DNA of 64,000 bases from Amoebophrya sp. A120 (lineage: Eukaryota > Protista > Dinoflagellata), in NCBI GenBank assembly GCA_905178155.1, contig CAJINV010000032.1:57488-121487 (forward strand), given 5' to 3'. Shown here piece by piece: positions 1 through 64,000 of the stretch. The notes beneath the pieces are model-generated. The model saw only the letters and a program-made list of their open reading frames with translations. It did no database searches and was not told where the DNA came from. Both the position numbers and the translations under genes were made by a program. How positions within the stretch are numbered: the first letter of the stretch is position 1; the number at the start of each line of letters is the position of its first letter.

Positions 1-146
1 ATCCTTTTTTTCGTGCTTTTTGCTTTTTTTCAATCATTGTTGGGAAACGGCTTTGGTTTCAAAAGGAACCACAGGAAGTAGACCCGGAGATAGAGAGAGA
101 GAGAGAAATAAAAAACTACGATTATCGTCATATCAAACCGGAAGAT

Positions 147-411
147 TATGCACTGCAAATATGTCTGCGTCTGGAAGAATGCAAGGTCTCTCATGCATGT
201 TTTGCATGGCCCATGATGCCTGTAATGCATGACCTAGCCTCGTCACAGATTTTTACAAGGCGTCCTGATGCCTATTCCGCATGATAAATGCACTTCCCGC
301 GTAGCACAACCTGAACTCCTCTTGCTGGTCATGCAATACAGATTTTTTTGGAGTCCACAGTTAGCATCACAGGTTCCAACTTTGCAGACCCAGACATATT
401 TGCAGTTGATA
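147..411. mobile_element. Introner/MITE, family A (TIR TATnnA(A/T/C)TG(C/T)AAA(A/T)ATGTCTGGGTCTGGAA)
   Basis: TATGCACTGCAAATATGTCTGCGTCTGG ... CAGACCCAGACATATTTGCAGTTGATA; flanks AAGAT/CGGAT. Confidence 0.85.
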
Positions 412-467
412 CGGATTTTTGATCGTCGTGGGACCAGTCGAAAATAAACGGAAAAATTGAACATATG

Positions 468-707
468 TATGCATTTCAAAAATGTCTGGGTCTGGAAGAA
501 TGCAAGATCTGTCATGCCTTTCACGGACCACCCACATGGTCTGAAATGCACTCAGCAGCATCACAGATTTTGCGAGAAATCGGCGTTTTGCCTAGCCAGA
601 ATTGGGCAGGTTTTTGCGTGCATGCAACACAGATTTCTTTTTTTTGAATAAGGGGTCGCATGACAAAGGCTGGACTTTTCCCTACCCAGATCTATTTGCA
701 CTGGATA
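468..707. mobile_element. Introner/MITE, family A (diverged)
   Basis: TATGCATTTCAAAAATGTCTGGGTCTGG ... CCCAGATCTATTTGCACTGGATA. Confidence 0.8.
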
Positions 708-1562
708 ATAATCGAATACTTCGTTATCTGCTGCTGCGGGCAAATCGAGGAATTTCAGTCACTGCAAATCAGTGATGTGAATCTGAAGTCACATCAGACG
801 GTGCATTTCGAAAAAAATCTGGTATAGTCGCTACTTCGTCTTGTTTAATCGTTAGAATGGCTGAACAATACTCCGATCGGTTTTGAAGCTTTTGTTGGTC
901 ATGAACCTTCTACTGAGGCACGAAAAAAAAAACGCGGCATATTTAAAATTGGTATGGTTGGAGGGCAATAGTTTTTAAGTTCAAAACTACTTGTGCTTCC
1001 TAAAAGTTTGTAAGTTCAAAACTACTTGTGCTTCCTCATCCTAATTCTTTATTCATGGCGACAAAGTTTTGATCTATTTCTTCGTCCACACCTTCTTGTG
1101 ATGGCACGGCTCCGCCGCGTGTCCAAATCATTGCACTATGTGGAGTTCACAAATAAGCTTCTCCACTCGTATCGCGAAGCTCTTCCTGCATGCTATCGGG
1201 ACGAGATAGATACGTTTTTCCCCAGGATAGACCTTCTTTTCCGCAGCTATTCCTGCACCCACTCGCCGCTGGCATTCCTCTTCCAGCGCGGCTTGTTTTC
1301 CATCGTGGTATGCAAGCGAAATTGCAAGTCGAGGTTTGTTTCTCACGCGAGCTCGCTCGCAGAGGTTGAGCCCCCCGCCTCTGAGCCCTCTAAAGCTTTA
1401 CGCACGTACCCAGCAGCTGGGTACGTGCGTAACTTCTGGCCCAGCTGCGAAGGGGCAGCTGGGCCAGCTGCCCGGCCGACAGCAGCCCGCTGCCAATTCT
1501 TTGCCCTACTTTCGAACACCTCGGGCCCCGTGGCTCGTTGCCACTTCTCTGCCTGCCTTTCC

Positions 1563-1905
1563 GCGAAGGTGCAGATCGCGGGGATTTTTCCCAAACTCGC
1601 CGCCCCGCCGCCCGCCTCCTTGGGGCGGGGTTTTTGAACCATTCCACGAAGGAGCAGATCGCGGGGATTTTTCCCAAACTCGCCGCCCCGCCGCCCGCCT
1701 CCTTGGGCCGGGGTTTTTGATTGAACCACTCCACGAAGGTGCAGATCGCGGGGATTTTTCCCAAACTCGCCGCCCCGCCGCCCGCCTCCTCGGGCCGGGG
1801 TTTTTGAGCCATTTCGCGAAGGTGTCGACCGCGGGGATTTTTCCCAAACTCGCCGCCCCGCCGCCCGCTTCCTCGGGCGGGGCGGGGTTTTTAAGCCATT
1901 TCGAG
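1563..1905. repeat. ~85-bp GC-rich tandem repeat, 4 copies
   Basis: GAAGGTGCAGATCGCGGGGATTTTTCCCAAACTCGCCGCCCCGCCGCCCGC recurs at about 1566, 1648, 1735 and 1818. Confidence 0.9.
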
Positions 1906-1974
1906 CCATTCCGCGACGCACGGCACGGCGTGCCGTTCTTCGGCGTGCCACGCCGAAGAACGGGCGGCAACCCG

Positions 1975-2259
1975 CGACGCACGGCACACCAAGAGAGTGC
2001 GATAGGGGTCGCACTCTCTCCGGGAGGGAGCTCCGCGCCGGCTGGCAAAATCCTGCCAAATTCTGCCAGCAACCAAGCCGCTAGAATGACGACCCGGACC
2101 AAAGAACGAGCAGCGCCCGAAGATGCACGGCACGCCATCAGAGTGCGATAGGGGTCGCACTCTCTCCGGGAGCTCCGCGCCGGCTGGCAAAATCCTGCCA
2201 AATTCTGCCGACAACCAAGCCGCCAGAATAGCGAGCCAGACCAAAGAACGGACAGCGCG
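1975..2259. repeat. 142/146-bp satellite, left arm (2 copies)
   Basis: GAGTGCGATAGGGGTCGCACTC...GGCTGGCAAAATCCTGCCAAATTCTGCC unit, same as 5190-6545. Confidence 0.9.
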
Positions 2260-5188
2260 CCTCATAACGCCAATGGTCTGCGGCCGTCGATGAATTGTTT
2301 ACCGGCTCCGCTGTGTGCCCTATCTTGCTCCTCCCAAAGCCGAAGAAAAAGCCACCGCCTTGGGGTTGTCGATGAATTGCTAGGCACCTCATAACGCCAA
2401 TGGTCTGCGGCTGTCGATGAATTGCCTACCGGCTCCGCGGTGTGCCCTTTCTTGCTTCTCCCAAAGCCGGGGAAAAATCCACCGCCTAGGGGTTGCCGAT
2501 GAATTGCTAGGCACCTCATGACGCCAGTGGTCTTCGGCTGTCGATGAATTGTCTACCGGCTCCGCGGTGTGCCCTTTCTTGCTCCTCCACAAGCCGGGGA
2601 AAAATCCGCCGCCTTGGGGTTGTCGATGAATTGCCCGGCACCTCCTAGCCCCAATGGTCTGCGGCTGTCGATGAATTGTCTACCGGCTCCGAGGTGCGCA
2701 CTTTCTTGCTCCTCCCAAAGCCGGGGGGAAATCCTTCCACCGCCATGGGGTTGTCGATGAATTGCTCGGCACCTCCTAGCCCCAATGGTCTGCGGCTGTC
2801 GATGAATTGTTTACCGGCTCCGCGGTGTGCCCTTTCTTGCCCCTCCCAAAGCCGGGGAAAAATCCACCGCCTTGGGGTTGTCGATGAATTGCTCGGCACC
2901 TCCTAGCCCCAATGGTCTGCGGCTGTCGATGAATTGTTTACCGGCTCCGCGGTGTGCCCTTTCTTGCTCCTCCCAAAGCCGGGGAAAAATCCACCGCCTT
3001 GGGGTTGTCGATGAATTGCTCGGCACCACCTAGCCCCGATGCTCTGCGGCTGTCGATGAATTGTTTACCGGCTCCGCGGTGTGCCCTTTCTTGCTCCTCC
3101 CAAAGCCGGGGAAAAATCCACCGCCTTGGGGTTGTCGATGAATTGCTCGGCACCACCTAGCCCCGATGCTCTGCGGCTGTCGATGAATTGTTTACCGGCT
3201 CCGCGGTGTGCCCTTTCTTGCTCCTCCCAAAGCCGGGGAAAAATCCACCGCCTTGGGGTTGTCGATGAATTGCTCGGCACCACCTAGCCCCGATGCTCTG
3301 CGGCTGTCGATGAATTGTTTACCGGCTCCGCGGTGTGCCCTTTCTTGCTCCTCCCAAAGCCGGGGAAAAATCCACCGCCTTGGGGTTGTCGATGAATTGC
3401 TCGGCACCACCTAGCCCCGATGCTCTGCGGCTGTCGATGAATTGTTTACCGGCTCCGCGGTGTGCCCTTTCTTGCTCCTCCCAAAGCCGGGGAAAAATCC
3501 ACCGCCTTGGGGTTGTCGATGAATTGCTCGGCACCACCTAGCCCCGATGCTCTGCGGCTGTCGATGAATTGTTTACCGGCTCCGCGGTGTGCCCTTTCTT
3601 GCTCCTCCCAAAGCCGGGGAAAAATCCACCGCCTTGGGGTTGTCGATGAATTGCTCGGCACCACCTAGCCCCGATGCTCTGCGGCTGTCGATGAATTGTT
3701 TACCGGCTCCGCGGTGTGCCCTTTCTTGCTCCTCCCAAAGCCGGGGAAAAATCCACCGCCTTGGGGTTGTCGATGAATTGCTCGGCACCACCTAGCCCCG
3801 ATGCTCTGCGGCTGTCGATGAATTGTTTACCGGCTCCGCGGTGTGCCCTTTCTTGCTCCTCCCAAAGCCGGGGAAAAATCCACCGCCTTGGGGTTGTCGA
3901 TGAATTGCTCGGCACCACCTAGCCCCGATGCTCTGCGGCTGTCGATGAATTGTTTACCGGCTCCGCGGTGTGCCCTTTCTTGCTCCTCCCAAAGCCGGGG
4001 AAAAATCCACCGCCTTGGGGTTGTCGATGAATTGCTCGGCACCACCTAGCCCCGATGCTCTGCGGCTGTCGATGAATTGTTTACCGGCTCCGCGGTGTGC
4101 CCTTTCTTGCTCCTCCCAAAGCCGGGGAAAAATCCACCGCCTTGGGGTTGTCGATGAATTGCTCGGCACCACCTAGCCCCGATGCTCTGCGGCTGTCGAT
4201 GAATTGTTTACCGGCTCCGCGGTGTGCCCTTTCTTGCTCCTCCCAAAGCCGGGGAAAAATCCACCGCCTTGGGGTTGTCGATGAATTGCTCGGCACCACC
4301 TAGCCCCGATGCTCTGCGGCTGTCGATGAATTGTTTACCGGCTCCGCGGTGTGCCCTTTCTTGCTCCTCCCAAAGCCGGGGAAAAATCCACCGCCTTGGG
4401 GTTGTCGATGAATTGCTCGGCACCACCTAGCCCCGATGCTCTGCGGCTGTCGATGAATTGTTTACCGGCTCCGCGGTGTGCCCTTTCTTGCTCCTCCCAA
4501 AGCCGGGGAAAAATCCACCGCCTTGGGGTTGTCGATGAATTGCTCGGCACCACCTAGCCCCGATGCTCTGCGGCTGTCGATGAATTGTTTACCGGCTCCG
4601 CGGTGTGCCCTTTCTTGCTCCTCCCAAAGCCGGGGAAAAATCCACCGCCTTGGGGTTGTCGATGAATTGCTCGGCACCACCTAGCCCCGATGCTCTGCGG
4701 CTGTCGATGAATTGTTTACCGGCTCCGCGGTGTGCCCTTTCTTGCTCCTCCCAAAGCCGGGGAAAAATCCACCGCCTTGGGGTTGTCGATGAATTGCTCG
4801 GCACCACCTAGCCCCGATGCTCTGCGGCTGTCGATGAATTGTTTACCGGCTCCGCGGTGTGCCCTTTCTTGCTCCTCCCAAAGCCGGGGAAAAATCCACC
4901 GCCTTGGGGTTGTCGATGAATTGCTCGGCACCACCTAGCCCCGATGCTCTGCGGCTGTCGATGAATTGTTTACCGGCTCCGCGGTGTGCCCTTTCTTGCT
5001 CCTCCCAAAGCCGGGGAAAAATCCACCGCCTTGGGGTTGTCGATGAATTGCTCGGCACCTCCTCGCCCCAATCGTCTGCGGCTGTCGCCGAATTGTTTAC
5101 CGGCTCCGCGGTGTGCCCTTTCTTGCTCCTCCCAAAGCCGGGGAAAAATCCACCGCCTTGGGGTTGTCGATGAATCGCTAGGCACCTG
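2260..5188. repeat. 127-bp satellite, about 23 copies
   Basis: Identical ORFs recur every 127 bp; each unit has two TGTCGATGAATTG motifs; central copies identical, edge copies diverged. Confidence 0.97.
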
Positions 5189-5189
5189 G

Positions 5190-6545
5190 CGCCCGTAGAT
5201 GCATGGCACGCCATCAGAGTGCGATAGGGGGCGCACTCTCTCCGGGAGCTCCGCGCCGGCTGGCAAAATCCTGCCAAATTCTGCCGACAACCAAACCGCC
5301 AGAATGGCGAGCCAGACCAAAGAACGGACAGCGCCCGAAGATGCATGGCGCGCCATCAGAGTGCGATAGGGGGCGCACTCTCTCCGGGACCTCCGCGCCG
5401 GCTGGCAAAATCCTGCCAAATTCTGCCGACAACCAAACCGCCAGAATGGCGAGCCAGACCAAAGAACGGACAGCGCCCGAAGATGCATGGCGCGCCATCA
5501 GAGTGCGATAGGGGGCGCACTCTCTCCGGGACCTCCGCGCCGGCTGGCAAAATCCTGCCAAATTCTGCCGACAACCAAACCGCCAGAATGGCGAGCCAGA
5601 CCAAAGAACGGACAGCGCCCGAAGATGCATGGCGCGCCATCAGAGTGCGATAGGGGGCGCACTCTCTCCGGGACCTCCGCGCCGGCTGGCAAAATCCTGC
5701 CAAATTCTGCCGACAACCAAACCGCCAGAATGGCGAGCCAGACCAAAGAACGGATAGCGCCCGAAGATGCATGGCGCACCATCAGAGTGCGATAGGGGTC
5801 GCACTCTCTCCGGCTGGGTGCTCCACGCCGGCTGGCAAAATCCTGCCAAATTCTGCCGACAACCCAGCCGCCAGAATGGCGAGCCAGACCAAAGAACGGA
5901 CAGCGCCCGAAGATGCATGGCACACCATCAGAGTGCGATAGGGGTCGCACTCTCTCCGGGTGGGTGCTCCGCGCCGGCTGGCAAAATCCTGCCAAATTCT
6001 GCCGACAACCCAGCCGCCAGAATGGCGAGCCAGACCAAAGAACGGACAGCGCCCGAAGATGCATGGCACACCATCAGAGTGCGATAGGGGTCGCACTCTC
6101 TCCGGGTGGGTGCTCCGCGCCGGCTGGCAAAATCCTGCCAAATTCTGCCGACAACCCAGCCGCCAGAATGGCGAGCCAGACCAAAGAACGGACAGCGCCC
6201 GAAGATGCATGGCACACCATCAGAGTGCGATAGGGGTCGCACTCTCTCCGGGAGCTCCGCGCCGGCTGGCAAAATCCTGCCAAATTCTGCCGACAACCAA
6301 ACCGCCAGAACGGCGAGCCAGACCAAAGAACGGGCAGCGCCCGAAGACGCATGGCACACCATCAGAGTGCGATAGGGGTCGCACTCTCTCCGGCAGCTCC
6401 GCGCCGGCTGGCAAAATCCTGCCAAATTCTGCCGACAACCAAGCCGCCAAAATGGCGAGCCAGACCAAAGAACGGACAGCGCCCGAAGATGCATGGCGCA
6501 CCATCAGAGTGCGATAGGGGTCGCACACTCTCCGGGAGCTCTCTG
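5190..6545. repeat. 142/146-bp satellite, right arm (about 9.5 copies)
   Basis: Period 142 bp; a 146-bp variant with extra TGGG occurs at about 5.8-6.2 kb. Confidence 0.95.
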
Positions 6546-7302
6546 CCGAGAGTGCGACAGGGGAACGGCACAGAACTTGGCGGGCTTTAGTTCTGCGCCG
6601 TTCCCTGCACGCTGTCGCCCATTCTTGCTGCTCCCTTTTTGCAGCACTTCACAACAGCCCTGCCGGCGGCAGGAATGTTGCAAACTAGCGACCAAGCCCG
6701 CCAAGCTCTGCGCAGTTCCCCGCACGCTGTCGCCCATGCCGCTACCTTTTTGCAACAATTTTTTCGGCACTTTGGCGCGGGGGTTTCTCGCTGAGGGGGT
6801 CCCTTTTTTTGTGCTGGGCTTAGTTTGTTCGTTTAGAACTTCCAAGGCCGCGGAACTTCGGCGCGGGGGTTTCTAGTTGAAACTCTACACGACTCACCTA
6901 GTCGGGGGGCGGTCGCCTAGGCGAGAGGCGAGCGCCCTGGCGGAAGGCGAGCGCCCTGGCGGAGGGTGGGCGTCTATGCGTAGAGCAATTGGAATCACCG
7001 CCCGCAAAGAGTCCTTCCCAGGGGACCGGTTTACTCACTGCTGGCTACGCCACAAAAACCCGCTCCGAAGAGGGGCCGGCCTCCCAAACGCGGGCCGCGG
7101 TACAAGAAGCCGCCCCTGAGGGCACTGACTGCACCGTGAAACCACAAGACGCCCCCGCTTTGCAGCAGGAAGCGGACCAGTTGTGGCCCAACGCGGTCGT
7201 AGCTCCCTGCACAAGTTCATTTCTCCAAACTCACGTATAATTATCTTCCCCTACTAGAGGTGCTGCGATCTCGCACGAGACAACTTTTTACTTCGATTCG
7301 AT

Positions 7303-10300
7303 TTATTTTGTTGGATAACTGACCCAGTGCCCGTTCTCGTCCTTCTTCCACTTATCCTGCTTCTTGTTCAGGTATCAACCGCAAATGTGCGTGTCAGAGA
7401 GAGTACAAATTTTGCGATGCTCAGCGTGCATGCTTCGATAGTACTCTGTCATGCATTTTTCCAAAGAGATACATAAAGACCTGCTTCCAGCAGGGGCATG
7501 TGGTGAAACCAGCAAACGACCAAAACAAACGCTGCCATGCAGAGGGCCAAACCCAGCCCCAGCACAATTCTGTTTTTTGGTCCTTTCATACATAAGGACG
7601 ATTTTTTTAGCAGCAGCTGCAGCAAACTCCTTGAGACACTCATCCTATTTCTCGGTGCATATCCAGTCCGGCTTGTCCTTCTTCACGTCGTTCTTGTGGT
7701 CGGGGTGTGAATTGCAAAGATGTGTCTGGGTCTGGAAACTTGTGATGCTGAATGTGATTGGGTGAAACAGTTTACAAACCTGCGTTTTTGATCTTGCAGA
7801 AATACATATTTTCTACGAATGGAAGATTCGCATCACAAGTTCAACTTGTCCAGCAGACCATTAAGACACTACATTTTCCATGCGTACGACGATCCATTCT
7901 CCGTCACCCTCTTTCTTCATCCATTTGCCCTCATCGTTTTTCCGCCAGAGCTTGTCAATCTGCCGCCACTCGCCGTTCGGATCCCGGTGCCAGACCGTTT
8001 TCTTCCACTCGCCATTCTCGTCTTTCTTCCACTGGTTCTTTCTCGGTTTATTTTCGCCGTTTCCGTTCGCACCGTAGTTCGCCCTCGTTTCCATCTTCGA
8101 CCCCATCTTGCGTTGGGCGGCTGCGGTCGCTCTTTTCGCGGCGTTCTCCTTCTCTCTGGCCAAGGCAGCAGCGGCTGCTTCCGCGGCTTTCCGCAAGCCT
8201 TCGCCCGTCGTTGCCGGCTGTGCCCGCAGCACGTCGTCCCCCTGAAGCATTATCTCGACGGGGCTTCGCTTGTCCACTGGCTTTTCCCGAGTCGCCGTTC
8301 CGTTCGCGAGCGCGGCAAGCTTCGCGGCGTCCATGTTCAGCTGCTCGGCCACGATTTGCCGACGGTAGGTGGCGGACAAGCTCTCCACGAAGTTTGCTGC
8401 CAGTTTCCGGGCCTTCATGCTGCTAGCGCCGTGGATAGCGAGGGACACCATAGTGCACTTCATCATACCGTCCTCCGCGTAATCAAAAGCGGTTTTACCA
8501 TTTGGCAGGCAGACCATATCGATGTCGGCACCCAGCTGGACCAGGCGATCGCAGGAGATACGGTTTCCAAAGTACGCCGCGTAGTGTAGGGGCGCCCAAC
8601 CCTCCGTATCCAAGGCGTTAGCTAGCGGCCCAAAGTACTCGAGCGCCGCGACGTTGCCCTTCTGCGCCGCGTAGTGCATCACGCATCGCCCGCGGTGGTC
8701 CCGGATAAAGCCGATGTTGATGTTGCGACACCTGTGTACCGCGTTGTGGATGTCCTGAGGTGTTTATCCTGTGTAGCAGCACCCCTTTTGCTTTCTGCAA
8801 CTCCTCCTCCCATGCAAACTTTCAACCGCTTATCAGAATCAGAAAGAAAAACACAAATTATAACTCCATGTCCTTGCGGAGGTTGAGGTTGCTCTATAAA
8901 CCTAATGCTGCACTGCGCACCGAATTTGTTTTTCTCTTTTCATCTTTCTGGGACTCCAACGGCGTCACGCATGACAAAACCCCAGATTGCAGAAGACGAC
9001 GCCGAGGTGCTACGCACGATAATGTTCCGCCGCGCACCACGCTGAGCAGTTCGCGGGCCTGCGGATTCTTTTCCAGGTCGATCCAATCGCCCCGCGGCGG
9101 GAGGTACAGGCAAGGGTCGCAGATCCACGTCTTTTCCTTGGGCCGCACGTCGCGCTTCTTATCACAGGCAAAAATGTCTGGGTCTGGAAGATTGAGAGAT
9201 TTGTCATGCTTGTCTGGCATGACCAAAAGGTTTGTGATGCGTGTCCGAGAAGAGACCCTTTTGCCTGTCATGCAAAAACGCAACGCAACACAAAGAAGCG
9301 CAGATATTTCTCATGCTTGGATGTGCATTGCAGAGCATTCACTATTCCCAACGCAGCATTACAAGTTTCCAGATCCAGACATTTTTGCAATCCATACTTC
9401 TGTACGGTGTCCAACGTCTTGCAGCGCCGCGTGAGAACGCCGTCCAGTTGGCGCAAGCAGTCCTGGAGAATGTCGTCTTCCCCAATGGGTTCGTCCGCGA
9501 TCATGGTCAGAATCTCGTGCAAGGGCCGACTTTCAATTTCGTTCTCCTCGAACAGTTCCTTCTCCTCGAGCCATTCTCGGAAAAACCCCTGAAACTGCAC
9601 GAAGTCGGTCTCGCCCGCCTCGTCCACCTTCGACTCCAGGTTGATGAAGTCGAGCAGCATCGACTTCAAGGGCTTCCCAACCGTCGGAACCTCCGTCAGC
9701 CCCTCGTCGTCTGACCAGTACGCGTCGCTTTCGTCGGCCGGGAAAACCCGTGGAGACCGCGACTCCACGCTGTCGTCGTCATCACTGTAGACCGGTTTCT
9801 CCCACCACTTTCGCTGCTGCGACACGACCTGTGGTTGCGCCACGGCCCCCGGCTGTGTTAAAACCGCAGTAGGGCCCCGTTGTTGTACTGCGGCAGCTGG
9901 CTGCGCTGCAGGAGCTGGCTGCGGCGCAGCAGTAGTTCCACTGGTCGCTTTGCTGCTACCACTGCTACTCGCACTCTGATTTTTCGTTGGCGCCGTCGGA
10001 ACTGCTGCCTTGGCCTTGCTGCTGCCACCCGCACTTGCGTCCACCTTTTCTCGCTTTATCTTCTTTGTTTTTGGTGCATCTTCTTCTGCCTTTTTGCTGC
10101 TGCTCCTCGAAGAGGATTTTTTCTCTTTTTTGCTTTTCTTTTCCTTCTTCGGCTTTTTCGCCGGCTCCGGTGGACCAGGGTCTTTACTGCTTCGAGCGGT
10201 GGATGAGGCGGACTTTTCCGTGGTCTTTTTTTCCTTCGTCGTCTTTTTTTCCTTCGTGTTCATCGCGTCTTTTTGTTCACTCGCACTCGCTGCAAGGACG

Positions 10301-13300
10301 GTCTTCTTTGCCCGTTTCAAGAAGTCCTTCTTCGATGCCTGCAACGCAGCGTGCAGACCGGGAAACTCGTTCTCGTCGTCCCGGTTCACCACCGGCGACT
10401 ATGCACTGCAAATATGTCCGGGTCTGGAAACTTGTGATGCGAAGTGGCGATGATTGAGTCTATTCCTGAGAGCTGCCAAGCATGACAAATTTTCAGGACA
10501 GCACTTCCTCATGTGTAATGCGCATGAGAAACTGCGTTTTTGCATGACAGAGAATTCGCACTTTTGTCGGTCACGCAATACAAATTCTACAGGAGTGCAA
10601 AACAAGCAATACAGATTCCAATTTTTCCAGACCCAGACATATTTGCAGTTGATAGCGGAGGGTCAGCGACGATGTCCTCATCGAGATCACACGGCATGGG
10701 ATACTTCACCGGCCGCTTGCTCTTCTGCACCGTGGTCAATTTCTGGTAGTTCTGGCCAGGCGTAGTTCCTGAGGCGGATAATTTCGTCGAGCCTGATGAT
10801 CTGCTGCTGCAGCTGCTCGCAGACGCAGAAGCAAGTCAAATATGAGAGTGCACAACGCCCCCTCCCCTACAATTACTTGCATGACATGAGCAGCATCACA
10901 GACGACATCAGCAGGGTGCCGCCTGCATGACAAATGCATGGAGGATGCGGGCTGGGCTCCGAGATGAACCTTGTCATGCAGAGTCGTGCTCGAATGTAGA
11001 ATCGATCAGGAGTTGCGGATTTGCATGACACGGGGGCGCGGGGGTTCTTGTGCAGTGTCATAAACACCAGCCGGCTTTTTCCCGCCGCTCTTCTTCGCAA
11101 CAAGCATCTCGGCTGCCTGTTTCGCCCGCTCCTCCTCTGTCGCGCTCGGACCGAAGATCAAGTTGGAGCCGGAGGTGGCCTTGCAGCTAGGATCAAGCTT
11201 GCCTTTTTTCCCCGTTTTGCTCGCCTGCTCCTGCTATGCATTGCAAATATGTCTGGGTCTGGAAATATGCAAGGTTTCTTGTCATGCATATTTTGCATGA
11301 CCCGTGATGTCTGTTATGCATGATCTAGCAACACAGATTTTTAGAGGGATTCCTATTGCCTATTCCGCATGAGAAATGCCCTCTCCGCGTAACACAAATT
11401 GGAGTCCTGTCGCTGGTCATGCAATACAGATTTTTTTGGAATCCAAAGACCGCATTACAAATCGAAATCTTCCAGACTCAGACATTTTTGCAATCCATAT
11501 CTGCAGCTTTTTATTCGCGGCTGCAGCGGCGGCGGCCCTCGAGGCGGACGTGGAAGATCTCTTGTTCCAGGCGATCGGATATGCTATGCAAACATGATTT
11601 TTCTCGTTTCGAAACTTGTGATCCAAAACCCTCGTCTACTACGCGAGACCAAGCAAAAGCATGACAAGTTTCTAAAAATTCACTGTCATGCGAATGGCAG
11701 ACGAAGCTACACGTGTTGTTGTTTTGTAGCTCGCACAATACAAATTTTCGCTTGTCAGTCATCTGACAAGCTCAGCATTACAAGTTCCAAATTTTCCTGA
11801 CCGAGCAATCTTCGCAGTGGATATAGTCTTCATCCTGGAAAGGACCTGCTGCTCCTCCGTCCAGCTGTCTTCTTCGGGATATGGAGTGGGAATATTGCGC
11901 CACGAGTGATGAAGCTGTCATGCGCACTTTGCTACAGCATTCTGAGCAGGAGTTTCGATGTAAATTTCTCATCCATAAGCTACTTACAGAAGTTCTCCTT
12001 CATCTCACGCCTGCATATGATATGATCTTCAACACGCTTTTCATAACCAAACCCAATCTTTCCCGACGATACGGTCCACTGCTGCTTGTCCCACCACGCT
12101 TGTCCTTCCGCCTCCCACCAGCCTTGGGAATAGTCGTTCCACAACTGCTCCGCCACGGCTACGTCTGTCCAGCGAGAGCCGTCTGCGTACCAGGCAGCAT
12201 CGTGGTCCCACGAGGATCCAGCCTTGCCGTCACGCCACCAGACGTCCGCCGTCTCGGCTTGCCATTTCTGCAGGTTCTTGTCGGTCCACTCCTGGTACTG
12301 CAGCGCCTTCGCAAGCGCTTCGTCGTCGTGGCTGACGTGCTCGTTGGTCGCGTGCACTTGGTTCTTCCTGGGTGGACGTGGTGCTGCGACCACACTTTGG
12401 TAGCCGACGTTCTCCTCGTGAGTGGTACCCGCATGATCCTGGACGTAGGTGGGTTCCTGGCCGTAGCTATCTTCTTGCCCGTAATTAGCTTCCTGGCCGT
12501 AGCTAGCTTCTTCTCCGTAGCTAGCTTCTTCGCCGTAGCTAGGTTCTTGCCCGTAGGATTTGGCGTCTTCATGGTATCCGTTCGTCTGGTAGTACCCAGC
12601 AACGGTGGACCCGTATCACAAGAAAAAAGTGTTACTGTTACACACTTGTTGGAGTTTGTTCTGCATCACAAATTTTCTCTGCATGAGAGGGAAAACTTGC
12701 GATGCGCAGACCATAAGGGAAAACACGTATGAAATGAAGCTCGGATGAAGCATTTCTGGCATGACAGAGCTTGTCTGTCTTGCTTGGCCTGCAACACAAC
12801 GTGTAACTGTAACACTTTTTTCTCAGGATAACCCGTGCTCGTCTTCCCGGTTGATGTCTTCACTCGGGCCGTCGAGTTCGTCGTGCTGGTCTATCGCAAG
12901 AAAAAACTGTTTCACTGTGAACTTGTGATGCAGAAAATGGAACACAGAACTCTTTGTCTTGCTACACCTGCAAGACAAGTGTTTTTTAGGGGTGTTTTCC
13001 CTTAGGATCCTCGCATGGCAAGTTTTCTTTGTAATGTGTAGCAAACTTGTAATGCGAAACTTGCAAAATCCTTAATACAGTGAAACAGTTTTTTCTTACG
13101 ATATGGTCGTAGCCCCAATTGATATCCGGGTCGTAGCTGGTCGCATCTTGGTCTTCATATGTGCCGTCTTGCCCGGCGGGAACAGCAAGTGCTTCATGAG
13201 AACAAGGTCCAGCTTCCTCCTGATACCACGCGCCGTCATCTTTCTGGTACGACGCACTGTTGTCCTCGTGGTACGCCGCCAGCGCGGGGCCCGAGTCGTC

Positions 13301-15065
13301 TTGGTACAAGCCGGCATGATCGTCCTGGTAGCTGGCATCTTGGTCGTTGTCCTGATAGCTGGCTTCCTGGTCGGTGTATGCGGGATCTTCATGCCAGGAA
13401 TCGTCGTGATACGTGTTGGAATCGGTCTGCCAGTCGTACTCGTAGTCCTGATAGGATTCCTCCTCGGCGAATGTCCTGTTGAAAAACGCTCCCTCCCAAA
13501 CGACATTTTATGCAGTTACCGCAGACGGGCCACCCAGTGGATGGCCGCTCGGTGGGAGCAGTCTCCCACCACGTCGTTGAGGCGCCCAGGGAGGTGGAGC
13601 ACCGTTCGTTGCCCCGAGGACAGAACGGCCAGACAGCACCTATCCCGCAGAAGTAGCGGGCAACGAAAAATATTCCGACATACGGAATTCGAAAATCCCC
13701 GCACAACGGACCAAGCCAGACCATCCGACCAGCGAAGGCCAGAACTTCCGACAAGCGGAAGTCAAAGTTTCCGACTCGCGGGAGCCAAAATTTCCGACAA
13801 GCGGAAGCAAAATAAATCGGCGTATGTCCTGTTGAAAAACACTCCCTCCCAAGCGACATTTTTTACACTCTCGCGGACACCGACGTGCACCGCACTGTTT
13901 TCTTTCCACGCCCTCCTTGGGGGGTGGCGCAGGCAACAGCATACACTCCTGGAAGGCGCAATTAATTTCTGTTCGGCGTTCTTTTCTTTGGAACCTTTTC
14001 TTGTGGGTCTTGTTTGTCATTAAGTGCGAAGATCCCGCATTCTCTGCGCATGCAAATGCTCATGCGAACTTTGGGGTGGACGATGCATTTTTATTCAGGA
14101 TAGCGTAGTCCCAGTGCTCCGTGGTGTTGATCATGATGTTGGGGTCGAGCAGGTTGTTCTCACACCGAGACATTTATGAAATGCAAACATTTATTCGGAG
14201 GCTGGATTTGTCATGCGGGGTTCGAAGAAACTCGAGATCTGTGCATGCATTGAGAGAAGTAGTGAGATTTTCGTCATGTTCGAAGCCCGTTTGTAATGCT
14301 CAAATTAACTTTAAAAGCGGGTGCTCCGTACACAAGACACTCCGCTATGCACGACTCAGCAAGACATAGACAAATCATAGATCATCTTCCAGGCTCAGTC
14401 ATATTTGCAATGCATAGTACCGTGCTGCCGTCAACAACGGTAGAGTCCACGGGGTCGTCCATGCTGTGCCGCTGTTGATTGGGGTCTTCGATTCCGAAGT
14501 TGATGTTGCCCGGGTCCAGCATCTTATCCCATTCCTCGATCGTCGCGGGGTCGAGTCTATGCTGTACAAAAGTATCGCAATCGTATAATTTGAATTGCAT
14601 TACAAATTTCCTCAGCATGAGAAACAAAATTTGTAATGCGGATTTACCTATGGGAAAAAGATTTGCAATGCATAATTGCAATTATTACGAGCACGATACT
14701 TCTACTTTTGCACAGGATAGAGTCCCATGCTCTTCAGGTACTCGTCGTCGATAGAGGCTGTCACGTGCAAAAACGTCCCCTCGCCAGACTTGTCATGCAA
14801 ATCTGCATGCCGGAAAGGGTTTCGCATGCGCAAACCATGCTGTCTAGGAATTTGCTATTTTCTCATGCTGTCTACGAATTTCTTATGCTCTAATTAGGAT
14901 AAAGAAATAGTGATGCGGCTCCAGAAGTAACCAAAAACGAGTACACTACAGATCTAAACTTGTCATGCGCAGCAGAAGTCAAACCTTGTTGATTTGTGTT
15001 GCAAAGCCGCAATCTTGATTCTGGGTTTTGGACGTTTTACTCAGGATAGAAGGTGCGCCGGTCAT
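7303..15065 (-). CDS. Large low-complexity protein: Tyr/Glu/Asp-rich N-terminus, UIM-like motif, Lys/Ser-rich middle, ankyrin repeats, Trp-Lys repeat tail; 15 non-canonical introns
   Basis: Manual splicing gives MTGAPSIDDEYLKSMGLDP...SYGEEASYGQE...DDEALAKALQYQE...GRCVMHYAAQKGN...GWAPLHYAAYFGN...GKTAFDYA...WKKDENGEW...YPTK*(TAA 7303-7305). Introns at 14759-15048, 14558-14719, 14175-14416, 13472-14102, 12892-13103, 12614-12830, 11893-12071, 11580-11823, 11235-11499, 10841-11062, 10400-10654, 9160-9396, 8765-9021, 7706-7886, 7373-7661. The junction at 11893-12071 does not obey the +5 rule, so this could be two genes; start codon uncertain. Confidence 0.7.
9160..9396. mobile_element. Introner, family A
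   Basis: Perfect flanking repeat CTTCT/CTTCT; removal joins DTVQK|RDVRP. Confidence 0.92.
10400..10654. mobile_element. Introner, family A
   Basis: TATGCACTGCAAATATGTCCGGGTCTGGAAA ... TTTCCAGACCCAGACATATTTGCAGTTGATA; flanks GCGAC/GCGGA. Confidence 0.9.
10841..11062. mobile_element. Introner, family F (TATGA(C/G)AGTGCACAAC + C-run)
   Basis: TIR shared with 43646, 46905, 56738 and 61932; frame restored (PAGV|LASA). Confidence 0.8.
11235..11499. mobile_element. Introner, family A
   Basis: About 30-bp TIR; flanks CCTGC/TCTGC. Confidence 0.9.
12614..12830. mobile_element. Introner, family C-like
   Basis: TATCACAAGAAAAAAGTGTTAC ... GTAACACTTTTTTCTCAGGATA; perfect ACCCG/ACCCG. Confidence 0.9.
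12892..13103. mobile_element. Introner, family C (TATCGCAAGAAAAAACTGTTTCACTGT)
   Basis: Perfect TGGTC/TGGTC; close sister copy at 53253-53467. Confidence 0.93.
13472..14102. mobile_element. Compound introner with duplicated left end (13472 and 13825)
   Basis: TGTCCTGTTGAAAAAC(G/A)C occurs twice and pairs with GCATTTTTATTCAGGATA; flanks GCGAA / GCGTA / GCGTA. Confidence 0.7.
14558..14719. mobile_element. Introner, family B (~150 bp; ...TACGATACTTTTGCACAGGATA)
   Basis: Perfect GAGTC/GAGTC; sisters at 16537, 40251, 43990, 45277, 51972, 55215, 55398 and 57937. Confidence 0.92.
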
Positions 15066-15149
15066 GTCCGCGCGGCTCTGGGTCCCGGTATGACATTCAA
15101 AATTACTTGCACCTGATGAACGCCTCCAGCTCGCCCCGGGACAGCTATT

Positions 15150-15327
15150 CCCCACGGTAGGGCCACGAAAACCTGCGGCAAAACGGGCCCCGCGAATTCT
15201 AGTGGGGGGGCCGCCCCCACTAGAAATTGGCGGGTCCCGCTCTTCTCGATTTCTACTTGGGGCCGGGCCCCCACTAGAGTTCGCTGGGTCCGTTTTGCCG
15301 CAGGTTCTCGTGGCCATACCGTGGGGG
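15150..15327. repeat. ~175-bp imperfect fold-back (inverted repeat)
   Basis: CCCCACGGTAGGGCCACGAAAACCTGCGGCAAAACGGGCCC...GGGTCCGTTTTGCCGCAGGTTCTCGTGGCCATACCGTGGGG. Confidence 0.85.
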
Positions 15328-15812
15328 GACGGGGAGGTCAGACCGCATGGTATGCTGCCCCCGCCCGAACCCCGCGGCCCAATTCTCTTCGCGAACGCGA
15401 CGGCCAGTCGCGTTCGCGAAGAGAATGGGAGGACGGGGAGGCCAGACAGCATGGTATGCTGCCCCCGCCCGAACCCCACGGCTCAATTCTCTTCGCGAAC
15501 GCGACGGCCAGTCGCGTTCGCGAAGAGAATGGGAGGACGGGGAGGCCAGACCGCATGGTATGCTGCCCCCGCCCGAACCCCACGGCCCAATTCTCTTCGC
15601 GAACGCGACGGCCAGTCGCGTTCGCGAAGAGAATGGAAGGACGGGGAGGCCAAACAGCATGGTGTGCTGCTGCCCCAGCCCGAACCCCACGGCTCAATTC
15701 TCTTCGCGAACGCGATGGCCAGTCGCGTTCGCGAAGGGAATGGGACGACGGGGAGGCCAAACAGGATGGTGTGCTGCCCCCGCCCGAACCACACGGCTCC
15801 ATTCTCTTCGCC
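15326..15812. repeat. 104-bp tandem repeat (~4.7 copies) carrying a long hairpin
   Basis: TCTCTTCGCGAACGCGAC-GGCCA-GTCGCGTTCGCGAAGAGA in each full unit. Confidence 0.92.
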
Positions 15813-15874
15813 CGGGAGAGGGGGAGGGAGGGAGGGAGGGTCGGGTACCACCTACCTGGAGGGTGTGGTCGGGG

Positions 15875-17060
15875 TCATTTTGATTTATTTTGATACTCCT
15901 GCCTGTGCCTGGAAACCGTGCTTTTCCGATCCAGCAACGTGTTCTCCCCGTCGTGTCTTCCTCCATGGATTGGCTCGCTTGGCGCACCAGTGGGGCCCCA
16001 GGCTCGTTGTGTGTGGCCAGTGCTATTGGGATCGAGGTATCAAATGCCAAGATGCTGCAATCCTGGACGTGTGGACGAAACATGCACAGCAGGTTAGCTT
16101 TACCTATATTTGCATGAGAAAGTGAGCTCCAGTCTGACACAGTTCTTACTCATGCAACACAGGTTACCGCGCTGACATGCTGCGAATGGCCAATACCGCA
16201 TTACAGATCCACCAAACCCAGATGACCTTTTCGCATGTGATACGGGGTTATGGATTGTAAAAATGTCTGGGTCTGGAAGGTTGGAACTTGTAATCCTAGC
16301 TTTCCATACCTAGAAAATCTGTAAGTATTGCATAACCAACAAAAGTCGCAGCCTCTTTTGTCATGCAAAAACGCAGTTTCTCATGCGGATTGCCTATGAG
16401 AAAGCGTTTTGGGAAGTAGTCATGCCGGACTGCATTCGAGAGTGTTTTCATCATGCACATTTTAGCATCACAAGTTTCCAGACCCAGACATTTTTGCATT
16501 TGATAGGGGTGCAGCCACAGGTCAACGACGCCGTAGTATGCACTGCAAAAGTATCGCACTCGTACAAATGCAAGTCTTGCATTACAAATTTTTTTTCTAA
16601 GGTAAATCCGCATGACAAATTTTATTTCTCATGCTGAGGGAATTTGTAATGCATTTATACGAATACGATACTTTTGCACAGGATACGTAGGTGGTCTTGT
16701 CGATGTTGGCGAACTATGCATTGCAAATATGTCTGGGTCCACCTCTGCCGTCGTCGAGATGCAACATGTAAATCCTTGTCTTGCAGTTTCATTCGGTTTC
16801 GGAAAAAGTGTGTATTGCATTATGACCGCTGTCGGGTAAAAATGCGGTTTGCCCGGTTTGCCATGCACAAACACGATGATAAAGAACGCATGCAAAATCT
16901 GTCATGCGTGCCTGTACTTTTTTGTTCTCCTGTTTCATTTGTCCATAAGCCGGCATCACAAATTTCCAGGCCGCCCAGACATATTCACATTTGATATGGA
17001 CGAGTATCACTGTTTGACAGCCTCTTCTTGCTTTGACTCGCAAACGCAACAGCAAAATGT
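15875..17060 (-). CDS. Hypothetical protein or gene fragment with 4 introner introns
   Basis: Elements at 16038-16242, 16249-16505, 16537-16685 and 16715-16996; spliced frame NIDKTTYGVVDLWLHPDPNSTG...NKSK*; start not identified. Confidence 0.4.
16249..16505. mobile_element. Introner, family A
   Basis: Perfect GGGGT/GGGGT; only 6 nt from the previous element (16038-16242). Confidence 0.92.
16537..16685. mobile_element. Introner, family B
   Basis: Perfect CGTAG/CGTAG. Confidence 0.92.
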
Positions 17061-17530
17061 GTACTTAGCATGACAAATTCAAATTGAAACTTCACGTCAC
17101 CCGATCTTGATCTAGTTGTATCCAACTTTTGTTTCTATTTAAATTCAATCTGCAGCTAGTGCAAGTGGGTCCTAGTCCTCGATCTTCCCGCGCAGGAAAA
17201 AAGTGTGAGTTTCCACTAGCACTCGGCATGACAAAACCGTCAGAAGCAAGGAGAGATTATTCTTCCAATGATACTCGGGTTTTCGGAGGAGGTTTTCCCG
17301 ATGAATCCTTGCCCTTCTTCACGTTGCAGCTTTTGGCAGTGCTCACGACGGTGGTCGGCGCGGAGCTCGAGCGTTCAGAGGGGGCTGTTGTAGTACTCGC
17401 AGGAGGACCACCGGTTGTACTACTTCTTGCGGTCGGAGCAGTCGCAGTTGCAGCAGCCGCTGTACTACTTGCGGCTTTGGGAATGGTATGCGTTGCAAAT
17501 ATGTGCGGGTCTGGACGAATGCTTAAGTTT
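17060..17530. repeat. Dispersed duplication of a Ser/Thr-rich exon; second copy at ~24135-24575
   Basis: SSTTGGPPASTT..SCxVKKGKxSSGKPPxKTRVSLE in both copies, with shared flanks. Confidence 0.85.
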
Positions 17531-17750
17531 GTCATGCATCTTTCGGAATCAGTATCAGACTCAGATCAGTGAAAACGGTCTCTTGTTGCACTTCCCACAT
17601 GAGAAATTCAACTTCCCTGTTTGTGCAGCAAGAAAGCAAAGAGCAGCTCTTGGCGCTCATGCAATACAATTTTTCGTGTGATCCAACGTACTATACATCA
17701 CAAGTTCAACAAACACTGCTATCTAGACCCAGACATCTTTTCAATTGATA
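17487..17750. mobile_element. Introner, family A (diverged)
   Basis: TATGCGTTGCAAATATGTGCGGGTCTGG ... CTAGACCCAGACATCTTTTCAATTGATA. Confidence 0.8.
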
Positions 17751-18550
17751 AACAGGACGGCGCTTTTTCTTGGTGGAGGCGGTGAGGAGACTCTCGGCCG
17801 GCGTGGGGTCCGAGCTCGGTACAGGGGGTCGGGGAGCTTCATTTTTCTTGATGGACGGCATGGTGAAAAAGTACGAAGGTCGCGTGACGGACCTTGCCAA
17901 CCTGTTTCGATGTTTTTTCAAGAGGAGAACATATTAATGCGCAACCGGGCGAAAGAAAGGCAGTGATGCTACAAAACTACCGACGATCAAATTTGGTAGG
18001 TACAGTAAAGTCGATTGTACTTTCCGAATGACAGATTGTGAATGATATACATTGCAATGTAAACAAAATTGCGAATGATATACAGAAATGCGAATCATAT
18101 TTACCTTTGCTTCGGCCCGTCTTTGTATCGGGCTGATCACACCGGCGTCGAAGCGCTAGGCTCGGGGACAGTGTCAGAGCTGGTCACGGAAGGCGAGATG
18201 CACGCTGTGCAAGACGTTGCTCGAACACGAAGTTCTGCATCATAATCTGCATCTCTTTCTTGCCCCTGCCGGGAGTGGCGATATATCCTACTGAACAGTA
18301 GACCCATACCACACCACACCATGAAATCATTAAAAATGGTTTGTCCACATGTACATGCAACAGTTTTCTTGCATCGCAAAAATTTGCTGAGATCAACTTG
18401 CCAGTTTTCGTTCCTCGTACCACACGTCGCGCATTACAAATTTCGTTTCGCATCCAAATACTTGGATTTGCATTGGTATGGATGTACTTTTCACGTTGAT
18501 AAGCCGGCTTTCCTCTTCGGTTTCCCGTGCCTGTTTTGAATTTAGGTCAT
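17740..18550 (-). pseudogene. Decayed gene segment; paralog at ~32180-33260
   Basis: Colinear nucleotide similarity (MPSIKKNEAPRPPVPSS vs MPSVKKHEVPRPPVPSS; EMQIMMQNFV vs EMQIMVQNYV) with frameshifts. Confidence 0.55.
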
Positions 18551-20375
18551 TGTGATTATAGATCGTAAGAAAAGTTGGAAATTCAAATTGTATGTCGATG
18601 CGAAACACAGTAAGATGCTGTGCGTGACATGTGGAAAAGGTTCTGTACATTATGCATCCACGACGAGAAACAAAGCGAAATATTGATGTACCCGAAGCCG
18701 CGCTTCTCCACCTTGTCTACTTGCCTACGCCCCAGACCTACGCACCCGCACGCACGGCCCGTTAAGAGCGGGACGCGGCCGATCGCGCGCCCGTCTCACT
18801 TCCTGCCGGCCCTGCCACTCCTGTCGCTGTATTCGGCCAGGTCCGCGCAAGTGTCGAAGTGAACCTTCAACACGGGAGGCGAAACTCACGAAAGCTTGCC
18901 CCCCAGAGAAAATCGGAGCCGCATCCTTGGTTGTGGAGCACGCAAACTCAAAAACGTGCTCCTTTACGAAATCAAAATCTTTCGCTCGCTAGAATTTTTT
19001 TTTGGGTATTGAAAATGGAGAATTTAATAGCGATTTTGATGGGTCACAAATCGACATCGTGGTATTGTTGATGATGATCTGTTTCGAGACATAGACACGG
19101 AACTTGTCGAATAAACGTTGAAGACGAAACGGAAACACATGACGAAAAAACTAGGTCGGTCGATATGATCTTGTTTCTCGATCTTGATACGGAGTTTAAG
19201 TAGATCTTCAGCAGGTAGCCGTATGTTAATTTTCTAGTAGCAGTTGCTGTGTGTTAATTTTCGATCAAGAGACAAGTATTAGTAATTGTAAAAGTATCAG
19301 CGGCACGCAACCGAGACGGATTTTTTCCGAACACGACGAAAGGGCCGGTTTACAGTCATACGTCATGCAAAAACGAACTTGCCAGGCCAAACATAAAACC
19401 TTCACCGCGTGCTGGCTCTTCTCTAGCTTGGCTTTTTGAATTGCAGGTACAAGACACTTCGTTTTTATTCCTGTTCTCCTGTGTGTAGACTGAGTTTAAG
19501 TCTCTACTTCGATTTCAGTTCCACGTGTGTCTAAAACGTCAAAAAACTTTTGCCTGCAACGAGCGCGCGATCTTAAGCTTATCTCGGACATTGGTGTCGA
19601 CATGGTTTTACCAATCTAAAATCGGTGCACTACGAATCAGATGTTGTGCATCACATTATGTTGTTTCCATAATTGCAACATCGCGCCTTCTCTTCGTGCG
19701 GAAATTCCAGCCGGTAGTATCGGGTGGAACAGGGGCAAATCAACCGAGAGCAGGCACTGTGGCTGCGTGCTAGACGGCATACCTGCGATGTAGAAATTGG
19801 AAAAATGTACTCAAGGTAGTTGACTGACACAATCACAATCCCACGTAGATCTGCATGACAAATTCAAAACTAGGTGTGTAAAGAAAAGTAGTCGTACGAA
19901 TACGAATACGTCGTGAAATCAAAATAAAAAAGTACCTCTCACCGCGGGCGTATGTGTGCAGCTCCGAGTGTAGTACTTGACTGAGTACTGCTGCATCCTC
20001 CACGGCCTCCAGCCCTACTTAGCTGTACGACCTGGCTCAGCAGCTGGATCTCCGCCGCCACTGATTTCTTCTTGTTGTAATGCAAGAGCCACTTCTTGCT
20101 ATTCGTTTTTGGGCTGCTATTCAGCGCTCCGAGCTTCCTGACGCGACCCGCCACGACGGCGCTTCCATGCCGTCGACGCAATCCTCCACCCTGCGAGATC
20201 GCCGTCGCGGGAGGTACATTTTCTGCGGCGCACGGCTTGCGTCAGATCACGTTCGTAGCACGTGCTGTTGTGCTCTACCTTCTGCCGGCAAGAACTCGCG
20301 CTCGTCCTTTGCTCATACCCCTTTCGTCGACCTACACCTCGCCGTCGTGCGCCTCGTTCTTGATGCCGTTGTAGA

Positions 20376-20642
20376 TATTAAATGCAAATATGTCTGGGTC
20401 GGGAAGAATGCAAACTTGTGATGCTAACTTTAGACTCTAAAAAAATCTGTATTGCTTGACAAGCAAGAGGGCTCCAGTTTTTGCTACGCAGGAAGGGCAT
20501 TCGTCATGCGGAATACGCATCAAGAAACACTCAGCAAATCTGTGACGCTAGAAAATACATCACATACGTCGCGGGCCAAGGCCATGCAAAATCTGCATGA
20601 CAAGTTGCAACCTTCCAGACCTAGACACATTTGCATTGGATA
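20376..20642. mobile_element. Introner/MITE, family A
   Basis: TATTAAATGCAAATATGTCTGGGTC ... GACCTAGACACATTTGCATTGGATA. Confidence 0.85.
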
Positions 20643-21834
20643 TGAAGGCACGTCGTGGCAAAAATGTTATTCGATATCTCGCTGCGACACTGAATGAAAC
20701 TTCGTTTTGATAAACAACACGATTTAACATCTAAAATGGTGGAATAGAACATCGTCTTTAGTTACAATAATTGTGCATATTACAGTTTTGTGTGAACCAG
20801 ATACCTTGTTCCTGAAACGCGACCGATCCGCTTACCGCATCCGTTCCTTCCTGCAGTTCGCGGTTTATCCCCAGCGTGAAGCAGTGAAGATTGCGTCGGT
20901 TTGAGCATTTCTTTTGCACTTGCGTCCGCGCTACTTGCACTTCGTGTTGCACACACGGTTCTCTTCACTACGTCCTTCATCGCATTCCAGCAGATCCACA
21001 TTTTTCCACCGCATGTTGGCCGCATCTCCTTCCCTGCGACGCGGCACTGCGCCGCCTGCACTTCGCGTTGCACACACGGTTCTCACGACGTCCTTCGTCG
21101 CATTCCAGCAGATCCGCATTTTTCCACCGCATGTTGATCGCATCTTCTTCCCTGCGACACGGCATCCTCAAGCGATCCGCATTTATCTTACCCTCGTTCA
21201 CTGCATCCACGACCGGATTTCTTGACACAGCCTCCCACGGCGCTTTCACGCCGTCGACGAAGTCCTCCGACCTGGGAGGTCGCCGTCGCGGAAGGTACAT
21301 TTTTTTCGGCGCCACCCCTATGTACCTGGATGGCCTACTTGTAGTTGGTCTCCTGCGGGTCATTCGCCACTTTCGGTCACGACAGATCGATACCTCCGGG
21401 CATCGGGCGGGAACAAAAAACGTGATGCTCATTTTGCTCGGTCAATCATCCGCTACAAAAATTTTGTTACAAAATTTTTACTAGAAAGTATAGTAATCAA
21501 CAAATTTCAAAGCTCCAAAACATTCTTGTTCGAAGTTGTTCTCATCCCTTTTTACGTGATGTTGCTCTTACTTATTATGATCACATGAAGATTGATACAC
21601 TAATTCCTACTGGCCTTGCGGCAAAAAAGCAATCTTGCACAAAAAAGGAAAAAAAAACGTGTTTCCCCCCAGAAGACGATGTGGTCGATAGTAGTTTGGT
21701 GCACGATTGATTTCGAAAAAAAACATATCCCACCTTCCCGCCACGATTCGATACGAAAAAAAACTTTGCCGCATCCCGTACTGCGCTACCCCGCGTCGCA
21801 CCTGGTGAAGCCTCCGCTCCTTGCTTAGAACTCA

Positions 21835-22190
21835 GCGTCCCGAGAGGTCCACTTTTTTCGCTGAGAGAAGGCGTCGCGAGAAGTCCATTTTTCCCGCTGA
21901 GAGGTCGGCGTCGCGAGAAGTCCACTTTTTCCGCTGAGAGGTCGGCGTTGCGAGAAGTCCCTGTTTTTTCGATGATAGGTCGGCGTCGCGAGAGGTCCAT
22001 TTTTTCCGCTGAGAGGTCGGCGTCGCGAGCGGTTCATTTTTTTCGCTGAGAGGTCGGCGTCGCGAAAGGTCCATTTTTATCGCTGAGAGGTCGGTGTCGG
22101 CAGAGGTCCAGTTTTATCGCTGAGAGGTCGGCGTCGCGAAAGGTCCATTTTTTTCGCTGAGAGGTCGGTGTCGCGAGAGGTGCATTTTTT
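21835..22190. repeat. 37-38-bp minisatellite, about 9 copies
   Basis: CGCTGAGAGGTCGGCGTCGCGAGAAGTCCATTTTT unit. Confidence 0.9.
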
Positions 22191-22554
22191 TTGGTAGTGT
22201 TGATCCGATGATCTCTTGTGCCAGAAGAGCACTTTTTTCGACGAGAAATGGGTTGTGGTATTTTGGTGTTAGTTGGGCATCCAGAGTATCGTATCTACAC
22301 GTTGGGCTACTCAATTCTTACTTGGTCATCTTGCGGTAAGCAAACATTTACATTTTGGACAACTCAAAAATTCTTACTTTGGCCTTACGGCAAAAAACGC
22401 GACATGTTGGGCTACTCAATTCCTACTTGGCATTGCGGCAAAAAAACGTAAGTACTTGGAAAGCAAAAATCGGAAAAAAAAACTGTGCATCCCCCCCAGA
22501 CGACACTATCGATAGCTTCCACGATTGGTGTGACGAAAAACGATTGCCGAATAG

Positions 22555-23370
22555 TCACGACGACCAGAAGAAGGAATAAGAAACAGCACCGGCGCGAATG
22601 AGGGAAGGCCACGGCTCACAGCAGGGAGCACCTTTGCGCGAGATGGCCTTGACGTTCGTGTGCGGGTCGGCTCCAGACGCGTGGCTAGTTGCACTCGCAG
22701 CAACGCTCCACACTGCAGCACTTTGCCATCTTGCGTCCATGGCAGCGTCCGCACTGAGAGGCGCTTTTTCATCTTCGGAAGCACCTTTTTGCAGCGCGGG
22801 TCCCCCGACCGTTTCCGCCGAGGTCGGAATAGCGGCATTACCGCTCGCAGCAGCTCCGGTGGTTGTGGTTCTGCCCGTGGGCTCCGCATGCTCCGGCATG
22901 CTCCCAGCAGCGTCGTCTTCGGCAGCTGTCAGTGCGTCAGCATACTTCCATTTCAGGGGCCTCCCAGATATTACGTCGGTATCTCGCTCACCGAGGTTCA
23001 CTTCGATGACCGGGTCCAGTGCGACGTCCGCGCGCAGAGGCAGCTTGTGCTGGTCTATACGCTCCGTGACCACTTTGTGTGGCAGGTACACATCGACGAT
23101 GCGCGGCTTGGTTCTACCACTTCTGTGAAGCAGTACATGCCGGTAGATGCCGCCCCCGTCGTGCCACCAGCTCCCTTCGCCGACGTCGTTTTTGTGGGCA
23201 AGCGACGGCGTGCTATCGACCGCGACCGTGATCTCGAACTTGCTGTTGTCCGCGGACGACGATGAGCCACGACTCCTGTCCGTCGCAGCTCTCGATGGGC
23301 CTGACGTGGCCATGCTCAGCGGCGCACTTGTGATAGTCGTTTTTTTCCTCCGGCGGAAGGAAACTTTCAT
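22555..23370 (-). pseudogene. Glycoside hydrolase family 2 (beta-galactosidase-like) N-terminal fragment
   Basis: EITVAVD...SWWHDGGGIYRHVLL resembles the GH2 sugar-binding motif W-x-x-G-G-I-Y-R-x-V-x-L; no catalytic domain follows. Confidence 0.6.
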
Positions 23371-25696
23371 TCTGTCATAGACGGTCGGCGACGCGGGGCT
23401 GCCGCTCCCAGCAGCACATCGGGCCGCCTTTCAGCTGGATGGCCTTGTTGGTCTCGTGCACAGCCTCCTGCGTTGTGGCATTCCATGCCTCGGCTATGTA
23501 TTGCAGCTTGCGGCCACTCTGGGCTCGCCGTCGCGCGAGATGGCCTTGACGTTCGTGTGCGGGTCGGCTCCAGACGCGAGGCTGGGTCTGGGACGAGTGC
23601 TCGTAGCAGCGCTCCATGCTGCAGTATTCGTCCCATGATGTGCCTGTCTCAGCGTTCGTGGTGAGGCGCGTGTTCATCGGTGGCGCATTTCCGCAGCGCG
23701 AACTTCCCGACCGTCTCCGGCGAGATATTGGGTGCACCGCTTTCAGCGGCTCCGGCGTTGCTACCCGTCGACCCCACGCGCAGCTCCCCAGCAGCGTCTA
23801 TTTCGACAGCATATATTTTCCGTCGTGCGCCATGCTTCCAGTATGAGTTCCATCCAGATATTGCACTGCGCTATCGCCCCGCCCGCGAGGCTTACTTCGA
23901 TCACCGGGTCATCGGCTGCGTCAGCGGGACGCGAAACGGCGCGTAGCTAGACCCGTGCCGCGTTTTCGAGGGCCCGCCCGCTCGCACTCAGCTCGTCCAC
24001 CAGTCGCCCCGGAATTCGCGATGGTAGTCGTGGATACCAGGCGAGGGCGCATGGATGCAACGCCTTTTCGTGGATACAGCTTCGCATAGACCTTTTTCGT
24101 GGAGGATTCATTGATATTAGGCCTCTTAATGTGTATTTAGCATGACAAATTCAAATTTAAATTTCACGTCACCCGATCTTGATCGAGTTCTTGCTCCAGT
24201 ATTGCTTCTACTTAGTTTGCATCTGCAATAGTCGTAGTTCTCGATCTTCCCGCGCAAGAACACAGTGTTAGTTTCCACTAGCGCTCAGCATGACAAAAAC
24301 TGTCAAAAGCAAGGAGAGATCTTTTTTCCAATGATACTCTGGTTTTCAGAGGAGGTTTTCCCGATGAATTCTTGCCCTTCTTCACGGTGCAGCTTTTGGC
24401 GGTGGTCGGGGCGGTGCTCGAGCGATCAGAGGGGGCTGCTGTAGTACTCGCAGGAGGACCACCGGTTGTACTACTTTTTGCGGTCGGAGCAGTCACAGGT
24501 GCAGCAGCCGCTGTACCAGTTGCGGCTTTGGGAACGGGATGCATTGCAAAGATGTCTAGGTATGGACGAATGCAGATGTTTTTATTTTGCAGCCTCATAT
24601 TCTTCATCGCCCAAACGCGATGCTGCTGGGGATTCAGCCTGTATTGCACTATGACCACTTAATGCTCAGTCTGTATTGCACTGAGTGCTTGTCTTGCAGT
24701 TGCATTCGGAAAAAGTCTGTACTGCATTATGACCACTGTCGGATAAAAATGCGGCTTGCCCGGTTTGCCATGCGCGAACGGGATGATAAAAAACGCATGC
24801 AAAATCTGTCACGCGCGCCTCGACTTTTTTGCTCTCCTGTTTCATTTTTCCCGAGCTTTTCATGGATATCCCGTTTTTTCATAGATGCAGACTTTTCATG
24901 GGCGCAACGGCTTCACATAGATTTTAGGCATAAAGACCTTTTTCGTGGAGGATTCGTTGATATTAGGCCGCGTTCGTGGCCTCAGAAAACAACTTTCCAC
25001 GCGCTGGATATCCAGCAGCGCGAGCACGCCGAGCTTCTATCGCCATGAAAGGTTCTCCCGTCGCCCCTTAGAATGCAAACGCCGTTTCTCTTGAGCGTCC
25101 CAGGCTGTACCTGTGGCAGTCTTTTTTCGCTGAAGCTTCTCTACAAAGGCGAGCGCCGGCGGGCGCGGAAGGGTTGTGCTCCTCAGTACTGTATTATCAA
25201 GCTACCCAGTACTACTGTACTTCTATTTATTATCAAGCTTTCACAAATCGAGCAAGGCGCATGTAGCTTTTTGCTTCCTCAGGAGCTCGCGCGAACCAAT
25301 TTTTTGTGATACCTGCGCGCCGTCCGCCAGGCATTGGTGTTGAGGAGGTTTTGCATCCTGTGAAAAGATCCAGCAGCCAATCTGTCACGCGGGTTTCAGA
25401 TTACTTTGTGCTCTTCAAATATTTGGCGTTGACCACGAGCGCGCGTTCCTGCGCACTTTCGGGCTGGCGCCCGGAGAAATCTCCCATGCAATCTAGGCCC
25501 CCAAAAAAGGGCTGAGATATGCGCTGATCGCACGGACAAATCTCATATTTTCGCCGGCTTCGCAGAAAACTCATACAAGCAATGGCTGTGCCGCCTACTA
25601 TGTACCTTTGGGGGCAGACCAGTTACAGAAAGCTTGCACATTCCGAAACCCAACACAGAGCTATACTTTATTTTGCAGCTTCTGCTTCATACCCTT

Positions 25697-25907
25697 GGGG
25701 ATAGATGGGGGTAGATGGGGATAGATGGGGATAGATGGGGGTAGATGGGGATAGATGGGGATAGATGGGGATAGATGGGGATAGATGGGGATAGATGGGG
25801 ATAGATGGGGGTAGATGGGGGTAGATGGGGGTAGATGGGGGTAGATGGGGGTAGATGGGGGTAGATGGGGGTAGATGGGGATAGATGGGGGTAGATGGGG
25901 GTAGATG
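25697..25907. repeat. 10-bp microsatellite (GGGG(A/G)TAGAT)n, about 21 copies
   Basis: Read directly. Confidence 0.97.
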
Positions 25908-28900
25908 GCGCACATTCTGAAACCCGGCACAGCGCTACATTTTATTTTGCACCTTCATACTCTTCATCGCCCAAGCTCGATGCTGCTGGGGATTCCGATT
26001 CAGTCTGTATTGCACTATGACCACTTAATGCTCAGTCTGTATTGCACTGAGTGCTTGTCTTGCAGTTGCATTCGGAAAACGTCTGTATTGCATTATGACC
26101 ACTGTCGGATAAAAAACGCGGCTTGCCAGGTTTGCCATGCGCAAACGGGATGATGAAAAACGCATGCAAAATCTGTCACGCGTGCCTCCACTTTTTGCTC
26201 TCCTGCTTCATTTGTCCCGAGCTTTTCATGGATGCTCCGGCTTTTCATAGATGCAGTTTTTTTCATAGGCGCAACAGCTTCGCATAGATTGTAGGCATAG
26301 GGATCCAGGTCGTTCCAGATATTCCGCCCATCTTCGCTCCTCTTGGCTCCAGCCAAGGACCCGGACAACCGCCGCAGTCGTTTTCTGAGGATGGGGCGGG
26401 GGGCTCTCGCTCAAAGTGCCGCTATGGGGGGCTGGCCTGCTCGGGGGGTCTTACTATTCAGCTGGGCCGAAAAAGGCTCAGAACTTGGCGGGGACGCCGG
26501 CTCGGGGGGGGGTTCTTATGCAGCTGGCGTGGCTGAATAAGAACTACTTTACTGCGGTGCTGGATTAAGTTTATATACAAATCACCCAAGCCCCTGCCCC
26601 AGAAAACAACTCTTCGTAGCAATTTACTTCCTCAGGGTCACAGGCACACCAATTTTGTGCGATAAGTACCTGCGCGCCGTCCGCCCGGCATTGGTGTTGA
26701 GGAGGTTCTACATCCTATGAAAAGACCCAGTAGCCAATCTGTCATGCGGGTTTCAGATTACTATTACTTTATTTGGTGCTCTCCAATCAAACATTTGGCA
26801 TTGGCCACGAGGGCCTCTTCCTGCGCACTTTCGGGCGCACGGACAAACTTGTCATGCAAACTAGGCCTCCCACAAAAAAAAAAGGCTCAGAATAATGCTG
26901 TAGTCGCGCGGACATACAAACAAATCTCATATGTTCGGCGGCTGTGCAGAAACCCCATACACACGATGGCTGTGCCGCCTCCAATGTTCTTGTGGAGGCG
27001 GGCCGCTTACAGAAAACTCGCAGATTCTGAAACCCGGCACAGGGCTACATTTTATTTTGCACCTTCATCGCCCAAACGCGAGGCTGATTGGGATTATCCG
27101 AAAGCGCTTCGCCGCCCCTGGCGAAATTTTGGTGATAAGCGAGCACTTTGTCTCGTCCTCGCCACGCGCTGCGTTTGCCAACTCTGTGGGACGTATATTT
27201 ATATAAGCGTTCTAGTAGGGGGGTCCCCATGCGAGTAGTTGGCCGCGACGGATAATACTACTGCCGTGCTGGCTGGGGGGGGTCTTATGCAGCCCTGCTG
27301 GATAAGACCTTTCTTGGGGAATGGGTTAGACAAATGCAGCGCGTGTTTTGATGAGGTAATCGGCAGACGCTATTGAGCAGGTAGACAGTCCGTATGGCCG
27401 GCCGAAGAAGCTGCGTCCGGCTTATCAAGCCGCAGGAAAACCACCCCCTTCCCGACAGTAAAAACACGCTTGGGCTACATGAGTCGCACAACGACAGCAG
27501 TATGGACATAGAGATAAATAAGTGGGATACTGCGTTGCACTACAGATATAGTGAATTGCGACTGCGGTTTTCGCATCGCAAGAGATTTTCTTTCTCGTAC
27601 ATCGAAGGTGGATTTTTGTCCGTGATATGCTCCTCCACAATCGGGATACTTTTTTGTTGGATATATGTGCCATCCACGAGTTCATCGAGCACCCGCGGTC
27701 ATCGAGCAGCCGCAGCTCCACTAGAATGCTTTGCGAAAAAGTAGCCCCATATCAGAAGAAAACATGCCCCATATCAGAAGATATTGCAGTATCATTTTGG
27801 AACGGAAAATGGCCTTCCGATACTGCCCGAAAAACGTCAGCGCATACAAAAATTTGCTCCAACGAGAAGTACAGGCGCTTCCACATCATTTTCTTTTCAA
27901 TACAAATTCACTTTTCATCACGAAATGTTGAGCAGACGGAGTTTATTGTCTTGTGATAGCAGCGGCAGGTGGAGGCGTCTGACACCGTCCCACAGCTCCA
28001 CATCTTCCAGCACGATTGGCGTGCGAGCTTGGCACTTCAGCCCGCCTAGCGAAGTTACCGTTGCGGCCACACTGTTGGTTCCGTCCGTCGCAGCTCTCGA
28101 TGGGCCTGACGTGGCCATGCTCAGCGGCGCACTTGTGATCGTATTCTTTTTTCTCCGGCGGAAGGAGGCTTTGTGTCATGGACGGTCGTGGTCGACACGA
28201 AACTACCGCTCCTTCAGTTGGATGGCCTTGTTGGTCTCGTGCGCGGCGCTACGGATCGCAGCAGCTTTCTGTGTTGCAGTATTCCGTGCCCCGCCGGCCT
28301 ATTGCAGCCTGCGGCCGCTCTGGGGTCGCCGTCGGTCGGCGACACGGGGCTACCGCTCCCAGCAGCACGTCGGGCAGACGCCTTTCAGCTGGATGGCCTT
28401 GTTGCTGGTCTCGTGCGCGGCGCTACGGCTGGCAACAGCTTCCTGTGTTGCTGTATTCCACGCCTCGCTGGCTTCTCAAGCCGCAGGAAAACCACCCCCC
28501 TTCCGACAAGCAGGGCTACATAAAATCCAAAAAGAAATAAGAGTGCGGACCAGCGGGGGCAGGGCAAATATTCAAAAAATTTGTGATACTGAATAGCGAA
28601 CAATGAATTTCGCGCGAAACGAAAAACAGCATGACAAATTCGATTTCCTCTACGATCGGGGTACTTTTCTGTCGGATATAATATGGATGTCTTTGCCAGT
28701 TGTCTGGCCATATGACGGTCGCGGCCGCACTGTCGGCTCCATCCGTCGCAGCTTTCGATGGGCCTGACATGGCCATGCTTAGCGGCGCACTTGTGATAGT
28801 AGTTTTTTTGTTTCTCCGGCGGAAGGCGAGTTTATGTCGTAGACGGTCGGCGACGCGGGGCTACCGTTCCCAGATGCACATCACGCAGACGTCTTTCAGC

Positions 28901-29617
28901 TGGATGGCCTTGTTGGTTTCGTGCACAGCCTCCTGCTGTGTTGCAGCATTTCATGCCTCGGCTATGTATTGCAGCTTGCGGCCGCTCTGAGCTCGCCGTC
29001 GCGCGAGTTGCATTACTTCCCGCAGCCAGCACCTTTTAGCATAGTGGCCTTGCTGGTCTCGCGCGGGTCGAATAGGTCTCGCATTATGTGTGCGAGAATA
29101 GGTCTCGCATCAGCCTCCGCTCCATCGATCCCTACTGAGAGGTCGGCGTCACGGGAAGTGCGTTTTATATTTTTTAGCACCTTTGCCCGGGATCATGGCC
29201 TGCGGGGTCGCGCGCGACTCGGGTCCAGACGCGCGGAAGGATAGTTTGGCTCGCAGTAGCGCTCCACACTGCAGCACTACTCCATATCGCGCTCGTTGCA
29301 GTGTGCGTGCTGAGAGGTGCTTCGTCATCGGTAGCACTTTTTCTGACACGCTTCTCCGAATTGGCCTCCTAGGTCACGCGCGGGTCGGCTCCACGCGCGA
29401 GGCTAGTAGCGCTCGCAGCACCGCGCCATATACAGCGCCGCCGTCGTTTTTGCGGGCAAACACCGGCGCGATATCGGCCACGAGCGTGATCTCGAGCTTG
29501 CTTTCCGCGGACGATGATGGGCCACTCCTGTGGCAGATTCTGTATCCTCCGGCAGCGTCAGCGGGACGCGAGGATGAAACGGCGTGTAGATAGACCTCCG
29601 CATGGTAGTTGTACACG

Positions 29618-29690
<73 letters not shown>
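29618..29690. repeat. (GAT)n microsatellite, about 24 copies
   Basis: Read directly. Confidence 0.97.
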
Positions 29691-29691
<1 letters not shown>

Positions 29692-30269
29692 TTACCCAGT
29701 ACCGTCAGATTTTTTCCGTCGAGCAGCATTTCCGCCTAGTTTGTCGCCGTTCTGCACCAAGTACTCATTCGTAGCAGTAGCTCCTGAGTTTTCCAGGGCC
29801 TGATTGTCTCCACTGTAGCCACGTTGAGGCGCAGTTTGTGCCACGCTTTCCATCTAAACGGGCGGAACCCGCGACACACATGTCTGCGGCCGAGTAGTTT
29901 TTGGCGGGTAGTTGTGTGGAAGAATTGGTCGTGGCGGATGAAAGGGAAGCTTTTTCGTGATTGATGGCGCAGAAGTGTGCGTTTATAATTTTAGGAGCCG
30001 AACATAATTCACACCTCACGCCTGCTCTAGCGGTGCTCAAATTTTGAACGACCTTTGACGCGCGAGCCCATACGGCGAGGCGGTATTCTTTCATGCAAGC
30101 AGAGTTGACGAGATGTAGATTTGGCGCATTAGACTTTCGAGCAGCAGCACTCTTGAAACGATATATCAAACCTAGCTCCAGAATAAACATATATAACGGT
30201 CTTGTAACCGATTATCTGGCTAAATTTTGTTTTCATTGGTAGCACCTTTGCCCGGGATGGCCTCCGTGG

Positions 30270-30977
30270 TCACGCGCGGCCTCCGCTCCATACTGCAGCA
30301 CTTTTCCATTTTGCGTCCATGGCAGCGTCCGCACTGAGAGGCGCTTTTTCATCTTCGGAAGCACCTTTTTGCAGCGCGGGTCCCCCGACCGTTTCCGCCG
30401 AGGTCGGAATAGCGGCATTACCACTTGCAGCAGCTCCGGTGGTTCTGCCCGTCGGCTCCGCATGCTCTGGCATGCTCCCAGCAGCGTCGTCTTCGGCAGC
30501 TGTCAGTGCGTCAGCATACTTCCATTTCAGGGGCCTCCCAGATATTACGTCGGTATCTCGCTCACCGAGGTTCACTTCGATGACCGGGTCCAGTGCGACG
30601 TCCGCGCGCAGAGGCAGCTTGTGCTGGTCTATTCGCTCCGTGACCACTTTGTGTGGCAGGTACACATCGACGATGCGCGGCTTGGTTCTACCACTTCTGT
30701 GAAGCAGTACATGCCGGTAGATGCCGCCCCCGTCGTGCCACAAGCTCCCTTCGCCGACGTCGTTTTTGTGGGCAAACGACGGCGCGCTATCGACCGCGAC
30801 CGTGATCTCGAACTTACTGCTGTCCGCGGACGACGATGAGCCACGACTCCTGTGGATTTTTCTATTCGCAGCTGTATCTTCCGGCAGCGTCAGCGGGACG
30901 CGAAACGGCGTGTAGGCAGACCAGTGCCGCACTTGTGATAGTAGTTTTTTCCTCCGGCGGCTGCCGCACTGGTACAC
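30270..30977 (-). pseudogene. Second GH2 N-terminal fragment, near-identical to 22700-23280
   Basis: YTPFRVPL...EITVAVD...LWHDGGGIYRHVLL. Confidence 0.6.
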
Positions 30978-32236
30978 TTCTTTTGGCCGGCTGATCCCCT
31001 TTCGCCGTCGTCGTTTTTGTGGGCAAACGCCGGCGTGATATCGGCCGCGGCCGTGAGCTCGAGCTTCCTGTCCGCGGACAGTGATGGGCCACTCCTGTGG
31101 ATTCCATTAGCAGCTGTACTTATCCGGCAGCGTCAGCGGGACGCGAGGATGAAACGGCGCGGAGGCAGACCTCCGATTCCAGATATGGTAGTTGTACACG
31201 GCAGATTTTTTACGTCGAGCAGCATTTCCGCCAATTTCGTCGCCGTTCGGGACCAAGTCCTCCTTCGTAGCGGCAGCTTGCCTTTCCAGGCCCAGATTTT
31301 TCTCCGCTGTACTTAGCCACGTTGAGGTGCTGCAGTTTGTACCACGCTTTTCATCGGGGCGGACGGAACCCGTGACACACGTCTGCGGCGGTGTAGTCTT
31401 TGGCGGGTGTGTCCACGTCGTAGTTGTGTGGAAGGGTTGGCAGTGGCGGATGAAGAGAAAGTTATTCAATGATTGATGGTCGACAAGTCTACGTTTCTAA
31501 TTTTAGGAACCGAACATAATGACAACTCAGGCCTGCTCTAGCAGTGCTCAAATCTTGGACGACCTTTGACGCGCAAGCCCAGACGGCGAGGCGCAATTGT
31601 CTCATGCAAGCACAGCTGCCATCAAGCTGCAAATCTAAATTTTGTTTCACATTGTGAACTTTCGAGCAGCACTTCTCTCGAAACGCAATATCAAACCTAG
31701 CTCCAGATAAATTACATATCAGTCGGCGCACCACCTTCACCGATCGCCACGCAGTGGCATTGTGGCGTCGAAGGTAGCCTCGGGGTGGTTTGCGTGGACC
31801 TGCTACGCGCACACGTTGCAGTGAGGGAACACAGTGGCAGTCCTGTAGATGAAGCCACAGCGCTGTAGACATTCTGCGATGGATGCAGGGCACTCTCCCC
31901 TTGCGGCGACTGACGTCTCTCTGCCTGCATGTCCATGAAGTACGGGGGTAGTCCGTCACCCCGCCCTCGTGGACCATCCACCCGCCGCTCATCATCACTG
32001 CGCTCCACCGCCTTTCCTGGCGCATCACTCCATCCGCCGCCCCCATCATGACCTGGTCGACCACGGAAGTTCTCCACTGCAGCGGCAGTTAGACCGATAC
32101 ACTTACCGATACCTTTACCGACATTCTCATTTGTTCCTGCGGCAGTTGGACCTCTTCCAGACGCAGACACTGTTGCAGTTGATAAACGGGACGTCGCCTG
32201 TAAGACCTTGTTCTTAGTGGAGGCGGTGAGGGAGAC

Positions 32237-32493
32237 TATGCATTGCAAATATGTCTGGGTCTGGAAGAATACAACTTGTCACGCTAACTCTCGATCACAA
32301 AATCTGTATTGTATGAGCGCCAAAAGTTGCCCAGTTCTTGCTAGGAAAAAAGCGGATTTCTCATGCGGAGCGGCATGAGGAAGGTCTCGCAAAATCTGTA
32401 ATGCTTTTGTGTCCATACCAGACCATTTGTGTGGTCCGCGAGATGCATCACAAATCTCCAATCTTCCAGACCCAGACATATTTGCATTTGATA
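32237..32493. mobile_element. Introner/MITE, family A; absent from the paralogous site at 17787-17791
   Basis: GAGAC[TATGCATTGC...GCATTTGATA]GAGAC versus a single GAGAC in the paralog. Confidence 0.95.
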
Positions 32494-34779
32494 GAGACTC
32501 TCGGCCGAAATGGAATTCCGAGCTCGGCACTGGCGGTCGGGGAACTTCATGTTTCTTGACGGACGGCATGGTGAAACAAGACGAAGGTGTGGTTGTCCTT
32601 GGAAACCTGATTTGATGATTTTTCGGAGGAGAAAATTATGTGTAGAGTCGGGGCATACTAGTGCTTGTATAGAACTGGCGATGATCAAATTTAGAACCGG
32701 AAAAAAAAATTCTGCATGACAGATCGTGACTGTTACACGGAAAAGCAATCGATTTTACCAGCACAACGTTGCGGGGCCTTCGTATCAGACTCATCACACC
32801 GGTGTCGAAGAGCTAAGGTCGGGGACTGTGTCAGAGTTGGTCACGGGGACAGAGAGACGCGACACGCTGTGCAAGACGTTCTTCGAAGACACATAATTCT
32901 GCACCATGATTTGCATCTCGTTCTCGTCCCTGCCGATGGTGGTGACATATGCTACAGAAAAGTACACCCATACCATACCACAACATGATTTGTCGACATG
33001 CAACTGTTTTTTCGCATTAGAAAGAAGCCCCTTCGACAAGACGGATTTCATGCCAGTAGCGCATTACAAGTTCCTTGTACACTTCGCGCATTAGAAATCA
33101 CCGCTTCGCATACTGCAAGAACACATAATACAGAGCTCAGTTATGCGACCGCATTTATTATTGTCATTTCTATTGGTATGATCGCTGTAGCTGTAATTTT
33201 CACGTTGATATGCCCCGCTTCCTTTTTGTCTTCGGTTTCTCGTACCTGTTTTTGAATTAGGTCATTGTCAGAAAACGAGGATGTGGTGATATACCACCTT
33301 GAGGGACTGTTTTCCAATTTTTTGTCTAGGAAGAGAAGACTAGGTGTAGTAGTAACCCGAAAATGAATTGAAGCAGAACTACCGATGATCAAATTATCAA
33401 ATTTATACGGTACACAAAAAGAAAAGCTCTGGTGGATGTGACACAGAACGAGCGCAATCATCTTCAGTAACCTGTACCTTCCGGAGTCTTTGCATCAGGC
33501 TGGTCAGACCGGTGTTGGAGAGCTGGCCACGGCGACAGTGTCGGAGGTGGTCACGGCGGGCGATATGCAACCTGCGCAGGCCGCGCAAGCCGCGCAGAAC
33601 AAAACTTCATTTTTTGTTATTTTGCTGCGCAGAGTATCCTTTTTATCTCTTCCCTACGGTGTTTGGTTTGGATTCGGAAGTCGAGCAAGGCAGAAAACGC
33701 AATACAAATCCTTGCGAAGCACAAAGACGACGACGAAACAAATCATGGATCCAGTACGAAACACGTTAACACCAAACACCGTATGACGAATAAAGCTAAG
33801 AACATCGAGCTTTTGAATGGTAGAATGAGTTTGTAAATCTAGATCTCGCTTTGACAACAGATACTCACAACAGATTTTTTGGTCTTCTGTAACGGTCTTG
33901 TGACCGATTATCTAAATTTTGATCTTGCCGCGCGCACGGTCGCATTTCATCTTTGTCTACAGTTTCCCTTCGTCCTTGCTCTCTTTCCACCGCATCCGAA
34001 GAACACTGATGCGGGGGCTCTCTCTAATGGGAGCTGCCGATACAACAACAGCTCTTACTACTGCACGGCGGCAGCACACTTTTTCACCTGCCTGCCAAAA
34101 CGACAAATAATCACTACGCAGATCGCTTTTGTTTCGATTTTTGATTTTATCTTTCCGGCAGCCGTACGTAAGTATGTTTTTACACTACGAAGTGTTCATG
34201 TCTTCACATTGAAGCTGCTTTCTGAATGGTCTAAATCTGCCTGTTGCGCTCGATCCTCCTACTCGCTATCCTAGGATGATACACGGAGTGAAACTCGACA
34301 TAAACAGCTTTCCTTCGACTGTGAAGTCCGGCTTTCTGTGAGGTCTACACATGCTTTATGAGATTGGTGTTCAAGACTATATAGATCGAAGCGCAAGTTC
34401 AATTTTGCAAGTCGTCCAACAACACGGGCACGTCAGTCACAGCATCTTCAGGTCCAATACGATGTCAGCAGAAGGTCTCTTCAGCTGCCGTCCTATCCAT
34501 GTCCAGTAAGTACCTTGACAATTTTGATTTCGGATTCATCCAGATTTGTGTTATTCTTTCAGTCTCAGAAAATCAAGAATCATTTCAATTTTTTCACATC
34601 TCCACGATGAAACGTCTAGCACGGCAGAAGAGAAGTACTACGGGATCAGTAGAACTACGGAAGCATCATCAATCGTTCCATCACTTTCTCCATAGAATCT
34701 CTTCAGGCTGCATCACAGACGTGAAAAAATCCTGATACTAAAAGATTTTGATCGTAGGATGAGCATCAAACATTTCAAA

Positions 34780-36730
34780 ATATGGAATTACCTCGCTGCA
34801 GACACGTCTTCCCCAGCAGTCTCACCGTGCACAACGGGGTCCACGGAAGTCTTGCACTACGCCCCATCATCACGGCCGGCGCAAAAAGGTTGGGCATACC
34901 GAAGTCCTTCAACCGCGTGTGTATCGTGACAGTGTGGTGAATGTTGAATCTTGTCGTCGAACACGAAGGTCTGTCCTGCGGGCCAGGATTACATCCTTGG
35001 TTGTCTGCAACTAGCACGAGGTCTTCTTGCCTTGTTGAACCCCTACCTCGTCTTCCTACCATGTCGGCGGCACCATGGTCCGTGAAACGGTGTGCGTATC
35101 TTTCTCAGCTGCGCATCAATACCTGATTTAGATTGTCAAATTGAGATTCCAGATTGAGATTGTCAGATCGAGATTCCAGATCACCTTTTCAAACTTTGAT
35201 TTTCGTACCAACTGCCTACTTAAGCCTCTGATGCCGCTGTACAACCATCTTGTTTCAATACCGATTTGTGACTCTGATCGTCAGAAAAATGAATTCGAAT
35301 ATATGTTTTCACTTTCCGTTTCAATCCGATGAGATTAATTCGAAAACACACCATCCTTCTTCATCAAAATCGATTTCATACCTGATTCGCATCACTGATT
35401 CCGGATACAGGACTACTTTCCACTCTCCCCAACGAGCCTGCGCACACGATGTTGGTCACACCGCAGCACTTGAATCTTGTCCGCATCGGGGCATCGTTGG
35501 GAATCTTTTTACTTGTTGTCGAACATGGACGTCTTTCTTGCGGGCCGACAAAACACCCTTGTCCGCAACTGTCTGACAGGAGGTTTTCCTTTCTCGGCCT
35601 TGTTGATGCCCATTTCGCATGACTGTTTACCATGTCGTTGGCACCGTTGTAGTCCGTAAAACCGTTTGCGTATGTTTCTGCGCTGCCGAATTATACCTGA
35701 TTGAGATTGTCGGATCGAGATTTCAAATCGTCTTGATATGTTGATTTTATGCAACAAATTCATTCCTTTAAGATTGTTGTAATCAATGATTTTGTTTCCA
35801 TGTCTAAGGATTTGTGATCCTGATCGTCTGCGACTGCGGAGTTCTTCAAACATACTTTCATTTTCCGTTTCAACTCCACTTCCTTTCCAAAATCAATCTG
35901 ATACCTGATTCGCATCACTGCTTCCGGCTGCGGGCATCTTTTCTTGATTCTGCCTACGTGACGTTGGTCATACCGATGTCCTTTGCCCATGGTCCTGCGA
36001 TCGAGGAGTCGTCGTCTGTCGTAAACCTGGCTCTCGATCGCGGAGTCCTCGTAGTCGACAACGAAGTTTGCTCTTGCGGACCAAGACGAAAACACCCTCG
36101 TACACCTGCTTGCTATACCTTGCCTGGGCTTGTTGGACGCGAACTTGGCTTCAAGTTGTTGTACCTGATAGTGCATTGTCAATTCGGATTTTCAGTTCAC
36201 TTTTTAAAATCGAAATTCCAAATTTCCCGGGTTGTTCTGCAACCGCTGGAAAATGATCTGCAATGAGGATTGTATCACAATAAATGATTCGACGATACTT
36301 TCATTTTTTGTTTCAATACGCTGTGAGGTGAATCCTGCAGAAATCCTCTTCCAGAAGTATATCCGTACCTGATTCAAATCGCCAATCTGGATGTAGTCGT
36401 AGGCTGCACAGCGGCGCGTGAGAAAGTTCTTGTACACCATGACAGAATGCGCCTTTTTTCCAGCTTCTATCGTCCGTGCCTGAAGTACGCGATGTTGTCC
36501 ATGCAGGTGTCCTTCTCCGGCACGTCAACCGGGACGCTCTTTTCAGCTTTTCCCGCGCACTGCAACACAAAATACTCACTTGCAGTCCACCGTGCTAGCG
36601 TCCTGTGCGACAATGTCCATTTCTTCCTCGGCCTTCATCCACTAGAGTCCATCTCGCGATACTTCTGGTGCACCCCGTCGCCCAAGAAAAAACATCCGTT
36701 GAAGAATTTCTGTTGATGGGTACCTGATTG
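34780..36730 (-). pseudogene. Decayed internally repeated gene with short canonical GT-AG introns
   Basis: Candidate introns 35123-35208, 35274-35381 and 35820-35904 read GTA...ATCAG on the minus strand; ~550-600-bp homologous units; in-frame stops. Confidence 0.5.
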
Positions 36731-37799
36731 TTTCTTCGAATGGTCTCTGAATCGAAATCGATTTTGATCTTGGACTTTTCGTTTTCGCTATTTTGAGATC
36801 CTTTACTGCAGAACAGGGATTTTCCGTTCTAGATTTCGATTTCTGGATCTCGAGATCTGAAGATGAGAATCGTTGGTTCTACGTACACGGGCCACGGTGG
36901 TTTGAAACAGGTGTAGTACGCAAATTCTGAATCTCAATTCAATTTTCCACACTTCTACCTCCTTTGCACTCCAATTCCAATCGCCGATGCAGCCCGATAC
37001 GCGGTGGAGTAAAGCCATGTCCATGAAGATCTTGTTCCTGCGGTGGAGTAAAGCCGTGAATCTTCCTCTCCATCTCCTTCTTGTGCACCCCGTCCTCCTT
37101 CTCCACAAAGTGAATCATCCCGTAGACCAGTCTCTGCGTTGCTTGCCGCACACCGCCTTTGACGTCAGTCACAGCAACATTCTCCATCCTGCTTTCGCTC
37201 CGCGTTTGGTTTGGCCAGGTTCCGGTCGTCTGGGTGCTCCTCTTTCCATTCTGGATGAACCCGTCTTGATGTTGCTATGCGCACTGCCGCTCAAACCAGG
37301 CGGTGGCCATCTCCGCCGCGCACTTGCAACCCCATGGTTGCGCCCTCATTATGGTGGGTCCGTGGGTCCTGCAATTCGATGGCGTTGTCCTCATTATTCT
37401 TTGCTCCACAATCGTTCTTTCTGCTGGCACTGTACGCACTATCACTCGCACCTCATCCTCACCGCTACAGCAACGCCACCAATACCAGGGTCAGCCAGGA
37501 CGAGGCCGTTCTCCAAGCGCAAATCCCCGTCCACAGTGTGGGCGTATAGAAGGCGCCGTCAGCCGCGGACAAACGCAGGCTCGCTTGTCCGAAGTGCGCA
37601 GAACCTCCTGCGACTCGCATCAATCCGTTTTTTGTATTTTCCCAGCACAACAATTGCTGGTCTTCGGTCGGACGCGAAGATCCACAAATTTGCACTCTCC
37701 TGCCGTCCAGGCCGTGCCGCGGTTGACCCCGTCGTCTCAAATACCGGTATCAGCATCTCTGCTCGCTTCCCGCTGCCTCCTCCCTCGCGGCCGCTTCTC

Positions 37800-38280
37800 G
37801 ATTCAGAAACGCGAGTAATATTCGTTCTCCCAATACGAAAACTGCACTACATCGCCTTCTTGCCATCGCCGCTACACGATGTTATTTGCAGGAGTAGGTT
37901 GCGGTTGTGCATGACAAACTGGTCGCGACGAAACTCCTACACAGCGCAAGAGGAGTTGAAATCCGTAGTCCAAACCTATCCGCTCCTTCCAATTTTCCAC
38001 ACAGAAGTTCTACTTCGTCGAGAAGGGATGGATGATTTTCACACGTTCCCCAGGCATCTGCTAGTCCGTCTTGCAGCTTACCTGCATGTGCAATCAATTC
38101 CGTGCGGTCCTCTTCAGTAAAACGAAGCGCAGGTGGGCTGGAGCTGGCAGTTCCGTTTCCTCCCGTTCCCTGCAATACAAATTCCGAACAAATGTCCTCT
38201 TCCTCCACACCCGGTACCGTGCCGTCTTTGTGAGAGGGGATTGCTGCCGCTGACCATCTTTTGCTCTCCTGTCGTCCTTC
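37800..38280 (-). pseudogene. Degenerate duplicate of the last zDHHC exon
   Basis: KIIHPFSTK*...NWKERIGLDYGFQLLLR...YWENEYYSRF with stops and frameshifts. Confidence 0.8.
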
Positions 38281-39222
38281 GCAAAGCAATGCTTGCATCA
38301 GAACATGTTCCAAACTCTATCCCGCGACGTGAACTCCTGCTTCCTCCACTATAAGGCACGGCACCGATACCAGTGTGGCCGGAAACTGCTGGACACCGTG
38401 GTAAACGCGTGGCTTCACTGTCGCTCGGTGGGACGCTGCAGGTTGACTTGCTGAGATCGAAAATTTCTGATCCGGAATGGTGCATTTGCACATGATCTTT
38501 TAGTTGCAACTGTGCACATTTCATATTAGCATTCGTTTGGTGCGAATCAGATTCCGACCTCCAGATACCTTGCTGTCACGCGACGGAGCCACTGCACTTT
38601 CGTTTCTTCCCGCACTTCGCGGTTTATCTCCAGCGTGAAGCACTGAAAACTGCGTCGGTTTCTTGATCATTTCTTCTGCAATTCGCGCCACCTGCACTTC
38701 GGGTTAAATCATACACCTCTCTCGCGGTCACTGGATTCCAAGAGATCCGCATTCTTCCCTGCGACACGCGTGACGGCCGCATCTTCTTCCCTGCGGCAAG
38801 GCATCCTCAACCGTTCCGTATTTATCCCATCATTTACTGCATTCGCAACCGTTCTTTCCGCTGGTAGTGCATGCGCTGCCACTCAGACCTCGTCCTCACC
38901 GCTACAGCAATGCCACCAATACCACCGTCAGCTAGAACGAGGCCGTTTTCAAAGCGCAAATCCCCGTCCAGCACAGTGCGGGCGTATCGCAGGCTCTGTC
39001 AGCCGCGAGTGCATCGCAGCCTCGCTTGTCGTCCGCAGTGCGCAGAACGTCTTGCGACTCGCATCAATCCGTCCGTTCTCTTCCCCCAGCAAAACGACTG
39101 CTGGTCCTCAGTCGGACGCGAAGACCCACTACTCCGCACTTCCCTGCCGTCCAGGCCGCATGGCGATTGATTCCGTCCCAAATACCGGCATCAGCATCTC
39201 TGCTCGCTGCCCGTAGCTCCAC

Positions 39223-39460
39223 TCAGAAACACGTGTAATACTCGTTTTCCCAGTACGAAGACGGCACTGGATCGCCTTCTTGCCATCGGCGCCAGCGGTA
39301 GACGACATTACTCGTAGTTTGCGGTCGCGCATGACAAGGCGATCTTGAAGCCCAGCGGAACAGGAGTTGAAACCCGTAGTCCAGGCTGATCCGCTGCTTC
39401 CAATTTTCGAAAAACGAGTTTCTCGTTGAGAAAGGATGGATGACCTTCACGCTGCCTCTT
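39223..39460 (-). pseudogene. Partial duplicate of the last zDHHC exon
   Basis: VIHPFSTRNSFFENWKQRISLDYGFQLL...YWENEYYTCF*. Confidence 0.8.
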
Positions 39461-39783
39461 CTTCTCGTTTTCGCAAGCGTTTCCGCCAGCCCTGTGTGCA
39501 TTAGAAATCCAGTACCTGGTACGCACCACTACAGCAATCCCGTCAATGCCACAGTCACGCAGGCCAGGGCGACACTCCACGCACGAATTCCCGTCCGCAA
39601 CACGCGCAGATTCCGTCAACCGCAGATGCGCCAACGGCTTACTTGTCCAAAAACAAAATGCGCACAGCCGTCTGCGACTCGCATTAAGCTGCACGTTCGT
39701 TCTCCCAGCAAAACGAGGACAGTTGGTCCTGAGTCAGGCGTCGACTTCTTCCCAGTACATTCTGCTCGCTGTTCGCAGCTCCG

Positions 39784-42179
39784 CTAGAAACACGAGTAAT
39801 ACTCGTTCTCCCAATACGAAAACGGCACTGGATCGCCTTCTTGCCATCGGCGCCAGCGGTAGACGATGTTGCTTGTAGTTTGCGGTCGTGCATGACAAGC
39901 TGATCGCGACGACACTCCCACCCAGCGCAACAGCATTTGAAATCCGTAGTCCAGACTGACCCGCTCCTTCCAGTTTGCCAGACAGGAGTTCTTCGTCGAG
40001 AAAGGATGAATGATTTTCACACGGCGATCAGGCACGAAGTCACTGCCAGCATCCACTGTTCCGTTCTGCGGCGTATCTGTCTGCGCAATCAATTCCGTGC
40101 TGTCCTCCGTGCGGTGGGGCGTAGGCGAACTGCAGCCACCTGCGTTGGAGATTCCATTCCCGTCTGGCTCGTTCCTGCAATACAAATTCCGCACGTAAAC
40201 CGGCTGCGACCAGTGCTCCCAGGTGGTCTGGTTCGTGGAAATGAGGCAGCTATGCAATGCAAAACCATCGTACTAGTAAAAATTGCATTACAAATTTCTT
40301 CAGCATGAGAAATAAAATTTGTAATGCGGATTTACGTTGAGAAAAGAATTTGTAATGCATTATTGTAATAAATACGAATACGATACTTTTGCACAGGGTA
40401 GTAGCAGTGATACAGCAATAGTCCACACGTGAAGGCCGTGAAGGGTAAGAGCGCAAGCAGCACCAGGAATATCTTCGTCTTCGAAGATATCATGCTCGGC
40501 ATTTCCGGGTTGAAAACCAGGTTTTTCCAGTGCAGAAAGCACAACACAACCGCCAGGAACAGTAGCAACACGAACCTCCCATGGTTCTTTTCGCCGACAC
40601 CGTATGCATTGCAAATATGTAGTCTGGGTCTGGAAGGTTGTAACTTGTCATGCTGTCTTTGGATTCTAAAAGAAGTTTGTGTTGCATGACCAGCAAGAGG
40701 AGTCCAGTTTGCTCTACGCGGAGACCACGAGGGCATTTCTCATGCGGAAGAGGCATCAGGAAGCCATCTAAAAATCTGTGATGCTAGGTCATGCATTACA
40801 GGCGTCATGGGTCACGCAAGTTTATGCATGACAAACCTGGCAATCTTCCAGACCCAGACGTATTTGCATTGGATACAACGCCGCCGATCCAAAAACAGTG
40901 GTGATCGAAGGTCAGGACGCACTGCTTGCTGACCCGACAGTGCCGTGACCGGAGAGGGCAGTAATGGTGGCATTGGTGACAGTAATGGTACTTGAGACCA
41001 CCACTTCCACTTCTACCAGGCGTTGATCTAGCTACTCGTCCATCGCATCGACGGCCCGCTGCATCTTCCTCGTGTGTCGAGACTATCCTCGTACGATGAT
41101 AGTCTCCGGCAGCAGTCGTCCTTTCGGGCACCGATGATGAGACTGATATTTCATCCTCGTACAACTGATGGTCAGCTTTGACGTTTTTCAGCAGGGTGTC
41201 TTCGCCCGGTCTGGAGCTAGCAGTCCCTGCTTCCTCCTCCAGCAAGGATGTTGCGCTCTTCGGATCGTCGAGAGTGGGCCCTTCGCCGCCAGCATCCGAT
41301 GGACGCCAGTATTGCGGCTCCTCCAGCACAAGCTGCCGTCCTTGAAAAAACCCGGGGTGGTACCGCGTCGTCCAGTAGATGGCGAAGAATAGAAGGTGTA
41401 AAACCATCTCCAAAAGCCCAGGGAGTGTCAGAAAACTGCAATTCTGATCCCCGTCACCAGGACATCCGCTGTTCGATGAACTTCTTCCGGCGGTCCTCTG
41501 TGCGGTCACGCTGAACCCGTAGCTGCACGTGACAAGAAACGCCACCATTCCGAAGCAGAAGTAGAAAACCTGGTCAGTTTGATTCAACGAAGATCCGGAT
41601 TTTGTCATGCGCCTTTCGCAATAGAAGTTATCGTAGATGAGCAGGTCGAGGTCTTGGTGCTCGCCGATCAGAAGCTTGCCGGTCTTGAAGTCTTATGCAT
41701 TGCAAAAGTAGCATTTGATCGTACCAGTTGGAGAAAATGCATGACAAATCTCGCTTGAAAGCTAAATCCGCATGACAAACGCCGGTTTTCATGCTGAGCA
41801 GATTTGTCATGCTGCACAGATTTGTCATGCTCATGCCGAGCGGATTTGTCATGCAGCTTGGCATTGACTAACTATCCAAGTACGATCACAAAACAATTTT
41901 TGCACAGGATATTCTTCGTGCGAGCGATTCCTCGATCCCCAGCTCTTTCAGCACTGAGTCGTCCCACTGTGGAATCGGAAGTTTTTCAAGAGAAGCAGTT
42001 GCTCGTCCAAAAGCGGTGCTCACTCCTCCGTTCGTTGAAAAATCCTTTCGCTCTACTTCTTGCTGTTCCTCCGGGAATCTGTCATGCGGTTCTTTTTCCT
42101 GCTCCACGCAACCTCCTTCCTCCGCAAAGAGCACCGTCCGCACGGACTGGAGATCGTGGTCTCGGATGAACGAGGGCAT
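39784..42179 (-). CDS. zDHHC protein S-palmitoyltransferase; 3 introner introns
   Basis: [44 protein letters not shown], four hydrophobic segments, NQTTWE and HPFS...NW motifs; introns 41694-41911, 40603-40875, 40251-40400; start uncertain. Confidence 0.92.
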
Positions 42180-42988
42180 CTCGCGTTGATCCTGATGTGT
42201 GAAGATCCGTTCGTCAGGCAGTATTACTTAGCTTGTCTTCGTCCACCGGTGCGGACAGAAAGCGCCGCCGGCCGTCGTGTGTCCCCCGGCCGTGGGAGCC
42301 TTTGCTAGGCTGTCTTGATGGTGGGCTTCTTCAGTTTCTTCTTATTTCTTCACTCGAAAAGGAAAATAGCAGCTTAGTGACGACGAGGAAGAGGAATAGC
42401 GACCGCATCTTTTGCTATATCGACGGGTTGTAAAAATTCTAGCAGGTACAATTGCCTCTCTCTGTCGTGCAGACCAGCCTATGAAGTTCAGTTTATTTAG
42501 CTCTGAAAGTGAAATAGAAATCGTAGGCAGAAGGTGTACCTAAAAGCAAAAAGGCCAAGGTCTGCATCACCGACGTCTTCGTATCCGGTCTACCGGGTTT
42601 TCGAAGTTTCTCTATACTGCTGGCTTCTTGTAATTCTTCCATTCTGATCAAAGGATCCACAAGACGAGCCGATTGATCTAAACAAAAACACTGTCAGCCA
42701 TAGACGAAAAACTTGACAGCACGAAACGCAAAGCATAAGCAGCAACTTCACTGCACAACGGCCAAAAGCCGCTTGCCGCGCAAACTCGGCGGCGGACAAC
42801 ACGCGCACCACTGGGGGGGGGGTTTTTTTGGACTATGGTGTCTAACGATCTCTATGCTTCGGCTATGTGTGCTGCAAAGAGCAAAGTCACTTTCAACAAC
42901 ATACATTTTCAACAATATTACTGAGTCACTTTCAACAGTCATTTTCAACAATATTATTCCGCGAGGAGGGACCTCCAAAGCGCGGGAC

Positions 42989-45900
42989 TTAGTCGTCTAT
43001 TGGTAGGTCTTCCTGCTTCAGAAAGCTGTGGGAGAACGTATGCAGGGCAAGCAAAAGACGTCTGGATCGGGAAGATTGCCAATCTTGCCATATAAGAGAT
43101 GTCGTGTTCGACTGGAGGTAAAAGGCGGCTGCTTTTCCTGGTCATGCAATACAGTTGTTCGCTTGTCGCATCACCCAGACCTAGCATCACAAAGTCGGAA
43201 TCTTCCGGAGGACCCAGACATGAAACATTCGCAATGCATAAAGGGCTTTCTGTGCCGAGATGCGGTCCGTGGGGTCGAGTGTCAGGCACTTCTCACAGAT
43301 ATCAAATGTAAAAATGTCTGGGTCTGGAAGATTGCCAGGTTTGTCATGCACATTTTGGATGACTCCTGATGTCTGTGATGCATGCCCTAGCATCACAGAT
43401 TTTGTGAGGGCTTCCTGATGCCTATACCGCATGGCAAATTCTCTTTCCGTGTAGCAAAACTTGGACTCTCTTTGCTGCTCATGCAATACAGATTTTTTTA
43501 GAATCCAAAATCCGCATGAGAAGTTGATGGATTCTTCCAGACCCAGACATTTTTACATTTGATAACAGAGTTTCCGAAACTGTCTCGCGTAGCTGCCCGC
43601 CTGCATGATCCGGCTCTGGGTTCTCTCAGGTTTTTTTCTTTTCTGTATGAGAGTGCACAACCCCCCCGGTTGCTCTCATTTGTCATGCAAAATTGCAAGT
43701 TGGCTTTGAGGAAGTGGAAGATGTCATGCAGAAGAGATACTACATTAACATTTTCGCTTTTGTTTCTGTTGCGAGGTCGTTCATGACAACCAAAGGAGAC
43801 AGCTTGAAGGAGTAGAATTGTGCACTCTCATACTCCTGCCAGCGTAGACGAAATCCTTTACCTTTCCCAATAGCGGTGGGTGGCAAGGCTTGACTGCCCG
43901 GGAGTACAGCTTCCCGTCCTTATCTTCGCGAATATCCGCTGCGCGTTGCTCGAGGAAGAATTCGGTCACTCGCGATTCCTTCGCCCTCTTATCCTGTGCA
44001 AAAGTTTCGTACTCGTAGTAATAAATCGCAGTTACGCATTATATACCTGTTTCTTAAGCTAAACCCGCATTACAAATCTATATTTCTCATGCTGAGGAAT
44101 AGGAAATTTGTAATGCATTTATACGAGTACGATGCTTTTGCAATGCATACCGCTTCAACAAGTCATCGCTGAACCCGCCACCCAGAGTCTCCATCTGCGA
44201 GACATGCTGGAGATCCCGCGTGTCAGGGTCGTCTTCGGTATGCATTGCAAATATGTGTTTGGGTCAGGATTTGTCATGCGAGTTTGGAAGTGCGAGAAGA
44301 TCTGTAAAATGCAAGCGTGCGCTTGAGCAACTTCTTTGTCATGCTGTGAAGCTCAGTTATTTGTCAGCCGTTTTACAAATGAATCTGCGATGAGCCAGGT
44401 CGCAAACTTCGAATTTCTGATACTACTACGCAGTACATGTGACTACTCTGCAACGCAACCTGCATCAGACGCATGAGATTCCAGAGGTGGACACAGATAG
44501 GCTCACAGTGCGTATTTCGTAGTCCGGTGCACCTCTTCGCCCAAATACAGCTCCAACAGAATGCTATGAGAGTGTCAGGATTGAAATCGACAAAGTTGAA
44601 ATAAGTTGTATATGCATAAAATGGATACCAATTGGGCCCACAGTGTCTAGTCGCTGCATGACAAATTTTGTCCGTACTTACCGGAGCCCAGTGTGTCATG
44701 CCGTTTAGGGCGAAGGGGCTCCCCTCTGTGATGTTAATCAGCAGCCCAATTACCGACCCTTAGCAGCGCCACAACCTGCCGCCCTTGCGTCCTCTGCAAT
44801 AGAGGCAATGTCTGCGTTGGATTTTATGCATGGCAAACTCTTTCAACTCTGACGATTTCGATCCTGACACAACCATAAATGCACCCGAAGGAGTAGACGT
44901 CGGTTTGGGTGTTCCATTTCATGCCGAGCATCACCTCGGGACTTCTGTAGTATCGTGTACTTATTTCGTTGAGTCGCTCATATCGCGGATCGTCTTCAAA
45001 GACCGCGCCCCCGCAGTCGATAATCTTGAAGCTGGGAAGTAGCGGGCGTCGGTATTGGCCGTCCTCCCAGTGCCCGAGCTGGAGCACTCCCTTCTCGTCC
45101 CGGTGCCTCGGAGTCCCTTCTCGTCCGGGTGCCTCCTGGCCACTGAAAGTGGCCCGGTGCTTCTTTTCCCAAGCTCTCCACCTGGTTCCGCCGGCCTTCT
45201 GCGCCAGTTGCTCGATGTGCGATCGGACAGGCGGACGGCACGGGCTAGTGCCCGGGAATTGCAGGAGAATATTTTCTATGCATTGCAAAGGCATCGCACT
45301 CGCACTAATTGCAGCCACGCATTACAAATTCTTTGCTCAAGGTAAGTCCGCATGACAAATCCGCTCTTTCATGCTGAGCAAACATGTGAAGACGCGATGA
45401 CAAGTACTAGCGCGATGCTTTTGAAATGCATACTTTCTGGCTTCAAATCCGTATGCACACAGCCCAGGCTGTGCATAAAGCACAACGCCTCGGAGCATCA
45501 ACTGCAAAAATTATGTTTGGGCCTGGAAGATTGCCAGGTATGTCATGCATATTTTGCACGGCCGGCGATGCCTGTACTTAATGCATGACCTAGCATCTTT
45601 ACAGATTTTTGCATTGCTTCCTGATGCATACTCCGCATCAGAAGTGTTCTCTTCGCGTAGCACAAGTCGGAGCATCACAAGCTGCAAGCTTCCAGACCGC
45701 GACACACTTGCAGGGGATAGGAAGCCGTCGCGCGCAATTGCTTGAATATCTCGGAGGAACATCCCTCGCAGTTTATTTCCTAGAAGCAGCTCCCACAGGC
45801 TGCCGTATCCTGCAGAAAAGCACTTCCGACATACCAGAGAGAAACAAAATTGTCATCGCTCTCTTCTGTGTTCCAAAAAGTTCTCCCGCAGCGGCAATTC

Positions 45901-48900
45901 AGCATGACAAAAAATTCGTATCTGTCATGCGGCCATGCATTACACTTTCCCAGTCCGAGATACATGACAGAACTTCTACGCCTCTAGATAGGAATGATCG
46001 CAAATTTCTAATGACAGAACGGCCACGACGAGAACAAGACCAACTCCTTTTTTTGCTGTGTGGGTGTACTACTTTTCTGCGGGATAGAAATCCGAGCTGC
46101 TCAAACACCAGCACCAAGTGCCGCCGTGGCCCGTCGCGGTGAAAAAATTTCTCCAGGAGCTGAACGAGCTTGTCTTATCGCAATGAAAAATCTTCCCTCC
46201 CCATATCGATAGCGCATCTTTCTGAAAATTTGCCATGCAGAATTGTAACCAGAAATCATGTCATCTGCCTTGCATTAAGGCAACTCCGGCCCTTACATAG
46301 GCTTAGATCTGCCTGCACTCGCCTTCTGCAAGACAAATTCGATTTGTGTACACAAGTCCCGCATCACAGATTCCCCTTTGATATAGGAAGGGAGGATTTT
46401 TCATTTTGATATGTATTTGCCGGGATATTCGTCCTCCTCCAACTGATTTGCACTCTGCTGTAGCCTATGCATTGTAAATACGTCTCGGTCCTCTGGAACA
46501 AGAATGTAAAATTGTGATGCGCTTTCTGGAAAAGACAAACCTCTCCTGTGTCGATTTTTGTCGCCAGAAGGCGGCATCACTCATTCAGACTAGGTACTTA
46601 TCAGGGAGCGCCGTCCCGAAAAAGAAAATGTGTCATGCTCTGTGTGCATTACCCACGTTCTTGCAGATGCAAATGCGAAAACTGCATGAAAAAAACATGA
46701 CTGCCTCCAGATCTAGACATTTTACCAGTGGATAAAGCCGCTTCAGCACTCGGTATTCCCCTAGCGCGTCACTCGTATGCGTCTTCCGGGCTCGTACCAC
46801 TTTTGCGGCGTACGCCTTGGTTCTCTCGATCCCTCTCGCCTTAGCCTGTTCCGCGTCACGGACCTCGAGGACGCGACCGAAAGTGCCGTCGCCCAACTGT
46901 TCCCTATGACAGTGCGCAACCCCCCCTCCCCGCCCCTTGTTTGTATCGCATGAACAGCAATACAAACTACACCAGCGACCCTGGACGAGCCTGTGCATGA
47001 CAAATTTATGTGTCTACTGTGGTACTCTTTGTGGTTTCAAAGTTTGTCGTGCAAACAGTGCCACAGGGAAGCGACTGGATTTGAGATTGTGATGCACGAC
47101 ACATGAGGGGGAGGGGGGGTTGTGCACGGTCATATTCCCCGATGACCCACTTGTTGTCCGGGCCTAAGAAATATCAAATGTAAAAGTGTCTGGGTCTGGA
47201 AGAGCACAACTTTGTCATGCACATTTTCCATGATCCGTGATGTCTGTGATGTATGCCATAGCATCACAGATTTCTTGAGCGCTTATCTATGCGCATCCAG
47301 CATGACAAATGCCCTCTCCGCGTAGCCAAAATTGAATCCTCTTGCTGGTCATGCAATACAAGTTTTTTTAGCATCCAAATGCAGCATCACAAGTTTGGCT
47401 CTTCCAGACCCAGACACTTTTACATTTGATAAGAAGTCTCCGGATTTGACCTCGAAGTGCGGCGCACTGTCTTCGTCGTCACTCGCCTCCTCCCGTTGAT
47501 AATTATCGGGTGGAAATTCTTCTCGGTCTGGAAATATGTGTTGCGGCTCGTCGCATTACAGATTCATTTTCATGCGTACAAATGCATGACAAACTGACTT
47601 GTTCCTGCCACCCGTACGAGAAAAAAGATCAATCGTATTCATGTATTACAGACCCTGCTGTGGCTGTCCTTGAAAGGCAGCAACACAGATTCAGACCCAG
47701 ACATATTTGCAATGCATAGTCCTCTGACTCTCCACTGCTACGCCCCCAGCTCCTGATTTCTCGCCGGTTCGACCTGGACCGCCAGTTACGCGGCGTTCTC
47801 CTGACTAAGGTATCGATGTCCAGCTCCGCGAGTTTGCAGCTCGTGTTGGCCTCATCATCCTCATCGGCACAAGCTTGTTCTTCCCGATCTCTTTCCTGAT
47901 CTTCCTCCGGGAGGTTCATATGCTGATACTCCAGTTCTTGCTCTAGCGCGCCGGGTCTGCATGCTGCCTTTCTCCGGATTCGTTCGCACCACTTGTGTAT
48001 CCGGACCAAATTTCTCACCATAGTCTGCAGCTTGTGAACCAATTTACGAACCCGGATTTCACGCAGCAACGTCCCACAGTACAAGCAAAGTTGCACAGCG
48101 AGGACACAGCGGCGGAACTTTTTACTCGTCAGCGCGACGCGCTGTTGGTGATGCTGTTGAGCCCTCGTCGGCTGTTGGTTTTCTTGCTCCAGATTTTGCT
48201 CGTGGGCGTGACGACGATTCCCGCCGCGCGTGGAAGCCGGGCCGTGAGTAACATCCGCTTCCTGTTTGCCCTCGCTCGAAGGACCATTAGCGGCAATTTC
48301 ACTTGTCTGTCTTTCGCGTCGTGGTCTCTTGTCTGTCTTTCGCGTCGTGGTCTCCTTCCCGTCAGGACGAACCCCGAGCGTCTGGCGCGCCGAGCCTCTG
48401 CCCGCCCGCTTCGCCAGCGCTCTTTGTTTCCGTGCTGCTGCGATTTGTAGAGCGATCTGCTCTTTGCGCGTCTGCAACGTCGATTTCGGCGACGCAAGTA
48501 TCATCTGCGGCGCTCCGCCCTCGTGGGGATCTGACTCAGCACACCCTGCTGCAGCAGACGACGTCTTCATAGCGCTTACCGGGGCAGGCTGTTGGTCTGC
48601 TTGTTGGTGTGGTTGCGTTTGTAGATGGTTTGTAGTCGAGGCTGCGGCCCCAGAAGATGACGACTGAGTCACGACTTTTGCTTGGGGAGCACGAAATATG
48701 CATTGCAAATATTTCTGGGTCTGAAAGAGTTCCAACTTGTGACGTCGCTCCCCCTGGATCATCATGCAAACACCCTTGTTGTATGATAGTACCAAGTAAA
48801 GTTGTCTGCTTTACTTCACCATCAAATGGAGACGAGGGAGTTTGTCATGCAGGAAAGGCACGATAGAGACGAATGCAGAATCTGGCATACTACCTCCTGC

Positions 48901-49240
48901 ATGATTGTGGTTCCACTTGTCATGGTCCATGAAAAGCGAAATCCTGCATCCCGACCCAAAAATATTTGCATCTGGTACTTTCGGGTTTTTTCATCCCGTG
49001 GCGCTGCTGGATGGCATGGGATGTTGTAGCTGGAGGCGCGTTGAAATTGAAAACACTGTAATCCGTGTTCGCTGCTCGTCTCAGCTGCTGCAGCTGCTGC
49101 CGTATCTGCTCTTGCTCTGGGTTGTACGCGAACAACGTCTGCTCTTGCTCCTGTATTTGTTGCTGTGTCATCGTCATCAGCTGCTGCTGCTGGATTAAAC
49201 GCTGTAGCTGCGGCCGCCCCCATTGCTCCTGTTGCGGCAT
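42989..49240 (-). CDS. CMGC protein kinase, CLK/LAMMER-like (K1); Gln-rich N-terminus; 15 introner introns
   Basis: LGDGTFGRV, YAAKVV, RHLVLVFE, HTDLKPENIL, IIDCG, STRYYRSPEV, DVYSFGCI, QHVSQMETLGG, CLTLDPTDRISAQKALSHSF; introns start at 48697, 47504, 47172, 46905, 46466, 46176, 45806, 45496, 45277, 44565, 44239, 43990, 43646, 43300, 43039 (+ coordinates). Confidence 0.9.
43300..43564. mobile_element. Introner, family A (young)
   Basis: Perfect 32-bp TIR TATCAAATGTAAAAATGTCTGGGTCTGGAAGA and perfect ACAGA/ACAGA. Confidence 0.96.
43990..44149. mobile_element. Introner, family B, opposite orientation to 51972-52121
   Basis: TATCCTGTGCAAAAG ... CTTTTGCAATGCATA; flanks CCTCT/CCGCT. Confidence 0.9.
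44565..44877. mobile_element. Introner, family G (TATGnnnGTGTCAGGAT(C/T)GAAATCG)
   Basis: Perfect AATGC/AATGC; splits FGCI|LLELY; sister at 62496-62816. Confidence 0.92.
45277..45432. mobile_element. Introner, family B, in the kinase catalytic loop
   Basis: Splits HTDLKPE|NIL; flanks TTTTC/CTTTC. Confidence 0.93.
46176..46411. mobile_element. Introner, family E (TAT(T/C)GCnAnGAAAAATC + C-run)
   Basis: Flanks TGTCT/TGTAT; sisters at 52441, 54822 and 55719. Confidence 0.88.
46905..47134. mobile_element. Introner, family F
   Basis: Perfect TTCCC/TTCCC. Confidence 0.92.
47172..47431. mobile_element. Introner, family A
   Basis: Perfect TIR of more than 30 bp; flanks AGAAA/AGAAG. Confidence 0.94.
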
Positions 49241-49439
49241 GGCTCGGCTTGTGTCTGAGTCTTATTATTCCTGACACAAAAATACCTTTCGACACGGTTT
49301 TGGAACGGATTGGATCCACAGAAAGAAAACGGGTCGTGTATAGACTGGTTGATACTGCTGTTAGTGTTCTTACCCTACACAACTACTAAGGAGCACCAAC
49401 GTGGTCGTGCAATCGACGTTCTGTTGCAGGTTTAAACTT

Positions 49440-50516
49440 TAAAAACCAAAACCACTGAGACAGGATCCAGCATCTTCTAATGTTGAGCAGGCTTAAAAGC
49501 CAAAACCATTGAGACAGGATCCGGCATCTTCCAATGCTGAGCAGGGTTAAAAGCCAAAACCATTGAGACAGGATCCGGCATCCTCCAATGTTGAGCAGGC
49601 TTGAAAACCAAAACCATTGAGACAGGATCCGGCATCTTCCAATGCTGAGCAGGGTTAAAAGCCAAAACCATTGAGACAGGATCCGGCATCCTCCAATGTT
49701 GAGCAGGCTTGAAAACCAAAACCATTGAGACAGGATCCGGCATCTTCCAATGCTGAGCAGGGTTAAAAGCCAAAACCATTGAGACAGGATCCGGCATCCT
49801 CCAATGTTGAAGCAGGCTTAAAAACTAAAACCATTGAGACAGGATCCGGCATCTTCCAATGCTGAGCAGGGTTACAAGCCAAAACCATTGAGACAGGATC
49901 CGGCATCTTCCAATGTTGAGCAGGCTTAAAAGCCAAAACCATTGAGACAGGATCCGGCATCCTCCAATGTTGAGCAGGCTTAAAAGCCAAAACCATTGAG
50001 ACAGGATCCGGCATCTTCCAATGCTGAGCAGGGTTAAAAGCCAAAACCATTGAGACAGGATCCGGCATCCTCCAATGTTGAGCAGGCTTAAAAACCAAAA
50101 CCATTGAGACAGGATCCGGCATCTTCCAATGCTGAGCAGGGTTAAAAGCCAAAACCATTGAGACAGGATCCGGCATCCTCCAATGTTGAAGCAGGCTTAA
50201 AAACTAAAACCATTGAGACAGGATCCGGCATCTTCCAATGCTGAGCAGGGTTACAAGCCAAAACCATTGAGACAGGATCCGGCATCTTCCAATGTTGAGC
50301 AGGCTTAAAAGCCAAAACCATTGAGACAGGATCCGGCATCCTCCAATGTTGAGCAGGCTTAAAAGCCAAAACCATTGAGACAGGATCCGGCATCCTCCAA
50401 TGTTGAGCAGGCTTAAAAGCCAAAACCATTGAGACAGGATCCGGCATCTTCCAGTGCTGAGCAGGCTTAAAAACTAAGACCATTGAGCAGGCTCAAAAAC
50501 CAAAACCATTGAGACT
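49440..50516. repeat. 54-bp tandem array (~20 copies) with a 379-bp higher-order period
   Basis: AAAACCATTGAGACAGGATCCGGCATC(T/C)TCCAATG(C/T)TGAGCAGG unit; a +1 A variant recurs at ~49810 and ~50189. Confidence 0.95.
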
Positions 50517-51050
50517 GATTCAAAATGTTTCCTTCAAGATGAACAACACCATCTTCCACATTGACATCTGAGCTAGCCTGTTTAAATATACTTCTTCATC
50601 CTTCTGTGCAGTTTTCTTCGTTCTCCCACAGTACAACGTCTATAGGTCGTGAGTGGAACACGGCCGAAAAAAGAAAAAACACGGACGCAGAAAGTATTGC
50701 TGCTAACCCGGAAGCTTCGTCTTGTTTTCATGCTTTTTCAATATGTGAGTGCCTTGCTTCATGTTGATTTCGTATCATGTGGGCCACTATGTATGCTGTT
50801 GATGTGTTGCACTAGGTGAAAAGCAAAATCCGTCACCATCGTCATCATCTTTGTGTTTGTCCGTAACATCATGATTTGTCTGCTGTCATGGATTTCTCTG
50901 TGAGTAGACGCACACACGAGCACAGATTTGTGACGCTCGACACCTTCTCCGCAACCCACAGGCCTTCCTGGTTGCGGTAGAACGCTCGGTCGGCAACGTC
51001 CTTGATGTGTAAAAAGCAAAATCCGTGCGTGAAGATAAACTGCGTCGCGT

Positions 51051-54000
51051 TCAGTCGTGTGAGGTCACGGGTCGGTGAAAAAAATTGTGTGCTAACGCCC
51101 TGTATGCAATGCAAAGATGTCTGGATCATCTGGAAAAACGGAAGACTTGTCATGCAGGTTTCATCCTATGACCCGTGAAGATTCCTGGCACAAATAACAA
51201 ACTAGCAAGATAGATTCTGTGAGATGTGTGTCATGCCTCTGCATGCGACACAGGTTTTTGCACGGTTGCAGACTTAGCATGACAAGTCGCGTCCTTCGAG
51301 ACGTAGACATCTTTACAAGGCATACCTTCTGCGACGTGATTCGGGTGGCCGGGTCCACGGTGAGGCGTTATCAAATGTAAAAATGTCTGGGCCTGAAAGA
51401 TTTCTAGACTTGTCATGCAGGTTTTGCATGAGTCTTGATGTCTGTGATGCGTGGCCTAGCATCACAGACTTTTTGAGGGCTTCTTGATGCCTATTCCGCA
51501 TTACAAATGCCATCTCAGCGTAGCAAAAAACGCATTCCCTTTGCTGCTCATGCAATACAGATTTTTTTACAATCCAAATGCAGCATCGCAAGTTCCAATC
51601 TTCCAGACCCAGATATTTTTACATTTGATAGGCGGGTATCGAATCCAAGATCTCTGGGTCTGGAAATGGATTTATGTTGCTGAGTCCTCATCTTGCAACA
51701 TAAGTATACACACTCGTCGCTTGTACGGCACTCCGGCATGACAGGGTTCTATTTCGCGAGATGTGTAATGAAGATTCTTTCATTCCTATATTTGCATGAC
51801 AAACGCCCGTGCAGCATAGCAGAAAATCTCGCCACCGCCAATCGTCTCCATGCATGACAGACACAGATCTGCTCAGTGTCCTTTGTTCAAGTCGTGCATT
51901 ACAGATCCAGACCCAGATCTTCGATATTTGCAATGCATAACACGCTTCGCAAATTGACCGGAAGAACTCGGTATGCAATGCAAAAGCATCGTACTAGTAT
52001 AAATCGCATGACAAATTTTCTCAGCATGAGAAAGAAAATTTGTAATGCGGATTTAACCTGAGAACGAAATTTGTAATGCATGAATGCGATTAGTACGAGT
52101 ACGATACTTTTGCACAGGATACTCGGCGTGGCCACCTGGTTCGCCTCCGGCGATCATGTTGGTATCAAGTGTAAAAATGTCTGGGTCTGGAAGAATGCGA
52201 ACTTGTAATGCAGATTTTACATGGCCCGTGACGTCTGTGATGTATTCCCTGGCATCACAGATTTTCTGAGTGCTTCTTGATGCCTATTCCGCATGACAAA
52301 TGGCCTCCCCGCGTAGCAGAAACTGGGCTCCTCTTGCTGGTCATGCAATACAGATTTTTCTAGAATCCAAAATTAGCATGACAAACTTGCATTCTTCCAG
52401 ACCCAGACATTTTTACATTTGATAGTTGGCTAGCGTGTCTTATTGCGAGGAAAAATCCCCCCTCCCAATATCGAAAAGGAAATTTGTGCTGCTGGATTTG
52501 CGTACACAAATCAGCTCTGTCTTGCGTACAAGGATGGAAACGGCACCCGTGTGGCGCATTGTACAGCGAGTCTGTCATGCTGTTTCGCCTATTTCAGACT
52601 TGTTGCGCATGTTCCGCTGCTGGCCGGATGCGTACCCAAATAGGGGCAGAGTATGCCGACAAGCTCTTACTGCAATAGAAAGTTCATTTGTGTAGGTGTA
52701 CGTCATGCAGCAACACGAATTGATGTCTTTTGAATTATGGGGTGGGGGATTGTTTCACTTTGATATGTCTACGGCCTCCTCTGGTGGTGTACAAGACCGC
52801 ACCTTATGCATTGCAAATAAGTATTCTGGGTCTGCAAAATAAGTAGTTGCACAAAGACGGCGTGGCACAGATGCATCAAAGATTGTGTAAAAGCTTGCTT
52901 CTTAATGCCGAACCCGCATGTTGACACATGGCAAATTATCGGGCTTATGCAACACAGATTTCTATTTGTGCGATCCAGCTGTTAGTTCAGCATGACACGT
53001 TGCATAATGTTTTTCTCAGACCCAGTTCGATGCTTTCCATGCGTAGACCTGTCGTGAGTACCACATCTTGTCGAGCCCTTGCACCGGATTCTTCCATCTT
53101 CGAAAGGCCCCGCGAAACTTCGACTCCCGCCCAGTTCGCAAAAAAGCATCGCTGAAGCATCCGCCTATGGTCTGCATCTGCAGCATCTGCTGCACATACC
53201 CTAGGTAGTTGCTCGGCGCAGAATCACGGCTGCGGTCGCTACCGGAGCCCTCTATCGCAAGAAAAAACTGTTTCACTGTAAACTTGTAATGCAGAAAATG
53301 CATCTACCGAGAAGTGTTTGTCTTGCTACACATGCAAGACAATGGATTTTGATCTGTGTTTTCCCTTAGGAATCTCGCATGGCAAATTTTCTCTGTCATG
53401 TAGGACAAACTTGTGATGCAAAATAACTTGCAAAATTCTTACAGTGAAACACTTTTTTCGTACGATACCCTCGCTTCCACTGCTAGTGACGTTCAAGATA
53501 TCACCGAGGTATAGCTCCATTAGTATGCATCCGAAGGAGTAGACATCCGCTCGCGCGTCCCACGCGGCTCCAATCATCACTTCGGGGCTGCGGTAGCTTG
53601 GGGTAGAAATTTCCGCGTTGTTTGGTCGTCCGTGCTCGTCCTGAAAGATTGCCCCACCGCAATCGATATGGATTGTAAAAATGTCTGGGTCTGGAAGAGT
53701 GTGAACTTGTCATGCAGGTTTTCCATGACCCGTGAGGTCTGGAATTCGGGGCCTAGCATGGCAGAGTCTGAGAGGTCTCTTTCATGCCTATCCTGCATGA
53801 GAAACTACCTCCCGACTTGGTCAAAACTGGACGACTTTTGGTAATCATGCAACACAGATTTTTGCATGCTGCAGATTTAGCATGACAAGTTGCAATCTTC
53901 CAGACCCAGACATTTTTACATTTGATAATCGATTATCTTGATTTTCGCAACTGTCGGACGCCGGTACTCGCCGTCTTGGAAGCACTATCCTGAGGAAAAA

Positions 54001-57000
54001 CGTACCCACACCAGAGTTGTAATGCAGATTTGCAAAGACAGGAAGACTTGTAACGCGCATCCCCATGAGAGCCATTTCCAATCGTGTTTTGGAATTTGTG
54101 ATGCTGTGAACAGGACGAGCAGATAAATCTGTGATGCGGCTGCCCTTGCTAACCTGCACTACACTGAAGAGTGCAACTTGTCATGCGTGACCCACAAAAC
54201 TCCTAGGTTTGCGTTGCATCATCCCCATCCTGACTCTGGTGTGGGGACGTTTTTACACAGGATAAGCGCCCCTGCTTGATTGCCCCGTCTACCTCCCTCC
54301 GGGTGGGTCCCACTGCGTGGCCTAAAAAACTGCGACACTGGTTCTGCGTCCATTGTCGGTAGTCGTCCCCCCCAGCCTGCTATCAACTGTAAAAATCCCT
54401 GGATGTCTGGAAGAATTCATGTTTGTCATGCTTGTCTGGCATGACTCTTAAATCTGTCATGCACGTTACCCAAGAGCTCCGTTTTTCTGTCATGCAGAAA
54501 CGTAGTTTGTCATGCAGAATAGGCAACACCTAAAAGCTCAGAAACTTGTCATGCTGAGCCAGCAGTTGTGGCCTCCTCATGATACGCCACACAGCATCAC
54601 AAGTTTCCAGACATCCTGGGATTTTTGCATTTGATACCTGCCGGGCTTTGTCCTCGTCGAAGCACCTTGCCGGTGGACGTGTCGCGTAGGTCGCAGGAAA
54701 TTGGAACAATATGTTCTCCGGCTTGAGGTCGGTGTGCACGCATTTGATAGAGTGAAGAAATGCTAAACCCTCGAACGTGTCCTTCGCAACCTGCTGGATG
54801 TCTTGTAAAAACATCGGTCTCTATTTCAAAGTGAAAAAAGCCCCCACGACCCCATAGTCAGAAGACAATTTGTGTTTTCTTTTTACCGGATTTTTTGTGT
54901 ACACAAATGAACTTTGTATTGCAGCAAGAGCTTGTCGGCATACTTATTCGGAGCCCATTTGGGAAGCATCCGGCTAGCAGCTTCGCCTGAGAAGCAAGGC
55001 TGACATAGGCGAAAACGCATGACAGCTTCGCTGTACAACAATGCGCCAGAACTACACGGCTGCGGCCCTTTGCCTTCGCCTTGTATGCAAGACAAAGCCG
55101 ATTTGTGATCACAAATTAACATCACAATAATTTCTTTTTCAATATGGGGAGGCGGGGGGGTTTTTCCTCTCAGTACTGTATTGATTGCCGGTCAAATGGT
55201 GGTACAGGCTGGCTTATGAAATGCAAAAGCATCGTACTAGTAGCAATCGCATTACAAATTTGCTCAGCATGAAAAATGGAATTTGTAATGAGGATTTAGG
55301 TTAGGGGGGAGATCTGTAATGCATGACTGCGATTACTACGAGTACGATACTTTTGCACAGGATATGGCTGCGAGGCTTTCGAAGACCATGACGAGATTAT
55401 GAACTGCAAAAGTATAGTACTCGTAGCACATGCATTACAAATGTTTTTCTTGAGGTAAAAATAAAAAATCCGCATTACGTTTACAAATTTTCTTTCTCAT
55501 GTTGAGGCATTTAATACTATATACGAGTACAAGACTTTTGCATTCCATAGAAATGTCGCCCGTGCGTGAACTGATCCACGAGCTGCACAATTCTCTTCTT
55601 ACCAGCACAAACGCCGTCTTTGAACTCCTTGCCCTGTTCCTGAATTTGCAGCAGAATTCGGTACTCGTCTTCAGCGTCTTGTCGAGGTTTTTCGCTGGAT
55701 TTAATCACCTTCGCAGCATATTGTGAGGAAAAATCCCCCCTCCCCATAATGAAAAGGTACATTTTTGGAAATTTGTGATGCTTATTTGTGGTCACAAATC
55801 GTCTCTGTCTTGCAAGGAGGCAAACCCAGAAGACTTCCCGCATTATGCCAGCGGTTTGTGATGCTTTTGGGCCTACGGCATAGACTTTTGTCATGCTGGG
55901 CGCCTAGGCTAAAACCTCTCCGCTCAGGCTTGCTACGGGCCTGCAGTCCTCTAATGCAAGACAGGGCTGATTTGTGTACGCAAATCCAGCATCAGAAATT
56001 TCGTTTTGATATGGGGAGGGGGAATTTTTCCTCGCAATACAGCAAAGTCTTTGTTCTGCACCTCGAGAATTCCGCGTGCAGCAGCTTCTTATCCTGAGTA
56101 AAAACGTACCCACCCCAGAGTTGTAATGCAGATTTGCAATGACAAAGACATTTGTGATGCGCATCCCCATGAGAGCCATTGCCAATCGTGTTTTGGAATT
56201 TGTGATGCTGTGAACAGGATCAGCAGGTCGATTTGTGATGCGGCTTTCCTTGCTAACTTGCACTACCTTACGGACTGAAACTTGTCATGCGTGACTCCCA
56301 AAACTCCTAGGTTTGTGTTGCAAAATCCCCATCTTGACTCTGGTGTGGGTACGTTTTTACTCAGGATACTTCTTCCTCCGTCCCCACGAACTTCACCTGG
56401 ATCACTCGGCCAAACGTGTCGTTATGAATTGAAAACGTTTCTGGGTCTCCTGGACGATGATTTCGAAGTAGTTTGCCATGCTATTTTGGTATGACTCTAC
56501 TGCGCCCTGTGCCGCGTGGCCTCGCAGAGCTCCTCGCGTAACGCAGTTTCTCATGCGAGACACACAACACAGAGCCACGAAAAAACAAAAGCTGTCATGC
56601 TTGGCGACACATCATACTGTCCTTATGGTTCACTGACATGCATCACAAGTTTCCAGACCCAGACATATTTGCCGTGGATATCCGTCTCCCAAGTGCGATC
56701 CGATCTGCCATTTCTCCTCGTCTCCTAGGAACTGGAGTATGACAGTGCACAACTCCCTCTCCAAAACTCCAAATCCAAGTCCTTCCCTGTGGCACTGTTT
56801 GGATGACAGATTCCGGAAGCCCAAACAGTACTACAACAGGCGCATGAACTTGTCATGCACAGGCTCCAGGTGTGGCGGTGTTTGTGTTGCTGTTCATGCA
56901 ATACAAATCAGGAGGAGGTGGAGTTATGCACTCTCATATGGAGGTTGGAAAATTGAAAATGCTCGGGGCTGGTGCTACGACTGGAAGATCGGTCGCCGCC

Positions 57001-59263
57001 GCGTGATTCGCGTCTCTGCGCTTGTATCCAATGCAAAAATGTCTCGGTCTGGAAGAATGCAGATTTTTGTCATGCTGTTTTTGCACGACACAAAATGTTT
57101 GTCATGGAAGCCCTACCATCACAGACTTCAAGAAGCTTCCGCATTGCTTAATCCGCATGACAAATCCCCCATTTTACTGACAGGAATTGGGCACCTTTTG
57201 CTGCCTATGCATGAGAGATTTGTCTGTGTTGTGAAATGCGCATCACAAGTCCGCATCCTTCCAGACCCAGACATATTTGCAATGCATAGCTTGATGGGTA
57301 AATTGAAAGCGTTCGCGTCTACGAATGGAAGATCGGTCGCGGCCTGGTTGTCGTCTCTGCGCTTGATAATTCCCGCCTCGTTCATCCGCGATCCGACGCT
57401 GCCTGCTATCCTCCCACTCTCGTCGTTTCGCTCCCCTCCTGCTCCCCTCCTCCTCCGGCTCGTTTCGCTCTCGTCGTCTCTCTCCCCCGCGGCTTTCCCG
57501 TCCTCCGGATCGCTGCCTATCGCCGGCCCGCCGTACATTTTCGCGTCCTAATATCCACTGCAAACATGTGTGGGTCTGGAAAAGTCGTGTAAAAGTCTGT
57601 CATGCAGGTTTTGGAGTATAAATATTCTCGAATTATTTGCACATCGCTAATGCAAAAGTAGCAAATTACAGGCTTGCGCGAGGTCTCTTGGTGCGCCCCA
57701 CTGTCTCGCATGAGAACTGCGCTGTTTGCGTAGCGGAATACGGGCAGCTCTTCGAGCCTCTGTACTACAGATATATAATATGTGTGATGCAGAGTTTGCA
57801 TTACAAGTTGAAGTTTCCGTCCACCATCCTTCCAGACCCACACATGTTTTCCAGCCGTATGCTGCTCCTGCTGACGAGTCTGCCCTCCTTGCCGTCCGTT
57901 TCTCTTGCTTTCACTCCGTCGTCTACCTCGGGTTTTTCTGCAGTGTAAAAGTATTGCACTCGTATAAGTGCATTACAAATTTCCTCAGCATGAGAAATAA
58001 AATTTGTAATGCTGATTTACCTTGAGAAAAAGATTTGTAATGCATGATTGCAATACGAGTGCGATACTTTTGCACAGGATAGCTCTGCTGCGCCGGTCCT
58101 CCAGATCGCGAGCACGACCTCGTCGCTCGACAGCATCTCCGACACTATCCTGTGCAAAAACTTCCCCACCCCGTAGTGAAGCATGGGGATTGGCTACACA
58201 AAGCCAACGTCTTTTGGCTGTCGCGCATGACAAGTTTGGGCTCGCCGTGTAATAGCGTTTTCCTTTTGTAGCTGCATCACAAATCGATCCGCTCATGCTG
58301 ATTCTAGCATGACAAACTGCCAGACAGCATAATACAGAATTCTCTTCATGGGGCTCTGTATGGCAAAACATTATGAGGCTTGCGAACTTGCATGACAACT
58401 ATGGGCGGGGGACGTTTTTACTCAGGATAACCACCTCCGGAGGTCCGCCTTCTGCTACGGGTTCCACGTCGGCTGCGTTGTCCTTTCTGGTGGTTGGTAT
58501 GGAAAGAAAAAAAAGTGCTGAAGAAGTTGTACACTGTGCTTTAGGAAAACAAATCCAAGGCAGGCAGTACCAGTTTCAACATCCGCGTTTTATTTAGTAA
58601 CCTCTCCTATGCAGATGATGCATGCCGGGTTTGCATGCTGAAGCTCAAGTCCCAAATCATGTCAACGCGTAATAAAACTGCAAAAGCAATTTTTTTCTAT
58701 GCGTACTCGAAGACGACGTCGCTGCTATCACGAAGATGGCCCCCTCGTCGAACGTCGTCACTGCGTGAAAAGCGAGCGGCGCCGGGTGCAGCGTGCGGGC
58801 TGGGAGATGGCCGCGTCGTGCCCCGTTGATTCGTGCGGGGTTTGCCTTGATGACCACGGTGGTCGTGTTGGTGGTGGTGGTAGGCACTACTCGACGGCGC
58901 CGCGTTTCCGGTTTGCGGCTGGCTCACGTGCCGCGCGCCGTCGTTCTCGTTGCCGATGCTGTCCGCATGCCCGGGCAACCTGGGCCATCCGAGCAGCTCT
59001 GCGATTTCCGGCGAAGCTTCGGGGAGGCCTTCCATGTCCCGTAGCGTCAAACTGAGATAAAGAGCCGTTTCTAGCATGTCCACATCTTCGCCATCTCCTA
59101 CCGCGTTCTGAAATATCCGCACCTTGCCCCGGATGTCGGCTTGCTGGTTGATCGTTTTAAATAGCGCGTCGTAAGTTCTCCGCTTCTCGGCGTCGTCCTG
59201 GTACTGCCTGAATCTGCGCCATGCCCTCCTATATGCGGCTGAATATGCTGCGTGAAACTGCAT
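51051..59263 (-). CDS. CMGC protein kinase, CLK/LAMMER-like (K2); Arg/Ser-rich N-terminus; 23 introner introns
   Basis: LGDGTFGRV, YAAKVI, HTDLKPENIL, IIDCG, STPSYRSPEV, DVYSFGCILMELY, CLTVDPATRITSQKALAHNF; introns start at 58498, 58146, 57937, 57552, 57025, 56738, 56423, 56090, 55719, 55398, 55215, 54822, 54381, 53986, 53667, 53253, 52805, 52441, 52163, 51972, 51637, 51369, 51103; start codon uncertain. Confidence 0.9.
51972..52121. mobile_element. Introner, family B
   Basis: Perfect CTCGG/CTCGG. Confidence 0.94.
52163..52424. mobile_element. Introner, family A
   Basis: Perfect GTTGG/GTTGG. Confidence 0.94.
52441..52765. mobile_element. Introner, family E
   Basis: Perfect TGTCT/TGTCT. Confidence 0.9.
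53253..53467. mobile_element. Introner, family C
   Basis: Perfect CCCTC/CCCTC. Confidence 0.94.
53667..53927. mobile_element. Introner, family A, in the kinase DxG motif
   Basis: Perfect ATCGA/ATCGA; splits IID|CG. Confidence 0.94.
53986..54264. mobile_element. Introner, family D (279 bp; TATCCTGAGnAAAAACGTACCCAC)
   Basis: Flanks AGCAC/AGCGC; sisters 56090-56368 and 63016-63294 have the same length. Confidence 0.94.
55215..55364. mobile_element. Introner, family B
   Basis: Perfect TGGCT/TGGCT. Confidence 0.93.
55719..56039. mobile_element. Introner, family E
   Basis: Perfect CAGCA/CAGCA. Confidence 0.93.
56090..56368. mobile_element. Introner, family D
   Basis: Perfect CTTCT/CTTCT. Confidence 0.94.
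56423..56680. mobile_element. Introner, family A, in the kinase Gly-rich loop
   Basis: Splits LGDG|TFG; flanks GTCGT/TCCGT. Confidence 0.9.
56738..56938. mobile_element. Introner, family F
   Basis: Perfect TGGAG/TGGAG. Confidence 0.92.
57025..57288. mobile_element. Introner, family A
   Basis: Perfect GCTTG/GCTTG; the paralogous internal repeat at ~57352-57366 lacks it. Confidence 0.94.
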
Positions 59264-59362
59264 CTCCGCTGTTCAGCGTAAGCCCGCCGAAAACTCTGAC
59301 GTTTCCGCTTTGAAAGAAGGTCCCACCCGCGATGGACGTCTGATCGGTTCGTGTCAAAGAGT

Positions 59363-59539
59363 TATCAAATGCAAAAACGTCGGGGTCTGGAAGATTCTGA
59401 GACCTGTCATTCATATTTTGCATAAGCACAAACTGCAACTAGACTTGTCTTGCTGGTCATGCAATACAAATTTTTTTGGAGTCCAAAGTTAGCATCACAA
59501 GTTCCAACCTTCCAGACCAAGACATTTTTGCATTTGATA
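59363..59539. mobile_element. Introner/MITE, family A, internally deleted (177 bp)
   Basis: TATCAAATGCAAAAACGTC ... GACATTTTTGCATTTGATA. Confidence 0.85.
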
Positions 59540-60399
59540 AAAGGGCTGCTCAACTCCTGCTCGTTAGGACTCGACGTCAGGAGTCCACTGAGAGACGATC
59601 GGGATCTTCGCCATAAATAATCTGACGCATGAACAATTATACCACATGCAGGCTTGATGAAAATTACTCGACGAGATCTACATACGTGCTAGGCGTTGTC
59701 GAAACAAGAATGGCATAGCTACGCGCTTCGTGTTGTCGTGTTGCACGCGTGTAGTTTTGTAGTCCTCTCTTGCCACAGGTTACAGCACATACATCCTCTC
59801 TTGCTACAGAGAATTACAGCACACACATTCTTAGTTTTGTGTGTGAAACAATAATCGAATTGCAACAACTGCGAAGGACCACTGAGACACGACGGAGCTG
59901 CCCGGAGGAGAATACTAGACGGTAGCCGAAAATATTAAACCTCTACGATCTATCAAGTAGGTTGTTCACAACATACAAGACACGAGTTTTCGCGGCCCCG
60001 ACTGGTACACGGCATTAGATGATATTATTAACCTCGGCTTCTGATTATAAAACAGAACTTACTTGTTTTTCTAGGGATCCTCCAGTTATGATGCTGTCAA
60101 AGCGTCACTGTATCTTATCTTCTGGTCGTCAAATGGTCCACCAAAACTGATGATGTAAATCTGATGAATTTATTCTATTCGGCGCTTTCGCCTCAGAATA
60201 TCCTTTTACGACCCTGCATTCTCATTATCGCCTGGATTGGTACTCTATCTGCTGCTGAAACCGATTGAAAAGATTGTGCTGCTGATGTAGAAGAAGAAGA
60301 AGAAGAAGAAGAAGATGATGATGACAAAGTAGAAGCATTTCTGTAGTTGGAGCTGTTATTCGAGGAACCAGATTATCCTCCAAAACTCCTTTGTTGCTT

Positions 60400-61375
60400 C
60401 ACTTGGACTGCTGTTGGACAAACGAACCGAGAGGAAAATAAGCCTCTTCATCCTCACTTGTCCTCTACGCCAGAGGTAAAACAAAGATCATCCTCACCCG
60501 TGACTAGTAGCCATCAAATATGTACGAATTTGGATCTCCATCTCGTTAGCCCCCTTAGCAGACAAAAATATTAAAGACTGGCATCTAATAATCCGTAGCT
60601 GTTGTACCTGTACCTCATAGCTCTGCTATTGTAGTAGAAATCGAAAGGTGGTGGAAAATAGCGTGCTGGAGTGGCTGCACGGCATCTTTCTGAAACTGCC
60701 TTGAACTTGTCCAAAAGTGGGCATCTTTTGGTAATCATGCAACACAATTTTTTGGTACGATGCAGATTTAGCATGACAGGTTGCAACCTTCCAGAGGACC
60801 CAGACATATTTGTTGCTTCACTTGGACTGCTGTTGGACAAACGAACCGAGATGGAATAGATAAGCCTCTTCAAATCCTCACTTCTTTAGGCTAGAGATAA
60901 ACAATCAAGATCATTCTCGTCCGTCGTGATTACTGCCAAATATGTACGAATTTGGATCAACATCTCTTTACTGTTGTTTTAGTACTTATTCTGATCTTTC
61001 CCATCGTGATTCTCGACTCTTTCACGACCCTGCAGCTCGTCCGTGAAAAATAAACAGGAAAGAACGTTTTCAAAGATATATCTTTTGCCTTCGAGTCGGA
61101 GTGGCAACACACTTCTCGTTGAAAAAACATAAATAAAATAAGCCTCTTCATCCTCACTTCTCTACGCCAGAGATAAAAAAATGAAGATCATGCTCATCCG
61201 TGACAAGTAGCCATCAAATATGTACGAATTTGGATCTCCATCTCGTTAGCCTTAGCAGACAAAAAAGACTGGCATATAATAATCCGAAGCTGTGCGTGTG
61301 CCTCACAGCTCTGTTATTGTAGTAGAAATCGGGAGGTGGAAAATAGCGTGCTGGAGCGGCTGCACGGCATCGGCA
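60400..61375. repeat. Three diverged tandem copies of a ~150-290-bp segment
   Basis: ATAAGCCTCTTCA...AAATATGTACGAATTTGGATC at ~60438, ~60860 and ~61138. Confidence 0.8.
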
Positions 61376-61786
61376 TGTAGAAAATATTGGTAGTCTTTTG
61401 AAACGCTTCTGCTCCTGCAACCTCTGCTGCAACACAAAGTCCAATTTTTTATTCTCAAGATGATTGAAAATGAAAAGCATCGCTACTCTAGTGTCTATAT
61501 TCTCAAAATCGAATTAGTCGTGGTAGGAACTACCTAGTTGTACGTATTGAATTTTATTTCGCAGAAAAGAAGTGGTAAAACTTGTTCAGAATCGACAGAA
61601 AGGGAAAAGTTTCGCTTCTGGGTCTGGGCCTTGCTGGTAGTAAAATACAGTTGTGTGAAGAACATATTCATTGGTGAATACAATTCGCCACATTCGAGCC
61701 AAAATTGTGAAACACCTACATGAATAATTGTATTTTCGAGCAGGTTTTCATGCAGGTCTGCATTTCCACCACCACCGACTTTCGCA

Positions 61787-62954
61787 TTACTCCATTTCCA
61801 TTTTCCACACCGCTTGCAGAATCGGCAAGCCGTACCCCGGCTCATCGGTGAGTTGCTTCGACCACGCGTCCCGAAAGACGTACTTTCTCCACGTGTCTTT
61901 GAATTCCAGCATCTGCGTCATCGAAATAATGCATGACAGTGCACAACGCCCCCTCCCCCTCATTTGTATAGCATGAACGGCAGTACAAGCGTCAACAAGA
62001 ATGCCAGTTTTGCATGACAAATTTACACAGGATTGTAGTACTGTTGGGGCTTCCTGAGTTTGTCATGCAAAAAGTGCTAAGAGGCACAGCCTGGATTTGG
62101 TATTTTGCATGACAAATGAGGGGGAGGGGGAGTGGTGCACTGTCATATGATGTCCAGCTGCTTCGTCGCGGGATCGTCCGGAAACGGAGGCATACCACGA
62201 CGACCCTCGTCGGCCAATCCGCTGCTTTGACCCGTGTTCCGCTCTTCTGTCTCCCCTGCCGTTCGTGTACTTTTCAGGTACATCTGGTCGATCTCCCAGT
62301 CCTTGAGCTCGTCGTGGATTTTCTTTTGCAAGTAGTCCATTTTTCCGGCGCGGGCGGTAGATTCTTTGTTGGATTCATTTGCCATCTCGATGGACTCCGA
62401 TGTGGTGGCAGTCGTGAGCAAATCTTCGTCCATGTACAGCAGATATTTCGAGCACAGAAGCTTTTCGACGACGTCTTGGGACAGGTACCGGAGCTTATGG
62501 AAGTCTCAGAATCGAAGTTGACAAAATCGAAAAACTTGTGATGCATAAAATCGATACCAGTTGGAGCTTCAGTGTGCAGGTGGCGCATGACAAATTTTGG
62601 AAGTACCCAAATCCCGCCTGTCATGCTGTTTGGGCAAAGAAGACTACTCCTGTCATACTACTCTTGCAGCGCATTGCATACCCCCAAACAGGCTTACAAT
62701 CGGGCTCACTTGCCTGCTCCCCAATACAGGCCTCCAGTGCTGCACTGAGTGCAGCCCTACATTTTATGCATCACAAATCTTTCGATTTTGTCGATTTCGA
62801 TCCTGACACACTCATAGAGCTTCGGGGGCAAGTACTCCTTGCGCAGCCTCCACTTTTTTTCCGCCGCCACGGCCCCCGCTTCAGACGGGTCTGTGGCAGT
62901 ACTACTTGCTGTGGGATCCGGTACGGTTTCTTCGTGCTCCCAATCCGTGGCCAT
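61787..62954 (-). CDS. Hypothetical protein with 2 introner introns (may extend further 5')
   Basis: Removing 62496-62816 and 61932-62147 (+5 nt each) joins MATDWEHEE...LPPKL|RYLSQDVVEK...QLDI|ISMTQMLEF...WKMEME*. Confidence 0.6.
62496..62816. mobile_element. Introner, family G
   Basis: Perfect GAGCT/GAGCT. Confidence 0.92.
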
Positions 62955-63015
62955 CGAACCCTTGCCCCGAAACTCGTTGAAGTTTGCGGCGTCAAAGATG
63001 TAAAACTGCTCCGCC

Positions 63016-63294
63016 TATCCTGAGCAAAAATGTACCCACCCCAGAGTTGTCATGCAGATTTGCAGCTACAGGAAGACTTGTAATGCGCATCCACATGAGA
63101 GGCATTTCCAATCGCGTTTTGCGCTTTGTAATGCTGTCGACAGGATGAGTAGCTGGATTTGTGTTGCGGCTGTGCTTGCTAAACTGCACTACAATACAGA
63201 GACGAACTTGTCATGCGTGACTCACAAAACTCCTAGGTTTGTGTTGCAAAATCCCCAGCTTGACTCTGGTGTGGGTACGTTTTTACTCAGGATA
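63016..63294. mobile_element. Introner, family D
   Basis: 279 bp, about 30-bp TIR; flanks CCGCC/CCACG. Confidence 0.92.
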
Positions 63295-64000
63295 CCACGT
63301 ATCACCGAAGACATGCTATTCTCGGAAGCCGGAACTTGTTGTTGCACTTGGTCGGCCGCTTCGTCTGCCGGATAGAGGATTTCACTTCCCATCCGCAATT
63401 TCTTGCTTGTCCTCTGTCCGCTTTCGCCGCCCGCACTTTTGATGATCATACTATCTGCAGCAGTACTTGCGGGCCCCTGTGCTGCGCTCGCCGGGGAGGC
63501 GTCCCTCAGGAAGGATTTCGATCTCTTCCCACTATCCAGGAGCAAAAAGAAGAGAGCATAGCATAAAAAATTCTGTATCCTTTATGCAAAAACGAATATT
63601 AACGAAACAATCTCTGTCTCCTGCCTGGCCACGATGGCCGCCGGCACGGCATGGTCGGGGCTCGTGGTGCATGACAGGCTCTTGCTAGGAACACTTTTCA
63701 AATAAAAGTAGAACTAGTAGTAGAAGTGCGTGATATTCGTTTTTGCATTTACAAACTATGCTATGCTCGTGATGATTTTTACTGTGATACCCAGCGAATG
63801 ACGCCCTCTTCTGCAGGGCAGAGACCATCTCACTTGCACGCGCGGCGGCACTCCTCCTACCACTCGTGTGCGCGAGCGCATGGGGCAGAAAACTGCCAAG
63901 TCTTCCGGAGCCCTCTCGTTGCAGCGCCGAACCGGGACCGACGGCGCTCTTTATTTTCTTTCTCAACTTTTTTGCCCTACGTTTTTGCCCACCGGTATCC

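What the first reader, a model, noticed from the sequence alone, without database searches (positions are those of the whole stretch)
32225..32510. Filled/empty site pair shows a 5-bp target-site duplication
Seen: the paralog at 17781-17800 reads GGTGAG-GAGAC-TCTCGGCCG, whereas here it is GGTGAGG-GAGAC-[257-bp element]-GAGAC-TCTCGGCCG. A second case is 57025-57288 versus the empty internal repeat at ~57352. Perfect TSDs share no sequence (CTTCT, ACCCG, TGGTC, GGGGT, ACAGA, AATGC). Inference: DNA-level insertion with a 5-nt stagger, so TA is part of the terminus and not a mariner-type TSD. The occasional TGT ends (7706, 13472, 14759) hint at a retroviral-integrase-fold enzyme of the Ginger/Tn7/Mu type (TGT...ACA ends, about 5-bp TSD), but TAT...ATA matches no superfamily I recognise.
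Basis: partly seen in the sequence, partly recalled or inferred. Interest (0 to 1): 0.8.

Follow-up and report, generated by a model that had tools for sequence, protein, structure and literature searches.

The report
Known Amoebophrya introner, 5-base duplication confirmed
A 257-base mirror-ended insert in the marine parasite Amoebophrya A120 sits between two copies of a 5-base target that a sister gene copy carries once; this confirms an already published class of transposon-born introns, likely inserted by a cut-and-paste enzyme that is still unidentified.

Summary
Observation confirmed. 32237-32493 (257 bp, TAT...ATA, 27/30-bp TIR) lies between two GAGAC; the paralog has one GAGAC (17787-17791) and no TA. 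One extra G beside the site makes this pair slightly imperfect, but cleaner filled/empty pairs exist (53667 vs 45016; eight elements in a second assembly), all 5 bp. Flank identity peaks only at k=5 (window 7/22 perfect; second assembly 152/187). The window is Amoebophrya sp. A120 (100% protein match). The element fits the published A120 introners (Farhat 2021: TAT+7 nt+AAA ends, 5-bp repeats in Fig. S19), and Gozashti 2025 Dataset S2 already lists an A120 family as 'Ginger, 5-bp TSD, TA/TA termini'. The TGT hint fails: the three TGT ends are orphans and TGT is no commoner than other point variants. No transposase was found. RNA-like contigs skip element+5 at 15/15 joints, in one register (1 nt before, 4 after) and both orientations; the focal copy itself showed no listed joint. 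The scan noted this class and register earlier on other pieces of this genome. Verdict: real, already known; the enzyme and splicing mechanism remain open.

The parts
32237..32493 (.). 257-bp non-autonomous TIR element (introner), TAT...ATA
   Evidence: folds at -111.7 kcal/mol with flanks, z -8.1, 0 of 200 shuffles
32237..32266 (+). left TIR (TAT + 7 nt + AAA signature)
   Evidence: 27/30 match to right TIR; signature as in PMC7789003 section 11
32464..32493 (-). right TIR
32232..32236 (+). left TSD copy GAGAC (extra G at 32230-32232 run relative to paralog)
32494..32498 (+). right TSD copy GAGAC
32185..32606 (-). host exon interrupted by the element (32494-32606 and 32185-32236); coding status inferred from the paralog
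   Evidence: 73% aa identity over 26 aa to paralog exon, shared AG acceptor; no RNA joint listed
17787..17791 (+). empty paralogous site, single GAGAC
17751..17901 (-). uninterrupted paralogous exon
17487..17750 (.). older element shared by both paralogs (TSD decayed to AATGG/AACAG)
24538..32184 (.). the same older element in the second paralog: its two ends 7.6 kb apart, both flanked by AACGG; interior is local duplicated DNA
57025..57288 (.). second filled site, TSD GCTTG
57361..57365 (+). empty GCTTG in the next tandem unit
53667..53927 (.). third filled site, TSD ATCGA, in kinase exon (KIIDCGGA after removal of element+5); skipped as element+5 in RNA-like contigs
45016..45020 (+). empty paralogous kinase site (GTCGA), no indel
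   Evidence: P0001, P0002
20376..20642 (.). element with decayed TSD (1/5) whose RNA-like joint 20371/20644 fixes the cut register exactly

Best explanation
32237-32493 is a non-autonomous terminal-inverted-repeat element of the published Amoebophrya A120 introner class, flanked by a true 5-bp duplication of its target, and was likely inserted as DNA by a DDE-type cut-and-paste transposase acting in trans with a 5-nt staggered cut. Shown: sharp TAT...ATA ends, constant 5-bp duplication without sequence preference, empty homologous sites, no coding capacity, insertion in either orientation. Shown for sister elements, inferred for this copy: the insert is removed from RNA together with exactly one TSD copy, so the message returns to its pre-insertion length. 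Inferred: the cut lies 1 nt before and 4 nt after the element in transcript sense (N|TAT...ATA NNNN|), likely made by a relaxed spliceosome positioned by the paired ends, with TAT supplying intron positions +2 to +4. Inferred: this copy was gained after the gene duplicated. Not shown: which enzyme; a retroviral-integrase-like (Ginger/TDD-like) one is my leading guess at about 0.4.
For: k=5 only: window 7/22 perfect, mean 0.70 vs null 0.24; second assembly 152/187 perfect, 145 distinct 5-mers, at most 3 perfect at k=3, 2 at k=4, none at k=6-11; with TIR subfamilies pooled and no TSD criterion 20/48 (window) and 285/445 (loci) perfect at k=5. Filled/empty: automated search gave 19 rows, 12 rows for 5 real elements all with overlap 5, the other 7 being self-hits in tandem arrays of L025/L031; 3 more indel-free pairs between L012 and L033, two of them reciprocal and 8 nt apart; kinase pair 53667/45016. 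Orientation: spliced 20376 is inverted relative to spliced 43300 and 53667, and 51972 relative to 16537 and 43990, all in minus-strand genes. RNA-like joints: 15 of 15 single-element joints skip element+5; two tandem pairs skip the sum (472, 575); only 'one left-TSD base kept' fits all 15 ranges; first intron base G 9, T 6, C 3, A 2 and 13 different acceptor dinucleotides over 20 elements. Gain rather than loss: perfect TSD and 27/30 TIR, while the neighbouring shared element is decayed and kept in both copies. Species: exon 100% identical to a protein named Amoebophrya sp. A120.
Against: No transposase in 49 window ORFs or 94 locus ORFs; six longer elements with this TIR hold no ORF over 151 aa; Farhat et al. 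found no transposase in A120 and argued against general transposase mobilisation. No RNA joint is listed for the focal copy (66 joints hidden; low depth). The focal pair has a 1-nt indel at the site and its reading frame does not discriminate: element+5 gives an open frame, but element+4 or +7 keeps the paralog's LTASTK locally. The register is pinned exactly by one contig (20371/20644); RNA status of X3/X5/X7/X8 is a guess, they are one sample, and all host genes are on one strand.
Confidence: 0.88

Rival explanations
1. The elements are solo LTRs or derivatives of an LTR retrotransposon whose integrase makes 5-bp duplications.
For: 5-bp TSD without target preference is typical of many LTR integrases (recalled); fam38 ORFs resemble Copia/Gypsy integrase.
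Against: 30-bp TIRs, near-palindromic 110-150-bp members and many unrelated interiors; no pair of ends up to 12 kb apart enclosing a coding retroelement in window plus 694 kb of loci.
Confidence: 0.05
2. The elements spread through RNA (reverse splicing of the excised intron and reverse transcription), and the 5-bp repeat is a splice-junction repeat.
For: They are spliced with one repeat copy; no transposase found.
Against: Both orientations occur and are spliced; family similarity stops at TAT/ATA, not at the splice points; an element sits inside another element with a 5-bp duplication (L016).
Confidence: 0.03
3. For the focal pair only, the 17.8-kb copy lost an ancestral element precisely, so the pair does not date an insertion.
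For: No outgroup copy of this exon was found.
Against: The older element 36 bp away is retained in the empty copy; the focal TSD is perfect while the exon flanks differ at about 20%. Loss with one repeat copy still gives k=5.
Confidence: 0.04

Closest known systems
Amoebophrya sp. A120 introner elements (Farhat et al. 2021, PMC7789003; seen: abstract, sections 10, 11, 12, 16, passages, supplement legends; figures not seen)
   Same: Same organism; IR begins TAT + 7 nt + AAA; direct repeats of 3-5 nt, Fig. S19 legend says 5 bp; non-GT-AG; length near the 240-nt mean; hairpin.
   Different: The paper gives 3-5-nt repeats and variable splice sites and argues against transposase mobilisation in A120; here filled/empty pairs fix 5 bp and decayed TSDs point to one cut register.
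A120 introner family 38 (Gozashti et al. 2025, PMC12130899; seen: main-text passages, SI passages, all 58 A120 rows of Dataset S2)
   Same: [quoted passage not shown]
   Different: fam38 is 808 bp with 49-53-bp TIRs; families of 250-280 bp with ~30-bp TIRs are filed 'TIR DNA, Unknown' with automated TSD 2-6 or none. The main text says fam38 lacks Ginger termini and TSDs although the table files it as Ginger. I could not map this element to a family number.
Ginger2/TDD (TDD-4, TDD-5; Bao et al. 2010, PMC2836005; seen: passages)
   Same: TIR DNA transposons; TDD-4/5 make 5-bp TSDs; a 252-bp non-autonomous Ginger2 is listed.
   Different: Ginger termini are TGTNR; most TSDs are 4 bp with CCGG/CCGT or RTATAY preference; here TAT and no preference.
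Tc1/mariner MITEs (recalled)
   Same: Short TIR elements; TA next to the ends.
   Different: Empty sites carry no TA and a 5-bp repeat lies outside it.
Micromonas/Aureococcus introners (review PMC11282704, passages)
   Same: Non-autonomous TIR elements that become introns using the TSD.
   Different: Those use canonical splice sites; here first base and acceptor are free.

Membership tests
Amoebophrya A120 introner elements | Occurs in the A120 genome | tested here: met
   118-aa exon 100% identical to a protein named Amoebophrya sp. A120
Amoebophrya A120 introner elements | IR starts TAT, 7 variable nt, then AAA | tested here: met
Amoebophrya A120 introner elements | Direct repeat of 3-5 nt at the borders | tested here: met
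   GAGAC
Amoebophrya A120 introner elements | Repeated, non-coding, hairpin-forming | tested here: met
   (118 locus matches over 200 nt)
Amoebophrya A120 introner elements | Removed from RNA without GT-AG | tested here: inconclusive
   Met for sister elements (15/15); no joint listed for the focal copy
Ginger (Ginger1, Ginger2/TDD) | TGTNR termini | tested here: not met
   TAT in 390/410 termini, TGT in 3; definition
Ginger (Ginger1, Ginger2/TDD) | 4-bp TSD with target preference (5 bp only in TDD-4/5) | tested here: not met
   5 bp, 145 distinct of 152; length agrees with TDD-4/5 only
Ginger (Ginger1, Ginger2/TDD) | Gypsy-integrase-like DDE transposase in the autonomous partner | tested here: inconclusive
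   None in 49 + 94 ORFs; whole genome not held
Tc1/mariner | TA target duplicated | tested here: not met
   Empty sites
LTR retrotransposon (solo LTR) | Paired direct copies around gag-pol | tested here: inconclusive
   None in window plus 694 kb; under 1% of a genome
Tn7/Mu-type | TG(T)...(A)CA ends with 5-bp TSD and TnsB/MuA enzyme (recalled) | tested here: not met
   Ends are TAT...ATA; enzyme not testable

The most novel reading that the evidence does not exclude
All TAT...ATA families of A120 are moved by one unclassified transposase lineage with its own signature (TAT ends, random 5-bp TSD, spaced subterminal GCATNACAR boxes) that is not Ginger, and the host removes them by a sequence-blind ruler, 1 nt before and 4 nt after the hairpin, precise enough to join a 1-nt exon between tandem elements.
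Probability: 0.35. Interest if true: 0.65.

Novelty: already known. Interest (0 to 1): 0.22.

Why it matters
The class, its 5-bp repeats and an integrase-like candidate are published, so the finding mainly confirms. Its use: filled/empty pairs turn the published '3-5-nt direct repeat' into a fixed 5-bp TSD, which favours transposase-driven insertion against the 2021 paper's doubt, and decayed TSDs give a fixed splice register that makes the unexplained GT-AG-independent splicing testable.

Tried and rejected
No whole genome is held, and loci could not be searched as genomes, so a genome-wide search for an autonomous element was not possible. TIR pattern in viral contigs: 0 hits. Long elements in loci (481-1888 bp, 6 found) have no ORF over 151 aa; end pairs up to 12 kb with a perfect 5-bp repeat gave no coding candidate; unpaired ends shared no long interior. 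Pfam: no DDE/rve hit in 49 of 129 window ORFs or 94 of 163 long ORFs scanned from the loci list (L020 ORF added). The 7.6-kb span 24538-32184 was considered as an autonomous element and rejected: interior is copies of neighbouring DNA, no Pfam hit. L032 looked like a shared locus but only the elements align. No RNA holder was on record; X10 raw reads and X9 did not cover the focal gene. Reading-frame test at the focal site was inconclusive. Donor/acceptor counts in Dataset S2 (NT and AN both ~69% in fam2) cannot settle the register because perfect TSDs let aligners slide. tblastn of the two kinases against the loci returned nothing, so the second assembly's relation to A120 is untested. Paper searches: (the last found 0); none of the passages read states the 1/4 register; Roy et al. 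2023 was seen only as a citation, and figures of both papers were not visible and may show more.

Full report
Observation. The element runs 32237-32493 (257 bp), begins TAT, ends ATA, has 27/30 matching terminal bases and GAGAC on both sides. The paralog carries GAGAC once at 17787-17791, followed by TCTC, with no TA. Homology is clear on both sides: 68.6% over 548 columns to the right and 78% over 134 columns across the emptied junction. The filled copy has one extra G beside the TSD, one of three small indels between the paralogs, so this pair alone is good but not perfect. The second case holds with the empty GCTTG at 57361-57365. All six listed TSDs were found.

Is five the real length? 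For 22 paired elements of this TIR family, flank identity is 0.70 at k=5 against 0.24 in permutations and near background at other k; 7 of 22 are perfect. A pattern scan of metagenome contigs returned loci from a second assembly (150 loci, 694 kb with overlaps, selected for an exact TIR match and so for young copies). There 152 of 187 short elements have a perfect 5-bp repeat, 145 of them distinct, with no strong base preference. Pooling all TAT...ATA subfamilies without a TSD criterion gives the same peak. An automated filled/empty search gave 19 rows: 12 rows for 5 real elements, all overlap 5; 7 rows were tandem-array self-hits. It missed the focal pair because it was ungapped. Three further indel-free pairs lie between L012 and L033, and 53667-53927 interrupts KIIDCGGA, which is intact in the paralog at 45016 and in P0002. 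TA is therefore part of the terminus.

The TGT hint. 7706, 13472 and 14759 have no partner end within 600 bp. Among 410 termini in the loci, TAT 390, TAC 4, TGT 3, TAG 3, CAA 3. TGT is ordinary decay, not a trace of TGT...ACA ancestry.

Context and age. The host is a duplicated minus-strand gene. Both copies share an older element next to the focal site: intact but decayed at 17487-17750, and split by 7.6 kb of locally duplicated DNA at 24538...32184, where both ends keep AACGG. The focal element is private to one copy and pristine, so gain after duplication is the likelier order (inference). Whether this copy is still functional is open: the frame test is ambiguous and no joint was listed there.

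RNA. Runs X3, X5, X7, X8 are guessed to be RNA, are contigs and come from one sample; they join a canonical GT-AG intron at 19779/19933, as transcripts should. Of the listed joints (15 rows in each lay; 66 and 12 hidden; rows from cross-mapping among repeats and the unresolved 16711/17275 left out), 15 of 15 single-element joints skip element+5, and two tandem pairs skip the sum of both; 43637/43834 and 52162/52766 fit by eye. Where TSD copies differ, only one register fits all: 1 nt before and 4 nt after the element in transcript sense. It is exact at 20371/20644, and the first base and acceptor are free. Elements in both orientations are skipped. The focal strand folds into an end-to-end hairpin (z -8.1). 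A relaxed spliceosome placed by the paired ends is inference; Farhat et al. report U1 undetected.

Enzyme. Not found: no DDE or integrase domain in 49 window ORFs or 94 locus ORFs, no coding long element, no viral hit, no whole genome to search. A subterminal GCATNACAR box, a lead from e1-10626416, occurs 928 times in 308 elements against 5 in one base shuffle, mostly 31-32 and 39-41 nt from the ends, as expected of transposase binding sites (inference).

What is known. A window exon is 100% identical to a protein named Amoebophrya sp. A120. Farhat et al. 2021 describe A120 introners with TAT+7+AAA ends and 3-5-nt repeats, and 5-bp repeats in the Fig. S19 legend. Gozashti et al. 2025 describe family 38 as a TIR element with integrase-like ORFs, Ginger-like but with other ends, and note '5-bp TSD, TA/TA Termini'; similar-sized 30-bp-TIR families stay 'Unknown'. 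By Bao et al. 2010 the element is not a Ginger member (TGTNR ends, mostly 4-bp TSD), though it may work like TDD-4/5. Other agents of this scan reported the class and the 1/4 register on other pieces of this genome; I had derived the register before looking (note), and their notes are not independent support.

Verdict. Interest 0.22.

Noticed in passing
window 24538-32184: The two ends of one older element lie 7.6 kb apart with matching AACGG flanks; the interior is duplicated neighbour-gene and element fragments, splitting the host paralog.
   Followed up: partly
window 16038-16505 and 51369-51939: Two tandem element pairs exactly 6 nt apart; RNA-like contigs skip the sum of both elements+5, which under the 1/4 register implies a 1-nt exon.
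   Followed up: partly
window 52430-52440: An 11-nt exon between elements 52163-52424 and 52441-52765 is kept in RNA-like contigs.
   Followed up: partly
elements in window and L001-L150: Subterminal GCATNACAR box, 928 copies in 308 elements vs 5 shuffled, at preferred distances from the ends.
   Followed up: partly
L012:2434-3060 and L033:64-328: Reciprocal filled/empty insertions 8 nt apart in two close gene copies, each with a 5-bp duplication.
   Followed up: yes
L016:1641-1751: 111-bp element nested in another introner family, with 8 empty matches in other copies.
   Followed up: yes
window 42900-56100 and 61500-63000: Cluster of minus-strand protein kinase paralogs with DCG in place of DFG (CLK-like, label recalled), dense in introners.
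   Followed up: partly
window 7864-8763; 40335-41692: Ankyrin-repeat gene and DHHC palmitoyltransferase gene, the latter interrupted by 40603-40875.
   Followed up: partly
window 43631-43637: One RNA-like contig has an extra T in this T run; possible homopolymer error in the assembly.
   Followed up: no
window 1200-6500, 15300-15800, 21800-22200, 49440-50500: Tandem repeat arrays (the last with a 54-bp period) seen in ORF list and self-BLAST.
   Followed up: no

Follow-up and report, generated by a model that had tools for sequence, protein, structure and literature searches.

The introners of the parasitic marine dinoflagellate Amoebophrya sp. A120 are very probably cut in a single fixed register, N-TAT...ATA-NNNN, in which the intron begins one nucleotide before the TAT of the element and ends four nucleotides after its terminal ATA. 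About 30,000 introners with TAT inverted repeats and a 5-nt target duplication have been published for this organism, their splicing mechanism being left open (PMC7789003). What is new here is the border: published as unknown or variable (legends including Fig. 3 and S23; PMC7789003), it is fixed here at k=4, likely generally, where k denotes how many of the 5 repeat bases come from the upstream copy. The cut at k=4 is resolved at one junction and is likely the same at all elements. This is the register that a first-pass annotation had proposed for the window, i.e. the whole stretch of 64,000 nucleotides analysed here (contig CAJINV010000032.1, positions 57,488 to 121,487).

The inserts in this window are the published A120 introners, and they are copies of hairpin-ended transposons that duplicate 5 nt of their target. 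A database protein from A120 is 100% identical to one window exon. The 5' ends read TAT in 47 of 53 window elements and the 3' ends ATA in 48 of 53, and A occupies +12, +13 and +14 in 44, 51 and 45 of the 53, which fits the scheme of TAT, seven variable bases and an A-run. The 5-nt direct repeats are perfect in 18 of the 53. For 49 window candidates that were paired by their inverted repeats only, flanks of length 5 have a mean identity of 0.72 vs 0.25-0.33 for lengths 2-4 and 6-9; for 294 elements of another assembly, the value is 0.91 at length 5 vs 0.25-0.32. Because flank identity peaks at length 5 in both sets, the repeat does not reflect chance. All-against-all matches reveal repeated families, one of which is found in both orientations, and the combination of terminal inverted repeats with a fixed-length target duplication is that of MITE / TIR DNA transposons. 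No orthologous locus was found among 135 loci compared; the long match of one of them (L016) was rejected as an ortholog, as it reflects a shared order of two element families. An orientation bias between TATC and CATA in the window (14 vs 6, p=0.12) was not replicated in the second assembly.

Two different paralogous kinase genes hold the GDGTFG and the KPEN site, one each:

51051..57551, minus strand: kinase paralog A (approximate), 19 elements in span, Pkinase match
42989..49240, minus strand: kinase paralog B, 15 elements, open frame of 880 aa, 3' half is annotated protein P0001, Pkinase match

Paralog A, which we take from its motifs to be CLK/LAMMER-like, has three more elements upstream of this span, where the frame is uncertain; removal of 22 elements with 5 nt each gives an open frame of 629 aa. 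Across its element 56423-56680, a transcript contig (run X1) has the joint 56418>56682, at which 0 letters fit both sides, so that a single placement is possible:

56419..56681, minus strand: RNA-fixed intron made up of element 56423-56680 with 1 repeat base before and 4 after it; only k=4 fits
56681..56685, minus strand: ACGGA, the upstream copy of the repeat, bases 1-4 of which are exonic
56418..56422, minus strand: downstream repeat copy ACGAC, last base exonic

This intron ends AT...GA and carries no GT-AG signal. The RNA bound of k>=4 comes from this one contig of depth 5.5 (688 nt, its listed pieces without letters differing from the window), and all four runs (X1-X4) are one sample that is only guessed to be RNA.

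On the protein level, invariant residues limit k from both sides. At the same element, k>=4 gives GDGTFG and k<=3 GDDTFG, while at 45277-45432 (repeats GAAAG/GAAAA), k<=4 gives KPEN and k=5 KPES. The first-pass annotation had treated these residues as near-invariant, and aligned homologs bear this out, with the GxGxxG glycine in 138/138 non-gap sequences and the catalytic-loop Asn in 145/145. Repeats and codons at these two sites and at 45496-45719 (CTTCC/CTCCG) are as first described; the ATA end assumed for all three elements does not apply to the last, which ends in ATG. There, k=3-4 indeed yields the FE on which a further argument had been built, but the argument is weak because the column holds E in only 45/145 homologs and Q in 14/145. 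A further bound comes from 45806-46086, where the Ser kept by k<=4 is found in 140/145 homologs and the alternative R in none. Finally, P0001 reads GRK at element 43646-43832, where k=5 would give GRR; it is silent on KPEN because it begins within element 45277-45432. The introns predicted from these residues are as follows:

45273..45433, minus strand: predicted intron, element 45277-45432 (KPEN), k<=4 from protein only
45492..45720, minus strand: predicted intron, element 45496-45719 (3' ATG), k=3-4 weakly favoured
45802..46087, minus strand: predicted intron, element 45806-46086, repeat copies differing at all 5 bases, conserved Ser retained with k<=4
43642..43833, minus strand: predicted intron, element 43646-43832, k=2-4 from P0001

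Paralog matching can mislead at non-invariant sites, as element 53986 illustrates: P0002, a paralog, agrees with the downstream copy (C), whereas the RNA keeps the upstream one (R). Neither an exon of kinase A nor one of an ankyrin gene gave a match in protein searches. A codon-likelihood test of the exonic copy on 50 mismatches from the second assembly had no power to discriminate; the sole stop codon among them is at position 2 of a downstream copy, where k>=2 would lead one to expect it.

The remaining RNA joints agree with this register. In the contigs of runs X1-X4, the element and 5 nt are removed from the transcripts, a removal that is also needed for open frames of 595-1348 aa. Sixteen joints were checked, nine of which have identical repeat copies and each remove the element + 5 nt; the seven informative ones (one exact and six compatible) share only k=4, a fit with a chance of ~0.002 if k were uniform per junction.

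52801..53046, minus strand: intron, element 52805-53045 (5' TAC), k<=4, contig pieces begin at 53047 (X1 and X2)
51633..51940, minus strand: upstream intron of tandem pair, element 51637-51939, k=3-4, joint 51365>51941, skip 575 (X1-X3)
51632..51632, minus strand: 1-nt exon predicted to separate the two tandem elements if k=4 for both; nested removal would yield an identical product
51365..51631, minus strand: downstream intron of tandem pair, element 51369-51630, RNA joint 51365>51941
55394..55550, minus strand: intron, element 55398-55549, k>=3, joint 55392>55550 (X1, X2, X4)
54820..55176, minus strand: intron, element 54824-55175 (TAC...AAA), k>=3, as k<=2 gives a stop codon (X3 contig pieces)
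51099..51325, minus strand: intron, element 51103-51324, k>=3, joint 51097>51325 (X1-X3)
53982..54265, minus strand: intron, element 53986-54264, k>=2, joint 53979>54264 (X1-X3)

Among the joints listed, none requires a k other than 4. One set lists 15 of 68 joints, with 10 set aside as joins between repeat copies, and 2 of 9 were set aside in the second. The informative set does not include the KPEN, FE, 45806, 46466, 57552 and 58146 junctions, for which no bridging contig is listed and which are neutral either way. Raw reads of run X8, which has the same species label, match partially, on element sequence, and contain no joints. Another or a variable register in cDNA, the outcome named beforehand as speaking against the proposal, was thus not encountered where RNA covers the junctions, KPEN lying outside this cover. 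As a genome-wide hint, all nine predominant non-canonical end pairs of A120 in Table S4 of PMC7789003 have T at +2, as expected for k=4 and also for its mirror k=1, the latter being excluded by RNA; eight of the nine have A at -2, but only 14/53 and 49/212 introns do in our sets.

The earlier proposal that cutting is independent of the sequence at the cut is also supported: the cut bases resemble ordinary coding sequence in 265 elements. In the window, +1 and -4..-1 carry <=0.04 bit of information (+1 composition A12 C15 G14 T12), and the 53 introns show 33 different end pairs, two of them GT-AG, rather than the GT/GC donor and AG acceptor of canonical U2 introns. No selection for G+1, terminal AG or +1/-1 pairing was found in the 265 elements, where GT-AG occurs in 8 vs 5.0 expected, the +1/-1 pair test gives p=0.66, drift to G at +1 is 5 vs 5, and there is no drift towards GT or AG. 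By contrast, variants of the first two inverted-repeat bases number 0 at 5' vs 5 at 3' ends in the window and 2 (in two elements) vs 7 in the second assembly; this asymmetry is not significant singly (p=0.06 and 0.18), and pooled it amounts to 2 vs 12 (p=0.013, post hoc). No branch-point motif is visible in the window introns, including around the A at -7; as a candidate branch A, the latter (53/53 in the window) was not replicated in the second assembly, with three position-3 variants at 5' vs three at 3' ends.

As to what makes these cuts, we lean towards the host spliceosome, acting with relaxed end recognition. A120 retains U2, U4, U5 and U6 along with 83/89 spliceosomal proteins, while U1 was not detected in its genome. 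The TA(T) of the element would be read as +2, +3 and (+4) of a donor site, with the target duplication providing whichever base then stands first in the intron; pairing of the inverted repeats would hold the two ends close to each other and so stand in for U1; and the position of the acceptor would follow from its distance, 4 nt beyond the stem, by which the reading frame would be restored at any insertion site. The offset of the register is that of the canonical donor alignment and of the Polarella class 12 elements: in the yeast donor GUAUGU, as given in the available part of PMC11585973, N-UAU coincides with +2..+4. The scarcity of TA variants at 5' ends points in the same direction. In A25, the top 9 end pairs all begin with TT and the repeats with TTA+purines, which would likewise give U+2 A+3. 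Against a spliceosome stands the lack of selection at G+1, terminal AG and +1/-1 although the second splicing step depends on such contacts, G-G and A-A contacts being central to it according to the available part of PMC11585973; moreover, the predicted stem would mask the sites from snRNAs until unwound.

In a more tentative alternative, the same register would be set by a nuclease and a ligase that act without the spliceosome and measure from the stem of the inverted repeats. They would leave overhangs of 1 nt and 4 nt; a mechanism of this kind is suspected for the nonconventional introns of euglenids. The cut sites without sequence signal, the families in both orientations, the predicted long stem (+9..+16 paired in 33-43 of 52 elements), the lack of a visible branch motif and of a detected U1, and the euglenid introns themselves, in which +4..+6 pairs with -8..-6 and which are released in circular form, all favour it. 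At the exact junction (56423-56680), however, the outermost ~14 inverted-repeat bases are unpaired in the predicted fold and the cut is nevertheless in register; the hairpin, which the first-pass annotation envisaged as a measuring ruler, is only a candidate for that role. The skew of TA variants away from 5' ends and the match of the offset to donor alignment and Polarella register also speak against this alternative. In a similar vein, A120 may possibly splice by an activity that does not use the lariat pathway and takes out every N-UAU...AUA-NNNN hairpin, whatever the cut bases and the orientation, and even where the exon in between is 1 nt long.

That the cut position varies instead of following a single k is unlikely. 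Several k are allowed at 6/7 informative RNA junctions, the legends of Fig. 3 and S23 give variable positions and contigs drop minor forms, but k=4 suffices at every junction listed and invariant residues bound k from both sides; the published spread would stem from aligner ambiguity inside identical repeats. Far less credible still are artefacts of a reverse transcriptase that switches template from one direct repeat to the other across a hairpin, a recognised setting for such events in the part of the literature available, or runs that, being only guessed to be RNA, contain DNA of an insert-free allele: the product at 56423 is a chimera of both copies whose joint contains no shared base, where template switching at the first three bases, which the copies have in common, would yield k<=3, the open frames need the removal, and the listed exon pieces match the window letter for letter though the repeat copies have drifted.

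The fixed rule gives exact donor and acceptor coordinates for A120 introners, which can be used for re-annotating the genome, show where to seek lariats or circles and guide reporter design. For instance, all that the protein database yielded of paralog B was a 3' fragment whose start lies within an element, and an exon of paralog A was not found. The rule also explains how the elements spread without GT, AG or a target motif. If their removal is spliceosomal, all bases are tolerated at +1, -2 and -1, positions treated as essential in structural work; if it is not, it represents an undescribed mRNA splicing pathway. Should a non-lariat hairpin activity exist, the transposons would be fully portable introns, harmless anywhere in a gene.

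Among known systems, the A120 introners of Farhat et al. 2021 (PMC7789003) are the same elements, with inverted repeats of TAT, seven variable bases and an A-run, direct repeats and removal from RNA; their border repeats of 3-5 nt correspond to our 5-nt peak. Introner-like elements of class 12 in Polarella glacialis, in the available part of 10.1101/2020.10.14.339549, share the 5-nt duplication, and in one of their two frames the donor consists of duplication base 5 and the first element base and the acceptor of bases 3-4, an arrangement identical to k=4. They require NNAGG (or NAGGH) targets and one orientation, whereas A120 elements occur in both and show no NNAGG enrichment (8/265 vs 5.0 expected). 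Euglenid nonconventional introns (PMC4770533, PMC11282704) resemble the A120 introns in that their ends are non-canonical and connected by a stem at a fixed offset, direct repeats are present and a MITE origin is suspected; they are circular when excised. Their stem starts at +4/-6 (CAG/CTG), ours at +2/-5 (TAT/ATA), so that pairing is +2:-5 rather than +4..+6 with -8..-6, and their cuts are purine/pyrimidine-biased, while ours show neither this bias nor the 5' purine. Lastly, the non-canonical introns of Fritillaria borealis, as described in the available parts of PMC11282704 and 10.1101/2025.08.15.670264, likewise derive from inverted-repeat transposons and are mostly non-GT-AG; their repeats supply the ends they prefer, AG-AC and AG-AT, whereas the terminal bases in A120 are unconstrained host sequence, and their removal depends on the U2 spliceosome.

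Four genes of the window, all on the minus strand like every gene studied, contain 53 hand-curated introners, hairpin-ended TAT...ATA elements lying between two copies of a 5-nt repeat; their strand was fixed by long open frames.

Genes and elements of the curated set
kinase A, minus strand: 22 elements, open frame of 629 aa
kinase B, minus strand: 15 elements, open frame of 880 aa
DHHC gene, minus strand: 3 elements, open frame of 595 aa
ankyrin gene, minus strand: 13 elements, open frame of 1348 aa

Removing each element together with 5 nt yields the open frame in all four genes; the remaining window elements, whose strand was uncertain, are not part of the set. Among 49 candidates whose ends were paired by inverted repeat alone, 5-nt flanks are identical at a mean of 0.72 (18 perfect), and no flank match was found at other lengths within 2–9 nt. 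The kinases, which we take to be CLK/LAMMER-like, match only Pkinase in Pfam. An exon of kinase B matches P0001, a protein that the database assigns to Amoebophrya sp. A120, at 100% identity.

These elements are the already described A120 introners, 29,850 in number: each inverted repeat opens with TAT and continues through seven variable bases into a run of A, and the direct repeats are 3–5 nt long (PMC7789003). The new point is their register, i.e. how many of the five repeat bases (k) are retained in the mRNA from the upstream copy. The literature searched, which was mostly open-access and included PMC12130899, PMC12005148, PMC11282704 and PMC11453091, nowhere states that A120 uses a fixed register, although part of this may be visible in figures of PMC7789003. 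For these known elements the RNA-supported fixed-offset rule is new, and it makes the open question of introner splicing directly testable.

Several further features of the window were observed. The 631-nt element at 13472–14102 has an internal copy of its own 3' end near 13823, and only its outer end restores the reading frame. At 63295–63299, two elements possibly lie just 5 nt apart with zero exon between them, the second (63300–63789) having weak inverted repeats (12/20). Tandem arrays occupy 49439–50491 between the two kinase genes (period 54 nt) and 2273–5186, 5189–6541 and 15322–15811 (periods 127, 142 and 104 nt).

Transcript contigs from four sequencing runs of one sample, presumed to be RNA and possibly not independent of the annotation, were compared with 39000–58900 and 55176–59000. 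Each k was set against 15 single-element joints, four of them taken from piece tables rather than joint tables, and one tandem joint. Nine joints with identical repeat copies show only that the element plus 5 nt is removed; the other seven are informative.

Informative RNA joints, minus strand
junction 56423: k = 4; intron 56419–56681, made of one base, the element and four bases (X1 contig joint)
junction 52805: k = 0–4
junction 51103: k = 3–5
junction 54824: k = 3–5
junction 55398: k = 3–5
junction 53986: k = 2–5
tandem pair, upstream element: k = 3–4

The contig at 56423, from run X1 (688 nt, depth 5.5, its listed pieces without other letters or gaps), joins 56418 to 56682 with zero bases fitting both sides. 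The k = 4 register is thus unique at 56423 and compatible at the six others, and the value proposed by the first-pass annotation is the only one to fit all seven (chance ~0.002 under uniform random k); k ≥ 4 comes from one contig and k ≤ 4 from three junctions. A fixed register for these introners is quite probable, and a sliding one, with k free to vary, unlikely. That the joints are artefacts is very improbable. At 56423 the RNA combines bases of both repeat copies, a product that speaks against template switching on the bases that the copies share.

At 51631–51636, two elements lie 6 nt apart and the RNA drops both plus 10 nt, leaving a single base, either a 1-nt exon or the result of nested removal. 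A second pair at this spacing is seen in the DNA at 16243–16248; among the neighbouring pairs identified in a second public assembly, the spacing is never below 23 nt. Over 44352–45092, a contig of run X2 lacks element 44565–44877 and keeps part of element 44239–44514, as would be expected of a partly spliced transcript.

The register can also be read from protein conservation, using 145 aligned kinase homologs out of 150 retrieved. The two kinase sites had been read correctly: GAAAG/GAAAA gives KPEN in kinase B for k ≤ 4 only, with the catalytic-loop Asn in 145/145 homologs, and ACGGA/ACGAC gives GDGTFG in kinase A for k ≥ 4 only, with the glycine in 138/138 non-gap rows. At a third site, CTTCC/CTCCG does give FE at k = 3–4 as claimed, but the element ends in ATG and the evidence is weak. 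The repeat copies of element 45806–46086 have 0/5 bases in common, and k ≤ 4 retains a Ser seen in 140/145 homologs. The P0001 sequence is incompatible with k = 5 at 43646 and requires k ≥ 3 at 44239 and 43039; at 53986, paralog matching is a misleading guide to k. In Table S4 of PMC7789003, T occupies +2 in each of the nine leading non-canonical A120 end pairs, and no pair among them begins with TA; this agrees with k = 4 or with the mirror image of that register. In eight of the nine, −2 is also A, which is not seen in the elements analysed here and may stem from mixed strands or aligner placement. The nine leading pairs of strain A25 all begin with TT (same table) and its repeats begin with TTA plus purines, which could place TA at +2/+3 in A25 as well.

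The cuts had also been proposed to be independent of local bases, and this is supported: at k = 4, the 53 introns have 33 distinct end pairs, and positions +1 and −4 to −1 carry ≤0.04 bit. A pattern scan of the second assembly gave 135 loci of the same element families, none with orthologs of the window genes, and 294 distinct elements; in 224 of them the repeats are perfect, which suggests younger insertions. Elements were oriented with a codon model that, at its working threshold, made 40 correct calls out of 41 on the window; it assigned a strand to 212 of the 277 elements in which three or more repeat bases match. Across the pooled 265 elements, GT-AG occurs 8 times (5.0 expected), +1/−1 and −2/−1 pairs agree with coding background (p = 0.66 and 0.24), and no shift towards G or AG is seen. 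Repeats with T4 and A5, placing a second TA right before TAT, number 1 against 6.5 expected in this pool, which is not significant over 16 cells. Members of a single family occur in both orientations.

Within the window elements, T+2, A+3 and A−7 are invariant whereas their mirror positions vary (T+2/A+3 variants, 0 at 5' vs 5 at 3'; third inverted-repeat position, 6 vs 0; Fisher p = 0.002, post hoc). The T+2/A+3 part goes in the same direction in the second set (2 vs 7; pooled p = 0.013), but the A−7 part is not repeated (3 vs 3; pooled p = 0.15). A branch A at −7 would lie inside the range of −6 to −8 that we derived for Yarrowia and Trichomonas from PMC2483917, yet is left unsupported by the second set. 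The predicted stem is strongest at +10 to +16 and weaker toward the ends; in element 56423 its outer part is predicted to be unpaired.

As to mechanism, we lean towards a spliceosome with relaxed end recognition excising the element, in which the stem would take the place of U1 and distance would define the acceptor. In A120, U1 was not detected, whereas U2, U4, U5 and U6 are present (PMC7789003). A strong rival, which we consider possible if somewhat doubtful, is a separate, spliceosome-independent nuclease-ligase like that of euglenids (PMC4770533): the G+1/G−1 and A−2/branch-A contacts are free of constraint and no branch motif is visible in the introners, both of which speak against the spliceosome. 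For relaxed spliceosomal removal, TAT aligns with +2 to +4 of the donor GUAUGU (PMC11585973), and class 12 introners of Polarella have the identical register where the duplication is NNAGG (10.1101/2020.10.14.339549), a path by which canonical use could have become relaxed. A precedent is known from Fritillaria, whose U2 spliceosome removes such introns.
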